From Anthoceros angustus (lineage: Eukaryota > Plantae > Anthocerotophyta), in contig MU008161.1 in NCBI GenBank assembly GCA_010909165.1, forward strand, positions 806,001 to 870,000: 64,000 bases of DNA, read 5' to 3'. The notes below the pieces were generated by a model. It saw only the letters and a program-made list of their open reading frames with translations, was not told the DNA's origin and did no database searches. The position numbers were made by a program, and so were the translations under genes. Of the stretch, positions 1-64,000 are shown in pieces. Within the stretch, counting starts at the first letter, position 1. Every line of letters begins with the position of its first letter.

Positions 1-3000
1 GGAGATGCTCGTCGTCGCCGCTGCCGCCGCACTGCGTGTGCCAAATTGCGAGACGCGAAGCGCTGCTGGTCGCGCGCCTCCCTAATCCCGTCGCGGCCTT
101 CGGCCTCGCTCCGTTCCACCGCTCACCATCGTACCGGCAATGTCACTGGTACGGGCGTCGGGCTCATGATCCCGCCGTGACCCGTCACCACGCTGCGGCT
201 GTTGGATATGGCCATCACGCTCCTGCTGCCAATGAGGTTAGTAATCATGGTGCTCCTTCTATTGCTGCAGATGCTGAGGGCCATTGTTGTCTTCACGTCA
301 TTCCCGCTGAAGTGTGATCATGTGATCAGTCAATGCAGGGTCATTGGAGAATTCCGCTGCCGATGAAAACTCGGTGGTGTCGAATGCAGGGATCGCCTTC
401 CAAGCTCTTGATGCCTACACATGATGTCAATGCCCAGAAAATTTCTAAAGAACCCTTGTCACCAGTTACTGAAAATGTGAAAGATAGGCTAGCATCCTAT
501 GTCAATTCAGGCAAGAGTCACAGTGGCCGTGTTCGAAATGTGCCCCTCAACGTTATCACACTACCTTCAACAAATGAAACCAGTAGTTGAGTGCATTTGA
601 GGAGCCCTCTCCTAAGTCAGCAAAAAGAAACCTCACAGTGTCAAGCCTTTATGACTCCTGAATCTGCTCTTCACATAACTGACCAGCAAGTTGTATATAT
701 CACAGATCTTCCTCATGATGAAGGGCTGTCCGCTGCGCCAAACACATCTGATGCCATTGCCAAAAGTCCTGCTCCAGACATTTGTGAGGGTAGTCCCAGC
801 TAGCGTTGTAAAACGCTGAGGAATGACCATGTCACTGTACACAATTCTAATGAGGAAGGGACTGAAAAGAAAGGTACTTGATGAACAGCTGCTTGATGAG
901 ATAGGCAACAGTGTAGTGTGATTTCTCTAACTTATCCTTTGGGCAATGCAGATGAGCCAATGAGGACCACGGGAGAATTAGCAGTGGATAGGAAAGGAAA
1001 AGGGAAGCTTTATCCAGAAACTGGTGGTTCAAGTAAGCCTTCATTTTTCTTCTAATATTATATTTACCATTTTCTCAACTAATGAGTTTTTTCATTTCGT
1101 AACTGGTAGCTAAAATGATGACGGGTGCATTGGGACTCCATCTATAAATATATGAGCTCCCACTAAACCCATTATCAGCTTCCACTAAACCCATTTTCCT
1201 ACATAGGTTACAACATCCCTAAAAGGTCCATGCCAACTGGAAGTTTATGTAATTAACGTAGCTAGTTTGCCCTGGTGAGGAGGATGATGTTAATATTCCC
1301 CAAACCTATGTGTGTTCAAAAACTGGGTTGCACATGCTGTGGATAGGATGTGAACCCTTTAAGGAGTATGAGGGTCACACAAAACACTCTTATAGTAAGT
1401 GCCCTAAGTGTTAGATTAATTATTTAACCTAAATTCTTAGCTTAATATTATATTATTTAATATGTATTAATTGACAATCAAACTTTTTGTATGAATTCAG
1501 GTTCAATATGGGCTCTTGAGCAGGATGAGAAAGCTTGTTATGACGAGCAGTTAAAGATTGAGGAGGAACTTGAATTCATGAACCAAACCTGGGGCAAGGA
1601 TAAGAGGTTATCTTGCGTCTGCCCCTAAATACCTATATTAGGATTTTGTCTTAAGGTGGTTTAAACTTAATATCTAAAATGCCCAAACTTTTCATATGTT
1701 TATTATGTAACTCCCGACCAAGGGATTTTGTTAATAAATCAGCTGGGTTTTCATGAGTTGGGATATAATGAATATCGACTATTTTATTTTCTAATACCTC
1801 CCTAATGTAATGGTACTCTACTGCTATATGCTTAGTCCTAGAATGAAAAATAGGGTTACGAGCTAAGGCTATAGCTCCCTGACTATCACTCGACAAAATT
1901 GTGGGATTATTTTGCGGATGGTTTAATTCACGTAAAACTAACCTACTCCATACTATGTCCTTAGTGAAGTCAAGACTCTGTATTCTGACTCAGTACTTGA
2001 GAGGGCAATGGTAGGTTGTTTCTTACTTGACCAGGAGATAGGAGCTTTGCCTAAAATGAGTATGTAACCTGATACGGACTTCCTTGTATCGGGATCTCCA
2101 TAATCAGCATCAACATAGGCTGTCAAGGTAAGCTTTTGTATGCCGGGTGTGTGTCGATACATAAGTCCAGTATTCATGGTACCCTTGAGATATCTGAAGA
2201 TGCGCTTAACTAACGTCCAGTGTTCACGTCCAAGATTTTCTAGGAACTATGAGCAGGCGCTTACTTCAAATGATATATCTGGTCTTGTGAAATTACTTAA
2301 ATATATTAAAGTGCCGATTGCATGTCTATATGGGACTAAGAAAATCTCTTGTTTATCCGCTTCTGTAGTCGGACTCATAGCTGAGGTAAGTCATATGCCG
2401 GTAGCAAAGGGTGTAGGGCCAGGCTTTGCTTCCTCAAGTCCAAATTTAACTAAGCTTTCATTTATATACTTGGTTTGAACAATACTTAATGTTTTATTAA
2501 ATCTGTCTTGAATAATATTTACTCCGAGAGCATAGGTCATTTCAGATCAATCATCTCAAAATGACCTCTGAACCAAGCTTTAATCTCTGCTAGAAGTGAA
2601 GCTGATGATGAAAACATAAATAAATCATCAACGTAAAGTAGCAGGTAGAGTATATCACCTCTTGATATACGAATGTACATGCTAGCATCGGCTTTACTTC
2701 TTCTAAAACCTCGTTTTACTAGCTTAACATGTATGGTTACATTTCATTATTTTCCATATTGTTTTAAACCATAAATACATTTAATAAGTTTGCATACCCA
2801 GTCTTCCTTGCCTTGAACCTCATAACCCTCGGGTTGTCTCATATAGATTTCTTCTTTCAGATGGCCGTATAGATAAGCTGTCTTTACTTCCATCATATGG
2901 AGGTGGAAATCATGTTGTGCAATTAAGGAGAAAATCATTCGAGGGGAAGCAAACTTGGCTACTGGAGCATATGTGGCATAAGGTCTCGCCATTCTTCTTT

Positions 3001-4063
3001 TTACTATAGTCCTTTTCCATGTGGTTTGGTATTCTGCACCAAGAACAAATAATGTCACCCTTCTTATTACCTCTTGCAAGTGTGAAAGAAGGTGGGGTCT
3101 CTTCAATAAGACTATGTTGTGTGTCATTGGTAGAGCGTTGAGTGAATCCTATGCCACGGCCTCAACCTCTTCCTCTACCTCTGCCAATGAACATCACCTG
3201 CTGTCTACTGGATCGATAATCTTGTCGACGACTTGACTCCTCCTGGATCAATGCTCCAATTAACTCAATAAGACCGATATCCAAATCTTCATCTGAGTCG
3301 TGTATCCCCTTGTTTTTGCGAGCATTTCTCAAAACAACATTTTGAGTTGTTACAAACGATTTGTAGGGGGGTGGTAAGGATGATAAGAGACCAACAAAGC
3401 AGGTTAACTCCGGGAGTTCAGTATTGGATGTAGCTTCCAGTTGTGATCGTGCCAAACGAAATGTATTGACATGGTGTTCGATGGAGTCTGACTTCATTTT
3501 GAGGTTGTGGAAGTTGCGAGTAGCCATCATCAAACTCATAACATCTTTGGTGTAGTATCCCGGAGCTGTGGCCCTTCGGTAAATTCTTCATTCTTCTTCT
3601 AGGTGTTGCATTCATTGGTCTTATGAGTTAGGGCACAGCTATGGTACGGCATGTAGTGCACCATTTCTCACTCCCTTCCTTTGGCTGCTGGACTTGGTGC
3701 AGTGGAATTCGCAGTGGTTCTGCTCAACTGCTTATCCGGACCTCCAACACCCTTCCAGCACCTCATAGCATTGCACAAAGTCATCCTGTGCAATTTCACA
3801 GACAAACCTCTAGAATTTGGTAATTGTGTGTGGATTTGGTGTCTAGTGAAGAGGGATTATGCTTTGATATTCTCAAGTAGCTATAATCACGGGTTTGGCC
3901 CTGCTTGTTTTGCTATAGTTACGAGTTTGGCCCTACTTGTTCTGTGCATAATGTCATAGCTAGCTTGCTGTAGCGATAGCGTGTGTGCTAATATTGTGTG
4001 CGGGGCGGGTTGTAGATGCTTAGTGAGTTTCTTGTATGTGCCTGCAAAAGCGTACTAGGTACT

Positions 4064-4277
4064 ATGGCGCCGCCGGCCGAGTGGACTGAGAAGGAGGTCA
4101 TAGCGCTTATTAAATATCGTGAGGTATGAGATGCAGAGCCCAACGCAAAGCACTCCAAAAACATGGAGAAGGTTTGTCAGCTCCTGGCATCTCAAGGCAT
4201 AATCCGATCCTCCCAACAGTTTACCTACAAGTATAGCATGGTCCTCAAGGCGAAGGCGATGCTGCAAGGCATCATCA
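4064..4277 (+). pseudogene. Truncated Myb/SANT-like (trihelix-type) DNA-binding ORF inserted antisense inside Copia gag
   Basis: MAPPAEWTEKEVIALIKYREV*DAEPNAKHSKNMEKVCQLLASQGIIRSSQQFTYKYSMVLK fits the W..E...LI..R....W/M-E.V...L...G..RS..QC..KW trihelix pattern. One in-frame TGA (4127-4129); cut off at the gag junction. Confidence 0.6.
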
Positions 4278-5483
4278 ATCTTGGAGATGGTCCCACATTT
4301 ATTTAGATGATCCCGCTTTACTAATGTGCCTCACCATTTGTTGTGACAGGCCACTTATGAGGATATCCAGAGCTTTCTCGTCCTTAACATCCTAGGTACG
4401 TTTATTCTCCGATGCGCAAGAAGGGCGCTCGAGGCTTCCATTAACAATGTCTCAAAGCTCTCGATTGCGCAGGACTCCTCTCATTCGTAGGCGCCAGATG
4501 TCGTAATCCTTGCCGTTGAATCTGTCCTTCTCCTTGAAGCTGTCCCCATAATTATGAATAATTGTTGACTTCATATCAGATGGGTCTCTATCATTGTCCT
4601 TATCCTTGGACTTTTCTTTGTTGAAATCGTCGACAGAGTGTTCTTCATCATTGTCCAGCCGAGACATTGCAGGTGATGTTTAGAGTGCACGATTATGTCG
4701 TGCTGGTGTCGCCTTGGGGAAGTTAATGTATGCAGAATCATCTGCATCATTATCAGAATCAGCATCTACATATTTAGGAACTAGTGGATGCAGAGAACTG
4801 TTGTTAAATGGAACAGATACTTTGCGATTCAATTGATCAATGCGATTGCTAAGATCACAAGTTTCGCTTATTAATAAGCCTAATCTATCTTGAACGAATT
4901 CATTAAGTTCCTTTATATCTGTCTGAATTGAGGCGACACTTGGCTGTAAAGTGATAGAGATAGGAGTAGAAGGACCTGCACTGATGTTAGGAATGTCTTG
5001 CAATGCTAACTCAATAGCCTTAACTTGTATTGGAGATAATGAGGTAAGCAATCTACTTCTAGCTACTTTGATTTTCTATCCTTGATTATTAGACTTAATC
5101 AAAATTGCAATGAAATTACAAACTTGTGTTGAAAGTTCTTCAATTTCGTCAATTCGAGTATTTGTCTTCTTCAAACACAAAATGTCGTGTGTCTTATGAA
5201 ATTTCTCCTGCTTTGTAGCCTTGAATGCTCTCCAATTCTTATGCCTACCAGGATTTAAGAGATCCATGACAAATTGGAGAGAATTGGATGCACAAATTGT
5301 GCACAAATTGTGCATCATATAAAAGCAATGTTGAAAATGATGCAATTACTGCCGAAGATCAAATCTCCTCGATGCATATCTAGAAATCAAAGGATTCAAA
5401 CTAGAATAGGCATTAGAAGATTGATAGCTTCGTAGATAGCAAGTAGCACGCTCAAAAATCAAGAGCAAGGTGCTCTGATACCA

Positions 5484-5730
5484 TGATGAGAATCATAGCT
5501 TGCTCTAAGATGCGCTTAGCATTGATTATGTTGCTTGGAGCAAATGTTTATATAGTACAAATAGTTATAGGTGGTTGTAACCAATATAACAACTAACTAT
5601 TTATGTAACTTGATAAGAAACTACTTCTAGCCCTAACAATTAATTAATAATTAATTCTAGGGATTTATAGGTGCCCTAGCGAATAGTGCCTTAAGTAGTC
5701 ATATATTTTATCATTTACTACATTCTCACA
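5484..5730 (-). repeat. 5' LTR of the Copia element (minimum extent)
   Basis: Ends in CA next to the PBS. TGTGAGAATG at 5730 is a plausible TG start, but the LTR may extend into the adjacent 101-bp repeat. Confidence 0.6.
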
Positions 5731-5985
5731 ACAGTCCTTGTCTTTGTGATTTCCAACTTGGTGGGAATCCTAATGATATTTGGGGACAGTAACCTCAAGT
5801 GAACACTGGCTAAGTTTACCACATTCTTACAACAATCCTTGTCTTTGTGATTTCCAACTTGGTGAAAGTCCTAATGATATTTGGGGACTGTAACCTCAAG
5901 TGAACATAGTCCAAGTTTACTACATTCTCATAACAATCCTTCTATTTGTCATTTTCAACTTGGTAGGAGCCCTAATGATATTTGT
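5714..5985. repeat. Tandem repeat, 101-bp unit, ~2.7 copies
   Basis: cattctcaca/cattcttaca/cattctcata at 5721, 5822 and 5923, each followed by ac(a)(g/a)tcctt(g)tctttgtgatttccaacttggt...ctaatgatattt. Confidence 0.9.
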
Positions 5986-6723
5986 ACTTGCTCAATGATT
6001 ATTGATTCAACATATATGCATGTCCCTGTTGAGATCCTTCCTCAACACCGATCCATAAGCCTATTCCCTTATGGATATCGTCGATGTATGAGATTTCTTT
6101 GCATTCTACGAAGCGAAAAGTAACATGGCACAAAAGAGATATAGTCATTTTGAAACTTATGAGAACGGACCCAGTGTTTCCAAAACTTTCGCTCAGAAAA
6201 AGACCATAGAGGGTGCTCTGGACGAGGCAATGGCCTAAACGGCACCTTCGCACCTAGTTTTGGAAAAAGAATATTTTTGCAAGAGGTGCTCATGTGTAAA
6301 GGTAAACGTAGCGAACAAAAGCTCGAAAATACGCTATACGAAATCGTCTGATATCTTATTGTTATCATTATTCACAAGGCGATCTCACGTTTTAGACCTT
6401 GCAGGAAGGAGATGGGCGCACCCAGAAACTGGGACGAGGAACATATTTTTTTCAAACAACCAAGGGGATGACACTCCAGCTCGATATTGAGCCGCCCATT
6501 GGCTATTAACTATGGAGTTCTTTCTCAACTGGTGTATGTGCACCCTATGTGTGGACCACCTTCATAATATGTGTATGATTTCTTGATACCTTTTGAAAGG
6601 GTATCGAAAGTCTTTCAAAAACAGTACGCCAAACCAAGAATTGGAGAACTATATGGAAGAACGCTAGGGCACCACCCTGCCTCACCTCCCCGCCTTACCG
6701 CACCCTTGAGCAAAATGGAAGCC

Positions 6724-8397
<1,674 letters not shown>

Positions 8398-8499
8398 CCG
8401 GAGTGTCACGACAGAGTACTTGGAAGGGCTGCACGTTGAGTTCGTTTCCCAAAAACTATACTCTAACGAAGCGGATCCACTCTCCGAGTCAGGCCGCTA

Positions 8500-8929
8500 T
8501 TACACCGACCGTTCACAGGGCCATGGTGGCAGTGTCAATCGACTTGACTCTGCCACCATGGCAGGACATTTTAGCCGCGATCCGACCCATAACCCTAAAA
8601 AACTGTCTGCCCAAAGCCACGGCGTTAACCCTAAAAGACTTGTCTACCGAGGCCGTATTATTTTGATGTTGTGCCTAATGTTTCGGTTAAGCATCCAGTG
8701 CTTAAATAGTTATTTAGATGGGGTGCTTAAATCGATACTTAGATGGGATGCTTAAATCGGTACTTAGATGGGATGCTTAAATCGGTACTTAGATGGGGTG
8801 CCTATAGGGAGTGGATGCCCCTGGCGCAAGTAGCTTAGGCACACCATGGTAAGTTGTTAAGTACCAAGTCCCATGACGAAATCCGGGATTTCAATAAAAT
8901 TCTTCTTCTTCTAAATACCGGCGGTCTAA
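8500..8929. mobile_element. Putative MITE-like non-autonomous element (~430 bp) with short TIR-like ends, internal hairpin and 25-bp tandem repeat
   Basis: Left end TTACACCGACCG, right end CCGGCGGTCTAA. Hairpin GCCATGGTGGCAG...CTGCCACCATGGC (8520-8562). 25-bp repeat starting at 8714/8739/8764/8789. The right half matches 29320-29513. Confidence 0.5.
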
Positions 8930-9248
8930 GTCCGTTTCACATGGACCACATGGGCGGTATAATCCGCGCGCCTGTCAGTGACATGTGGCAGCGCCACGGT
9001 GTGCGCAATATGCCTCCTATGAGATGGCCACGGCGGGGAGTTTTTCCCGTCCCCGTTTCACATGGCCGGTACATTTATGTACATCTGGTCCCACATTAAT
9101 CCTGTGGTCCCACCATTTTACCCCTATAAGTGTCTGTAAAGGTTTTTGCTTTGCCAAAGGCATTTCATTTGCTTCTTATTTCAAAGGTGTGTGGAGTAGG
9201 GTGTTTGGAGCTTGGATTTTGAGTGGAGGGCCCGAGTTAGGGTTTATC

Positions 9249-10627
9249 ATGGATCCTCATGCACAGACCTTATGGTGTATTTTTTTTATGGGTATCATAT
9301 TATATATGGTATTAGAATCTACTTCACATTCGTTGCTTTTCAATTTACAAGCTAGTATCTCTACTACCGTTCACGTGTTGCAGTACAATGAGACAGGCAC
9401 TAGTAGGGGATCACAAACATAAAGGCATAGCCACGTCATTGGGTCATTGAATGTCCTCAAAGTTTTTTTTGCAACAGCCTCATGGGGACCTACACTGCAG
9501 AGATGTTCAAGAATAAGATGCGCGTAAGTAGACCAACTTTTGACTTTCATCTGTATGAAGTTGGCACCTTTCCTTCAAAAACAAGACACACTGACTAGAG
9601 ATGCAGTCCCCGTGGATGCTAGAGTATCTATATAGATTTAATGCACTTGGCTGGGAGCAATTGGTTGTCTATTGTTGTTGACCTGTATGGATACGATACA
9701 TCCACAGTTCAAGGTATCATATTGCAATTTTGTAATGTTATTAGAGCTATCTTGCATGATGTGAAAATTCAATGGCCATCTAGAAGTAAAATGGAACTGT
9801 ATGCAGTTGAGTTTGAGGCCTTGAGTGGAATTCTGTATATAATGGGAGCAGATAATGGTAGCCATATTATATAGAATTAAAAGAGTATCATGTTGACTAT
9901 TACTGCAGAAAAGGGTTTCATAGTTGCTTGCTTCAATTAGTAATCAATGCAAAAGGGATTATGAGTTGGTTTGGGCCTGTAGCATGAATGATTGGAACTT
10001 TCAGAAATTAGGAAAAGATGTATGTGTAACATGTACGCTAGACGAGAGATGCTACACAGAGATGCACTAGTGGGAGATGCAGGTTATTGGCCCCGGGTAT
10101 ATTTATTAACTCCATTCCGTGGATATAAAGATGGACTTTATAGAAGAAAGCCAATTGAAATTTCATTCGGTCGAGTATTCGAATGGTGGTTAAAAAGACA
10201 TGATTTGCTCAAAGGGTGGTGCAAAGGACATATGGTATGTTGAAAAGTATGTTTCGTGTATTTTGCGAAAGAGAAATGACATAAAATTGAAAAAAGTTCC
10301 TTCTATTGTAAGTGCATGCCTATTTAGTATGTAAATAATAATGGATTTGTGGAAGATTGGTTCAACCAAGTTAATCTTGACCTTCAAAGACGAGCTAATG
10401 GCAATCATCAACAATGTATTTCATTGCAACAAGAAACTTTAAGAGCAGCTATGGAAACAGTTCATGAAATTAACAATACACATAACAGTCATGGGCAAGG
10501 ATGGAATACTATTAATGAGGAAGACTATGTTGAGGGTGCACACCAAAATCCGTATACAAGGGCTAGCTACAGACACGGTTTGGTATGTCAAAAAGCTCTC
10601 GCAAAATCACTGTGTGAAGTACGTTAG
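9249..10627 (+). mobile_element. PIF/Harbinger DDE transposase (HARBI1-like), pseudogenised
   Basis: FKNKMRVSRPTF, LAGSNWLSIVVDLYG...STVQGIILQFC..I, GADNGSHI (canonical GAIDGSHI), DYYCRKGFHS, LVGDAGY..LLTPF, RMVV...LLKG.W. Frameshifts and stops throughout. Confidence 0.88.
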
Positions 10628-10715
10628 AAAAAGAAGGCAAACAAGGTCCTCAATTTAGAGTCTGAGACCAAGTGTGACGAACATACAACAAAACCAAAAC
10701 TACTATGTTTTATGT

Positions 10716-11490
10716 CTATGTATCTTGCAAGTGATTGCCCAGGTTATTGAAATTGTCGTTCTTGGATTGTAGCAAGGTTAACTTCTGTGCCTGTATTGCC
10801 TTATACTGATATAATAAAGATTCTGTGTCATTGGCCATTTGTTCCATAGTAGCGAGTCTTATATCTTCTTTTCCTGCATTTTTCTCCTTGTAGCCAATAG
10901 ACATCCGGGCTTGTTCGTCCGTCTTCTGTTGCATAGGCTCACTTGGTGTTTCGGGTTCATTATCCAAACTCTCATTAACATTGACATATGTTGAGCCAAT
11001 CGTAGAATCCACAAAATTTAGTCCTGGAGTAGCAAATAAGTTGGGAAAATAACAAGCATGCGCATGGTAATTCACGACAGGGCGTTTGCCATGGTAATTG
11101 TCCTTGAGGTCGAAAAACCTACATTTATCATACCTTCCTTGTCCACTTGTTTAGTTCTCCACCTTGTCCTTCATGTATTCTTCCATTAAGGATTTGTGCT
11201 TCTAACAGCATGCCTCAAAGTCCTTATCAAAATGTGGGCAAACGGCACACAATCTCGTGAACAGTTTGTGCCACACATCAATGCCAAGTTATGTTTTGGT
11301 ATATTCTGCACCACCCAATTAGATAGCTGCACTATAAATAAAATTTAGATCAAGTACCTTGCTTAGGAACTTTATTAAATTCCTCCTCCACATAAGCCCT
11401 AAAAGTGGATCAAGTGGATGGTGTGGTATCCAATCCATTGCAGTCCTTTTTTACCACTTGTCCTCCGAACTTGATCTTCCGACCATGTGG
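10716..11490 (-). mobile_element. PIF/Harbinger ORF1 (Myb/SANT-like DNA-binding protein), pseudogenised, convergent with the transposase
   Basis: Minus-strand frame near 11060-11300 reads W..VWHKLFTRLCAVCPHFDKDFEACC*KHKSLMEEYMKDK..SGQGRYDKCRFFD..HGKRPVV, followed by a polar C-terminal ORF (10716-11075). The two-ORF convergent layout is typical of Harbingers. Confidence 0.7.
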
Positions 11491-12100
11491 TTCATAGTTT
11501 TATTTCCCCTTTCCCTCTATGTTTCTTTTTCATGTCTATGTCCTTCGAAAGTGAGATTTTTGAACCGGTTTTCAAGTAAATAACATGCCCCGGTGTCGGC
11601 GCAGACCACTTGAAATCATAAGTCACGGCACTTCCTCCGACGGGCATTAAAAAAGTCAGCTGAGTTGGAAGGGGTGCGGCACCTATATGGAAAATGTTGA
11701 CTTGCAAACTTGTGGCTTGGAAATTATTGGCTTGGACATTGTGAACCCCGGAAGCTACTCTCCACTTGGCCCCATGGCTGGGCAGATTATGGAAAGTTAT
11801 GACCATACACTGCTGATTCTCTAGACCCAAATACGTAATCGGGGAAAATTTAGGAAGGCCCTCGCTGAAGAGTTGAATCACCATTATGCCCCTATTGCGT
11901 TGCCATGAATATCGAGCTTGGTAGTTCAACTTCGTATGTATAGGCCCTGAATCTCAAGATGCGCTTCCGAAGAGCTCCTCATGACTAATGATCGGAATAC
12001 AAGTTAGTTCTTCTACACCTAGCCATACGGCCAATTGGGGCATCTTTTTGAGGTAAGGAGCCTGTAAAGAATACGAAATCACAAGATTCCTACTCGACTA

Positions 12101-12290
12101 GCAATGAGATACCTCATGACAGGGCTGTGGATGCATAATGGGGCTCAAGGCCGCTTGCAATTGACTTGCAATGAGATAATTCATGAGAGGGCTCGTGAAT
12201 GCATAATGGGGCTCAAGGCCGCTTGGAATTGACCGGCTGTGGGATACCTCATGACAAGGCTCGTGGATGCATAATAGAGCTTAAGGCTGC
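12101..12290. repeat. Tandem repeat, ~67-bp unit, ~3 copies
   Basis: gat(acc/aat)tcatga(c/g)a(g/a)ggctcgtg(g/a)atgcataatggggctcaaggccgcttg recurs at about 12101, 12168 and 12237. Confidence 0.85.
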
Positions 12291-13323
12291 AGATTCCAAG
12301 CTCACGCTCTCTTCCATGGCCTGGCCTTGAGCTTGTGTCTTTGTTTTGGGAGCCTTCCACGATACATCGAGACGGCCTCTCATGCAATCCTCGAGTTTTG
12401 CAGTAGATCATATTGCAGTAAAACATAGAGTTCGAATTATGTTTTACATGAAATATGTTTAGCCTGCACAAGGTACATAATAGATGTCAGAAAACACGCC
12501 GACTTGGCCGTTGTTTTTTGACATCCATAAACACCATGCCTTGGCACCCACGTAGATGCCACGGCGGGGGCTAGTACAAATTTATCCTCCAATTGTGGAG
12601 GCTGTGTCAGAATATGTACTACCCATGTCAAACGAGCCGAGCACCGAGCATCAGTGACAATGCCATGGTGGCACTATCAACCGACTTGACCATGCAGCTG
12701 TTTTTGGCGTGCAAGTCGCGCTGTTGCATACTGGCCATGGTGACTGCCGGTGAGCTGCATGTTGGATTCCTAGAAATCATTAGAGCATTATTAAGTCATG
12801 ACTTGTATTACAACTGGGATTATATATTTATTGGTGCAAAATATCAGAGTTTAGAGACTTCAGACTTCACTAGCCTCGAGAGGTGGGTGAAGTCTCGACA
12901 TGCCTACCATTGCCATATAGATGCCACGCATGATCCACTTTCATGCCACCGGCGATGGATGGGTGTAAAACCAAAAACAAGTGTTTATTCAATCCACGTA
13001 CACACTGGCGGTCTAATATAAAACCATTCTTAGGAGACAATGCATGCAAATCTGGCAAGTCTAAAATGTTCTAAAGTTAGAAGGTCTGGCTACAAGGCTA
13101 ACCGCAGTATGCCTCTGAGGCATTTTGAGGTGTTTTTGACCGGTTAAGAAAGGGAAAGTATTAAGCATATGTTATGTTCCACTCATATAATTTTTTCAAT
13201 TTCTGGATCTTATGTCCATTACCACTACCAAGACACTTTCTTCCACAAATTCTATAGGAGGTTCTATAGGATCTAATATACCAAAAGTGGTGCCTGGAGG
13301 TCGTTGATTTTGAGTTTGAATAC

Positions 13324-13445
13324 GGGGCCATAAGACAAATTTTGAGTAGGGGGGTATAAGACAGAGTTTGAGCAGAGGGGCCATAAGACAAAGTTGAGTA
13401 GGGGGGCCATATGACAGAGTTTGACTAGATGGCCATAAGATAGTT
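13324..13445. repeat. Tandem repeat, ~26-bp unit, 5 copies
   Basis: ggggccataagaca(a/g)a(g/t)tttga(g/c)(t/c)ag at about 13324, 13351, 13377, 13403 and 13430. Confidence 0.85.
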
Positions 13446-13920
13446 GGAAACCTAAGCAACTGATGCTGTAGACTATAAGTGAATTTTTGACCTAGCTTTG
13501 AGGCTGTCATAGCTATGCTGCTTATGGGCGACATGTCCCCGGGGGTCCCAACCGACACCATTGGTCCAAAGGGTTCGCATGCGCTATGGAATAGGGTCTT
13601 TCTCCATATTACATGGAAAAAACTAAGCCTAAACTATAATATTCTAACTCCGTTTAGAGTATGAGAATATATGTGACAGCTTTTGACGTGCGAGGGAGAC
13701 GACAATTGTCGATTGCATGATTGCATGGGATGTTTGCGAGCTTAAACATTTCAAAGATACAGATACAGATCCAGAGTCAAAATTTGTTCTCCGAGCCGTG
13801 AAGCTTGTTGCGTAGTGGGCACCCAGCGGATCAGGGCTGCGGTTGGGGAAAGGGTGCTGGGAAGCTGTCAGGTTCTGCTCAAGGGTAGCATTGGCCCGGC
13901 TGCCCAGGACGACTGCAAGC

Positions 13921-16900
13921 ATGGATGCAGAATTGTTGGCACTGCAGAAGCTGTTCGCAGCAGCGCAGGAGGCTAAGTCGACTGCAAGGCTATCTGAGCG
14001 GAACGTTGTTGAGCTGGTTACGAAGCTTCAACAGCTGAAGCTGCTGGATTCGGATTTGTTGTACACTCTATCGGGGAAGGAATACCTGACGCAGGTACTT
14101 GGTGGTGGTTGTACTGCATGGAAGTCACGATATGGAGGGATTTTGGGGCGTGAGATGATCGCGGTTGAGGGATGTCTCGATTGGAAAACACTTCTGACTG
14201 ACTACTGGGAAGAGCTGTTTGCTGCACATGTTTTGAGATGCAAGTCCTGCCCTCTGTTGAAATGACTCTTTTGGGTTTTTGCAGCAACAACTCAAAAAGG
14301 AGGTGGAAGGAGAAGTCAAGCGGCTTGGTCGCGTGTCGTTGGTTGATCTGGCAGCCACCTTAGGCGTTGACCTGTATCATGTGGAGAAGCAGGCTGAGCT
14401 TGTGGTGGCTAGCAATCCTGATCTGTCATTAACACAAGGCGAGGTCTTGTCCTCCTCATTTTGGGACAATCTAGCAGAAGATGTCAACGAGACATTACAA
14501 GAAGCTGGGCACATCCCTCTGGTAGACCTCGCCAAACGTTTTAGTGTTGGGGCTGAGCTCTTGTCTTCTGCGTTGGAACCACGTTTGGGCAAACTGGTAC
14601 GCGTTCTTCTGCTTTTTCCACATGGATGGCTCGTGTTGTCCTACGTTTTCTCTAATTGTGGGCCGACTGATCTCTAGACTCATTTTGCTCAGCGACGCAG
14701 ATAAACGGCAAACTTGAAGGTGGTCAGCTGTTCACTCCTGCCTTTGTTTCCCGTGTTCGAGCTATGGTCCGAGGCTCTGTTAGAGCTCTGACAGTGCCAA
14801 CCCCTTTATCCACAATTTGGGCATGTGTCCAACAAGAGCTCCGAGACGGAGACAGATCTGATGGAGGAGCTCTTGGAGAGGGTGGTCTGTTCCACTCTTT
14901 GCTCAATGGTCTGGTTGATGCTGGGGAAATTTTGGGAACGCTTCGTGGAGGTGGGGCATCTTGGACACCTTTGGTGAGGACTAGTTCTTAGGTCAAGAAC
15001 TGTAATATCTCCTTCTAATGTATGTTTCATGCAAGGCACTTCCCTGGCGGAAACTTAGAATTGTTGCTCATTTTACTATGATATGGTCCCTGTCTTCATG
15101 TCCCACGTTTCCTGATCCTGCAGGTGTTCTCCAAATCGCAACGAGATAGTATTGGCACTTTCTTTTCACAGGTCAGTACCAATCAATTATAAGTGTTGGT
15201 TGCACCAATATTTGCTTTCTGTAAGTTCCCTTACCCTAAAGAGGGTGTTTGTAAGGAATATGCTGTCTCATTGTTTGTCTAAGGTGTCCCACTGATGATA
15301 TGGAAACAGAATGGCTACATCGGTTATGATGTACTACGGAAACTGGCTGTACCCCAACCAAAACCTTATTTACAGGTCTACTGTTTCTTGTGGAACTTCT
15401 TTTCGCTTTTGGGGCCGATGGCTTTAGACCAATGAATGAAATTGGTCCTTGTGCATGCCGACAGACTATTTTTCCAGAAGGCGTTGCCTTACATTCTGTG
15501 TTTGTGCACCCAACATTCATCAATGTAATAGACGCCGCAGCGGAAGAAGCTGTGAATGGAGGTGGATGGTAGGTATACAATGCAGTGCACCTCAAGTTTT
15601 CTGAAGTAGTCTGAATTTTGTTGGCTCTTGTTTTATTCTGGGAGTTGGTTGCAGGTTTGATGCACTTCCTTTGGTGCCGTCATCCTTTGGGACATCCGAT
15701 GCCGCAAAGTTGTTGTCTGTATGTCCATCTGTGCAAAGAGCACAGAAAGTAAGTAGTTGATATCACAATGCTAGTGGATTCTGAACATTCTTGCAGCAAG
15801 CCTCAGCTCAATCTAACTGCTTCCAATTATAACTTTTGCAGGAAGGAAGTGCAGAAATAATGGCTGACACTTGTGTTGTGAGCAGCATTTTCATTAAGGT
15901 GATGTGGAGTCCTTAAAGAGCCGTCGCATTTAAGGCGCTCCAGCTCTTGTTTGACTCTCCATGTAGAATTACACCTGCTCGGACATGACGTACCTTTAAA
16001 GCTCACTTTCCTGTGTCCTCTCGCTTGCAGGGTTTATTGGAAAAGTTTGAAGAGGAGGTCAGGAAAATGGCTCACCTTAGACTGGCAGCCGCGCAGCCCT
16101 TGGCAGAAGCTGCTGAAAATGGTAGCTCTCACCATGACATGGATAGGGAGGATGTTCAAAATGACAAGAGCAGTAGACAAAGTAGGGGAAAGGCCACACA
16201 TTGTACACCGAAATCAAAGGTCACAGCAGATAGTAAGGTAGAGGAAGGTGGCAAAGCAGCTAAAGGGCGAAAGAAAGGAAAGGCTAAAGGGGGTCCAGTC
16301 AAAAAAGAGGATGGAGAATTAGGTGTCGCAGATAGCTCTGTACCATCCAGATCAACGCTTGAAGAGGAAGCCGCTATTCCCTCTGCGGAAAAAATTGCAG
16401 GGAAGTTAGTGGAATGGTATCCTGACATGGAAACTGCTGGAGCAGGTAGTATCACTCTTCAGACACCTCCCTCTTGAAGTCATGTTCAACTATTGATGTG
16501 TGCCACTGATTCCTGAACTTTTGTGATTGGGGTCCAGATGATGCGGATTCGGGTTATCTGTCCAGCGTCCTGGCTTCTTGGCTAAGGCCAAAACTCGTGT
16601 CATCCTGGCTAGCAATTAAGCGTGCTATTTTCACTGCACGGGCTGATGAGAGAAGACGCAGTCTGGATTCTTTACAGCAGAAGATTGGGGAGGTAACTCA
16701 TGGTTTCAGCATGTCCTGCAGTACATGCTTGTGGTTGTGTTGGGTCTTGTTCAAAATTGGTGGTTGTGCAGATTCAAAGTTCACGAATACCACCAGAATT
16801 TTGTTGATTCAATTATGGAATTTCGCATGCATGCAGGCCTACGCTAGTCTGCAGCTGTATTCGAAGGCAATAGAGCTGTTTGAAGATGACAAGACCATAT

Positions 16901-18429
16901 CTGTAAGGTTCTCAGATGTGGATCACTGACTTCATTGGAAGCCTATGGAAAGTGGTCAAGCATTTGATTCCCTGTGTCCTCATTGCCTTATTCTTGATAG
17001 CCTTTCACTGTAATGATTGTCAGGTCGTTTTGCAAAGGCACTTGTTACGGACTGTTGCTTCTGAGATTGCCGACATGTTTTTGACGACTCAGGTTTTCCA
17101 TCCTCAGTCGACTGTCATCAATTTTTCTGCATTTGTCTGCAAGGTTCAGTATTGCTGTAGGATATTTCTGTGCCAAATTGCAATGTGGGTGGCAGGTCTT
17201 GGAGAAAAAATTGGACCAGGGAGAAGCAGCTCAATTATCTGAGTTTTCACAGCCTTTAAGCACGTCTCAGCGATTATTTATGGTTTGTACGAAGCGTTTA
17301 GCACAATTTGTCACCCATTGGCATTCTGCGATGTACAGTTGTTTGAGTTCTGAAAACCTGGACTGCGGTCCCATGTACTGTGGTGCAGGCAAAGACCCTG
17401 TCCACCTCTTCACTTTCAAGGGCAGCAACCTCAATGGCGGAAGCTTTGGAAGGGAAGGTGAGATGGCTCGCAATCTTTATCGGTGTTACCGTTACATTCA
17501 GTGGTGTTCCACAGGTTATTGAAATGGAGTCACTCTTTCTTCTCACAGGATGTTGATGCTTTTGATGCAAGCTTGGAAGAAGTTATGAGGGAGAGGTAAA
17601 GTAACTTGGAAATAGCTTGATATTGGCGCAAAAGGAATAGATTTTACGGCCTTCTAATCACTAGCCTTGATGTAGTGGTCTCCGGCTAAAGAAGATGGAC
17701 AAGAAGGGAGAAAGAGCATTGCTGCATTCCTATGGCAAGGTTGGAACACGTTTGGTCCGCGCCACAATTCAAGTACTAAATCAAATGTGAACCTCCTTGC
17801 TGATACGATCCGTTTTACTGAGTGGCCTCAGGTCCTTCAACAGCAAGTTGAGGGCGAAACGGATCCTGTCGCTTTGCTCCCCAAGGTTGTGGGTCTTCTC
17901 TTCATCCAGGCAAGTTCCTATGGTGCCGGTTGTAGCGAGTCTCTGATCTTTGATCCACATGGTATCGGCTATGACACTGCATAAGCAACATGCAGGTCCA
18001 CAACAAGGCTTTGCAGGCACCAGGCAGGGCTATTGCTGCAGCAATAACTCGCCTAGAGGTTAGTGTTTGCATTCACATCCATCCCATCGTGGACAGAACT
18101 TGCTGCATCTAAATGCCACCGTTATACCCCTTTCCAGAAGAGCATCCCAGAGAACTCGTTCAGCGCCATTCAAGAGTACCACGGAGACATTGTCCGCTTT
18201 CTTTCCATGATTACATCAAGTGTAAGTGCCCCATTCACCCTGTTGTGTACCATCACGTCAGCTGACACAAACGTGCTAATAGATTTGTTCACAAACTGGA
18301 CAGGACGATCCTGACACGTTGGAACAATTGGAAGTAGAGCGAACTGCATTGAGAACTAAAATGGACAATGTGAAAGCTCTTGTTGTCTCGAGCGTTGGTA
18401 AATCCGCGTCATCTAGCAGCAGAGCTTAG
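13921..18429 (+). CDS. UFL1: E3 UFM1-protein ligase 1 homolog (multi-exon)
   Basis: MDAELLALQKLFAAAQEAKSTARLSERNVVELVTKLQQL...GKEYLTQ; GRVSLVDLAATLGVDLYHVEKQA; KLEGGQLFTPAFVSRVRAMVRG; AEALEGK; DPVALLPKVVGLLFIQ; VHNKALQAPGRAIAAAI. About 18 exons with canonical splice sites and one GC-AG intron (donor 17910). Stop TAG at 18427-18429. Confidence 0.93.
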
Positions 18430-19353
18430 AACAGATCAAACACTCATTGATAACTATAACCTGGCCACGTTCAGTGTAACGGAAACACCTACGGTGAGCT
18501 TTTAAGAAACATCCACAGCATGAAAGACCAGACCGTCCGAGATAACCCCAGGAGTTTATCAGCCCATTTCAACGAAATATTTTTTATATGGTTATTAGAT
18601 AAGATAGTTAATTTCTACCAACGCTCTCAACAATAGTTACGAGGTTGCTCTCCTCTACTTCTACATGTGCCTGAAAAAACTTTGACCTCAACGACCTCTG
18701 CACGCAACATAACGATCTCGCTCACACCGAGCAATGGTCAGGAAGCCGAGGATCTTTCGTTGGCTCTTTCCTTGGTTAGGGCTCCACTTCGCATGTAACT
18801 TGACTTAGGCCGGTAAAGAAGTCGGACAGGGTTTGGGTTTGAACTTCACGCTCGATGACTTGAAAGGTTTCCTGAACCAGCCGCTTCCTTGCCCCAACGC
18901 ACATTAGAGAGTGTTGTTGCTACGACCCGCTGCTAGCAAGGCACGAAGTAGAGGAGGGAGATCTTCATCGGCTGGGATGTTGAGCCTATATATCACTACA
19001 AGAGGAAGCGCCCTTTCACAACACATTTCACAATGCATTTTACTATGTGACGTTATAAAATGATCGCCTGATGCGTTGTGGGAGATGAAGCTTCATAACC
19101 TTGCAAAAAGTGGTAACATGGACGGATTGTTTTTTTTTTAATTTGGTATTTTGAAGATAATTCAAAACAAACTCGGGAGAGAAATCTTCAGCAAGGGTTT
19201 CTGATTCGCCTATGTTATACATCGTATTATCGCAATAGAAAGAGACTATACTCTTCCCAAGGTCATATAAATACGTGCTTACATACCATCGCAAGTTATG
19301 TGGGACTCGGGAAAAGCTCCCTCACCCTCTAAAACTCCCCACCACTACCATTG

Positions 19354-19504
19354 CCGAAAATAAGGGCTGCCATACATTGCTATGTCCGCTCCGAAAATAA
19401 GGCCTGCCATACATTGCTATGTCTCGCTCCGAAAATAAGGGCTGCCATACATTGCTATGTCTGCTCCGAAAATAAGGGCTGCCATACATTGCTATGTCTG
19501 CTCC
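19354..19504. repeat. Tandem repeat, 37-38-bp unit, 4 near-identical copies
   Basis: ccgaaaataagg(g/c)ctgccatacattgctatgtc(c/t)gct at 19354, 19391, 19429 and 19466, with no spacers. Confidence 0.95.
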
Positions 19505-20862
19505 AACATGGACGGATTGATCACAAGGATCCACATCACCATGCACAATGGTAGGATAACATGACAGCACTTGCCACATCATCTATCCGTACATCAGCAG
19601 CTGGCATGGCGGATTACATTGACCACGTCTCATGACATGGCGCAATTTGATTGATCATTGTCAAGTTGATGTAGCTCATTTTCATTGATTACTTTTTTTT
19701 GGATGATGTGGCGCATTTTCATTGGCTCACGGTTGGTGACGTGTCCCATTATATGTTGTCTCACTAGAAGAGGCAGATATAGACTGTTATTTGTTGAGAG
19801 TTTTCGCCGCCCCTTATCTTATTCTCGTACCATGGGATTGTGACCCCTTCCATTCAGTTTCCACATGCCGTGACGAACTACCTGCATTTGTAGTCATATG
19901 AGTTGTACTTACGAAGTTATTTGAATATTATGAAATCAGCCTATTTGCTGTAGTTAATTGAAAATTTTCATGTCGAAGCTTCGAAGGAACGTTCCCATTG
20001 TTGTTTTTAGACAAAAAAGTATGTAGGTGCTAGTTCAACTCACATTCATAATCCTCAACTCATAATTAACACTTGTGCTTACGATCCTTTTTTATAGTGA
20101 AATTGTGCTTGCAATTCTTCACTTTATGTTATGGCCCTCCTACGAGCAACAAGGCATCTTTGTCCTCATACTCCTCAATTTGCAGGGACAAGCTCTCCAA
20201 TATTCTCTCCACAAAAACATTAGAATTGAGGATTTAAGGACCAACAATATAACCCATAGAGAAAAATTTGGTATGCAAGAAATATGGTATAATTTTTATA
20301 TTCCCTTTGGCAGTACACTAGAACGTATCTTTTCGTGGTTTGCATTCAATGAATCAATGAATTAAAGGAGTGGTCTCACACGAGAGAATCCGGCATGCCC
20401 AAACAAAAAGGAGAAAAAGAACTACGTGATGGGATAGACAATATGGATTCATTGCAAAGAATTACATCGAAAAATCTACAATGCATTGAAATTAATGTAT
20501 CCAGAAAATATCAATTATTTTTTCTTTTAAAGATGGTATACAAGGTAGGTAGCCCGAGGGAGAAGTCATACAAAGTGAATAGGGTGAATGGAGATAAAAC
20601 TATATAAAAAAAGAATAATAAAAGCTGTATTAGAGCGAGAAAATAAGGTTGTGTGCAAGTAGTGTATCCTTTCGTAACCCTGCGGAGACGCCACCTGCAA
20701 ATTGAGCTAGCGGTGTCGTTAGTGTCCATGGCGGGGCTTCGAGGACCTTGAATATAGGGACAAAGCACAGAGCGGAGCAGTGTCGTTTTCCTAACGAGCT
20801 TAAGGGGGAAATCTGAAGTCGGCTAACGGAGGCCGTGGTAAGCAGTCTCAAGGGTGACGAAA

Positions 20863-23800
20863 ATGGGGAAGAACGGAGGAGCTGCAGCTCCCGTGGTGCC
20901 AGCCGTTCCTATATCATGCCAGGTCAAGTGTGGGGGATGCTCGCGGGTGCTCAATGTGCCGGCAGGGATTTTCGATTTTCAGTGCCCCAAATGCAAGCTT
21001 GCGCAGGCTCTTCCCCCGGTGTTGCGCCAGCAGGCGCAGCAGGGAGGTGCTCGGGGAATTGATGCATCCAAAATTCAGCTCCCCTGCGCAAACTGTAGAG
21101 CCATCTTGAACGTGCCACCGGGGCTCACTCGGTTCGTGTGCCCGCAATGTCGTGTGGAGTTGGCGGTGGACCCTTCCAAGCTGCAGAACTACATGACCAG
21201 TCTAGCGCAGTTGAATTACATGAATGCGCAGAACCCTGGAATTTTGAGCTCTTCAGGGAATGCCAGCAGCATTGCGGACGACGCCATTGCCCGGATCCCT
21301 CACTTCACTGGACTTGCTGGTTTCCAAGAAGAAGTGAACGAGGTACATCCATGTAACAAACTAGCACTCCTGAATGCAGTGTTATCTGGTGTGGGATGTG
21401 GCTGTTGGGCCTGTACCTCTGGACCGTGGAATAAGCTCGGGCAAGTGCCAAGTTACCACGAAGATGAAAGAGGTTCATGTCGAACAGGCCTGCCAGCAGA
21501 CCGCGGGCTGTGGTGTTATGTGTTTAGCGGCTGCAGCCCCTACTCTGACGGGTGACTTGTTACAGGTAGCTTTGGAGGTGGAGCAGGAGGAGGATGAGGG
21601 CGGGACATCTGGTGACACTTTCACCGATTATGTACGTACCTCTCCTCATTTGCCCTCTAGATGATGCACGACGTAAGTAACAGTGTCGGTTCTCCTCTCT
21701 CAATTTTTGAATTCTCCCGCACTGAATTCGTCGTTGCTGTGCCTGCAGCGTCCCTCGAAACTTTCGCTGGGGCCTCCACATCCAGACGCTATTGTTGAAA
21801 CGGCATCTTTATCAGCTGTGCAGCCTCCCGAGCCGAAATATGTTCCAAAGATAGCAGAGGAGAAGAATGTCGCGTTGTCTTGCTTACAACTGGAAACGAT
21901 TGTCTACGCCTCACAGGTGAGGGGGAACTTATTTGTATCATCATGGTTGGGCAGAATTTTATCCTCCGTTACTGAGCAGGATGGTGCAGAGACATGATCA
22001 CCATTTATCAGACGGTTCACGATCGGGGTTTTTCCTGGGCGATGGAGCTGGTGTGGGAAAAGGCAGAACGATTGCAGGACTGATATGGGAAAATTGGCAC
22101 CATGGCAGGAGAAAATCTTTGTAAGTTGATAGAAAAGTCCAACCATACATCCGATGGTGAGAGGCAAAAGTTTCAAAGTTCAGGAGCCACCGTCTAGTCA
22201 GATGAATTTCCTCACAAGTATGTTGTCACTGTATGCAGATGGTTGTCTGTTGGATCGGACCTTAAATATGATGCTCGGCGGGATTTAGATGATGTGGGAG
22301 CGAAAGAGGTGGAAGGTGAGCAGTTTGTGTGAGGAGCGGTGTTGGTGTGATACACCTTTTTTTTTTGTTTTTGCACAGTTGATCTTTGTTTTGTGCTGCA
22401 ATTCGCATTGATGATTCTGGACCTCAATGTGAGACCGAGCAAGACTATTAATTTTCCAAGCGTGACAATGTGTTGCATTACTCTTTCACTGCACATGCAG
22501 TTCATGCTCTCAATAAATATTCGTATGCAAAGCTGGACTCCAAGTCTATAGGTCTGAAGGAGGGTGTGATCTTCCTCACATATAGCAGCCTGATAGCCTC
22601 AGCGGATAGTGGTCGTACACGGCTCCATCAGCTGGTGCAGTGGTTTGGTGGGCAATATGATGGTCTAATAGTCTTCGATGAGGTAAGAAATTAGAGTTAC
22701 AGTCCATCTGTAAGTCTGGAGTAACTTGCTGCAGCCTTGTTCGACACTATGATGCATGAGAGTCACTAAAGTTTGGTCTCTTCCTTTTTGGAGGGCTGTG
22801 TAGTGTCACAAGGCGAAAAATCTTATCCCTGAAGCTGGAGGGCAGGCAACGAGAACAGGCGAAGCTGTTCTTGAACTTCAGGTATGTTGTGCTGTGTGAC
22901 AAGCTTTTGTTGGTGCGTGCGAAGCAGTCTGTGAACCTACTTCGTGCCTGTCTTTTTAATGGTAAGCAGAATAGGTTGCCACAAGCACGGGTTGTCTACT
23001 GTTCTGCAACTGGAGCGTCAGAACCTCGCAACATGGGATACATGGCCCGTTTAGGATTGTGGGGAACTGGAACAGATTTCCCCAATTTCCAGGCTTTTCT
23101 GGGTAAGTTTAGTATACTTTAGTCAAAATGATCTTCAAGTGGCCCAGGACCGCTTGTGTCAACGTTGTTGATGTGTGGTTTGCGTTAAAGCTTTCCATCT
23201 CTAACCAACTGCTCTCCTTCCGTGGAGTTACAGCTGTGGAATTACAGTTTAGTTGTATTCTTAGAGAGGCCTGCATGCCTTCCTGTGATAGTAAACCTCC
23301 TTCCTGTGAAGCTCTCAACCTCGCACCCAGAATGTATAGTTGGACAATGACTTGTTTAAAATCAGGGGCTCTTGAGAAACGAGGAGTAGGAGCATTGGAG
23401 CTTGTCGCTATGGACATGAAGGCCAGGTTAGCCATTGCTTGTGTGAGACAATAGAATGCTATGTCAGATGTCTGCCAGGAGTAGCAACCAAATAGGTGTT
23501 GTAGGCAGTGACGTGTGGGAGCTGGGAGGACTGTATCCATTTCAGGTTGTAGAATGGGTTTTCACCAACTCATAAGCTCAGGCTTTGCAATTTTGGACTG
23601 CTATTGGTTCCGGTCATGTTAGGAACTCTTAGATCTGGCCTTATCTTGACCCATCATGTGTATCTGCAGGGGCATGTATGTGTGTCGAACTCTGAGCTTC
23701 AAGGGTGCGGAGTTTGATATCAGCGAAGTGCCTCTAGAGCCTCCAATGGAGGTCAGCAGCTCATTTTTGCCTCCTGACAAAGTTGCCAATCGAATTCAAG

Positions 23801-26800
23801 ACTCAACCAACTGATTTATCAATTCCAGGAAATGTACTTGCATGCCGTCAGAGTCTGGTCTGAGCTACGCGTTCACCTGTTGGCTGCTATGGATGCTGTT
23901 CCTGAAAAGAAAAGTAGACCAAGTCAGAGTCAGTTATGGCGTTTATACTGGGCAAGTCATCAGGTACGTACTGACTGGTGCTTGTAGATGGTATAAGAAA
24001 TCGAACCGTGCAGTGCACCACCAGGGTTTGATGCTTTCTCATGTACGGACTATGAAATGCAATGTAGAGATTTTTCCGGCACATGTGCATGGCTGCCAAA
24101 GTCCCTGCTGCAGTGAATCTGGCAAGGCAAGCACTTGAAGAAGGTAAGTGTGTGGTGATCGGCCTTCAAAGTACAGGCGAAGCTCGAACTGAAGAAGTTA
24201 TCACCAAACAGGTACCACTTTACTTTTGAGCTACTTCGTGCATGTTTGCACACCCCTGAGAACATGACCCTCTGGTGCCCATGCTTCTTGTATTCGTTCC
24301 TTTAGTAAAGTGGTCAGTTCCCCAGGGTGTCGAACTGGATGATTTTATTTCTGGACCGAGGGAGCTCCTGCTGAAGTTGGTTGATGAGCACTATCCTCTG
24401 CCTGAGGAGCCAAGGTACAAACCCTCTGGTATGTCTATTGGGAACGTATGCCAGTTGCAACCCTGCTGGATTCTTCCTCCAAGAAGTCTCTCCATACAAA
24501 TTTTCTTTCCAGATGCTTTCAAAGTATGCTCTCATAGCATGCTTTAACATATGCTTTGTACACAGGTGACGAGATTTCAAAGACAGATCTACCAGAGAAA
24601 CGAGCAGTGGGTAGTGCAAGTTTGTCTGGCAAGGGGAAATCAACAAAAGCAGGCCTCCCAGAGAATGTTAATGAAGAAGTTACTGATGAGGAGGATGATG
24701 ATGAAAGTATGCTCTGAACTCCTGTATGGCATGGTGTGGGATTGGCTTTGCATCTATTGAGTTCAACAGGGTCTTGTGCTGCGTGATTTGGACATTGACG
24801 AGGGAGGAGGAGGATGATATTGTGAATTGTTCTCTGAACTCTTGTACTGGATGTAGGATTAGTCGTGCATTTATCTTGTTTCACTATGTGCAGCTGAGTC
24901 AGACATTGAACATGGAGAGAGTGATGACGACGGTAGAATCTGTGTTGTCTGCCAGAAAGAAGATGTAACTGCTGTAAGTGTTTCATCAGGCTGTCATTGC
25001 TGAGTGTGTCCTGTAGCCTTTACTCTTCCAGATAGCAAACGAGAAATGATTCAATCTACTTTTGTATTTCAGGAAGGGCAGGAAACAATTCAGTGTTTTC
25101 AGTGTGGCATGGGCTTTCACACTTTCTGTCTCAGGCCTTGTCCAATGGAACCAATCTCTGACAGTTGGGTGTGTTTCAACTGCGAGGAGAAAAATGCAGA
25201 ATTTCACCAGGTTCAAAAAGAATTGTGGCGCAGGCAAGTGTAGAAGCACTTTTGTTTTTCTGGTTAGTGGAACAACACGTCTGTGGTGATCTTATAGGAT
25301 TTTTCTCCAGATACGATGAGGCCAAGGAGCGGAAGCGTCTGATTCTTGAAGTCATAAAAGGAATGGGTCTACCAAATAATCCTCTTGATGACATTATTGA
25401 TCAGGTCTGATAAGAAAAGAGAAATTTCACGAAAATGCCATGTGGACTGTTGTTTGCGTTTCTCTTTTCAGAGTGCACTGGTCCCTAACAAAGTCAATGT
25501 GTAGCTTGGTGGCCCAGATGCTGTTGCTGAGATGTCTGGCAGGCGTGGGATGCTGGTGAGAGCAACAAAAGGGAAGGGTGTCGTCTACCAAGTTCGGAAT
25601 ACGTGCGCTCTTTCACCTTATACTCTTGCTTTCCGGTTTCTTGACTACTATTCTGGAGGATACGGTTTCTGAGTGAAGACGGTGGGTAACAGGAAGGAAG
25701 TGTCAATGGAGATGATAAACATTAATGAGAAACAGCAGTTTATGGATGAAAAGAAACTTGTTGCTGTGATTTCTGAGGCAGCATCTGCTGGTGTATCACT
25801 TCAAGCTGATAGGCGCGCTCGCAATCAGGTCTGCTTCTCGATTTTGGATTACTTGACGCACAGCAAATGTTAGAATCTAACGGCACGAGTGCTGTCATTC
25901 GTGTTATCATTGGAATGGACGTACAGCATTGTGAGAGCTAGACTTGATGCTAACGCTTGAGGCTTGGCTGCTGTGTAGAGGAGACGAGTGCACATTACAC
26001 TTGAGCTTCCGTGGAGTGCTGATCGTGCCATTCAGCAATTTGGCAGAACGCATCGCTCAAATCAAACCTCTGCTCCTCAGTACAGGTATCTGTGCGGCAC
26101 TTGTCCTGGAATTTTAGCATCAAAGAAGATGTAGGATATTATAGCCCGCCTTACTGAATATTTGAATGTCAGTATCTATTTCTGTAGAACAAAGTTGTTT
26201 TCCCGTTCGTTTGCAGATTGCTTTTTACAACTCTTGGAGGAGAAAAAAGATTTGCGTCAATAGTGGCTAAACGCCTAGAAACACTGGGAGCATTAACACA
26301 GGGTGACAGAAGGTCTTTCTTCGATTGTCTTTCTGCAGCCGCTTTTGTTGGTTGCATTCTAGTTCTGATGCGCACTTCTGTTAACAGATCTGCTGGTCCA
26401 TCTTTGAGTGCATTCAACTATGATAGTCCATATGGAAAGAAAGCCTTGACAGTGATGTACAAGGCAATAATGGAGCAGGTGCTTACTTCTTTCATCTTCT
26501 GATCATGAAATGAAATCTACAGTGGGGCTGTGAATTTTATTTTACTGAGCACTGCTTCTGCTTGCTGCGTCTACAGGCGGTATGTCCCACTGCACCACCT
26601 GAGTGCACGGGTCCAGACACAGAGGATGCAAGGAAATTCTACCAGGATATGAGAGAAGCTCTTTTGACGGTCGGGATCATTAGAGATGCTGGTTTGTTCA
26701 TTTCTTAAGTTATGGTCCAGTTGTATGTGGTTCGCTGCAGCGTCGCATGTTTCATCACCAAAAGGTTTGTTTCTGGTGGGCGGTTGACTTCCGGTTTTTG

Positions 26801-28395
26801 TGCCTTATTTCATCTGTGCAGGCTATCCATCGGGAGGAAAAGGTAATAAGCATTTCGGACGAATTCTGGAGACTGATATGCACGATGTTGGGCGCTTTCT
26901 CAATCGTGCCCTTGGTCTACCTCCAGAGCGCCAGAATCGGTGCGTGTAATAATTGGGCCACGCATGCAAAGGAATTATACCACATGCCCTTAACATTTTG
27001 CTGTACTGCAGGCTTTTTGAGTTCTTTGTTACCATCTTTGATTACTTGGTGCACAATGCGCGAAAAGTTGGACAGTTTGATTCTGGAATTGTCGACATCC
27101 AAGCTAATCGCGTAGCACTGCATGAGCAGCCCCGGGTACGGTCTGTTACTTCAGTTTTGCCTTTGATTCGGTCTTCATATTCTGTACCTGTTGGTGACTG
27201 AAGCTGTTATTATCCAGACCTTTCACGTGGATCCATTGTCCGGAGCCCCGACGACTTTGTTTGTACTCGAGATTGACCGAGGTCTCACATGGAAGGTTTG
27301 TTTCCGCTGATTTCCTTGTATGCTTTCAGTCACGACTTGCATGGCAGGTGGTCTAAGCTGATTGAGATTTTCAGATAGCCAGCCAAATCTTGAACGATAA
27401 TCTTGGGGAAGGACACAGTCCAGTTAATGGCTTCTACCAGTCTATTCGTCAGTGCCTTGGCAGATATCATCACTTGCTGGCAATTGAAAGGTTAGGCGGT
27501 GTGATGACTTGGTGATGACCTGGTCTCTCGTCTCAAACACTTGGTGATGACTTGCTGGTGGTTTGTATTTGGAAGGCCTGGATCAAGAACAGGCGTGCGA
27601 ATCTTCCGTCCACAAAGTGGCGAAGCTCCCAGGTTGTGTCAACATTCTCTCGTTTAGCCTCTATTAGTCTGCATCGTGCTTTACCTGGACTGCCAGAATT
27701 GGTGCACCCAGTAGCCATCGATAGGTGGCATTTCTGGACAAGTAAGTGTTTGGAGCTTATCCTAGCCAGCTGTGCAGAGAAATGCCTTTGGCCGAGTTCA
27801 ACTCGAAGTACAGGAAGACTACATCGCTTGAGTCAGCCGAAGCTGGCTGGATGGGGGACTACGAAATCACTGCAAACCAGGTTTGTAACAGGATGATTAA
27901 GCTTACGTTGCATGGAGTGAGGTTGTGCAAGGGGTTGCTGACGCGTGTCTGCCTACAGTGCATGCATGGTCCCAAGTGCAAAGTTGGTGTCGCCTGCACC
28001 GTTGGGAAAAGGATACAGATTATGCACATAATAGGTGGCTTAATTCTTCCTGTGTGGGGAACCGTCGAGAAGGCGCTTGCAACCCAGGTGAGTTGTGATG
28101 AGCCGTCCCCGATCGTTTATGGGCCTGGTGACTTTTGTATGTTTGCTGAATTAACCTCTTCTTTGCAGGCTAAAGCTATTCATCAGAGATTGCGTGTCGT
28201 TAGAGTTGAGACTAGCACGAACAAGCAGCGAATTGTTGGCCTCCACATTCCCAACGCGGCTGTTCCAACTGTGCGGCAAGGTGCGGCCGGTCTCTGGTTG
28301 TCGTCGATCCTGTTTCAGTCTGGATGCCACCTTTCCTGGTTGACTTTATATTCATTGTCTCAGGCCTCGACGCTCTTCAAGTACCTCACGACTGA
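20863..28395 (+). CDS. FGT1: Strawberry notch family protein FORGETTER1/EMB1135 (N-terminal zinc ribbons, SF2-like ATPase, PHD finger, helicase-C), about 30 exons
   Basis: [81 protein letters not shown]|[45 protein letters not shown] ([25 protein letters not shown]), [30 protein letters not shown]. The last exon [10 protein letters not shown] (28364-28395) is my preferred reading; an alternative terminal exon could end near 28808. Confidence 0.95.
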
Positions 28396-29089
28396 AGGTT
28401 GGCTGTTTTGCCCTCTTAGCCTAACGAAGGTACTTACACGTACTTAAATGTCATTGAACTACAATCTTCAGTCCAACAATTGTTGGTACTTTTCCGATAA
28501 AATTTGTCCTGGTTACAGGTTAAAGCATCTTCGGAGACTGAACATTCGTCATCGTGCTATTAAGGCTATTAAAGAGAACATTCTATGGTCTTGCAGGAAC
28601 CACTTTGCACCCGTCCTGTACTGCCATTCCGGGGGGGCACGGGGAAGCTTCTGTACAGAATACCACGGTGGTATGCCCTGTTGGAAATGGAGAATGGAGA
28701 GCGGCTCCAACTAGACTGCCGGTATCCATTATTTCGTCGATTATTTCATTCACCAATTCACGTACCCATTCAACGGTTCGCAGTTTGATTTCTCTTTCTA
28801 GGGAATAAATGAATCAATACCTATACACCTAGTTATCATAATGCTTTCTATAAGCAGTAATATTTCGAAGAAGGGGGCTTTGACACATCTGGCTGGAAAG
28901 GCACATTCGCCGGCAGGTTGAGGTGCATTCGTGAAGGGAACATGTCCCCCGATTCGAGAAACGCATGACGGCGGAATCGACACGTTGCATAGCTAAACGC
29001 AACAAGATTCGTTGCCCGGTGGGCTGGTCCCGACACACGTTGTCACGTTCACCATCAGCCACATGAAGTGGCGAGGAGCCTATATGGCC

Positions 29090-29513
29090 TTAGACTACCC
29101 GCCCATCAATCTATGAAGTGGTTCGCACACCCTTTAACACGTGTGACCTATTAATTTTTTTTAACATAGGTAGTAAAAATCAGGAAGATTTAGGATCCTA
29201 TTCATTCTTCATTCAGGATGTGTGTCCAAATGGTTTAGGCCAAATGACACACACTTAGAAGAACAGCCGTTATTAAATCTTGCACAAGTTGTTAAGTACA
29301 CATTTATAAGAACGTCGTGATTAAGAATCCTGCGCTTAGATCCGTACTTAGATGGGGTGCTTGAAGAAGGGAGTGGATGCCCTTGGTGCAAGTAGCGTAG
29401 TCACATCATGGTACAAGTTGTTAAGTACCAAGTTCCATGATGGAAATCCGTCCTCAGTGGACTTAAATAAAATTCTTCTTCTTCTTCTTTATGACAAGAA
29501 GTATATCGTCTAA
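29090..29513. mobile_element. Putative MITE-like element, related to 8500-8929
   Basis: Ends TTAGAC...GTCTAA. 29320-29513 aligns with 8685-8929 (ttagatggggtgct, gggagtggatgccc, aagttgttaagtaccaagt, aataaaattcttcttcttct, gtctaagt). Confidence 0.55.
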
Positions 29514-30539
29514 GTGGACTGTAATATATTTCTTCCTCTTCTTGATATTTTGATATTGTTTTAACCAATGATTTGCAATTGTAATGCTTATATTATATGT
29601 GATATGAGAAATACTATGATTCATAATGATCACAAACTTAGTAAGCATGATTTTTATTTTTAGATTTCTTTTTTACTGTACTTTTTTGATAAAGCGCTAA
29701 GCGGTTTCTCCATGAAGTTTGCTAAACACCCTTACTGGCTAGTTTAGTTGTCCTTCATAGCAAGACCCTCCTTCCCTTCAAGCTTATGAATACGCTTTTG
29801 CCATAAGTTCAAATGAGCATGAGGGATTAAAGACAATTTATCTGACGCTAAAGAATAATGTATCTGGCCTTAAAGAATAATATATCTGGCAAGTAGACAC
29901 CCGTCCCACTAAGTATTTATAGATAAGTCTGTACAGGCAGCAACCAATAACCTGTACATTTTGACGTCGCGAGTCCAAGGCCTTTTCGGGAAGACTGGCG
30001 AGGTTTGACATAATGACCAGTAACATAGGCGGCCGGGACTATACGCCATACCTTCGAATTTGGGAGGCAGTGTTTGAAAATCGTTCATGGACAAAATTTG
30101 TAGAGTATCAGGGAATTGAGGACTATGAGCAACGAAGAACCCCAACCAAACCTTGGAGCCAGTCGGAGTTATATGGTCTGATAGTCTGATGCTCACTAAG
30201 ACGGACAACGAAGGATTTTGCTCCCTTTAAGGCATGTGCTGACTGCTCCAGAGAACAAACACGCTCTGCCAAACAAATATCCACACTGAGTTGAGATGTT
30301 TATTTAGGAGGTAGAACGAGGACTTAGCTAGAAAATGTACAGAATCAGATCTTCAGGTCAGCCAAGATCGGTTGGTGAAGAGTAGTATCCTTGAAATCAT
30401 GGCTGTAATTTGGTAGACCTTAGCAGCTGCTGCAGCCAAGAAAACTCCCACAGCCAATCATTTATCAAGGTTAGGTAGGTGGTTCTTCTATACAACTGAC
30501 GGCACCACAGGAGTATCCTCCTGTCCACTACTGTTGCCA

Positions 30540-32798
30540 TCAAGCGTCTGCAACCAGAAAACATCCTCGTCAGGCCAGAGCATCCGACAATTTCAACCCA
30601 AGTGATCGAATCCACAAGAGAGCTCAAAAGTAATTACCTTATGCCTCGCACCAGGCAAACTGCTATTTCCTTCATCGTGCAGAGGCTGTGGGGCCACTCT
30701 GCTTGAACTTGCAGTAACACTACCAGCCAATACGCTCGCTCCGATAGTGTTAGTAGAACTTCCTGCAGCTCCATGCCCGAGTGATTCATGTGAGGGCGTT
30801 ATCTGTTGCGCACTACTCCCCACAAGAGACTCCACACCTCCATCAGGGCGCACAGCAACCTCGCCCCCTTCCCTGTGCTTGTCTGTAGGCTCAAGTGTTA
30901 TACGCTCCAACACCCGTGCAACACCAGCACTGACTTCACGAGCTCGAGCACCCAAATCCGCCATAGCAACATTGCGGGATCGAAGCCTTTCCCTGAACCC
31001 CCTGGTGGTCTTCGTAAACGATTCCCTATACCTGTGGAGCAGATGAAACTGTTGGATACTTTCAAGACAAAATCAGACACTATAAGCATTTCCTGCAAAT
31101 ACTCCTACAGACCAACCTGGAGGAGGCAGCTGCCAGACGTGACTTGATTGTCTCAGAGAATGAAGGTGATTCCGATGCTCCATGGTGACCTTCACCTGAC
31201 TCTGCGACAGGCCTTGACCTGAGAAATGCACCCATCTTTAGAAATAAGGAGTGGGGGAAGGGGGCCAAGATGCCTCCAAGCGCCAGGAACGTCATTGAGC
31301 CACATAACCACCTACCATCCACTAACATGTGCATCTTCGAAGATCAAGGGCCTACCTGGGTGTGTAAGGATCGTTGTTCTCCACCACTCTGTCATTGATT
31401 ATAGGGACAGTTGGGCGGGCGACTGGACTGCTTGTCTGGCCACCAACTGACAAGGAATGAACTGGGGGCTCACTTTGACCAACAATGAGGGGACCACGTG
31501 CTTGAGAAGAAATATTTGCAGCATTTCCAGACACACTAGAGCTAGGAGTCTGTGCGGATGGTGGATGAGGAACAATGACAAAATGTTGATGGCCCTGACC
31601 ACTTGATGGCCGATATCGAGGAGCGTCCCGTCTAGCCATCTGATGGGCTCTCCCCATTGCATTACCCATTGCAGCTACAGCCAAATGCTGCATAATTCGC
31701 TCTTCAAAATCGGAATCATCACCATACGCTGAGAACTGCGATCCACAATCAAATTGGTTAGTAAGACAACCCTAGGTGCGCCCAAAGTTGACTAACACCA
31801 GGGAGTAATCCGCAACATTCAAAACGACATTGAATCCAGAAAGCTATCCATACTCGATGAAACTCATATTCCTCCAATTGAGGCCGCTGGTAAACAGCAG
31901 ATTGTTGGGACCGCTTTCTACGAAGGGCCCTTTCTTGCTCCACCGCAGCCAGTAGGTCCTGACTGTTATGAGTTATCCAAACACCACAGATAAGTGCACA
32001 ACAAGAGATAGATAGCCAAAATCAGTACTCAACAAGTTGTGAACTACTTCAATACGGTGAAATGTACCTATCTGGATCCTTCAAAGTCAGAGGCTGCCAG
32101 CACATCGGGCACTCTTTGCTCCTTTGCGACCTGCACCGCAGAACCCAAACAACAGGTAACATTCGCAACAACTCAAGCAAGCTATAACACGGAGTTCAGA
32201 GCGGAAAGCAACAACGACGAGGCTCGCAGCTACATGAACGTAATCACCAAAGTCCGGGCAAGGGCATCTTTACCACTCCAGGATGCACTGCAGATGGTAC
32301 TCATGCTTACAATTCGTGACCTGCCGCCACAACCACACTACAGCTCAGCATACAGCATGTAAAGCAAGAGGATGACATGTAGACCAAAGGAGTCCAACGA
32401 AATACTGCTATTCTCAGAACCTCAATCAGAAACTTAAAATTCCAGAAAATCAAGCGATATCCAAAACAGCTATGAGTATCCGAACACATTCTCTCCACAT
32501 GCACGACCATCAACCCTCACCTACTGCATATCCATAGTGGCAGAAGCATTTCCCCAGAATTCCGTCCGGGACCACAATTCCCCTCCCGCCGGACCAGTTC
32601 CGGCCCATCCTCCACATCACCCACCATCCACCCGCCCACACAAGCACATACAGCAGGGTACAACAGGAGAAAAGAGCCCAAGAGCGAGAACCGCACCGTG
32701 GCGGGATCGTCCTCGCAGAAGTTCTCCAGGCAGATGCTGCAGGCATCTTCACAGGGATCCTGGACTCCGCCTTCCACAAACTGAGCCGCCGATGTCAT
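30540..32798 (-). CDS. RHF2A: RING-H2 E3 ubiquitin ligase, RHF1A/RHF2A family
   Basis: MTSAAQFVEGGVQDPCEDACSICLENFCEDDPAT|VTNCKHEYHLQCILEW|SQRSKECPMCWQPLTLKDP; IMQHLAVAAMGNAMGRAH; SFSETIKSRLAAASSR; MADLGARAREVSAGVARVLERI. The 3' end is uncertain (assumed ...LP|DA*). Confidence 0.88.
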
Positions 32799-33724
32799 CT
32801 GCTCTCCAAAACGGCACCACCCAAGCACGCCCTCTCCACTCCACGCCACACCCACGCCAAGCCACGCCAAAGGCACCCACTCCACTCCCCTGCTTCCGCG
32901 CTCCAACCCCACGCAGCTCGAGGGCTTCAATTGCAAGGATGGGACGTTAAATGCGCTGCAATTCCGAACCGGGCGGGGTAAACACGGGGGGAGGTCAGCA
33001 AGCGCTCTGCCTTCTCGATTGCTCCTGCTACTGCTCCTCACAGGGAGGGGAGATCCGCAGGAGGAGTGGCAGGGGAGAACGAGAGAAAGGCGGGCGTACC
33101 GGAGACCACCCACCGGACGGGAGTCAGAGAGAAGCCGAAGTACAGTAGGCCGCCTGACCAGGCCAGGAGGAAGAAGGAAGGAAGGGAGGAAGGAAGGAAG
33201 AAGGCCAAGGTTGTTGAAAGAAGGATGAATTATGTATAGTCTAGGTAGTGGCAGGCTCCATCACATCACCGTGTCGCCATGACCATCCTCCACCGTCTAC
33301 CAGTCCTGTGCTGCTATCAGGGCCTCTCTCTACCTCTCCCATCTGCGGTACGTACCACCTAAATCATAATATTACTAATTATACCTAAATTATGGTAAAT
33401 CATGATAGATAATTACTACCTAATGATTAGGGAATGCTAAGAAAAAGAAAATTTAAAAGGAGTACCTAGCTATTGCTCCTATTGAATAATTCATAATAAT
33501 CATAGTTATGAAGGTAACTTATTAGGTATCAAACACGGTCATGGGAAGGGAAATACCTATTAAAAGCTTCAAAAGAAGTACAATACCTCGGTATTTTTAT
33601 TATTAAATAATTAATAATTATTATAGTTATGAGGATAACTTATTAAGTATCAAGTAACACCCTCTTTGCGGCAGACATAATCATAGGAGTGCTTCCTTCC
33701 ATGAGTGACGTCCATACAGTTCAT

Positions 33725-34085
33725 TGGAACTCCACAATTAAGAATAGATGGATGGATCAATGTTGAGATGGGTTATCACCCATCCTCCGTCTACAATTAA
33801 GAGTCAGATGGACGGATCTTGGAACTCCACAATTAAAAACGAGATGGACGGATCATGGAACTCCACAATTAAGAATGAGATGGACGGATCAATGTTGAGA
33901 TGGATTGTCACCCATCCTACTTCTACAATTAAGAGTCAAATGGACGGATCTTGAAACTCCACAATTAAGAATCAGATGGACAGATCAATGTTGAAATGGG
34001 TTGTCACCCATCCTCCATCTACAATTAAGAGTCAGATGGACGGATCAATATTGAGATGGGGTGTCACCCATCCTCCATCTATAAA
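33725..34085. repeat. Composite minisatellite of 36-bp and 60-bp units; the long unit carries a hairpin
   Basis: Core (ctcc/tct)acaattaa(g)a...gatggacggatc at 33734, 33793, 33829, 33865, 33925, 33961 and 34021 (spacings 59/36/36/60/36/60). Long units contain GATGG(G/A)(T/G)T(G/A)TCACCCATC. Confidence 0.92.
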
Positions 34086-34916
34086 ACATCATGCTCTCGT
34101 CTATCTATGTGCAGGGCCTCCAATTATTAGTGCCCTATGTGCGGGGCCGCCAAATATGAGTGCCCTGCATGTTACTCCACATAAAAAAAATCCTAGTGTG
34201 GGACTTCGATGTATATTTTCAAAATATCTACAAAGTCTCCAAATTCACTAAAGACACAAAATCGGGGGAAGGCAAATACCTATTGAAAGGAGAACAAAAC
34301 ACCTCAAATGATACAACATTATGCTTCAAACATTGCACCGACCCAGTGAACAAATCCTGTTGTTATTTACTATCAATAATAAGACTACAATAAGGAGATT
34401 AGGTGGTGCTGGCAATCCAAGAACTAAGGCTCCAGCACTCATGAAGTGCTTTCTATCCCTTTCTATTTCTTTTCTTTTACTTACTTTTTTACTTTTACTT
34501 TCCCTTTTAATAAAAGAAAGGGATAGGAAGGTTTTAGAAGGTAGTCCCTGTAATTCATATACAACTTCCTATTTACGCCGTGCTAGTAACTCTCTCTCAA
34601 GATTCCCTATGTATCTCAACTTTCCCATGCCATTCCTTCAAGAATTGGACTTCAGATGAACCTTGTTTTCTTGGATGTTTTCTTTGAAAATGATATTGCC
34701 CTCTCATGGTTTTCAGATTTTGGAATAAAGTCTATTAACATGGTGTAAGAGCAAACATATCATGGATACATAAGAGTCTATCATTCTCTCGGATTGTGAT
34801 CGCCTCCTCGGTTTCCGCATCCAGCGGTGGCTGCATATGCATTGTTTTTTCTTGTGTGTCTCCTAAAAGATGTGGTCCATGATGCTTGTAGGTGTAGAGT
34901 CCGCGTCCGGCCCAAA

Positions 34917-35140
34917 GATGTGAGGAAGCTGATAAAGATGTGCTCTTGCTCATCGTAGCCGCTCCGATCCAATATCACCACCAGTGCCATAGTTCGCACG
35001 GTTGGGCTTGTGTGGCGGAGATCCAATCGATGTGAGGAAGCTGATAAAGATTTGCTCTTGCTCATCGTAGCCGCTCCGCTCTGATATCACGACCAGTGCC
35101 ATAGTTCGCGCGGTTGGGCTTGTGTGGCGGAGATTCGATC
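34917..35140. repeat. Tandem duplication, 112-bp unit, 2 copies
   Basis: gatgtgaggaagctgataaagat(g/t)tgctcttgctcatcgtagccgctccg... at 34917 and 35029. Confidence 0.9.
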
Positions 35141-35239
35141 ACAGCGCTCTCGCGCTCAAACGGAAAGCGAGCAAGCAATGCGCCGCCTATGCTCTATTGC
35201 TCTAATTATAGGGAATTAGAGATGATCCATTAGTGCATG

Positions 35240-35700
35240 CCAATCTTCTTGTCAAACATTAGACGATACAACTTATTGACCAAAGATCTTCTACGATAAT
35301 CTTTTGAGACATAAGATCCTAAATGCAGCAGACACTAAAGTCAAAGGTAGTTTGATGAGCAAGAGAAGTTTGCTTACAGGCAATAGATTCTTACTGAGCC
35401 CACAAACATGGAAAATCTTTGTCAGAGTTTGCATTTTACCAATAGAGCACTTAAGGGGAATGTCTTCAATTTCATGAATTAGATGTAAGGCATCCTCTCA
35501 AAAAAAAAAATGAGGGTGAGCAATAGCTTTGAAGGAGCAAAACCAATCTCTTCCAAAATACAGATGTGGTTGCTCAAGAATTTCACGACATGTACCACGC
35601 AATTTTCCTCACTTCCCACCAATAAAGCAATAATTGTATTTTGATAATAGTGTCACAAGCAGAGTTGCTATCCTACACTTAGAGCTTTCTTGAGGTTAAC
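35240..35700 (-). mobile_element. Ty1/Copia pol fragment (protease to pre-integrase region), highly decayed
   Basis: Minus strand reads WYM...NHIC...DWFCSFK and FHVCGLSKNLLPVSKL (cf. LYVPGL.KNLLSVSQL). Confidence 0.6.
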
Positions 35701-35730
35701 TGATCATCTCATACATCTCATACTTTTGCT

Positions 35731-36165
35731 TGTGACTATTGTGTAAGTCTAAGTGGACAAAATCTACTATTATGCAAGTTTAAGTCGACAAAACTTAGAT
35801 TCTAAGATCATCTCATACTTCAATAATATTTGCCTGACATTGTAGCGCGAGTCTAAGTCGACAAAACCTAGACCCTGAAATCATCTCATGCTTCATCTTA
35901 GACTTCGAGATCATCTCATGCTTCATTAATATTTGCTTGTGACTATTGTGTAAATCTTAGTCGATAAAATTTAGACAATATTTGCATTTGACTATTGTGT
36001 AAGTCTAAATCGACAAAATTTAGACAATATTTGCATGTGACTATTGTGTAAGTCTGAGTCCACAAAATTTAGACCCCGAGACCATCTCATACTTAAATAA
36101 TATTTGCCCGTGATTGTTGTACGAGGCTAAGTCAAAAAAAACTTAGACCTTGAGATCATCTCAAA
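35731..36165. repeat. Degenerate composite tandem repeat (~7 copies; 49-bp period in the centre)
   Basis: gtgactattgtgtaagtctaagtcgacaaaa(c/t)ttagac variants (gactattgtg at 35941, 35990, 36039) interspersed with gagatcatctcat(a/g)ctt modules. Confidence 0.88.
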
Positions 36166-36545
36166 GGAGGAGTTCTTCTCTTCCAATCTTTGAGAAGACT
36201 TAAGTGTAATCATAGGATTACAAGACTTAAGTATAATCACAGGATTACACGCGAGGATGTTAGACAGGTCACTGCTTTAGAACAAAAATTACCTTGATAC
36301 TCCAATTTCTACACCAGCAACTCATACAAGCACAGAAAAGGCTCAAGGGCCTCTATTCACTTTTCTCTTTGCTAAATCCAGTCTTCTTGTCCTACCTCTG
36401 TTTCATGAAAAAGCCTCTAAAGGGGAATAAGCATTATGAAATAAAATGTTCTAAGACCTTTAGAACTTAGAGGTTAAAATATTTGAGGCCATGAGGGCGA
36501 GAACTGCATATTTTCTTAAATTTATTTTTAATATTTTGAGCTAGA

Positions 36546-36680
36546 CTTCAACTCGACAAAGATTCCTTGAACTATGGAACCAAAATAGGTATGGTTTTAA
36601 TTCTAATTTTAATAGTTTGAACTAGACTTGAACCTTCCACTCGATAAGGATTCCTTGGACTATGAAACCAAAATAAGTAC
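36546..36680. repeat. Direct repeat, 88-bp spacing, 2 copies
   Basis: cttc(a/c)actcga(c/t)aa(a/g)gattccttg(a/g)actatg(g/a)aaccaaaata at 36546 and 36634. Confidence 0.8.
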
Positions 36681-36841
36681 TGCATAGTTTAGAAAGTCTC
36701 GGAAAGGAAATATATAACTTTGAAGAATACTATTGTAAGCTATATATGCTTGGCTTCCCGGAGGTAATTGTATTCAGAGCATTACTTTGCAGCAGCTTAG
36801 CATTTGGACGAAGGTTGAAGACGTGCTCCGTATCGAAGTGA

Positions 36842-37598
36842 GGCAATTGACCCTGGTCAGAAGTGCGTGAGTTTGCCCTTTCTCTCGGCCGAGGCTGCAG
36901 GGACCGGCAGCCACCAGTAGTAGCAGCAGGAGCAGGCGGGCGCGTGCGCTTGCGCGGGCAGCATCAGTCGGAGGTATCCTCCATCCTTTCTTCTGTGTCC
37001 CGGCGGCACGCTCCCGCCACCGCCATCGCATCGCCATCGTCCTCGCGCCGATCGCACCGGCGGGCACTGCTGGCGCTGGCTGTGGAGCGGAGCGGAGCAA
37101 GGGTTTATGCCCTGATCTTGCGCGCCTTGCGGTAGCCCGATTGGCGCCGCGCCCGCCCGCCAGGTTGCCGTCATCTTTGGAGCAGGCGCCGTCCGATCGG
37201 CTGCTGCCAGGGCGCGAGGCCTAGGGACGCCAGGCTCCCCGGTGGAGCTAGGTAGCCGAAGAGGTGGGGCGCCGGCGCCTGAGCCCTGACCGCTTTTTGT
37301 AGTCCTCGTAAGCTTGCGTGGGGCTGGATGCACGCCTGGTGCTGGCCCGTGGAAAGCGGGATCGTTTTTTGCTCCCTGGTCTAAGGGGAGCGGTTGGCTT
37401 GCTTCCTTGGCTTATGATTCCAGGCCAAATGTCTTGCTACGGGGATACTCATGTTAGGTCTTGGCCCGCTGCTTCTTGCGGCGTGGCCGCTTTCGCGGCA
37501 GTTAATTAGTACTCCGATAGGCGTAGGTGCGGGGATTTTTTGGTCGTGACGCTGTTTGGTTTTGCGGCAGGTCCATGGCGGGGCCTGGAAGCGGAGCG
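36842..37598 (+). promoter_or_regulatory. 5' module of the G3BP gene (upstream region, leader exon, leader intron, first 8 codons), homologous to the GIP1-like 5' module
   Basis: Seven collinear blocks match the reverse complement of 52531-53287, e.g. agggtttatgccctgatcttgc(g/c)cgcc 26/27, catctttggagcagg 15/15, ggagctaggtagc(c/g)gaagaggtg 22/23. Confidence 0.85.
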
Positions 37599-39939
37599 CC
37601 TTCTATCACGGCTTCTGCGAGCGTGGTGAGTGTTTTTTTTGAGGCCCTGTCGTGCACATGTGGACTCGGTGTGATTGTTGGGACAGTGGGGAGCTGGCCC
37701 AGTACTGACGTAAGTGCAATATGCCGATTGTAGGTGGGGAATGCATTCGTCAATCAGTATTATCATGTGCTGCATCAGTCTCCCCAGGTGGTGCATCGTT
37801 TCTACACCGATGCCAGTAAGCTGACTCGTGCTGAAGCTGGGGCCGGTGGAGCCGTTGATACGGTGGAGACCCAGGCGGTAAGCTGCTGGTCTGGCGCGGT
37901 GTTCTGTGAAGGTTAGCTCATGTTTGGATTGGTTGTGTCTCAGTTCGGACATGTTTTGCAGGAGATTCACAATAAGGTTATGCTGCTTGACTACGCGGAG
38001 TCAAAAGCAGAAATTAAGACTGTGGACTCCCAGGACTCCCATCAGGGTGGAGTTATTGTTATGGTTACTGGGTCTTTATCTAGCAAGACCACCGGGAAGC
38101 GGAATTTTGTCCAGACCTTCTTCTTGGCTCCACAAGAAAAGGGCTACTTTGTTCTGAACGACCTTTTCCGGTATCTGGATGAAGCTCCCCAGCAGGTGGT
38201 CCCTGCTGTTCCATTGTCAAATGGTATCCCAGAGCCCCCTCAAGTGCATACTCCTCAGGAGCCAGGTAAGGATGTAGTCCTCTTGTCGAGCAGGAGTTAG
38301 GGTTTTACAAATGTTAAGTTTTTTTTGGGTCCGAACTGTATCCTGTTGTGACGCTTTGTTTTGGTTGTGCATGTGCAGTTTTGGAACCTGCACTGCCTGC
38401 AGAGCATGAAGTGAGGGAGTTGTCTTCCCCCCCTGCCTCTGATGATGAAGCTGTTGTGGAGGAAGGATACGAGCTACCTGACCGTGTTGAAATATCTGAA
38501 CCCGAAGATGATGGAATTTCTGAAGACACAGTCCTTGTTCACGGTGAAGCAGTAGCGCCGGTACTGGATGAGGCACTATCCCCCCTCGTGGAGCCTCCCT
38601 CTGTACAGCCTATCATTGAGGAATCTACTCCTGGAGAGATTCCGAAAAAGTCTTATGCATCCATTGTGAGTACCCATCGTAGAGAACCTCCTGCAGAGTG
38701 ACATTACGGCGGGACTTTTTCTCTGATTTATGATCTGCTTTTCTCATGCTGCTTTCTTTGTGGTATGGTAGCTTCGGTTGATGAAGGAGGGCGGAGGAGC
38801 GCAGTTGTCACCTCCACACTTCAATCCAGCTCCCAAGGTCTCACCTGCACCTGATCGACCTGCTGCTGTAAATGTGCAGCCAGTTGCTACACCACGTTCT
38901 CCTCCTGCACAGCCACAGGATGCATCAGAAGAGACTATTATCGTGGAGAACGAGGGTACGGTTTTGGGTGTTCTGCTTAATCTCATATCCAGTCCTAAGC
39001 ATACTTTGAGATTTCTGCTGACTTGGAGTGTTGTACTTGTCTCGCAGCTGATGGCAGATCGGTGTATGTCAAGAACCTACCCTTGAATGTGACAGCTCCC
39101 CAGCTGGAGGAGGAGTTCGCAAGATTTGGGCCAGTTAAACCTGGTGGTGTGAATGTGAAGAGCCAAAAGGTTTAAGATCTGTTGTCTTGTTACAAGTTTC
39201 GCAACTATCCGGCCTTAACGAATGGTCTCACCCTAATGTTTTCCTCCGCTTGTTTTAACAGCAACAGGGTGTGTGTTACGCGTTCATAGAGTTTGAAGAT
39301 GCGACGTCTGCCCATAGTGCAATAGAGGTACTTGCTGGGTGGCCCATCTTTACTCGGTTTGTCATAGTGCCTCCCTTTTCTTCTGCTGTGACTCAGTTTA
39401 ATCTTATGCCGTGAATGCAGGCTGGATCCACATCTCTGGGTGGCCGTAATGTGTACATTGAGGAGAAGAGGCCTCTGATGCTTCGAGGTAGTATTTGATG
39501 TTCATGGATTGGGCTGACTCAAGATTTAAGTGAAGATTACATCTTGACTTTTCATATTGTGATAGTAGGTGGTGGAAGGGGTCGTCCGCCGGCTGGAAGG
39601 GGAGACCGATCATACCGCCCTGATAATAGCTTGCGTGGTCGGGGAGTGGGAGTTGGTGGCGGTCGAGGAGTGGGAGGAGGGCGTGGTGGCCAGCAGGATC
39701 GCGGTGAGACTTACTACCGGGGCCGCGGTGGCCAGGGTCGTGGTGGTTATGGAGGAGGGTCGAGCCCCAACCTGGTCAACAACTTCGGTGCAAATGCTAC
39801 AGGCGATAACTACCGCAAGAGCGAGAGCCAAGCAGGGAATGTCGGTCCAAAGCCTGTGCGAAGAGGAGCAGGCAACCAGATGCCCCGTAATAATCTGCCC
39901 TTGGCGCATGACGCGCCACCTCCAGTTCCTATTGCTTGA
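37575..39939 (+). CDS. G3BP: G3BP-like NTF2-RRM-RGG RNA-binding protein (stress-granule nucleator family)
   Basis: MAGPGSGAPSITASASV|VGNAFVNQYYHVLHQSPQVVHRFYTD; RNFVQTFFLAPQEKGYFVLNDLFRYL; PKKSYASI; RRM SVYVKNLP..F.RFGPVKPGGVNV..CYAFIEFED; C-terminal RGG repeats; stop at 39937-39939. Confidence 0.95.
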
Positions 39940-41279
39940 CTTGTTGTAAGTGTTGCCTTCTGGAGTGCTGATCGCCGTCCTGACCGCACAGATGAGTTGT
40001 AAGTATGTGCGGCTCAATGTGCTGGAATAGGGTATGCATTCTAGTCGTCATTCAAGTCAGTTCTATGGTTTTCCCACTGTCCTCACTTGCTCTATTAAGT
40101 TAGAAACTTCTCCTGCGGGTGCCCGCCGTTAGATTAGATACGTAAGGATTGGTGACTTTGTTGAGGCACATAGGCTATTGTTCGAAGAGAGATTACATGG
40201 GGTCTCTGTTCTCCATTGCATTTTTGTTTGTCTGCAGAGTGTAGGATTTCAATCCATGGAAGTACGTAGTTCAGTTCCTAGACTGTCTATTTTTGGTGGC
40301 CCTTTGGTGGAGGGTGTAAACTGTCTCAAGCACATACAATCTTTTTATCCTTAGACTTACCACGTGGAGCTGACGGGCGAGCCCTGGTGAATGCGTGATC
40401 GAAATGGTCTTACCGACCACGGGGGCGCCTGGGCTCCAGGCGACAGGTTCCCCTCTGAAGCCGGTTGCCTGTAATCTGGGATTACGTCTTATCGCGGTTT
40501 GTCCAGCGTTAGGTGTCTGTTGGTGCTGATCGTGCGAAGCGAGGAACACTATCACACTGCCGGATTGTCTTGTTTTTAAATTCTTTTTTTCTCTTAGGTA
40601 GTCTATTAATTGTTGCTCATGTTGGTGTAGGGGAAGGAGGAGAGGAGGTCCGTAGCTTTGTGGGCCCCACTGCGAGAAGGGGGCCCACGTTGAAGAGGAC
40701 GTCCGCGACGGCGTGGATGCCCTTGGAGAAGCCTCCACCGACCGCCGCGTAATTCGATAACAGCGGGAATAGCTGGCAGCTGTCACTTGCTTAGGTTTCC
40801 AGCAGTGAAAACTGGAATGTAGATCATTGCATAGTGTGTTAGTTATTGTTTAGCTTGGAAGGCAAGGGCTTTCAGAAAAGCTCATGTACATGCGTAAAGA
40901 ATTAGGACGATCATCGGCCAGTTCGAGTTTTGTACATGATAAGCGCAAATGTGGGGTTAAACTTGTATGAAATAGCTTTAGGTTTTAGGAGTGAATGTAA
41001 CATAAGTATCTTATTGTTTATCCTTTCACCAATAATTTGAAAACCCTGGCCCATAGCTCTCATATGCATCATATCACAAGGTGGCTCCATAATTCTGAGC
41101 TTTCACGTATAGGTATATCCTAGCGCCATAAGTCAAAGCTGGGGTATGCGTAATATCATCAAGATCCAATTGGGTGCACACTCTATGGGCACTGGTAGTG
41201 AAGATTTGCGCGGTATAGTCACAACAACGACGGAATAACCCTCGGCGAAAGCCCTCCAACAATACTCAGGACCCTAACT

Positions 41280-41760
41280 AGGCTAGCTCCTCTACTTCTT
41301 CCTCCAACAAACCTACTAAGAAGACTGGTACATGTAATTGGTCCCAGATTCCTGGTCATTGGGAGAAGGAGTGCAGGAAGAAACATGCTGGGTACTCCAA
41401 AGCATGAACCAAAGTTCGCTAACACCGCCTCAGTTTCTAAGGCTAAGCAAAATGGTGGTTCTGAGATTGCCTTAACAGTGTGCTTGGTAGCAACAGAGTA
41501 CAGGTCCTCTTGGCTGCTTGACTTATCTGCTTCGGCACATATCTGCAGCCACTGGCACATATTTACTACTTACACCTCGGCTGATGATGTGCAACGTTTT
41601 GTACTCATAGGAGATGATTCTGGCCTATCTATAGCGGGACATAGGACAGTTCGCTTTCATCTGGATGATGGTTCCAATTTGCTTCTGTCTAATATTCTTC
41701 ATGTTCCCTAGATGGAGCACTATTTTCCAAGCACAGGGTCCCACCACCGGCCATCCTCTG
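41280..41760 (+). mobile_element. Ty1/Copia gag zinc knuckle plus protease fragment
   Basis: TCNWSQIPGHWEKEC (decayed CCHC knuckle), WLLDLSASAHICS (cf. WYLDSGASAHMC), VLIGDDSGLSIAG, LSNILHVP. Confidence 0.75.
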
Positions 41761-42530
41761 CAATATGTTCCAGGCTTCCAGCCTCTTGCCTCTGGCCTCC
41801 AGCCTTCAGCCTCCATCATGCCATATGGAGAGTCGAAACCTCTCCAAGTCGCCATTTGTCTGCACCGTCGCACATACCGATGCTCTCTCATCACGACCCC
41901 CGGGCTTCTAACTTGTAACCCAATATCTTGCAAAAAAATAGGGTGTAACGTTGTGAGCCACGTATATTACTGAAAAAATGTTCAAGTGTGGTTAGTCCAG
42001 CATAGCGGTCTGCATCCTGCAGGTATATAAGGCAACGCAATAACAACTACAGGGATAGGCACATCTTGATATGCTTGTTAGAAACTTTTAAACATAACTC
42101 ACAATTTTGACAGCGCAAGGCCTTTCTCGTTGCCTGAGCATTGTGCCGTCCTATAACATGTCATGATTTTAAGTTTCTAAAGCAAGCATGCAAGCAAATC
42201 ACTATCGTGCACTTGGTTACGAGGCAAATCAAATTTATTCTATGAACTAAAGGCAAACCAGATCTATATATAGACTGTGAACAAGTTGTTTTTTCCATAG
42301 CCTTACAATTATTCCGCAATAACCCTACAATAATCCCTAAGGTTTGCAGGCGGATGCGCTTCGCAACGCTTTTGCATATATCTCAACAATTATAGATGAA
42401 TGAGGCCATGAAGATATGGCAGAGACAGCTCAATAGGGGTGCATTATCAATGATACATAGGAGCTCACTGGTTCGCCTCTAGATAAATGAACTCAAAGTT
42501 CCTAGTCCCTATTCAACCGAGACTAAGAAC

Positions 42531-42655
42531 TTCGCCGATTAATGCTCTATTGACACAATCAGTATGCGTTAAGAGGTATATGGTGCGTAAAGTTCGCCGA
42601 TTGATGCTCTCCTGGCGCAATCATTATGCGTTAAGAGGTATATGGTGCGTAAAGT
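42531..42655. repeat. Tandem duplication, 62-bp unit, 2 copies
   Basis: ttcgccgatt(a/g)atgctct...tatgcgttaagaggtatatggtgcgtaaagt at 42531 and 42593. Confidence 0.9.
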
Positions 42656-45020
42656 GATGGTTTTGGACAAGCTTGCTTTTGTCCAAGGCTTGGAGGAATT
42701 CATTTTCTTGCAAGAGATGTAAATATGATTCTTGTCTCTGCAAGGGGGTTGTTTGCTAGAAATTGGTCAGACAAAGGGACAAAACAAAGATCATTAGGTA
42801 TATCATTAAGCAAAAGTAAATCAAGATATTGAGGAGATACCACTACGCAATAATCATCGGATATTAGGAAGGATATGTTATTTTCCACTCTAGAATACGG
42901 ACTTATAAGTGATACGATATAATTGATTTATACAATGTGTGATAGCGGTTCTTTTACAATAAAAAAATCTTAGTTATTATTAAACAGTAATACGGCAAAA
43001 TGTGAAGACCATGCCAAACTCCAACGTGTCATATAAGAGATTGAAGGTGAATGAGGTGATTTATTTTCTTCTATGGTTACTCGCGACTTATGGATTGACC
43101 CTTGTATGTGCTCGTGCAAGTGCAAGAATCATAAGACTCTAGTTTATTTGTCATTACTTTGAGACTAAGATACTCTTGGCATTGCAAAATTCTGGTTTTT
43201 CCTAAAATGTGACTCGTCGTAGAGTCGATATGAAATCGATTTTGCTACAAGTACATTATTGTGTAAGAGATTTTGTTGATGCTTAGACCAAGGCTGGTGA
43301 TGTTTATGTAAGTTGAGGTTGATGGTGCCTTGACCACTTATTGAAATCATAGTTCATTCAAAAATGCTAAAATGGTATTATGATATCTCAAGATGTGAAA
43401 AATTTCAAGTCTCAATATCTCACTGTTTAAAGGCTCTATTATTTTTAGTGATGTTTACCTATGAATTATCTAACTATGATGAACTCTTTCTTGCTTTTCA
43501 CTGCATTGTATCTTAGTGCGAAACTAAGATGTTTACGGTTTCATATCACTTCCTAGTGATTATGAGATAAGCATATTTTGTAGAGCTTCAAGTTTTTCTT
43601 TGCAACATCTGCCAAGGCAAAGAGCTAAGTTGAGGGAAGGAGCTTACGTTTAAGCTGAGCGCAGTGCGATGCCCCTTGATTTGCCCTAGGTGAAACCGCT
43701 GCGTAATATGGTTGCGACTCTAAGGCTAGTCAAAGGTAGATGGAATAATATCTTGATTTCGACGTTGTCTAAAATCTCCTTGTTTATTTCTATGACGTTT
43801 CGGGGGAGGCGATACGAGGAGATGTGAGGGGGGCGACTTACATAGTGCCGCTATGGTTTTAAGACACAGCTAAGAATGAAGGCAAACTTGTAAGCGCCTG
43901 GACTGCATCTTTGTAGGGTGCAAGAAAGGGCAATAAATGGGGTAACTAGCAAGATGGTGTAGGATTATGGTGGCTAACGGGCTAGTGGCAGGCTAACTGG
44001 CAAAAGACTTCTTTCTATCATTGACAGGTTTGTTGCCTTGCCTTTACATGTTTCACGTGTCATCTAGAAGCTTATATTTTTGAAACATTCTTGGTTTTGC
44101 TGGACTTATGCACTCTGGAGTTTGTTTGTGGCTTGGCTTTTCGAAGAGCATTGTAATCTAGGTTTTCATGTGCAGATCGAACATGTGTACTTGCTGCTGT
44201 ATCTTTTAATCATGCTACTCTTTTTGGCGTTGGTGTAATTACATCACTAGCAGTGTAGATATAGGGTCAAGAAGAGTTACATGTAGGTAATCGGGCTATG
44301 AAGTGTTGTACAAATAGAAACCTGAACAACTGCTCCATACGCCTTATCTATGTGTTTGTAATAGGATCAAGAAGAGTTTAGGGTTTAGTCCTATCCCACC
44401 GAGATCTATAGTAAAGTAATGTGTGAGTGGCAAGAGAGATAATCTAGGTTATGGGAGACTAGAAGGCGAGATGTGGGCGGTGGCAAGTGGGTACAAGGAT
44501 GGGTTTCCTCTAGTTATCCCAGGGATGGGGGGCCTTTCTTGCCGCGCATCCACTAGCAGCAACCAGTCAGGAAGGACCTTCAATTGCGCAGCAGGGACTG
44601 TATGATCTCCACTTTGCACATGGGGCCTAGTTTTATGAACCGGTTGAGAAAGTTGAGATAGAAGCTTGCTGCCATCGTGCGTCAATTTTGTGAAGGGCCG
44701 CTGTTTCGATGTATCGGATGAAGTGTGTGTTAAATTTCGTTGAATTTCTTATGATGACTAGTAGTGATCCTCCCGCACATGCACCTATATCTTGCTCATG
44801 AGCTTGTGCCTAGAACACTTTGAAAGAGGCCAAAGAAGGGCATCCCGACTGAAACTCCGAGGAGGTTTTCACGCTGGAAAGTACAATTTTGTTCCGATCA
44901 AGGCAACCATAGGCTTGTTGGAAAGCCCATGCAGAGCTTGGCACTAACCTATTTTTTCAGAATTAATATCTAACCACAATGCTTATAGAAAATCAAAAAC
45001 CAAAATGATTGAATTTCATG

Positions 45021-45210
45021 GAAAATAGGAGTTGTTGTTTAGGGGTTAAGATCGCCTTCACAGGACAATCACTTTGGATAAGCCTGACATCACCCCATCA
45101 CCTGAAACAGTCGAGCACACGGATTTCAGGGAAAATAGGGGTTGTTGTTTAGGGGTTTAGATCTCTTTCATAGGACAATCACCTGAAAAAATAGAGCACA
45201 CGGATTTAAG
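45021..45210. repeat. Imperfect direct repeat (~110-bp spacing)
   Basis: gaaaatagg(a/g)gttgttgtttaggggtt(a/t)agatc..aggacaatcac and gagcacacggattt each occur twice. Confidence 0.75.
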
Positions 45211-45745
45211 TGTACGTGAACCGCGTCAGATGAGACGTTTTCCGTACAAAGAAGGTAGCTCAAGGTGGCTAGTGGACCCGTTGTGTAAAGATATTTCAGA
45301 TAATATTTTGAACAAAATAAATAAATTAATAAATTCTAAATAAGTTCTTTAGTCCCATAAGTTTTGTAGATAGCCGTGTATGCGGGTAATGCTCAAGGTC
45401 TTGCCGAGATGGATCGTAGATGGATCGTCAACAAGGCCAACGAGTGTAAGAGCACGGCGTCCTGAAGTTCCTTCCTTGTGGGCTTGGCCGGAAGAACTTC
45501 CAGCCAGGCCCACAGAGTTTTAGCAAAGAAAGAAGTACAGACCACCGAGACTTCAATTGCCTACCTACAGTACACACTGCTATTGGCCTCTCCCATCAGA
45601 TACCAAGACAAAACCATCAGAGTTACTTCAATGTCGTCTTCGAAGTCTGTGAGGCAAGCTAATTTGTTACCCGTGGTCCCACAACAGGGAACAAGCTGCG
45701 CCTTCTCTGAGCTTGAGACTCTGAAAACCTTGCCCAACCCATAAA

Positions 45746-47161
45746 CTATGTGCAGTCTTGTCCCTCACAGCCTTGTTCCGTCTCAGGGGCCACCGGCGTA
45801 TTATACTTATGGCACAGAAACGACGCCCAATTTCTGACCTTGGTAGCATAAAACCTGTCATCTCCGGAGAAAATCTGGGTGGAACATATCCGCAAGAAAG
45901 AGATCCATGCCTGCATAGCTGTGGCATCCTTATTGCCCACAGGCAGGTTTTGCCACAACCACAGATCAGCCAGCACAAGTTGAGTATACAGCTCGAGAAA
46001 CGACGTTCCCTTCCCCAAACTCACGTTCTTGAAAAGCGACACCACATCTGCAGCAGACCGGATCTGGCTCCTCTTGGTGTACATCTGAAGCTGACACAGA
46101 ACCGTCTGGCTCTGGACTTGACTCACGCGGCCATGGAAGGACAGATAGCCCTTCACAAACATGAGACTACTGGCGCCTCCTTCGGCCAGGCGAGCAGCGA
46201 TTCTTCCCAGAACTTCGGGCCAATCAACCTCTGAAAACCAGTCCAGCAGATGCTCCAGGCAGACAGACACGAGTGGCAGAAAGTGCTGAAGCTCACGATC
46301 CGCCACAAAGCCGAGAAGCAGCAGCACCAGCCTCTCCACGTCGGTGACCGAAAAAGTAGCCAAAGCTGGAGGGGAGGAAAAAGCAGCCAGAACCCGGAGC
46401 AAAGAGCGCACGTTCCTGGGGCTCCCGCCTTGCACACCCGCCGAGCAGTCCAGTCCTGGAGCCGGCGCATCCTCCATGTACCCTAGGCCGCGGAAAGTGG
46501 ACAAGAACAAGTCCCCGTCTGGCCTCCACCCACCCCACCTCGGAGAGGAGCGTTCAGCCGGGTCTGCAATTTGACACAGCATCGCACAGGCTGATTCCTC
46601 CGCGGCGGAATCTGGTGAGAAGGCCATGTGATGGAATGCCCAGCGGAAGAAGACATGGTCAATCCTGCCGCTGAGACGGGCTGCCAGAAGCAGGTGGCCC
46701 GAGGACAGGAGCTCCAAGGGCTCTCGGTCCGGCATGAGGTGCAGCGCCATTTCCAGGACCCCGCTCCCGACAGGTGGCGCGGGCACTTCGGCGGGAGGCC
46801 CGAACAGTCTCCTGCCCCATTTGGAAGCCTCCGAAGGCGCCTCCTGGCTCAGCAGTCTCTGCTCGCATTCCTCCACCACGGCATTCAGGGCCGTGATTTT
46901 CTCCTCCTCCGAATCCCCGCTCTCGTCTGAGACTTCCGCGCGCCCGCGCCGGCGACCGCGTCCCCGCCCGTTTGCCGTCCTCCCCCTACTCCCCCATTTC
47001 TGCCGCCGGTTGATGTCCCTGAGCAGGTCGTCCATCCCGATCACCCCCCTTGCCTTCCTCGCCGGCGCCTCCCGCGGAGCCCGCTCGAAGAAGGAGACAT
47101 CGTGCAGCCAGTCCTCAGATTCATCCGCCACCTTCACCTGGAGCTCGTCCTCCCTTCCCAT
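45746..47161 (-). CDS. 471-aa intronless protein, probably SLF2/FAM178/NSE6-like (CANIN-type domain) SMC5/6 complex subunit
   Basis: Single 471-codon ORF: acidic/basic disordered N-terminus, then a helical domain. Motifs FRWAFHHMAFSPD, WRPDGDLFLSTFRGLG, PRNVRSLLRVL..LVLLLLGFVADRELQ and DDRFYATKVRN resemble my recollection of the human SLF2 C-terminus (W.F.MM..HTD, W.P....F..MG, DARLFYRTKVKD). Not verified by search. Confidence 0.65.
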   Translation of the reverse strand: MGREDELQVKVADESEDWLHDVSFFERAPREAPARKARGVIGMDDLLRDINRRQKWGSRGRTANGRGRGRRRGRAEVSDESGDSEEEKITALNAVVEECEQRLLSQEAPSEASKWGRRLFGPPAEVPAPPVGSGVLEMALHLMPDREPLELLSSGHLLLAARLSGRIDHVFFRWAFHHMAFSPDSAAEESACAMLCQIADPAERSSPRWGGWRPDGDLFLSTFRGLGYMEDAPAPGLDCSAGVQGGSPRNVRSLLRVLAAFSSPPALATFSVTDVERLVLLLLGFVADRELQHFLPLVSVCLEHLLDWFSEVDWPEVLGRIAARLAEGGASSLMFVKGYLSFHGRVSQVQSQTVLCQLQMYTKRSQIRSAADVVSLFKNVSLGKGTSFLELYTQLVLADLWLWQNLPVGNKDATAMQAWISFLRICSTQIFSGDDRFYATKVRNWASFLCHKYNTPVAPETEQGCEGQDCT

Positions 47162-47553
47162 GAGGGCGGTGGGGAGGGACTCTACCTGCTCTCACTCGTC
47201 ACCATCCCCCGACAGTGCAATGAGCATGAGCAGATTAAGGAATTCCCGGTTGAGAGGAGACGCTGTGATTCTCAGACTCAAACCACAATGTTGGGCAGGC
47301 TGATGTGCAATAGCGGCCCGAGCCAAGAATGAGAAGCTTCGCTTCTCTTCAATTCGCTCCGCTGGGCTTCACAGTTGCGCGCAAGAACTGAGAAGCGGGA
47401 GTGTCGCAGGCCAGGCTTGGGCAAATCTGCCTGTTTGCGTCAGCTCCACAGCGTTTCGGCTGCTTACGCAAGCAGACTGGAGCCCAACAAATGCTCGCAC
47501 TCAAGAACGCTTAGCTGAACTTGGTACGTCGGCGATGAGTGGGTACCAAAGAC

Positions 47554-47605
47554 TTTCCCGCTCCAACGTTACACATTCGCTTATAAACGTTTAACCTAAC
47601 CCTAA
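47554..47605. promoter_or_regulatory. E2F consensus site (TTTCCCGC, 47554-47561) and telo-box (AACCCTAA, 47598-47605) upstream of the SLF2/NSE6-like gene
   Basis: Exact motif matches about 400 bp upstream of the ATG at 47161. Short motifs can occur by chance. Confidence 0.4.
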
Positions 47606-48263
47606 GGCAACATGGTGCTCAGTTTCAACCGGTCCCAGTCAGCGTAACGAGTAAAGCTCGTTAATGCATGCGGTACCAGAGTACCGTACACAGCTACATT
47701 ACGGGAGGGGCTGACGGGGTGAGGGAGCGTCCGTTCCCGACAGACGAAGGCCACAAGTTTTCCTACATTGCCTTGTGCGCGGACATTTTCGGCAAAGATG
47801 TGTCGACGGCCTTACTCAACGTCGCCATCTCATATCCACCAGGAAACGGTGCTCACTTTCAAAGCATTGGATGAGTGGGCTGTGATGCCGCCGCAGTCAT
47901 GCAAGGTCTCGGGATGAGACACAAAACAAGACCAAACCTGGGAGTAAAACAAATCATCGGGTAGTCTGCCACATCCTAACGTCTTCCACTGGAAGTACAC
48001 CTATTGATGTTCATCGGCTTCAACCTTGTTATGTACACTCTCAGGACAGCCTATTGAAGGCCCCTGCTACAATCTGAGCTACGACCTCTCCCACTCCTCT
48101 CAGCCTAGACAATAAAAGAAGCAAGCCCTCCTAGGTGGCACCATCTCTCATGGCCCCTGGGCCTGTCATGCACCAGATCCCAGGAACTCCCGACGTCCCA
48201 GTGCTGGCTCATCAATACAGTCAAGTCAGTTGCTACATATCCCTTAACCCTCCGGCAAACAAG

Positions 48264-51200
48264 TCAGTAGTTAGTGTTCCATGTCTGTTGAGTGCGTTGT
48301 GGTTGCTGGTAAGCACCCGCTTGGCCACCACTACCTGTTGCTCCAAGGGCCTGGGGCTGTTGAAGTAACTGATGACCACTAGGAGCCGGTCCAGACTGAG
48401 AAGGATGGTGATACAAACTGCCATAACCTGCGCCCGGGTGCCCATGCGCATGTGTGGGTTGCTGCGTGTGGGAGTAACCTGCGTGTTGACCTTGATTGGG
48501 CATGTTGTAGTAGGAACTTGTCTGCAACCCAGCACCACCCATGTCGCGTGACAGTTGAGCTTGGATCCATACCGTGCTGCCCTCGGCCTGCACAAACCAG
48601 ATTTCAAATTACCAACAGCCTCAAGGACTGGCTATCAACTGGGACAACAAAAGACAAAGGAGTTTACCGGTTGCTGAGGGATGTAAATGTTATCCTTGTA
48701 AGGTTGCGGGACATCCTCATATCCGCTTGCCGTCCCGGCGGTCACCGTCGGATTCGATGTATAGCCAGCAGGAGTAGGAGTGTACCCACCGTAGGCCGAG
48801 CCAGCTCCCGAGTGCGGCACATTGCCTGAAGCACTGCCGGGTTTGTACTGCGGCAAGCCATACTTCACACCTCCAGCTCCAGCAGGTGGGTAGCTACTAC
48901 CAGCAGCCTGAGGGTAACTGGTGCCAGCAGGGGGCTGAGGATACCCACTATTTCCAGTGTAACTATGCTGATATGGAGGATGGGGCACGTACGCATAGCT
49001 GGAAGGCATGAACTGATACCCAAAAACGCTTGCAAAATGGCCCACAGGTACTCCTGCCTGGGCTGTATACGCATGTATGGGCACCGCTTGCTGAGGAATG
49101 GCTGGGGCCGGTTGTGCATTTCCTGTCTGAGACGTTTGCACTGATGCACCGGTTGATGGTAGAGAATTCCCAGTCTGGAACAACGGAGACACTTTGAGAG
49201 ATGTACCCAAAGGCACAGACGGAACACCTAAACCGCAGCACCATGTAAAACATACCTCCTGCGATGTTTGAGGACTCTGGAGCCCCATATTCCCATTGAA
49301 TTTGCTGGTTGCATTGCTAGTCAAAAAAGGAGGATACCGGTCCGGATCTGTCCCAGGTCGGAAAGCTGGTGTGTAATAGCTTGGCGTGGGATCTGCATAT
49401 GCCTGCTGCATAAAAGGGTACCTCATTGATGATTAGCTCTCATCAAAAGTCAAGTCTACATCACAATACTATCAAGGACGCAGCGAAGAGCCACGGCAAG
49501 GACGCAGCAAAAAACTCACCATTATATTCGGCAACCTGGAGACATCTGGTGCTGGATCTGGTTCATATGAGTACTGTGGAGATGGTATCTGTGGCATAAG
49601 CCCAAAACCAGGATAACTAGCCACAGCTGGTAACCCGTGGTACGGGTAATGCTGTTGAACAACAGGATCCGGCTTCGACAACTCCAGTTGCTGCACAGCT
49701 GGAACAGGAGTACTTGCAGTCACGTCATTACTAGGCACCAGGCTTTCTGGTGGAGAAGCCACTGGCTGATGGACAAAGTTTTGATTCAGAGATACTGGTG
49801 ATGGACTCGAAACACTGCTGGAAAGACAAAAACGCAAGTGGTCACTTTGGAGAAGTCAAGACAGGCTGGCTTTGAAAACTGAACAACCAAGAAAATTAAC
49901 AAACCTTGTGCTAGGCTGTTCAACAGGAGGCTCAACAAGTGGGACTGCCTCAGAAATAGGCAAGGAATTGTTGATAGGTTCTTCAGGCACAAAGCTTGCA
50001 GAATACGATGTTCCATAGCCTGCAGCAAAACTCCCAAAGCTCAAACCAGTAACTTGGTCTGCCTCTGGCACTTGAAGATGATTCGGTATGATCACTTGTT
50101 GGTCATCCTGGATACTCAGGCCTTGGAGCTTTGCAGTTGCTGAGGCTGTTACACTGGCATCCTGAGCAGGAGCTGGTGCAGATGGAGCTCTCGTAGGCTC
50201 AGGGGAAGCCACTGAGGAGTTTGAAGTTCCAATAGAACTACCTATCCCCAAAGAGTTTGCAATTGACGGTTTAGGCTTCCACTCCAACCCAGATCCACTT
50301 GCTGCCAAACGACATCAGGCAATCAGTTTGATGGCAACTTGAAACTCACTTAGAAAGGGACAAAACATGAAAGCAAGCTGGACATGCACAATAGCTTACA
50401 CTTTTGAGTTCCGACGGGTTGCTGGGCTTGATACCCTGCTCTGCCATTAAACTGGCCCCCACCCAATACTGTTCGGGGCACTGTAGTTGCAGACACATTG
50501 CTTTGAACTGCTCCTGATGACTGACGAGATACTACCCCACCATTTCCAACATCTGACAAGACAGATTGATTGCCCACCCTCTCTGCGACGTCAGCAGTTC
50601 CAACAGGGCTACTTGGGCCAGAGACCAGCACCTCAGATTCAAGGGGAGCACTGCCCGAGGTGGTAGCACTCAAAGAGGGGATGTGAGACTGATGAGAGGG
50701 GGGAGAGATAGAGGTCCCATCACCAATAACCGAAACAGATGGCCTATCTCCTATTGGCCGCTGATTCCCAACCGAGCCAAGCTCACGTTTGATTGTACCA
50801 GGTGTACCAGCACGGGGGTCAAGGGATGGATGAAGCACAGGATCAGTTGAAGAGGAGTACACACCAGATGACACAGATCCAGCAGGAGGGGAAGTGACAT
50901 ATTGCTGAGGTGCAGTAGAAGGTAAAGGTGGTTGGAGAGCAGCAGGAAGTGAAGAAGTTGGTGGGGGTGCACCATTGGACTTGACAATATCAGCCATAGT
51001 TGCATGTCCAGAAGTGGCCACCCAACTTTGACCTACAAGAGCTGTGCGAGCATAGACAGAACTCCCATTGGATAGACTGGGGGCTGAAACAGATGCTGGT
51101 GCAGGCACTGCAGCGGGCGAAGGCATCGAAGCAGGCCCTGCTGCAACAGCAGTTGGTGGGATAGGAGCAGGTGCAGACACCGAATTGCTGCACCAAGGAC

Positions 51201-52554
51201 GAGCAAATTTCTCCATAAGGATAAGAATCACGAGAAGGTGGAGCTTGAAAGTACACACAGGCACACAACGATGTAGCGCAGACATGGGTAACTCATACCT
51301 TGCTCCGGATGGGAAGCCCTTTGCTTGGCTAAAACCCGAGCCAGATGACGCTGTAGCCGACGCCACGCCACTGGAACCACGGTTGCTGGAGTGAATACCA
51401 TTCTCTCGAGGGACAAACTGCTTCCCTCGTCCACCACCATTGTAATCTACAACCCAGGGGAATCATCAATCACAATTACCACCGCCTATCAATGACTACA
51501 AACCACGAGACACCAAAAGGACACTCACCGTTGGAGTAGCGGGGACCACCACTCCCTCTCCCTGCACCACGCTCTGAGGGTCCACTTCTTCCTCCCCTTG
51601 ACGAAGGACCATTCGGCCTTTGCCTGCTTTCACTACCGTCCTTGTTTCCTCCGACCTGGTGAACAAAAGCACAATACAAATAAGGAAACAAGGCGACGAT
51701 AAGGTTGGCAAGCGCAGCACACTAGGTGACGATCCTGTTTGGTGCAAAGACACTCCTCTCCTCACCTCTTTCTTCTTTTCTCGCCGCCGTTTCACTTCAT
51801 GAAAAGGATCTGCGTACAGAGCAGGAAGTTACGTAAGAGAAGAGCTGCGACGACCCACTTTCCAGCTAACTACACGACCTAGAACCATCATGTGGCCTAA
51901 ATCGGGCGGCCTTACGCTCCACAAACCGGCGACCGAACAGGCAAACAACCCAGCTTTGCCAGCGACTGGCAGTCTACAAACTAGGAAGGGCTGAGGGCAG
52001 CTGAGACAAGGCCATCTATCCATCCCAACCATCCATCTCCAAGCGCACGTTATCCTCTGCGTCGCTGAGCCACACTCTACGCGTCCACCTCGGCAACCCC
52101 GCCCGTTCCGAGGGCTGCACATCTCAAGCATCCACTGTCTACAAACCCTCGAGGTAGGTCGGGCGCACAAACCATCCCTCGAGCGGAAGCAAGTGCAACA
52201 ACCCTGACATGCATCTCAACGCGGCGCGGCTTGCACAAGAGCCAGGTTCATCCGATTCAAGATGCAAACGCGCAGCCCAAGCTGAAAGCGAGCAGCAACA
52301 ACAAAGCGCCGCAGCAGAAGCGCAAGGCGCAGAGGCGAGCGTACCCTGGTTGAGCAGCCGCTGCACCGTCTCGTCGGGATCCATGTTACAGTCCCTGAGC
52401 ATGGCGTAGATCTCGTCATCCGTCCCCTGCACCACCTCCTTGAGTTGCTGCACCACCTTGCGAGCATTGGAGGGGATGCCCGCGGAGCTGGAGGCGCTGG
52501 CGCTGGCTGTAGCCGGGAGAGCGCCCCGGCCGCACCACTTCCAGGACCCGCCAT
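48264..52554 (-). CDS. GIP1: GBF-interacting protein 1-like / DUF1296 UBA-like protein (UBAP2/Lingerer-type, low-complexity Q/P/G/Y C-terminus); 1-nt frameshift near the start in this sequence
   Basis: GIPSNARKVVQQLKEVVQGTDDEIYAMLRDCNMDPDETVQRLLNQ|DPFHEVKRRREKKKE; LEWKPKP; VIIPNHLQVPEAD..GLSFGSF; terminal QQTWNTNY*. The ATG at 52554 (MAGPGSGA) is one base out of frame with the domain. Confidence 0.88.
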
Positions 52555-53287
52555 AGGCTTGCCTGCCTGCCTGCCACAAGCACAAAACCGCGCCAGGCGA
52601 GGGGTTAAACCAAGTACCGCATTGAGCTGCTCCACTACACACCACACTGCCACACCTTCGCACACGAGCCAACCAGCAGTCACCACGCAAGACCTAACAC
52701 CATAGTCCTAACCTCCCCCCGGCGCCAGGCACACAACATGGATAGGTTTGGGCCGGCGGCAGGGGGGAGAATTGAGGCCCGGCTATCCGTTCCGCTGTTC
52801 CGTCAAGGCAAAAGAGCGGCAAGATCGGCGGCCGCGCACAACACAGCAGAACCGCAGGCCTCACCTCTTCCGCTACCTAGCTCCGCAGCGGGAGCGGGCC
52901 GTCCGTGGCGCAGGCGATCGCACGCAGCGCACCGCCCTGCTCCAAAGATGGCAGCGGCCTAGGCCCGGCCTGACCTGGGTGTGGGGCGGGCCCGGCTCCA
53001 CTCGGCCCTGCCTCTGCCTGCACACGGCGGGCAAGATCAGGGCATAAACCCTGGCCGGCCACCAACGTCCTTCCTCCTGCTGCAGCCACGCCTTGCCTCA
53101 GAGGGGCACCAGCGCTCCTCCGATCAAAAGAGGGGAGGAGGGAGGCAGCGCCGCCGGCACGACAGGGACACGGATGATAAACGCTACGATACTGATGATG
53201 CCCGCGCTCGTCTCCCGCCTACTCCTCCTGGCTGGCTCCACAGACTTGGCGGCAAACAGCAGCTCTCCTGACCATGGTCAAATAGCC
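52531..53287 (-). promoter_or_regulatory. 5' module of the GIP1-like gene, inverted homolog of 36842-37598
   Basis: Same collinear blocks as the G3BP module, in reverse complement (52531-52554, 52688-52699, 52862-52884, 52936-52950, 53026-53052, 53191-53226, 53251-53287). Confidence 0.85.
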
Positions 53288-54699
53288 CTCTTTGCTGTAC
53301 GTTCCCGGGTTATGCAAAAATCAGGCAACCATTTCCATCAGGGTGCAGTAAACTTTGTTACGCGCGTACAACTATCCTTTACCCTATTCCATGGTCTTTT
53401 TTCACACCCTGTTATGTACATACATCCTAAAGTTCATATATTTGACTTATCCAATCACTCTCATATATACCAAATCGGATCTTCAAGTCTTTTCAGAATC
53501 TCTCTTTATGGAGATCGCTATACCTAGTAAATAAAACTCTATTGAATGCTTTGTATAACTGACAGTAACTCCATTTAATATTTTTATTGACTATTATTAA
53601 GTAACAATCTCACATAAAATAATTGATGTACAACAGGCTCCACGATTGCACAAGACGAGGTGACTATTGGGTGATAGCTAGAGCTTTGAGTGTCGGGCTT
53701 CATGACAAGGTGTCCTTGGGGTGCTTGATCTTTAACTTGTAACAGAACGTCCGTGCCTACACAAAACAATGGTATCAAATAGGCTCCTCACCTATCATGA
53801 GAAACGTGAGCTTACCACTAAGGTGTAAAGCATAGAAACACAAAGACTTCACATTGCCCCACAAAGCTGCAAGAATTAGAGACTCGTATCTCTCTCTTGC
53901 GAAGCTCGTGCAACCACATACCAGTTGACCACACAAGCAGAACTCTAACACAAAGAGCTACACATCACAAGAGAAATCATGGGTGGGAGTCATGTTTACT
54001 GCTCTTCCATTACTTTATTGGTATAATGATGGGGGAGGGTTTTATAGCACCTTCTCTTCCAATAACATTACCCTTTTCAGATTTAGACAACCATCGCAAC
54101 ACGAGAATGATAGCCTTGCAGGAAAAAAAAGGTATGGAAGCAGTTGAGGTAAAAAATTAAGTTAATATAGTCCTTTTTTCTTTACAATATGATTGGTGGA
54201 TGTGCAGAGTGTATCGAATATCATAAAACAATGGACAATGAGGTCGTGTTTTGTGACAATGGACATTGTAAGACCAAATAAAAAAAACCATATTTTTCTC
54301 GATGCACCTTTTGTAGGGTATCTTCTATGATATGTCTTGGTATTTCATAAGTAGTTCATAGTTTTACACCAATTATGGAACCTCATGTACAAAACTATTT
54401 TTTCTCTTTTATTTAGATAGCAACTGACTTTATATACAAGCTGACTCTATAGGTATACCAAAATATATCCATATTTGAACCTATTTCCCCAAGTGTATTA
54501 CGGATGTACCTAGGTCAAAATGAATTCATTGCTTGGGCCATGGATGCTGCAATGCAGAAGGCCTCGAAGAAGAAGAAGTATATTTTAGTAACATGAACTG
54601 ACCGGCCTTTGCTATTTCACAGTGAAAAATGTTCTTTTGCTTGAATCCGAATTGGATCCTGCACAGTACATTCAAGAGAGCGTGCGTCCTGCCTAGCTC

Positions 54700-55450
54700 C
54701 AAGGATCGGTTGCCTTTTCAGCGTGGAGGCAGTCGGCGTACGAAGAGGGACAGATACACATCGCTCTGTTCTGGATGCCATATTCGCCATTCCGGGCTCG
54801 GTTCGGTGTTTTTTCCAGGCTTGTGATGAGACCTGGAATGGGGGCCGCCAGCCCCCCTGGCGTCCCCTTCAATGCTTGCAAGGTCGTCCTGCAATTCAAG
54901 GGCTTGGTACTGAGAACGGCCGCTGAGATCCATGCCATCGTGAGAAGTGCAACATCGATCCCAGTCAGTCGGTGCAGCGGCTGCTCGACCATTGAAGGCT
55001 ATCCTTGCTGGTCCCTGCCCCTGCCCATGCTGATGGCGCAGCCAGTCCAACATTAGTTGTTGCTGTTGAACAATTTGAACTGGCCAGAGGGTTTCCTTCT
55101 TGAATCGAGTGCACCTGCCTCTCGTTCGCTTCGCCCCGAGCTGTTCTCGGATATGCAGGTCAGGACCTGTCATGTTGTTCACTCCTGCGTCGTTCTGTTT
55201 CGTATGCCTGACCTATCTCGGCCTGATTGAATTCTCTGAATGGTTGATTTTGCCGAGGCGAAGGCATGGGATATGGCTGAGACGGGCGCAGAGGATGACG
55301 TGTTTGTAAATCGTCGCACACCTGACAGGCTGACTGGAACGACTTAATGGTTGGGAACCACGCCGGTGTTAAGACTGCTTGGGAGCTGGCTTCTTCGGAT
55401 ACGCAGCTTCGTATGCTCCTACATTCAAGTGGAGGTTAGATGATGCCGGC
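54700..55450 (+). pseudogene. Decayed partial duplicate of the GIP1-like 5' end (acceptor, exon 1, intron 1), inverted relative to the gene
   Basis: ATG at 54826 gives MRPGMGAASPPGVPFNACKVVLQFKGLVLRTAAEIHAIVR (cf. GIPSNARKVVQQLKEVVQGTDDEIYAMLR), then a frameshift to CNIDPSQSVQRLLDH. Intron-1 matches continue (tcttgaatcg, ttgccgagg, gcgcagaggatgacgtg, atggttggga). Confidence 0.85.
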
Positions 55451-55539
55451 CCTGGAGGATCGGAGGATGCGAAGTCGGGTAACTGGTGACACCGTTGTTG
55501 AACTTGGAGCAGGTCAAACTGGCTCAGGCCGTGAAGTGT

Positions 55540-56650
55540 CTGGGGGTTCTGGTGCAGGCAGACTGTGGTGTTGACAAATCTTTCATACTATCCTGAAGGA
55601 GTGTGGGGCTAAGAAGGATCTGCTTCTGGGCCGCAGTCTTCGTGCCCTCGTGGTGGGAAGGGGGTATGAGGCGGACACATTCTCGTACAACCTCATTTTT
55701 CGAGCCTCTCATGTATGCCAGGTTGGAAAAAGCGATGGATGTGTTCAGGGGTTCTCGAACCAGATGCCTTCACGTGGTCTTCCATAATTTCTGCCCATGT
55801 TAAAGTGGGACAAGCTAACCAGGCCATACAGCTGTATCATGGAATGCGCAGGTCAACTGTGAAGCCAGATGGCCATGTGTTTGTGGCAGCTACAGGCTTG
55901 GTCAAGGGGAGCAGCCTCGGGAACTGGAGAGTAGATGCATGCTGATGTGCTGGCCAGACCAGTGGTGTTGAGCCTCCTTTGTTTGTGTGTAGTTCCTTGG
56001 TGGGCATGTATGCAACGAGTGGCAGCTTGCAGGATGCACAAAGGGTAGCACCCCGTTCTGCGACATTTTTATGCCTCCTGCAGGCCTGGGGTTTTAGGGT
56101 ACTCCTGGCTTGGAGAAGGGGAAGCTGCTGCATGCACATATCAGAGAACTAGGACATGAAGCTGACTTGTCTGTAGGCAACAGTTTCATAACATGTATGC
56201 AAAGTGTGTCAGTCTCCAGGATGCTCAGAGAGTCTTCGACAGACTTGGTCAAAAAGATGCGGTGACATGGACCGCTTTGAAAGCAGGATACTATACTCCC
56301 AGCAAGGCACGGCGTCATTGACTGGTCTGATAATTGGGTGAAGAAGCCCTTCATCTTTATGGCGCTGTGCTAGCGTGCTAGCAGGAGGCACACAAATGTG
56401 CCTCCTTCAGGCCTGTCCAAGTGTAGGTATTCTGGCTTCGGGGAAATAGTTTCATCCGCAGATGGTACAGCGAGGACTTCATGTGGATGGGGTTGTAGCC
56501 TGCAGCCTTGTAAACAGGTCTATGAAGTGGAGCAGTCCTCATGATGCCCACGCCTTGTTTGACCAGCTTGCGGAAAAGGATGTGGTCCAGTTCCACACGA
56601 CAAAAAGCATCCACAGAGTAAATGCAAGGCTCGAGCAGTTTTCTACCAAA
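55540..56650 (+). pseudogene. PLS-class pentatricopeptide repeat (PPR) pseudogene
   Basis: FHTILKECGAKKDLLLGRSL.ALVVGRGYEADTF; PDAFTWSSIISAHVKVGQANQAIQLYHGMRRSTVKPDGHVFVA; FVCSSLVGMYATSGSLQDAQRV; VVACSLVN...DAHALFDQLAEKDVV. Multiple frameshifts and internal deletions. Confidence 0.88.
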
Positions 56651-57041
56651 TAAGATGTGTATCGGACGGTGCATGAAGCAGTGGGCTCCAGCTTCTGGGT
56701 TTCGGGCGAGTGCCCGGACGCTGGAGCCCACTGCTTTAGTGCGGCGTCCGCATTGTGTTTGACACACTACATATCCAGTCTGTGACCGGTGAAAGTGGAA
56801 AACTGTCCTGCCGAACTGCGAACCGCGTGTAAGGTAGCGACCACGTTGAACGCCGGGATCGGCGGCTAGCCCTCGTCTGTAGATTTTGCGGCTCGAACGA
56901 TCTCTCTGGGACGCGACGTTGTGGTGCCTGTGAGATTAGAGCAGAATGCGCCGGATGTGACTAGGGCAGGCATCCATACCAAGTCCCGCTACACAGCACC
57001 TGGGCCTGGAGCTTGGAGAGCCAGCCTCTTCCGCCTGGGCA

Positions 57042-58130
57042 ATGTTGATCCCAGGCCTGCCCGAGGAAGTTGCATTCCTGTGCTTGTTGCACGTTCCGCG
57101 CCGCTTCCATGGCCAAATGCGAGCAGTGTGCAAGCTGTGGAAGAGCGCGCTGGAAAGCGCCGACTTCTCCCGAGCTCGAGCCGAGGCGGGGCTAGCTGAG
57201 CCTTGGATTTACGCGCTGGTGAGCAGGAACCACGTCTCCTACTCCAACTCCTACTCCGCCAGCATCGCGCTGCGTGCGTTTGATCCGCAGGCGAGGAAGT
57301 GGATGGCGGCGGCAGCTCTGCCGCCGCCTCTGTCCCGTGCGGCTCAGCTGCAGGCTCAAGTCGTCAAGGGGAAGCTGGTGGTGTGCGGCGGGCGCGCGGA
57401 GGGCGTGCTACTGGACGCCGTGGCGGTGTACGATTCCGGGAGCGGCAGGTGGGGCATCGCCGCCCCGATGCGAAATGCTAGAGCGGACTTCCTGGCAGGC
57501 GTGATCGAGGATAGGCTGTATGTTCTCGGAGGTGAGCAAGAGTGCGCATCTGGTGAAGTCTCGGAGCATTTGGCCATGGAATGTTACGACGTGGGAGAGG
57601 ACGTGTGGAGCGATGCACCGGCGTTGGCGGAGGGGAGAGCAGCTTGGGCCTCGGTAAGGCCGCGCCCCGCGGTGGCTCTCGGCCACCAGCTCTTCGTTCC
57701 CTGTCGCAGTGTTCCCGATCCCGGCGCGTCGGGGCCCGTCCGAACACATCGCTTCTGTGCTGAACGGTGGGAGTGGGACACCGTCTCCTCAAACATGTTC
57801 GCACGGTGGAAGCATTTCGATCCCTTCGTGGTGCGCAACCAGCAGCTTTTCTGGCCTGTACCAGACAGCCACAATCTGGCGGGCGTTTCCGTGTATGAAA
57901 GGGGTTACGACTCCTGGCGGCTCCTCAGCGACTGTGCACTCAACAAGAACCTGTGCGCCTTGATTGATTTAGGACACTGCCTGGGAGTTGTTATGAGCAA
58001 CTCCACTGTCGGTGTTGCTCACTTCAATGCCTCGGAATTGAGGTTGAAGGTTTCGTGGTTGGCCGAGGACGATTCACTCCCCTGGTCGCCTCACGACGTT
58101 ATCCTCAGTTGCCATGTAATATGTGCCTGA
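57042..58130 (+). CDS. F-box/kelch-repeat protein (intronless ORF, 362 aa)
   Basis: F-box LIPGLPEEVAFLCLLHVPRRFHGQMRAVCKLWK; kelch repeats (GKLVVCGG..VAVYDSGSGRWG.AAPMRNARADF; DRLYVLGG..ECYDVGEDVWS). The true start may lie in an upstream exon. Confidence 0.9.
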   Translation: MLIPGLPEEVAFLCLLHVPRRFHGQMRAVCKLWKSALESADFSRARAEAGLAEPWIYALVSRNHVSYSNSYSASIALRAFDPQARKWMAAAALPPPLSRAAQLQAQVVKGKLVVCGGRAEGVLLDAVAVYDSGSGRWGIAAPMRNARADFLAGVIEDRLYVLGGEQECASGEVSEHLAMECYDVGEDVWSDAPALAEGRAAWASVRPRPAVALGHQLFVPCRSVPDPGASGPVRTHRFCAERWEWDTVSSNMFARWKHFDPFVVRNQQLFWPVPDSHNLAGVSVYERGYDSWRLLSDCALNKNLCALIDLGHCLGVVMSNSTVGVAHFNASELRLKVSWLAEDDSLPWSPHDVILSCHVICA

Positions 58131-58401
58131 AGCCGGATTTAAGAATGCACGTTCACTTGCGACAAGAGGCATCAACAGTGGAAGTATGTAGGTATGTAGT
58201 ACAAACCCGCCCTCCTGCTAGGGTTCATTTCCAAAGCGCCAATCAAGCTATAATTTACAGCCCGCTCTGAACTGAATGTCCGTTAGACAACGATACTTGT
58301 CTGGACACAACAGAAATGCGCAGAGCCGGGTGAAACAAAGTCGTCATTAGGTATCTCCCTACGTCCGGCTAATATGGTACTGTAATCGATTGACGTATGA
58401 G

Positions 58402-61400
58402 TCAATTCAAAAGAGTAAGAGGAACACGAGACTCCCTCACCACAGAGTTCTCCGCTGAAAGGTAGCTCTTTACCTCCCGACTGGTGGCATTTTCGGGATC
58501 AGCCCTTTCCGTCCTTTCCAGTTGAGGAGGCACATTCCTTTCCCGGAACTCCTGGAGAAGGCTCTCGATGCTTGGTGTGCGTAATTCATCGATAGCTGCT
58601 TGACTGGGAATGACTATGGATCTCTTCGACGGAGTGGTACACGTGGGAGAGTCATCCTGGATCAAAATGACCGTCAGTAAACATTGACAGTGACACAAAC
58701 CCCAGAACAGCCTGGTGAGGTATTGACACGAACCCATGATGTGTGTACATACCTTGTACGACTCCACCAGGTAGTAGTTTGTTTGACTCCGGATCTCCTC
58801 CAAGCTGTTGTCGTGCAAACTTTGGAGTTGAGTTGCAGCATTTGACTGGGCTGCAATGGATGTATGCAACCTTGCGCTTGACACATGCTCCAGGTCACAG
58901 GTAGCTGCCAGCCGTAAAAATGACGTTAGATTACGAGGACATTACTTGGTGAAAGAGACATGTCCACCACAGACACTTCGGATAGGGGCATACCTCCAAT
59001 GAATTCAACAATATGCGCATGACTTGTATCAACTTGAATTTGCGTTGCAGCATTGACTGCGTCAAATCGGCTGACAAGAACCTGGTTTGCGCCTAAGCCG
59101 TCCCTGTTTTGCCAAAATCGGTGATGTCAAAGGATGCCAAAGATGAAGTAAGTTTTCAGCCACGCTCGAAAGCTGCAAACGAACATACCTTACAACAGCT
59201 GCCACTTCGGGCACATGGTTCTGTTCAAGCTCTGCAACAGATCCTTGGATGGATGTCCATTGCACTTCAGCGGTTGTTGCATCCAAGACGCTGCCATTGC
59301 ATGACTTATCCCACGTCAAAGATGACTCACATAGTGACGATGTCGGTTAAGAGCAGTACATGCAAACGTCGAACGACTCTCACCAGCGCTGAAGGAGCTC
59401 TTCCATTCGACCGTGTCTTGTCGTCAGCATGGCAGCTGCTTCCTCAGCTGCATCCTCTGCTGCCTTTGAGTGCGCGTCCATGCGACTGTGTGCACCAGAT
59501 GCCACATTTCGCATCTCCAGCAATCGTCCATTATACTCTTTAGCCTCCTGTTCCGCATGTTGCCGCAAAGAACCAACCCGCTTTTGTACCTGTTAAAGGA
59601 GGAGGAAGAGGTATTTAGACAACAAGGTACGCAATACTATGCGTCGCTCAACCAGCAGTGACAGTCGTTACTCACCAAATCTGTCTGCCTGGCTTTGGAG
59701 GAGATCAGCAGCTCAGTGATACCAGCCAGTAGGTCATCATGTTCTTGCCTAGCTTGATTCTGAAAATTCAATATAGTAATAATACCTTTGTGAGAGGGAG
59801 GATCGGGGAGGAAAAGGGAAACAAGTTTACAGGAACAAGTTTCAGTGTACAGGAAGAGCTTACATCATAGGCTTCTGCCAGCTCTGCAAGCCTTTGATCA
59901 TGCTCTGTCTGACTTTCACCGATGTGGGTACTCAATTCTGCAGCTCTTTTCTCAAGGTCCTCAACCGAGCTCACAATCACTGCAGAAATGGACCTTGTTG
60001 CCTCCATACTTTTGTGAGCAGCCTGCCAAACGTTCAAATTCAAAATGAACAAAATTCAAAGACACCCGGCTGTAGACTAACTGACGATGGCTTCAGGGAG
60101 GTTTTATGTTAAAACAAACCTCACGCTGTTGTTGGGCAAATAAAGCAACCTCCTGCTGTTGCTCGAGAAGGGCTGACTGCAGACCCTTCAAAAGAACCTC
60201 CGCCTCTGCCATTGCTTCTACCAACAGCTGCAGAATCGTTGGGAATATTAAGCCGGGGCAAAGAGGCGTTGAACTCCATCAGCGAGCAAAAACAGAATCA
60301 TTTCTACTGACCTTTTCGAGAGCATCAGCATTCGAGGAAACTAAGGAACCCAGTCTTTCGAAGGTTTTACTGGAAAGTGTCGCATGACCGTTGACCACAC
60401 TGTGGACTACACCCAGTTGAGACACGTATGTTGACCTCATGGCTTGCAACTTTTCCCTTAACTCTCCTGCAGTCTAAGGTAACAGACAAATGGAGACAGG
60501 TCGGTGAATCTGTCCTTCAACTTAGGACAAAAGTCGAACGCAGATTAGGCTTGTGGAGTACCTGGTCCTTATGCGCCAAAATTGATTGAACCTGCTCCTC
60601 CATGCTCTGAAGATGCTCCTGCTGCTGTGCAACGGATCCGACTATAGTTGACCGGAGGGCGTCCACATGCGCAGACAAAGCAGATTGAAAGTTCTGCAAA
60701 ACTTGACGGTTTCCAGATTCAACTTTCTCTTTGCGTCCTGCATAAGAGTGCAGAAAGCCAGTGGGTCAGCATTTGACGACGAAGAGATCGAAGCAATGGA
60801 GGGGAGTTTTCACCAAAGGTATTTTACCAAGCTTTGCAAACAACGCGGCCACATCCTGGGCAGTAGCGTCTAACTCGGAGCGGATGCGTGCCGCCTGATC
60901 GACAAGCACATTTTCTGCAAAGCAAACAAAATGGAGCCATGAGCAATGGAACGGATCTTCATATTAGTATGCCAGTGCAGATGCAACCTAAACGCACCTG
61001 AACGCTGGTGATTTACAATGACAAAATCACGGGCTTTGATAGAGTACTGGGCTTGCTTGATGTTATCTTTAGCCTCAAGAAGAGCATCTTGAGTTTGCTC
61101 CAAGTTTCGCTGGTCAATAAGCTACATCAGGGCTGCATCCTTTGACAAAAGGAGAAGGCAAGCATAGGTGATTGCAGATCACATCGGATGCATGCCATTA
61201 ATGAGGTACCTGTGTTGCTTCCAGCTTTGAAGCCAGTTCTCCGCAGATCTTCCTCTGATTATCTAGAAGGTCTTGGGTTTCATCCAGTTGCTGCGAACAC
61301 ATCAAAATCCAGTGAACCCTGTGGCTTTGGCCATGCGCATGCTACCCACACTACTCCAGCTAGAAGTTGCACTAACCTTGTCCCTTGAATCTAGCTCAAA

Positions 61401-63615
61401 TTCCAACTGCTCAATTTTCTCTGTCATAGCCTGTGGAATCAACAGTTTTAAGACACAGCCCTGCTGCTGTCGCATGGCAAGAAAATTACTCCCGAGGCAA
61501 CAGACGCTTAGAATATACCTTCTTATCAGCTTCATCTTGAAGAAATCGCTCACGGGGCATATAAATTCCATTCTTCTCACGGGCAGCAAAGACCTCTGCA
61601 GGTCAACAGCGGACGTTTGAGCTTTCGGACAAGAGAGCCATCCCTGTAGGGAGGAGGACGGCAAGAAACTAGGTCAGGTTGGGCCTTGACTGAAGACCTT
61701 GACTGACCTGATTTGAGCCGTTCAATTTCCCCGTATAGGTCCTTGATGAGAGCAGATTTCATCATCTTTTGATTCACCTGCAACCCAACGGTGTTTAGAT
61801 AACAGCTTCCTCCATTAAAAAATTGGGGACAGGAAAACAAGTCAAGGTGAATGAACCACTGCTGTACCTCTGGTTTATTCCTGATGTTCTTTGCCCGATG
61901 TGCATAGTCTAGTGTGCTTAAAGTCTCATCCAAACAGTGAACAGAAGGTGACACAGTTGCAATGATACAAGTTTTCGTCCTCCCTCCAAGAGAATCCCGT
62001 AAGAGTCTTGTCAGCTTACTGTCCCTGAGAAAGAGAACCCACTTTATGAGCATAGGGCAGAGGCCGATAACCAGAATATGCAGGCTTGCAGGATGATCCT
62101 ACCTGTAAGGAATATGGCCCAGATGCTCAACAAGTGCTGTAATGACACGACCAAGTGTCAGAAGGCTCTTATTGATCTCCCCTGCTTCCCTTGCCCGACC
62201 CTATGAAAGGAACAGATGTTTTATTAGATGGAACCAGAGAGGTTGGGAAAATGCACCGACTCGAAGGGACAAATCGACTGCTCACCTCCCTAGCACCCGA
62301 TCGAGAGATGTTCTCTGAGCCTGCCAGGTCCACCAGGTTGAGCTTTCCACATTTAATGAGCTCTTCTCCTTCTGGTGTAGCTTCCTTGATATGGATGGTT
62401 ATGGAGAATATGGAATGAGAGCGACTGCAACAGAGCAGTTGATGAGAAGCAATTGCAAGCAGTCATAGTTCTGTGTGAGCTGCATGTACGCTGTGGTCAG
62501 TACCTGGATTGTTTATTGAGCAGTGTCTCTGCAGTACGCCGCTTTGCTGATCCCCGATCCAGGAGGCTGTAGATCTCATTCGCACTGGTGACAATCTCCT
62601 CCTCTAAGCCCCTGACAAGCACACCCCCTTTCCCGTCTTCCATCAAGGCGAGTGGCTTCTTTTGCTTGTCATCCAGCACTTTGGAGAACTCTTCAGGTGC
62701 GAGCAAGTCTGTTATCTCCTCGTTGTATAGCTCTAGGAACGTCACTTTAACACTGTACTCAGCATTCTGACTTTCTAGAGTATCGAAAATCTGTTGAACA
62801 GATCTTGGAATGACACCAGCGTCCACTGGGAGCTCCCCTTGCTGCCAAACACAGAGCACACATCAGTCACGCCCTTGCACAACAACACTGCGTAACTTGG
62901 ACAGAGAGCACCACTAGCATCAAGATGGAGTAGATGCTCTTCAGGGAACACAGCAATGCCCTTCAGTGCAAGGGGACTGCAGAAGCTCAACAGTCACCTT
63001 AGCTTTCCGGCCTGCGCCTTCCATGGTGTACGTCTTTCCGGTGCCTGTCTGGCCATAGGCGAATATGGTACAATTGAATCCTTCCAGCACTTCGTTCACA
63101 ATTGGCACCACGGCTTGGTCAAACAGGTCCTTTTGCAACGAATTGGGCCCGAAAACCTGGAATGTGCCATGCAAATGTGAGAAGACAAATTGGCGGCAAG
63201 AGCTGAGGGCAACATCCCGGACAGATATTGGCATCGATGTACGATCCAGCGAAGGTATTAAGCAAATGCGTCGGACCAAGCTCCCCGACACCGTTACGGC
63301 TCAGGGGAGGAAACCATACCTTGTCAAAAGTGAATGTCCTATCAATCTGCTTGCTTGCAATGTTCTGGCACACGGTGACCTCCCTCTTCTGCTCATAGCA
63401 AGAAATGACCTGGGGAGCATTGGCCCTGATCTCCTCCTCATTGAATGGTCTGCATTATACCACCCGAACCAGCGAATGAGGCAAAACAGCGCAGCAGCCG
63501 GAACAAGAGCGAGAAGCAAGGCGCAGAGCGGCAGAGCGGCCCCCCACCTGCATCGCAGCAGCACCTGCACATTGACACCCCTGTCCTTCTCCTTGGTGTC
63601 AAACCGACTGGCCAT
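58402..63615 (-). CDS. KIN5: Kinesin-5 (BimC/Eg5 family, KRP125-like), multi-exon
   Basis: [11 protein letters not shown]|PFNEEE; RTFTFDK|VFGP; [25 protein letters not shown]; [17 protein letters not shown]; [14 protein letters not shown]|SRSH; [19 protein letters not shown]; [27 protein letters not shown]; coiled-coil stalk; tail [24 protein letters not shown]. Confidence 0.96.
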
Positions 63616-64000
63616 GGTCCTGGTCGGACCCGGGAACAGCTCCACGTCTTCCCCCCGCCGGACCAGCCCCTCGGACATGAGGGAGCCTAAACTCGTCTTG
63701 AATCTTGCTCTGCTACTTCACCACCTGGGGCTCGGGCTTCCGCGATCTCCTAGATCCAGCACCGCATCGCATCCCGTCCAGCTCCCGCCTCCAGATCCGC
63801 CGCTTCCAGGACGCAGAGCGCACGCAGGCGCAGACTGGCGAGGGGGCAGGGGAGCAGGCAGCCGAGCAGAGGCGGGCGGAGGAGAGGCAGCGCAGCGCGG
63901 CGCAGTTCGCAGAGAGAGGGCAAGCGGGGCGATGGATCCAGCAACCCCTGCGGCCCGATTTGGAGCAGCTCCGAGAATCGCTCCAAACGGTCCGGGCCGG

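Follow-up and report, generated by a model that had tools for sequence, protein, structure and literature searches.

Within the window, i.e. the whole 64 kb stretch of Anthoceros angustus DNA analysed here, a G3BP-like gene on the plus strand and a GIP1/DUF1296-like gene on the minus strand face each other, and both are headed by copies of the same 5' module (Table 1). The left gene is a bona fide G3BP of the NTF2, RRM and RGG type, with its ATG at 37575-37577. The N-terminal NTF2-like domain (PF02136) was detected with E = 1.2e-23 for exon 3 and 3e-8 for exon 2, the C-terminal RRM (PF00076, RRM_1) with E = 7e-5, the RGG/GRG repeats of the tail lie in the ORF at 39544-39939, and the protein is 69-73% identical to G3BP-like proteins of Sphagnum, Calypogeia and Physcomitrium. 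The right gene encodes GIP1_N (PF06972) at its N-terminus, with a Pfam E-value of 5e-20 and above the gathering score, enters exon 2 with the canonical DPFHEVKRRREKKKE after the LLNQ junction, and carries an FGSF motif at 50037-50026; its leader intron has three candidate AG acceptors (52571, 52567 and 52563). Homologue searches returned nothing for the 471-aa ORF between the two genes (45746-47161, minus strand) and, within the length range searched, nothing for the 183-aa ORF across the GIP1 first exon, and none of 600 pattern matches was confirmed when JGI metagenomes were scanned for GIP1_N peptides.

Table 1. Features of the two genes, the shared 5' module and the decayed exon copy (window coordinates)
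Feature	Position	Strand	Basis
Left core promoter and non-coding first exon, native to G3BP	36817..37263	+	alignments
Left conserved blocks	36842, 36952, 37100, 37172, 37244	+	left-right matches
Left leader intron, predicted; donor GAAGAG/GTGGGG, acceptor gcggcag/GTCC ATG	37264..37570	+	splice signals
G3BP first coding exon, 17 codons, MAGPGSGAPSITASASV	37571..37625	+	donor GT at 37626
G3BP-like gene: NTF2, acidic linker, RRM, RGG tail	37575..39939	+	Pfam and homologues
GIP1/DUF1296-like gene, ~1000 codons	48264..52554	-	long open exons, canonical splice sites (from sequence)
Native GIP1 portion of first coding exon	52345..52500	-	GIP1_N at 52477-52346
G3BP-derived start codon and N-terminal codons, MAGPGSGAAG..ALPATAS	52501..52554	-	codon match
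1-nt deficit, GCCGGGGCGCT	52518..52530	-	ATG in frame A, everything downstream in frame B
Right leader intron, donor GAAGAG/GTGAGG	52563..52864	-	splice signals
Right copy of G3BP non-coding first exon and core promoter, heading the GIP1-like gene	52865..53310	-	alignments
Sequence directly upstream of the PSI boundary, two in-frame ATGs (54826, 54838)	54826..54843	+	after ttttttccag acceptor
PSI, decayed inverted copy of GIP1 exon 1 and ~300 nt of intron 1	54844..55302	+	tblastn, blastn, Smith-Waterman

Seven collinear blocks in the window pair 36817-37625 of the plus strand with 53310-52501 of the minus strand. The sequences AGGGTTTATGCCCTGATCTTGC (37100 and 53052), GGAGCTAGGTAGCSGAAGAGGTG (37244 and 52884), CATCTTTGGAGCAGG (37172 and 52950) and TGTTAGGTCTTG (37452 and 52699) each occur exactly twice in the 64 kb, where 0-0.2 occurrences per quoted block would be expected by chance, and pairwise comparison recovered every block that the sequence-only reading had quoted, each in its place. 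The local alignment of 37097-37270 with 53055-52858 scored 88, against 23 +/- 2.4 for dinucleotide shuffles, and blastn of the left against the right module core gave E = 7e-8. The inverted module, put at ~757 bp in that reading, is real, but its bounds are wider: weak homology begins at ~36817/53310, slightly before 36842/53287, and instead of ending after codon 8 it runs through the 17-codon first coding exon of G3BP to the exon end at ~37623/52501, where the left copy reads PSITASAS and the right LPATASAS. Overall, the two copies are ~45% diverged, with a net gain of 5 nt in the right one. Homology further upstream, to the TATATATG boxes, was unsupported by the alignment, and an Rfam search with both modules gave no family.

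The closest G3BP lies on L001, a Logan contig from another species, of which 14.8 kb were examined and which is the sole close relative compared. Its G3BP shares 85-90% amino acid identity with the window gene in the NTF2 exons and is collinear with it as far as the 3'UTR, and its 5' end shows both the blocks and the exon arrangement of the left copy, with the left non-coding exon matching L001 8810-8876 (blastn E = 8e-9). The first coding exon of L001, MAGPMGGQPGSGGAAVPATASV, follows the pattern MAGP...GSG...PATASV and agrees with the window G3BP in exon and phase, as does that of the liverwort Calypogeia, MAGQPSSTASPLPAAAHV; both also have the leader-intron donor, and their acceptor lies 4-5 nt ahead of the ATG (4 nt in L001). 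More broadly, moss and liverwort G3BPs begin with MAG/MAN...AAHVVGNAF, and a small MAG...V first exon followed by a phase-0 intron before VGNAF is common to the window gene and a liverwort G3BP. No GIP1_N was found within the 14.8 kb of L001. Because the module heads G3BP in L001, and because the small first coding exon is a trait of G3BP as far back as liverworts, the comparison shows the transfer, so far as sequence can orient it, to have run from G3BP to GIP1, with GIP1 as the recipient. The proposal that one gene acquired the 5' unit of the other is thus borne out and given a direction, and the comparison of orthologous loci suggested for finding the donor points to G3BP.

At the recipient end, the A-L-P-A-T-A-S of the right copy (A-V-P-A-T-A-S in L001) corresponds codon by codon, GCT CTC CCG GCT ACA GCC AGC to GCC GTT CCA GCC ACT GCC AGC, and continues in frame into ASSSAGIPSNARK of GIP1_N; the fusion junction falls at ~52501/52495, where ...PATAS and ASASSSAGIPSNARK form one reading frame. 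A decayed copy of GIP1 exon 1 (PSI) lies 2.3 kb upstream of that exon in the opposite orientation. Its homology opens at the fusion junction (52495 on the GIP1 side), so that coverage starts at ~codon 3, and its lesions are one frameshift and the loss of the donor. The match to GIP1 was found by tblastn (E = 2.6e-7), by blastn (74.5% across 149 nt, E = 1.6e-21) and by Smith-Waterman alignment (score 270; shuffles 35 +/- 5), and its intron portion is 73% identical to GIP1 intron 1 (z = 24), i.e. far less diverged than the two leader introns are from each other. The two ATGs directly upstream of the PSI boundary are a candidate native GIP1 start. Three further ideas about this region were discarded: that PSI also bears the G3BP module, as a CCTGGAA/ATG likeness by eye had hinted (the upstream alignment scored 18-20, equal to the shuffle mean); that PPR-like sequence to its right is syntenic with the PPR genes upstream in L001 (identity is 30-50% and the orientation differs); and, by reasoning only, that staggered-break inversion produced the two inverted repeats (the adjacencies which that model predicts differ from those seen today).

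It is therefore probable, in our reading of these sequences, that the GIP1/DUF1296-like gene is a chimera whose 5' end derives from an inverted copy of the G3BP one. The copied segment would have comprised the core promoter, the non-coding first exon, the leader intron, the start codon and what are now the first ~18-24 codons of the chimera, and would have been fused in frame at about the third GIP1 codon, 15 kb from the donor, displacing the native 5' end of GIP1.

The non-coding first exon evolves much more slowly than the leader intron, in the left and right copies as well as in L001. Its z-scores are 27.7 for left-right, 20.3 for left-L001 and 5.0 for right-L001, while those of the leader intron are 1.6, -0.3 and 0.1, i.e. 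saturated; the 12-mer noticed earlier in the leader intron is there, but the rest of the intron is not significantly alignable between left and right. An exon kept in all three copies beside a saturated leader intron indicates that purifying selection acts on elements of the 5' leader or promoter. The patchiness previously read as a sign of selection also holds in L001, where the columns of the left-right blocks are 70% identical and the other columns 47% (Fisher p = 7e-5), in an alignment anchored on those very blocks and with one close relative. We infer that TGCYCTGATCTTGC, CATCTTTGGASCARG, CCCGCC and the stretch that closes with the leader-intron donor are leader or promoter elements of G3BP, and, since the conserved blocks are kept in both genes, that the GIP1-like gene may be under G3BP-like transcriptional and/or translational control; its transcription start, its leader intron and the use that it makes of the module are predictions from sequence signals. 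The saturation of the leader introns shows the copy to be of great age, as far as divergence can date it. An RNAalifold run on the three 5' exons proposed that the CCCGCC block pairs with the leader-intron donor, although three sequences carry no statistical power. A metagenome DNA scan for CTGATCTTGC-N40-70-CATCTTTGGA gave 72 loci, all of them chance matches and none with G3BP or the module.

As assembled, the ORF from the donor start codon is not uninterrupted. The 1-nt deficit at 52518-52530 places the copied ATG at 52554 out of frame with GIP1_N, so that the shared MAGPGSGA start, whose three nucleotide differences are indeed all synonymous, does not lead into that domain; read from the ATG, the frame stays open for ~77 codons and closes with a TGA in exon 2; none of the first three AUGs is in frame, the first frame-B AUG falls within GIP1_N, and no in-frame AUG precedes that domain. 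Because the remaining ~1000 codons are intact, the frame was probably broken after codon ~8-10 by faulty assembly or by a mutation of very recent date, and the gene should be flagged for a likely one-base error of the assembly or else a new null allele. The same frames could be taken to mean that the right module is a non-functional relic, with the GIP1-like gene either a fresh pseudogene or served by another promoter and start; the copied ATG would then open a 77-codon out-of-frame ORF and the mRNA would be an NMD target. We regard this as unlikely, given the canonical splice sites and the textbook LLNQ junction along the intact codons, the synonymous nature of the differences in codons 1-8, and a conservation of the non-coding exon that far exceeds the neutral level.

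A history in two stages deserves more weight, doubtful as it may be. Here the right module would be the remnant of a lost, long-functional second G3BP paralogue, captured by GIP1 much later, at about the time when PSI and GIP1 exon 1 separated; the right blocks would then owe their conservation mostly to a G3BP past and not to prolonged selection at the head of GIP1. The similarity (z = 24) between PSI and GIP1 intron 1 is not what one old event would lead one to expect, unless PSI and GIP1 underwent gene conversion. Saturation of the leader introns, left vs right, is like that of the orthologous G3BP introns of the window and L001. If PSI is older than the fusion, the fusion must be more recent than the split between left and right. 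In addition, the right copy keeps L001-like states that the left has lost, namely TTAGGTCTT..TGGTGACTG, which the right and L001 leader introns have in common, GTGAG.C.TG.GG and PATAS. However, tblastn found no other G3BP exons in the rest of the window, the low PSI-GIP1 divergence could just as well come from gene conversion, the inverted repeats being 2.3 kb from each other, and the 5-codon MGGQP stretch of L001 is missing from left and right alike. That G3BP instead acquired a module native to GIP1 is suggested by the symmetry of the repeat alone and is highly improbable: the L001 module heads G3BP with no GIP1_N in the 14.8 kb examined, the small first exon and its phase-0 intron are found in a liverwort G3BP, the right homology stops at the G3BP exon end, and PSI differs upstream of GIP1 codon 3. 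Just as improbable is that the blocks are part of a dispersed repeat or the remnant of a transposon, or that the inverted copy was misassembled, readings which the sequence-only reading had itself raised and which the GC-rich, low-complexity stretches might invite; the window holds two copies and not many, the orthologous position is conserved in L001, an index search gave no look-alike, a blank of slight weight, and the overall divergence rules out a duplicated-read artefact.

The sequence-only reading had described DUF1296/GIP1 as generally regarded as the plant UBAP2-like family, for which we found no support in Pfam or in the literature searched: the latter did not mention DUF1296 and UBAP2 together, a review of plant G3BPs mentions neither, and no Pfam family, the UBAP2/Lig central domain (DUF3697 type) included, matched the GIP1 central exons at E <= 10. 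These exons had no PDB match either, and GIP1_N gave a weak, non-significant hint of a match to 1wj7 (E = 1.3), which we take to be the UBA domain of UBAP2L. Compared with the animal network of G3BP with UBAP2L, Caprin and USP10, in which FGDF-type ligands occupy the NTF2 pocket, the locus is alike in that the donor is an NTF2, RRM and RGG G3BP and the recipient a long, disordered protein of RNA-interactome type that bears an FGSF motif and, at its N-terminus, a possibly UBA-like domain, and unlike in that the UBAP2/Lig domain is undetected. FGSF has been cited as a type of G3BP-binding motif in plants (PMC8222905), and DUF1296 proteins are among plant RBPomes (PMC7226388). Binding data for a plant GIP1-G3BP pair were not found in the literature searched.

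Chimeric genes arising by 5' partial duplication or by promoter/first-exon capture include jingwei and Sdic of Drosophila and plant chimeric duplicates. As in those cases, the recipient here would have gained promoter, 5'UTR, start and first codons from an unrelated donor that stands intact nearby, through an in-frame junction inside a coding exon; unlike them, the copy is inverted, local and very old, with near-perfect non-coding blocks kept, and the recipient's own first exon is left as a fossil upstream. The GIP1-like gene would be a clear, not an unprecedented, example of this known gene type. The leader also resembles plant conserved 5'-leader elements and uORFs, in that short blocks within a long GC-rich leader have outlasted the saturation of the intron and that one block holds a 3-codon uORF (ATG-CCC-TGA) in both window copies; it differs in that L001, with GTGTGCTCTGA, lacks the uORF and that the core, TGCYCTGATCTTGC, matched no function and no known motif family. 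It is conceivable, if quite unlikely, that the blocks form a post-transcriptional element of G3BP mRNA, acting for example in stress-resistant or G3BP-autoregulated translation or in leader-intron splicing, and that its capture by the gene of a GIP1-like, FGSF-bearing mRNP protein coupled the dosage of two direct condensate partners, a coupling that selection would have maintained ever since the duplication.

The locus would represent an unusually well-resolved natural promoter/leader swap, with donor, recipient, junction and fossil within 20 kb. The two leaders appear so diverged that only constrained positions survive, which would amount to a free mutagenesis screen of a plant G3BP leader. 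If expression data were to reveal co-regulation of the two genes, this would be a concrete case of a structural mutation that coupled the regulation of two proteins of the mRNP/stress-granule type.

Comparison of the two genes compiled in the table points to a real, ancient and well-delimited capture of the 5' end of a G3BP gene by a GIP1/DUF1296 gene. The left gene encodes an NTF2 domain, an acidic linker, an RRM and an RGG tail (Pfam), and its closest full-length relatives are the G3BP-like proteins of Sphagnum, Calypogeia and Physcomitrium, with 69-73% identity over the NTF2 exon. The right gene encodes a GIP1_N/DUF1296 domain (Pfam, E = 5e-20), followed by the canonical DPFHEVKRRREKKKE exon; a further ~1000 codons are spread over low-complexity exons whose splice sites are normal. 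The nearest sequences found are bryophyte. The 471-aa ORF lying between the two genes is without a Pfam domain and has no homologue among 5.8 billion proteins in the 0.55-1.75x length range.

Features of the window discussed in the text
Feature	Position	Strand	Remark
Retrotransposon fragment	2747-3539	-	Copia-type reverse transcriptase and gag-like ORFs
Left module	~36817-37625	+	5' end of G3BP-like gene
Local alignment, left	37097-37270	+	paired with reverse complement of 52858-53055
G3BP-like gene	37575-39939	+	ATG to stop
Conserved G3BP 3'UTR stretch	40100-40251	+	matches L001 12245-12399
471-aa ORF	45746-47161	-	GC-rich, single ORF
GIP1-like gene, stop	48264	-
FGSF motif	50037-50026	-	within VTGLSFGSFAAGYG, central exon
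PSI counterpart in GIP1	52495-52046	-	first coding exon from ~codon 3 and ~300 nt of intron 1
Right module	~53310-52501	-	5' end of GIP1-like gene
Frame deficit	52530-52518	-	GCCGGGGCGCT
GIP1-like ATG as assembled	52554	-
Sequence upstream of PSI	54826-54843	+	...ttttttccag/GCTTGTG ATG AGA CCT GGA ATG GGG
PSI	54844-55302	+	inverted, 2.3 kb upstream of live GIP1-like gene
GIP1_N match in PSI	54844-54992	+	tblastn, E = 2.6e-7
PSI frameshift	near 54948-54963	+
PPR-like sequence	55400-56620	+	directly after PSI

The blocks on which the sequence-only reading had based the shared module were all found where it placed them, each occurring exactly twice in the window, once per strand, where about zero would be expected by chance. 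The pairwise alignment it called for gave a local score of 88, against 23 +/- 2.4 for dinucleotide shuffles, and the same module pair was significant by blastn (E = 7e-8). In the global alignment the collinear blocks extend from the outer module ends to the start codons, and both leaders keep TGCYCTGATCTTGC, CATCTTTGGASCARG and the exon end with its donor. The overall identity of the two copies is only ~55%, which argues that the pair represents an old duplication and not an assembly artefact.

That one gene had taken over the 5' unit of the other was borne out, and the direction, from G3BP to GIP1, could be read from G3BP 5' ends elsewhere. The best relative of the NTF2 exon (85-90% amino-acid identity) lies on L001, a 19-kb Logan contig from another species (sample SRR33208241), whose collinearity with the G3BP gene of the window extends from leader to 3'UTR. 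Upstream of the L001 gene stand the same elements in the same order as in the window modules: GTCTTTGCCCTTTC...GGCAGCCAGCAGTAGCAGCAGG, TGCTCTGATCTTGC, CATCTTTGGACCAAGCGCCGTTGGATCGG, the leader-intron donor GGAGATAAATAGTCGCAAGG/GTGAGA, TTAGGTCTT within the leader intron, an acceptor 4 nt 5' of the ATG, and the first coding exon MAGPMGGQPGSGGAAVPATASV, which a phase-0 intron separates from VGNAFVNQYY. The left module matches L001 significantly on its own (blastn, E = 8e-9), and GIP1_N sequence was not found in the 14.8 kb of the contig examined. In the liverwort Calypogeia fissa, G3BP likewise opens with this small first coding exon, MAGQPSSTASPLPAAAHV/V, and an AG stands 5 nt 5' of the ATG; moss G3BPs have similar beginnings. 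Because the same arrangement recurs in these G3BP genes, the module must be native to G3BP and the GIP1-like gene the recipient.

The coding similarity does not stop at codon 8, as had been proposed, but extends, beyond a short stretch rich in indels, as far as the final codons of the first coding exon of G3BP, where the homology of the right copy ends. Beyond the indels the codons are GCT CTC CCG GCT ACA GCC AGC (A L P A T A S) in the right copy, GCC GTT CCA GCC ACT GCC AGC (A V P A T A S) in L001 and ...ATC ACG GCT TCT GCG AGC (I T A S A S) in the left copy. Past the end of the homology the right gene keeps this frame through ASASSSAG-IPSNARKVVQQLKEVV into the GIP1_N domain, and the shared frame indicates that the original fusion was in frame. 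As assembled, the start codon is in a different frame from GIP1_N, since in the segment marked in the table as a frame deficit, between codon ~8 and the A L P A T A S codons, the right copy lacks one base for a whole number of codons when compared with L001 and the left copy; the frame of that ATG ends in exon 2 after ~77 codons, and the assembled gene has no in-frame AUG upstream of the GIP1_N domain. An old lesion is less likely than an assembly indel or a very recent mutation, because the gene is otherwise intact and codons 1-8 differ, as had been noted, at three synonymous positions only.

For age and selection, global alignments were scored against shuffles. The leader intron gave z = 1.6 for left versus right, -0.3 for left versus L001 and 0.1 for right versus L001, and two orthologous G3BP introns of the window and L001 gave 4.1 and 0.5; in all comparisons, therefore, neutral sequence has reached saturation. 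For the non-coding first exon with the core promoter the respective values were 27.7, 20.3 and 5.0, so that the 5' exon is clearly under constraint in the two copies of the window as well as in the L001 orthologue. In a three-way alignment, L001 matches the left copy at 70% in left-right match runs of at least 8 and at 47% elsewhere (Fisher p = 7e-5), with the caveat that these blocks also served to anchor the alignment. This favours purifying selection, as the patchy conservation had suggested from the outset, over a patchy conversion of one window copy by the other. Of the supposed tandem donors, the second, AAGAG/GTG, is conserved and the first is not; the ATG-CCC-TGA mini-uORF is not conserved either, L001 having GTGTGCTCTGA there. 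Despite the saturated introns, the 3'UTR stretch of G3BP is kept relative to L001 at 62-93% in tblastx pieces, and may be a 3'UTR regulatory element.

An unexpected GIP1_N match revealed a fossil of a GIP1-type exon 1 (PSI). At the DNA level it aligns with its GIP1 counterpart with a score of 270, against 35 +/- 5 for shuffles, and is 74.5% identical to the first coding exon. With a frameshift, a lost splice donor and radical substitutions, this copy is dead. No more than 6 nt separate the start of its homology from the end of the G3BP-derived homology, and the sequence upstream, which contains two in-frame ATGs, shows no detectable resemblance to the G3BP module in any of its three versions (left, right and L001). 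On the simplest reading, PSI represents the 5' end that a GIP1 copy had before the fusion, and its native start lay ~2-6 codons upstream of the junction; the upstream sequence would then probably be the native GIP1 start region. The PPR-like sequence that follows has 30-50% tblastx identity to L001 PPR/DYW genes and is probably a broken PPR gene, as it holds no ORF of at least 90 aa on the plus strand.

PSI and GIP1 intron 1 align with z = 24 and 73% identity, and are thus far less diverged than the two leader introns. It is possible that gene conversion homogenised PSI and GIP1 exon 1, which form inverted repeats 2.3 kb apart, or that the right module long headed a second G3BP paralogue, since lost, before it was joined to GIP1, although the window holds no further G3BP exon remnants. 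A third possibility is that PSI was copied in part at a later time and that its boundary matches the junction by chance. Site patterns (left=right 188, left=L001 145, right=L001 94) and the common absence from both window copies of the MGGQP codons of L001 weakly favour a left-right split later than that from L001's lineage, an order that is not firm with no alignable outgroup.

The conserved blocks, which are placed within the presumed 5'UTR exon and at the donor of the leader intron, match no Rfam family; a predicted pairing of the conserved CCCGCC with that donor was statistically unsupported. Plant mRNA-bound proteomes repeatedly include DUF1296/GIP1 proteins (PMC7226388), and the central FGSF motif of the GIP1-like protein is of the FGDF type, the kind reported to bind the NTF2 pocket of G3BP, FGSF-type motifs being cited as G3BP-binding in plants (PMC8222905). 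These two observations make a physical link to G3BP plausible. The view of GIP1 as the accepted plant UBAP2 family found no support: no paper was found joining both terms, no UBAP2/Lig Pfam domain was detected, and the match of GIP1_N to PDB 1wj7 was non-significant. Chimeric genes arising by partial duplication are already known, and the GIP1-like gene is a new example, with the caveat that the assembly places its start codon out of frame. Constrained leader elements are kept in both the G3BP and the GIP1-like genes, and a putative co-regulation of the two through the shared leader would be an attractive consequence.
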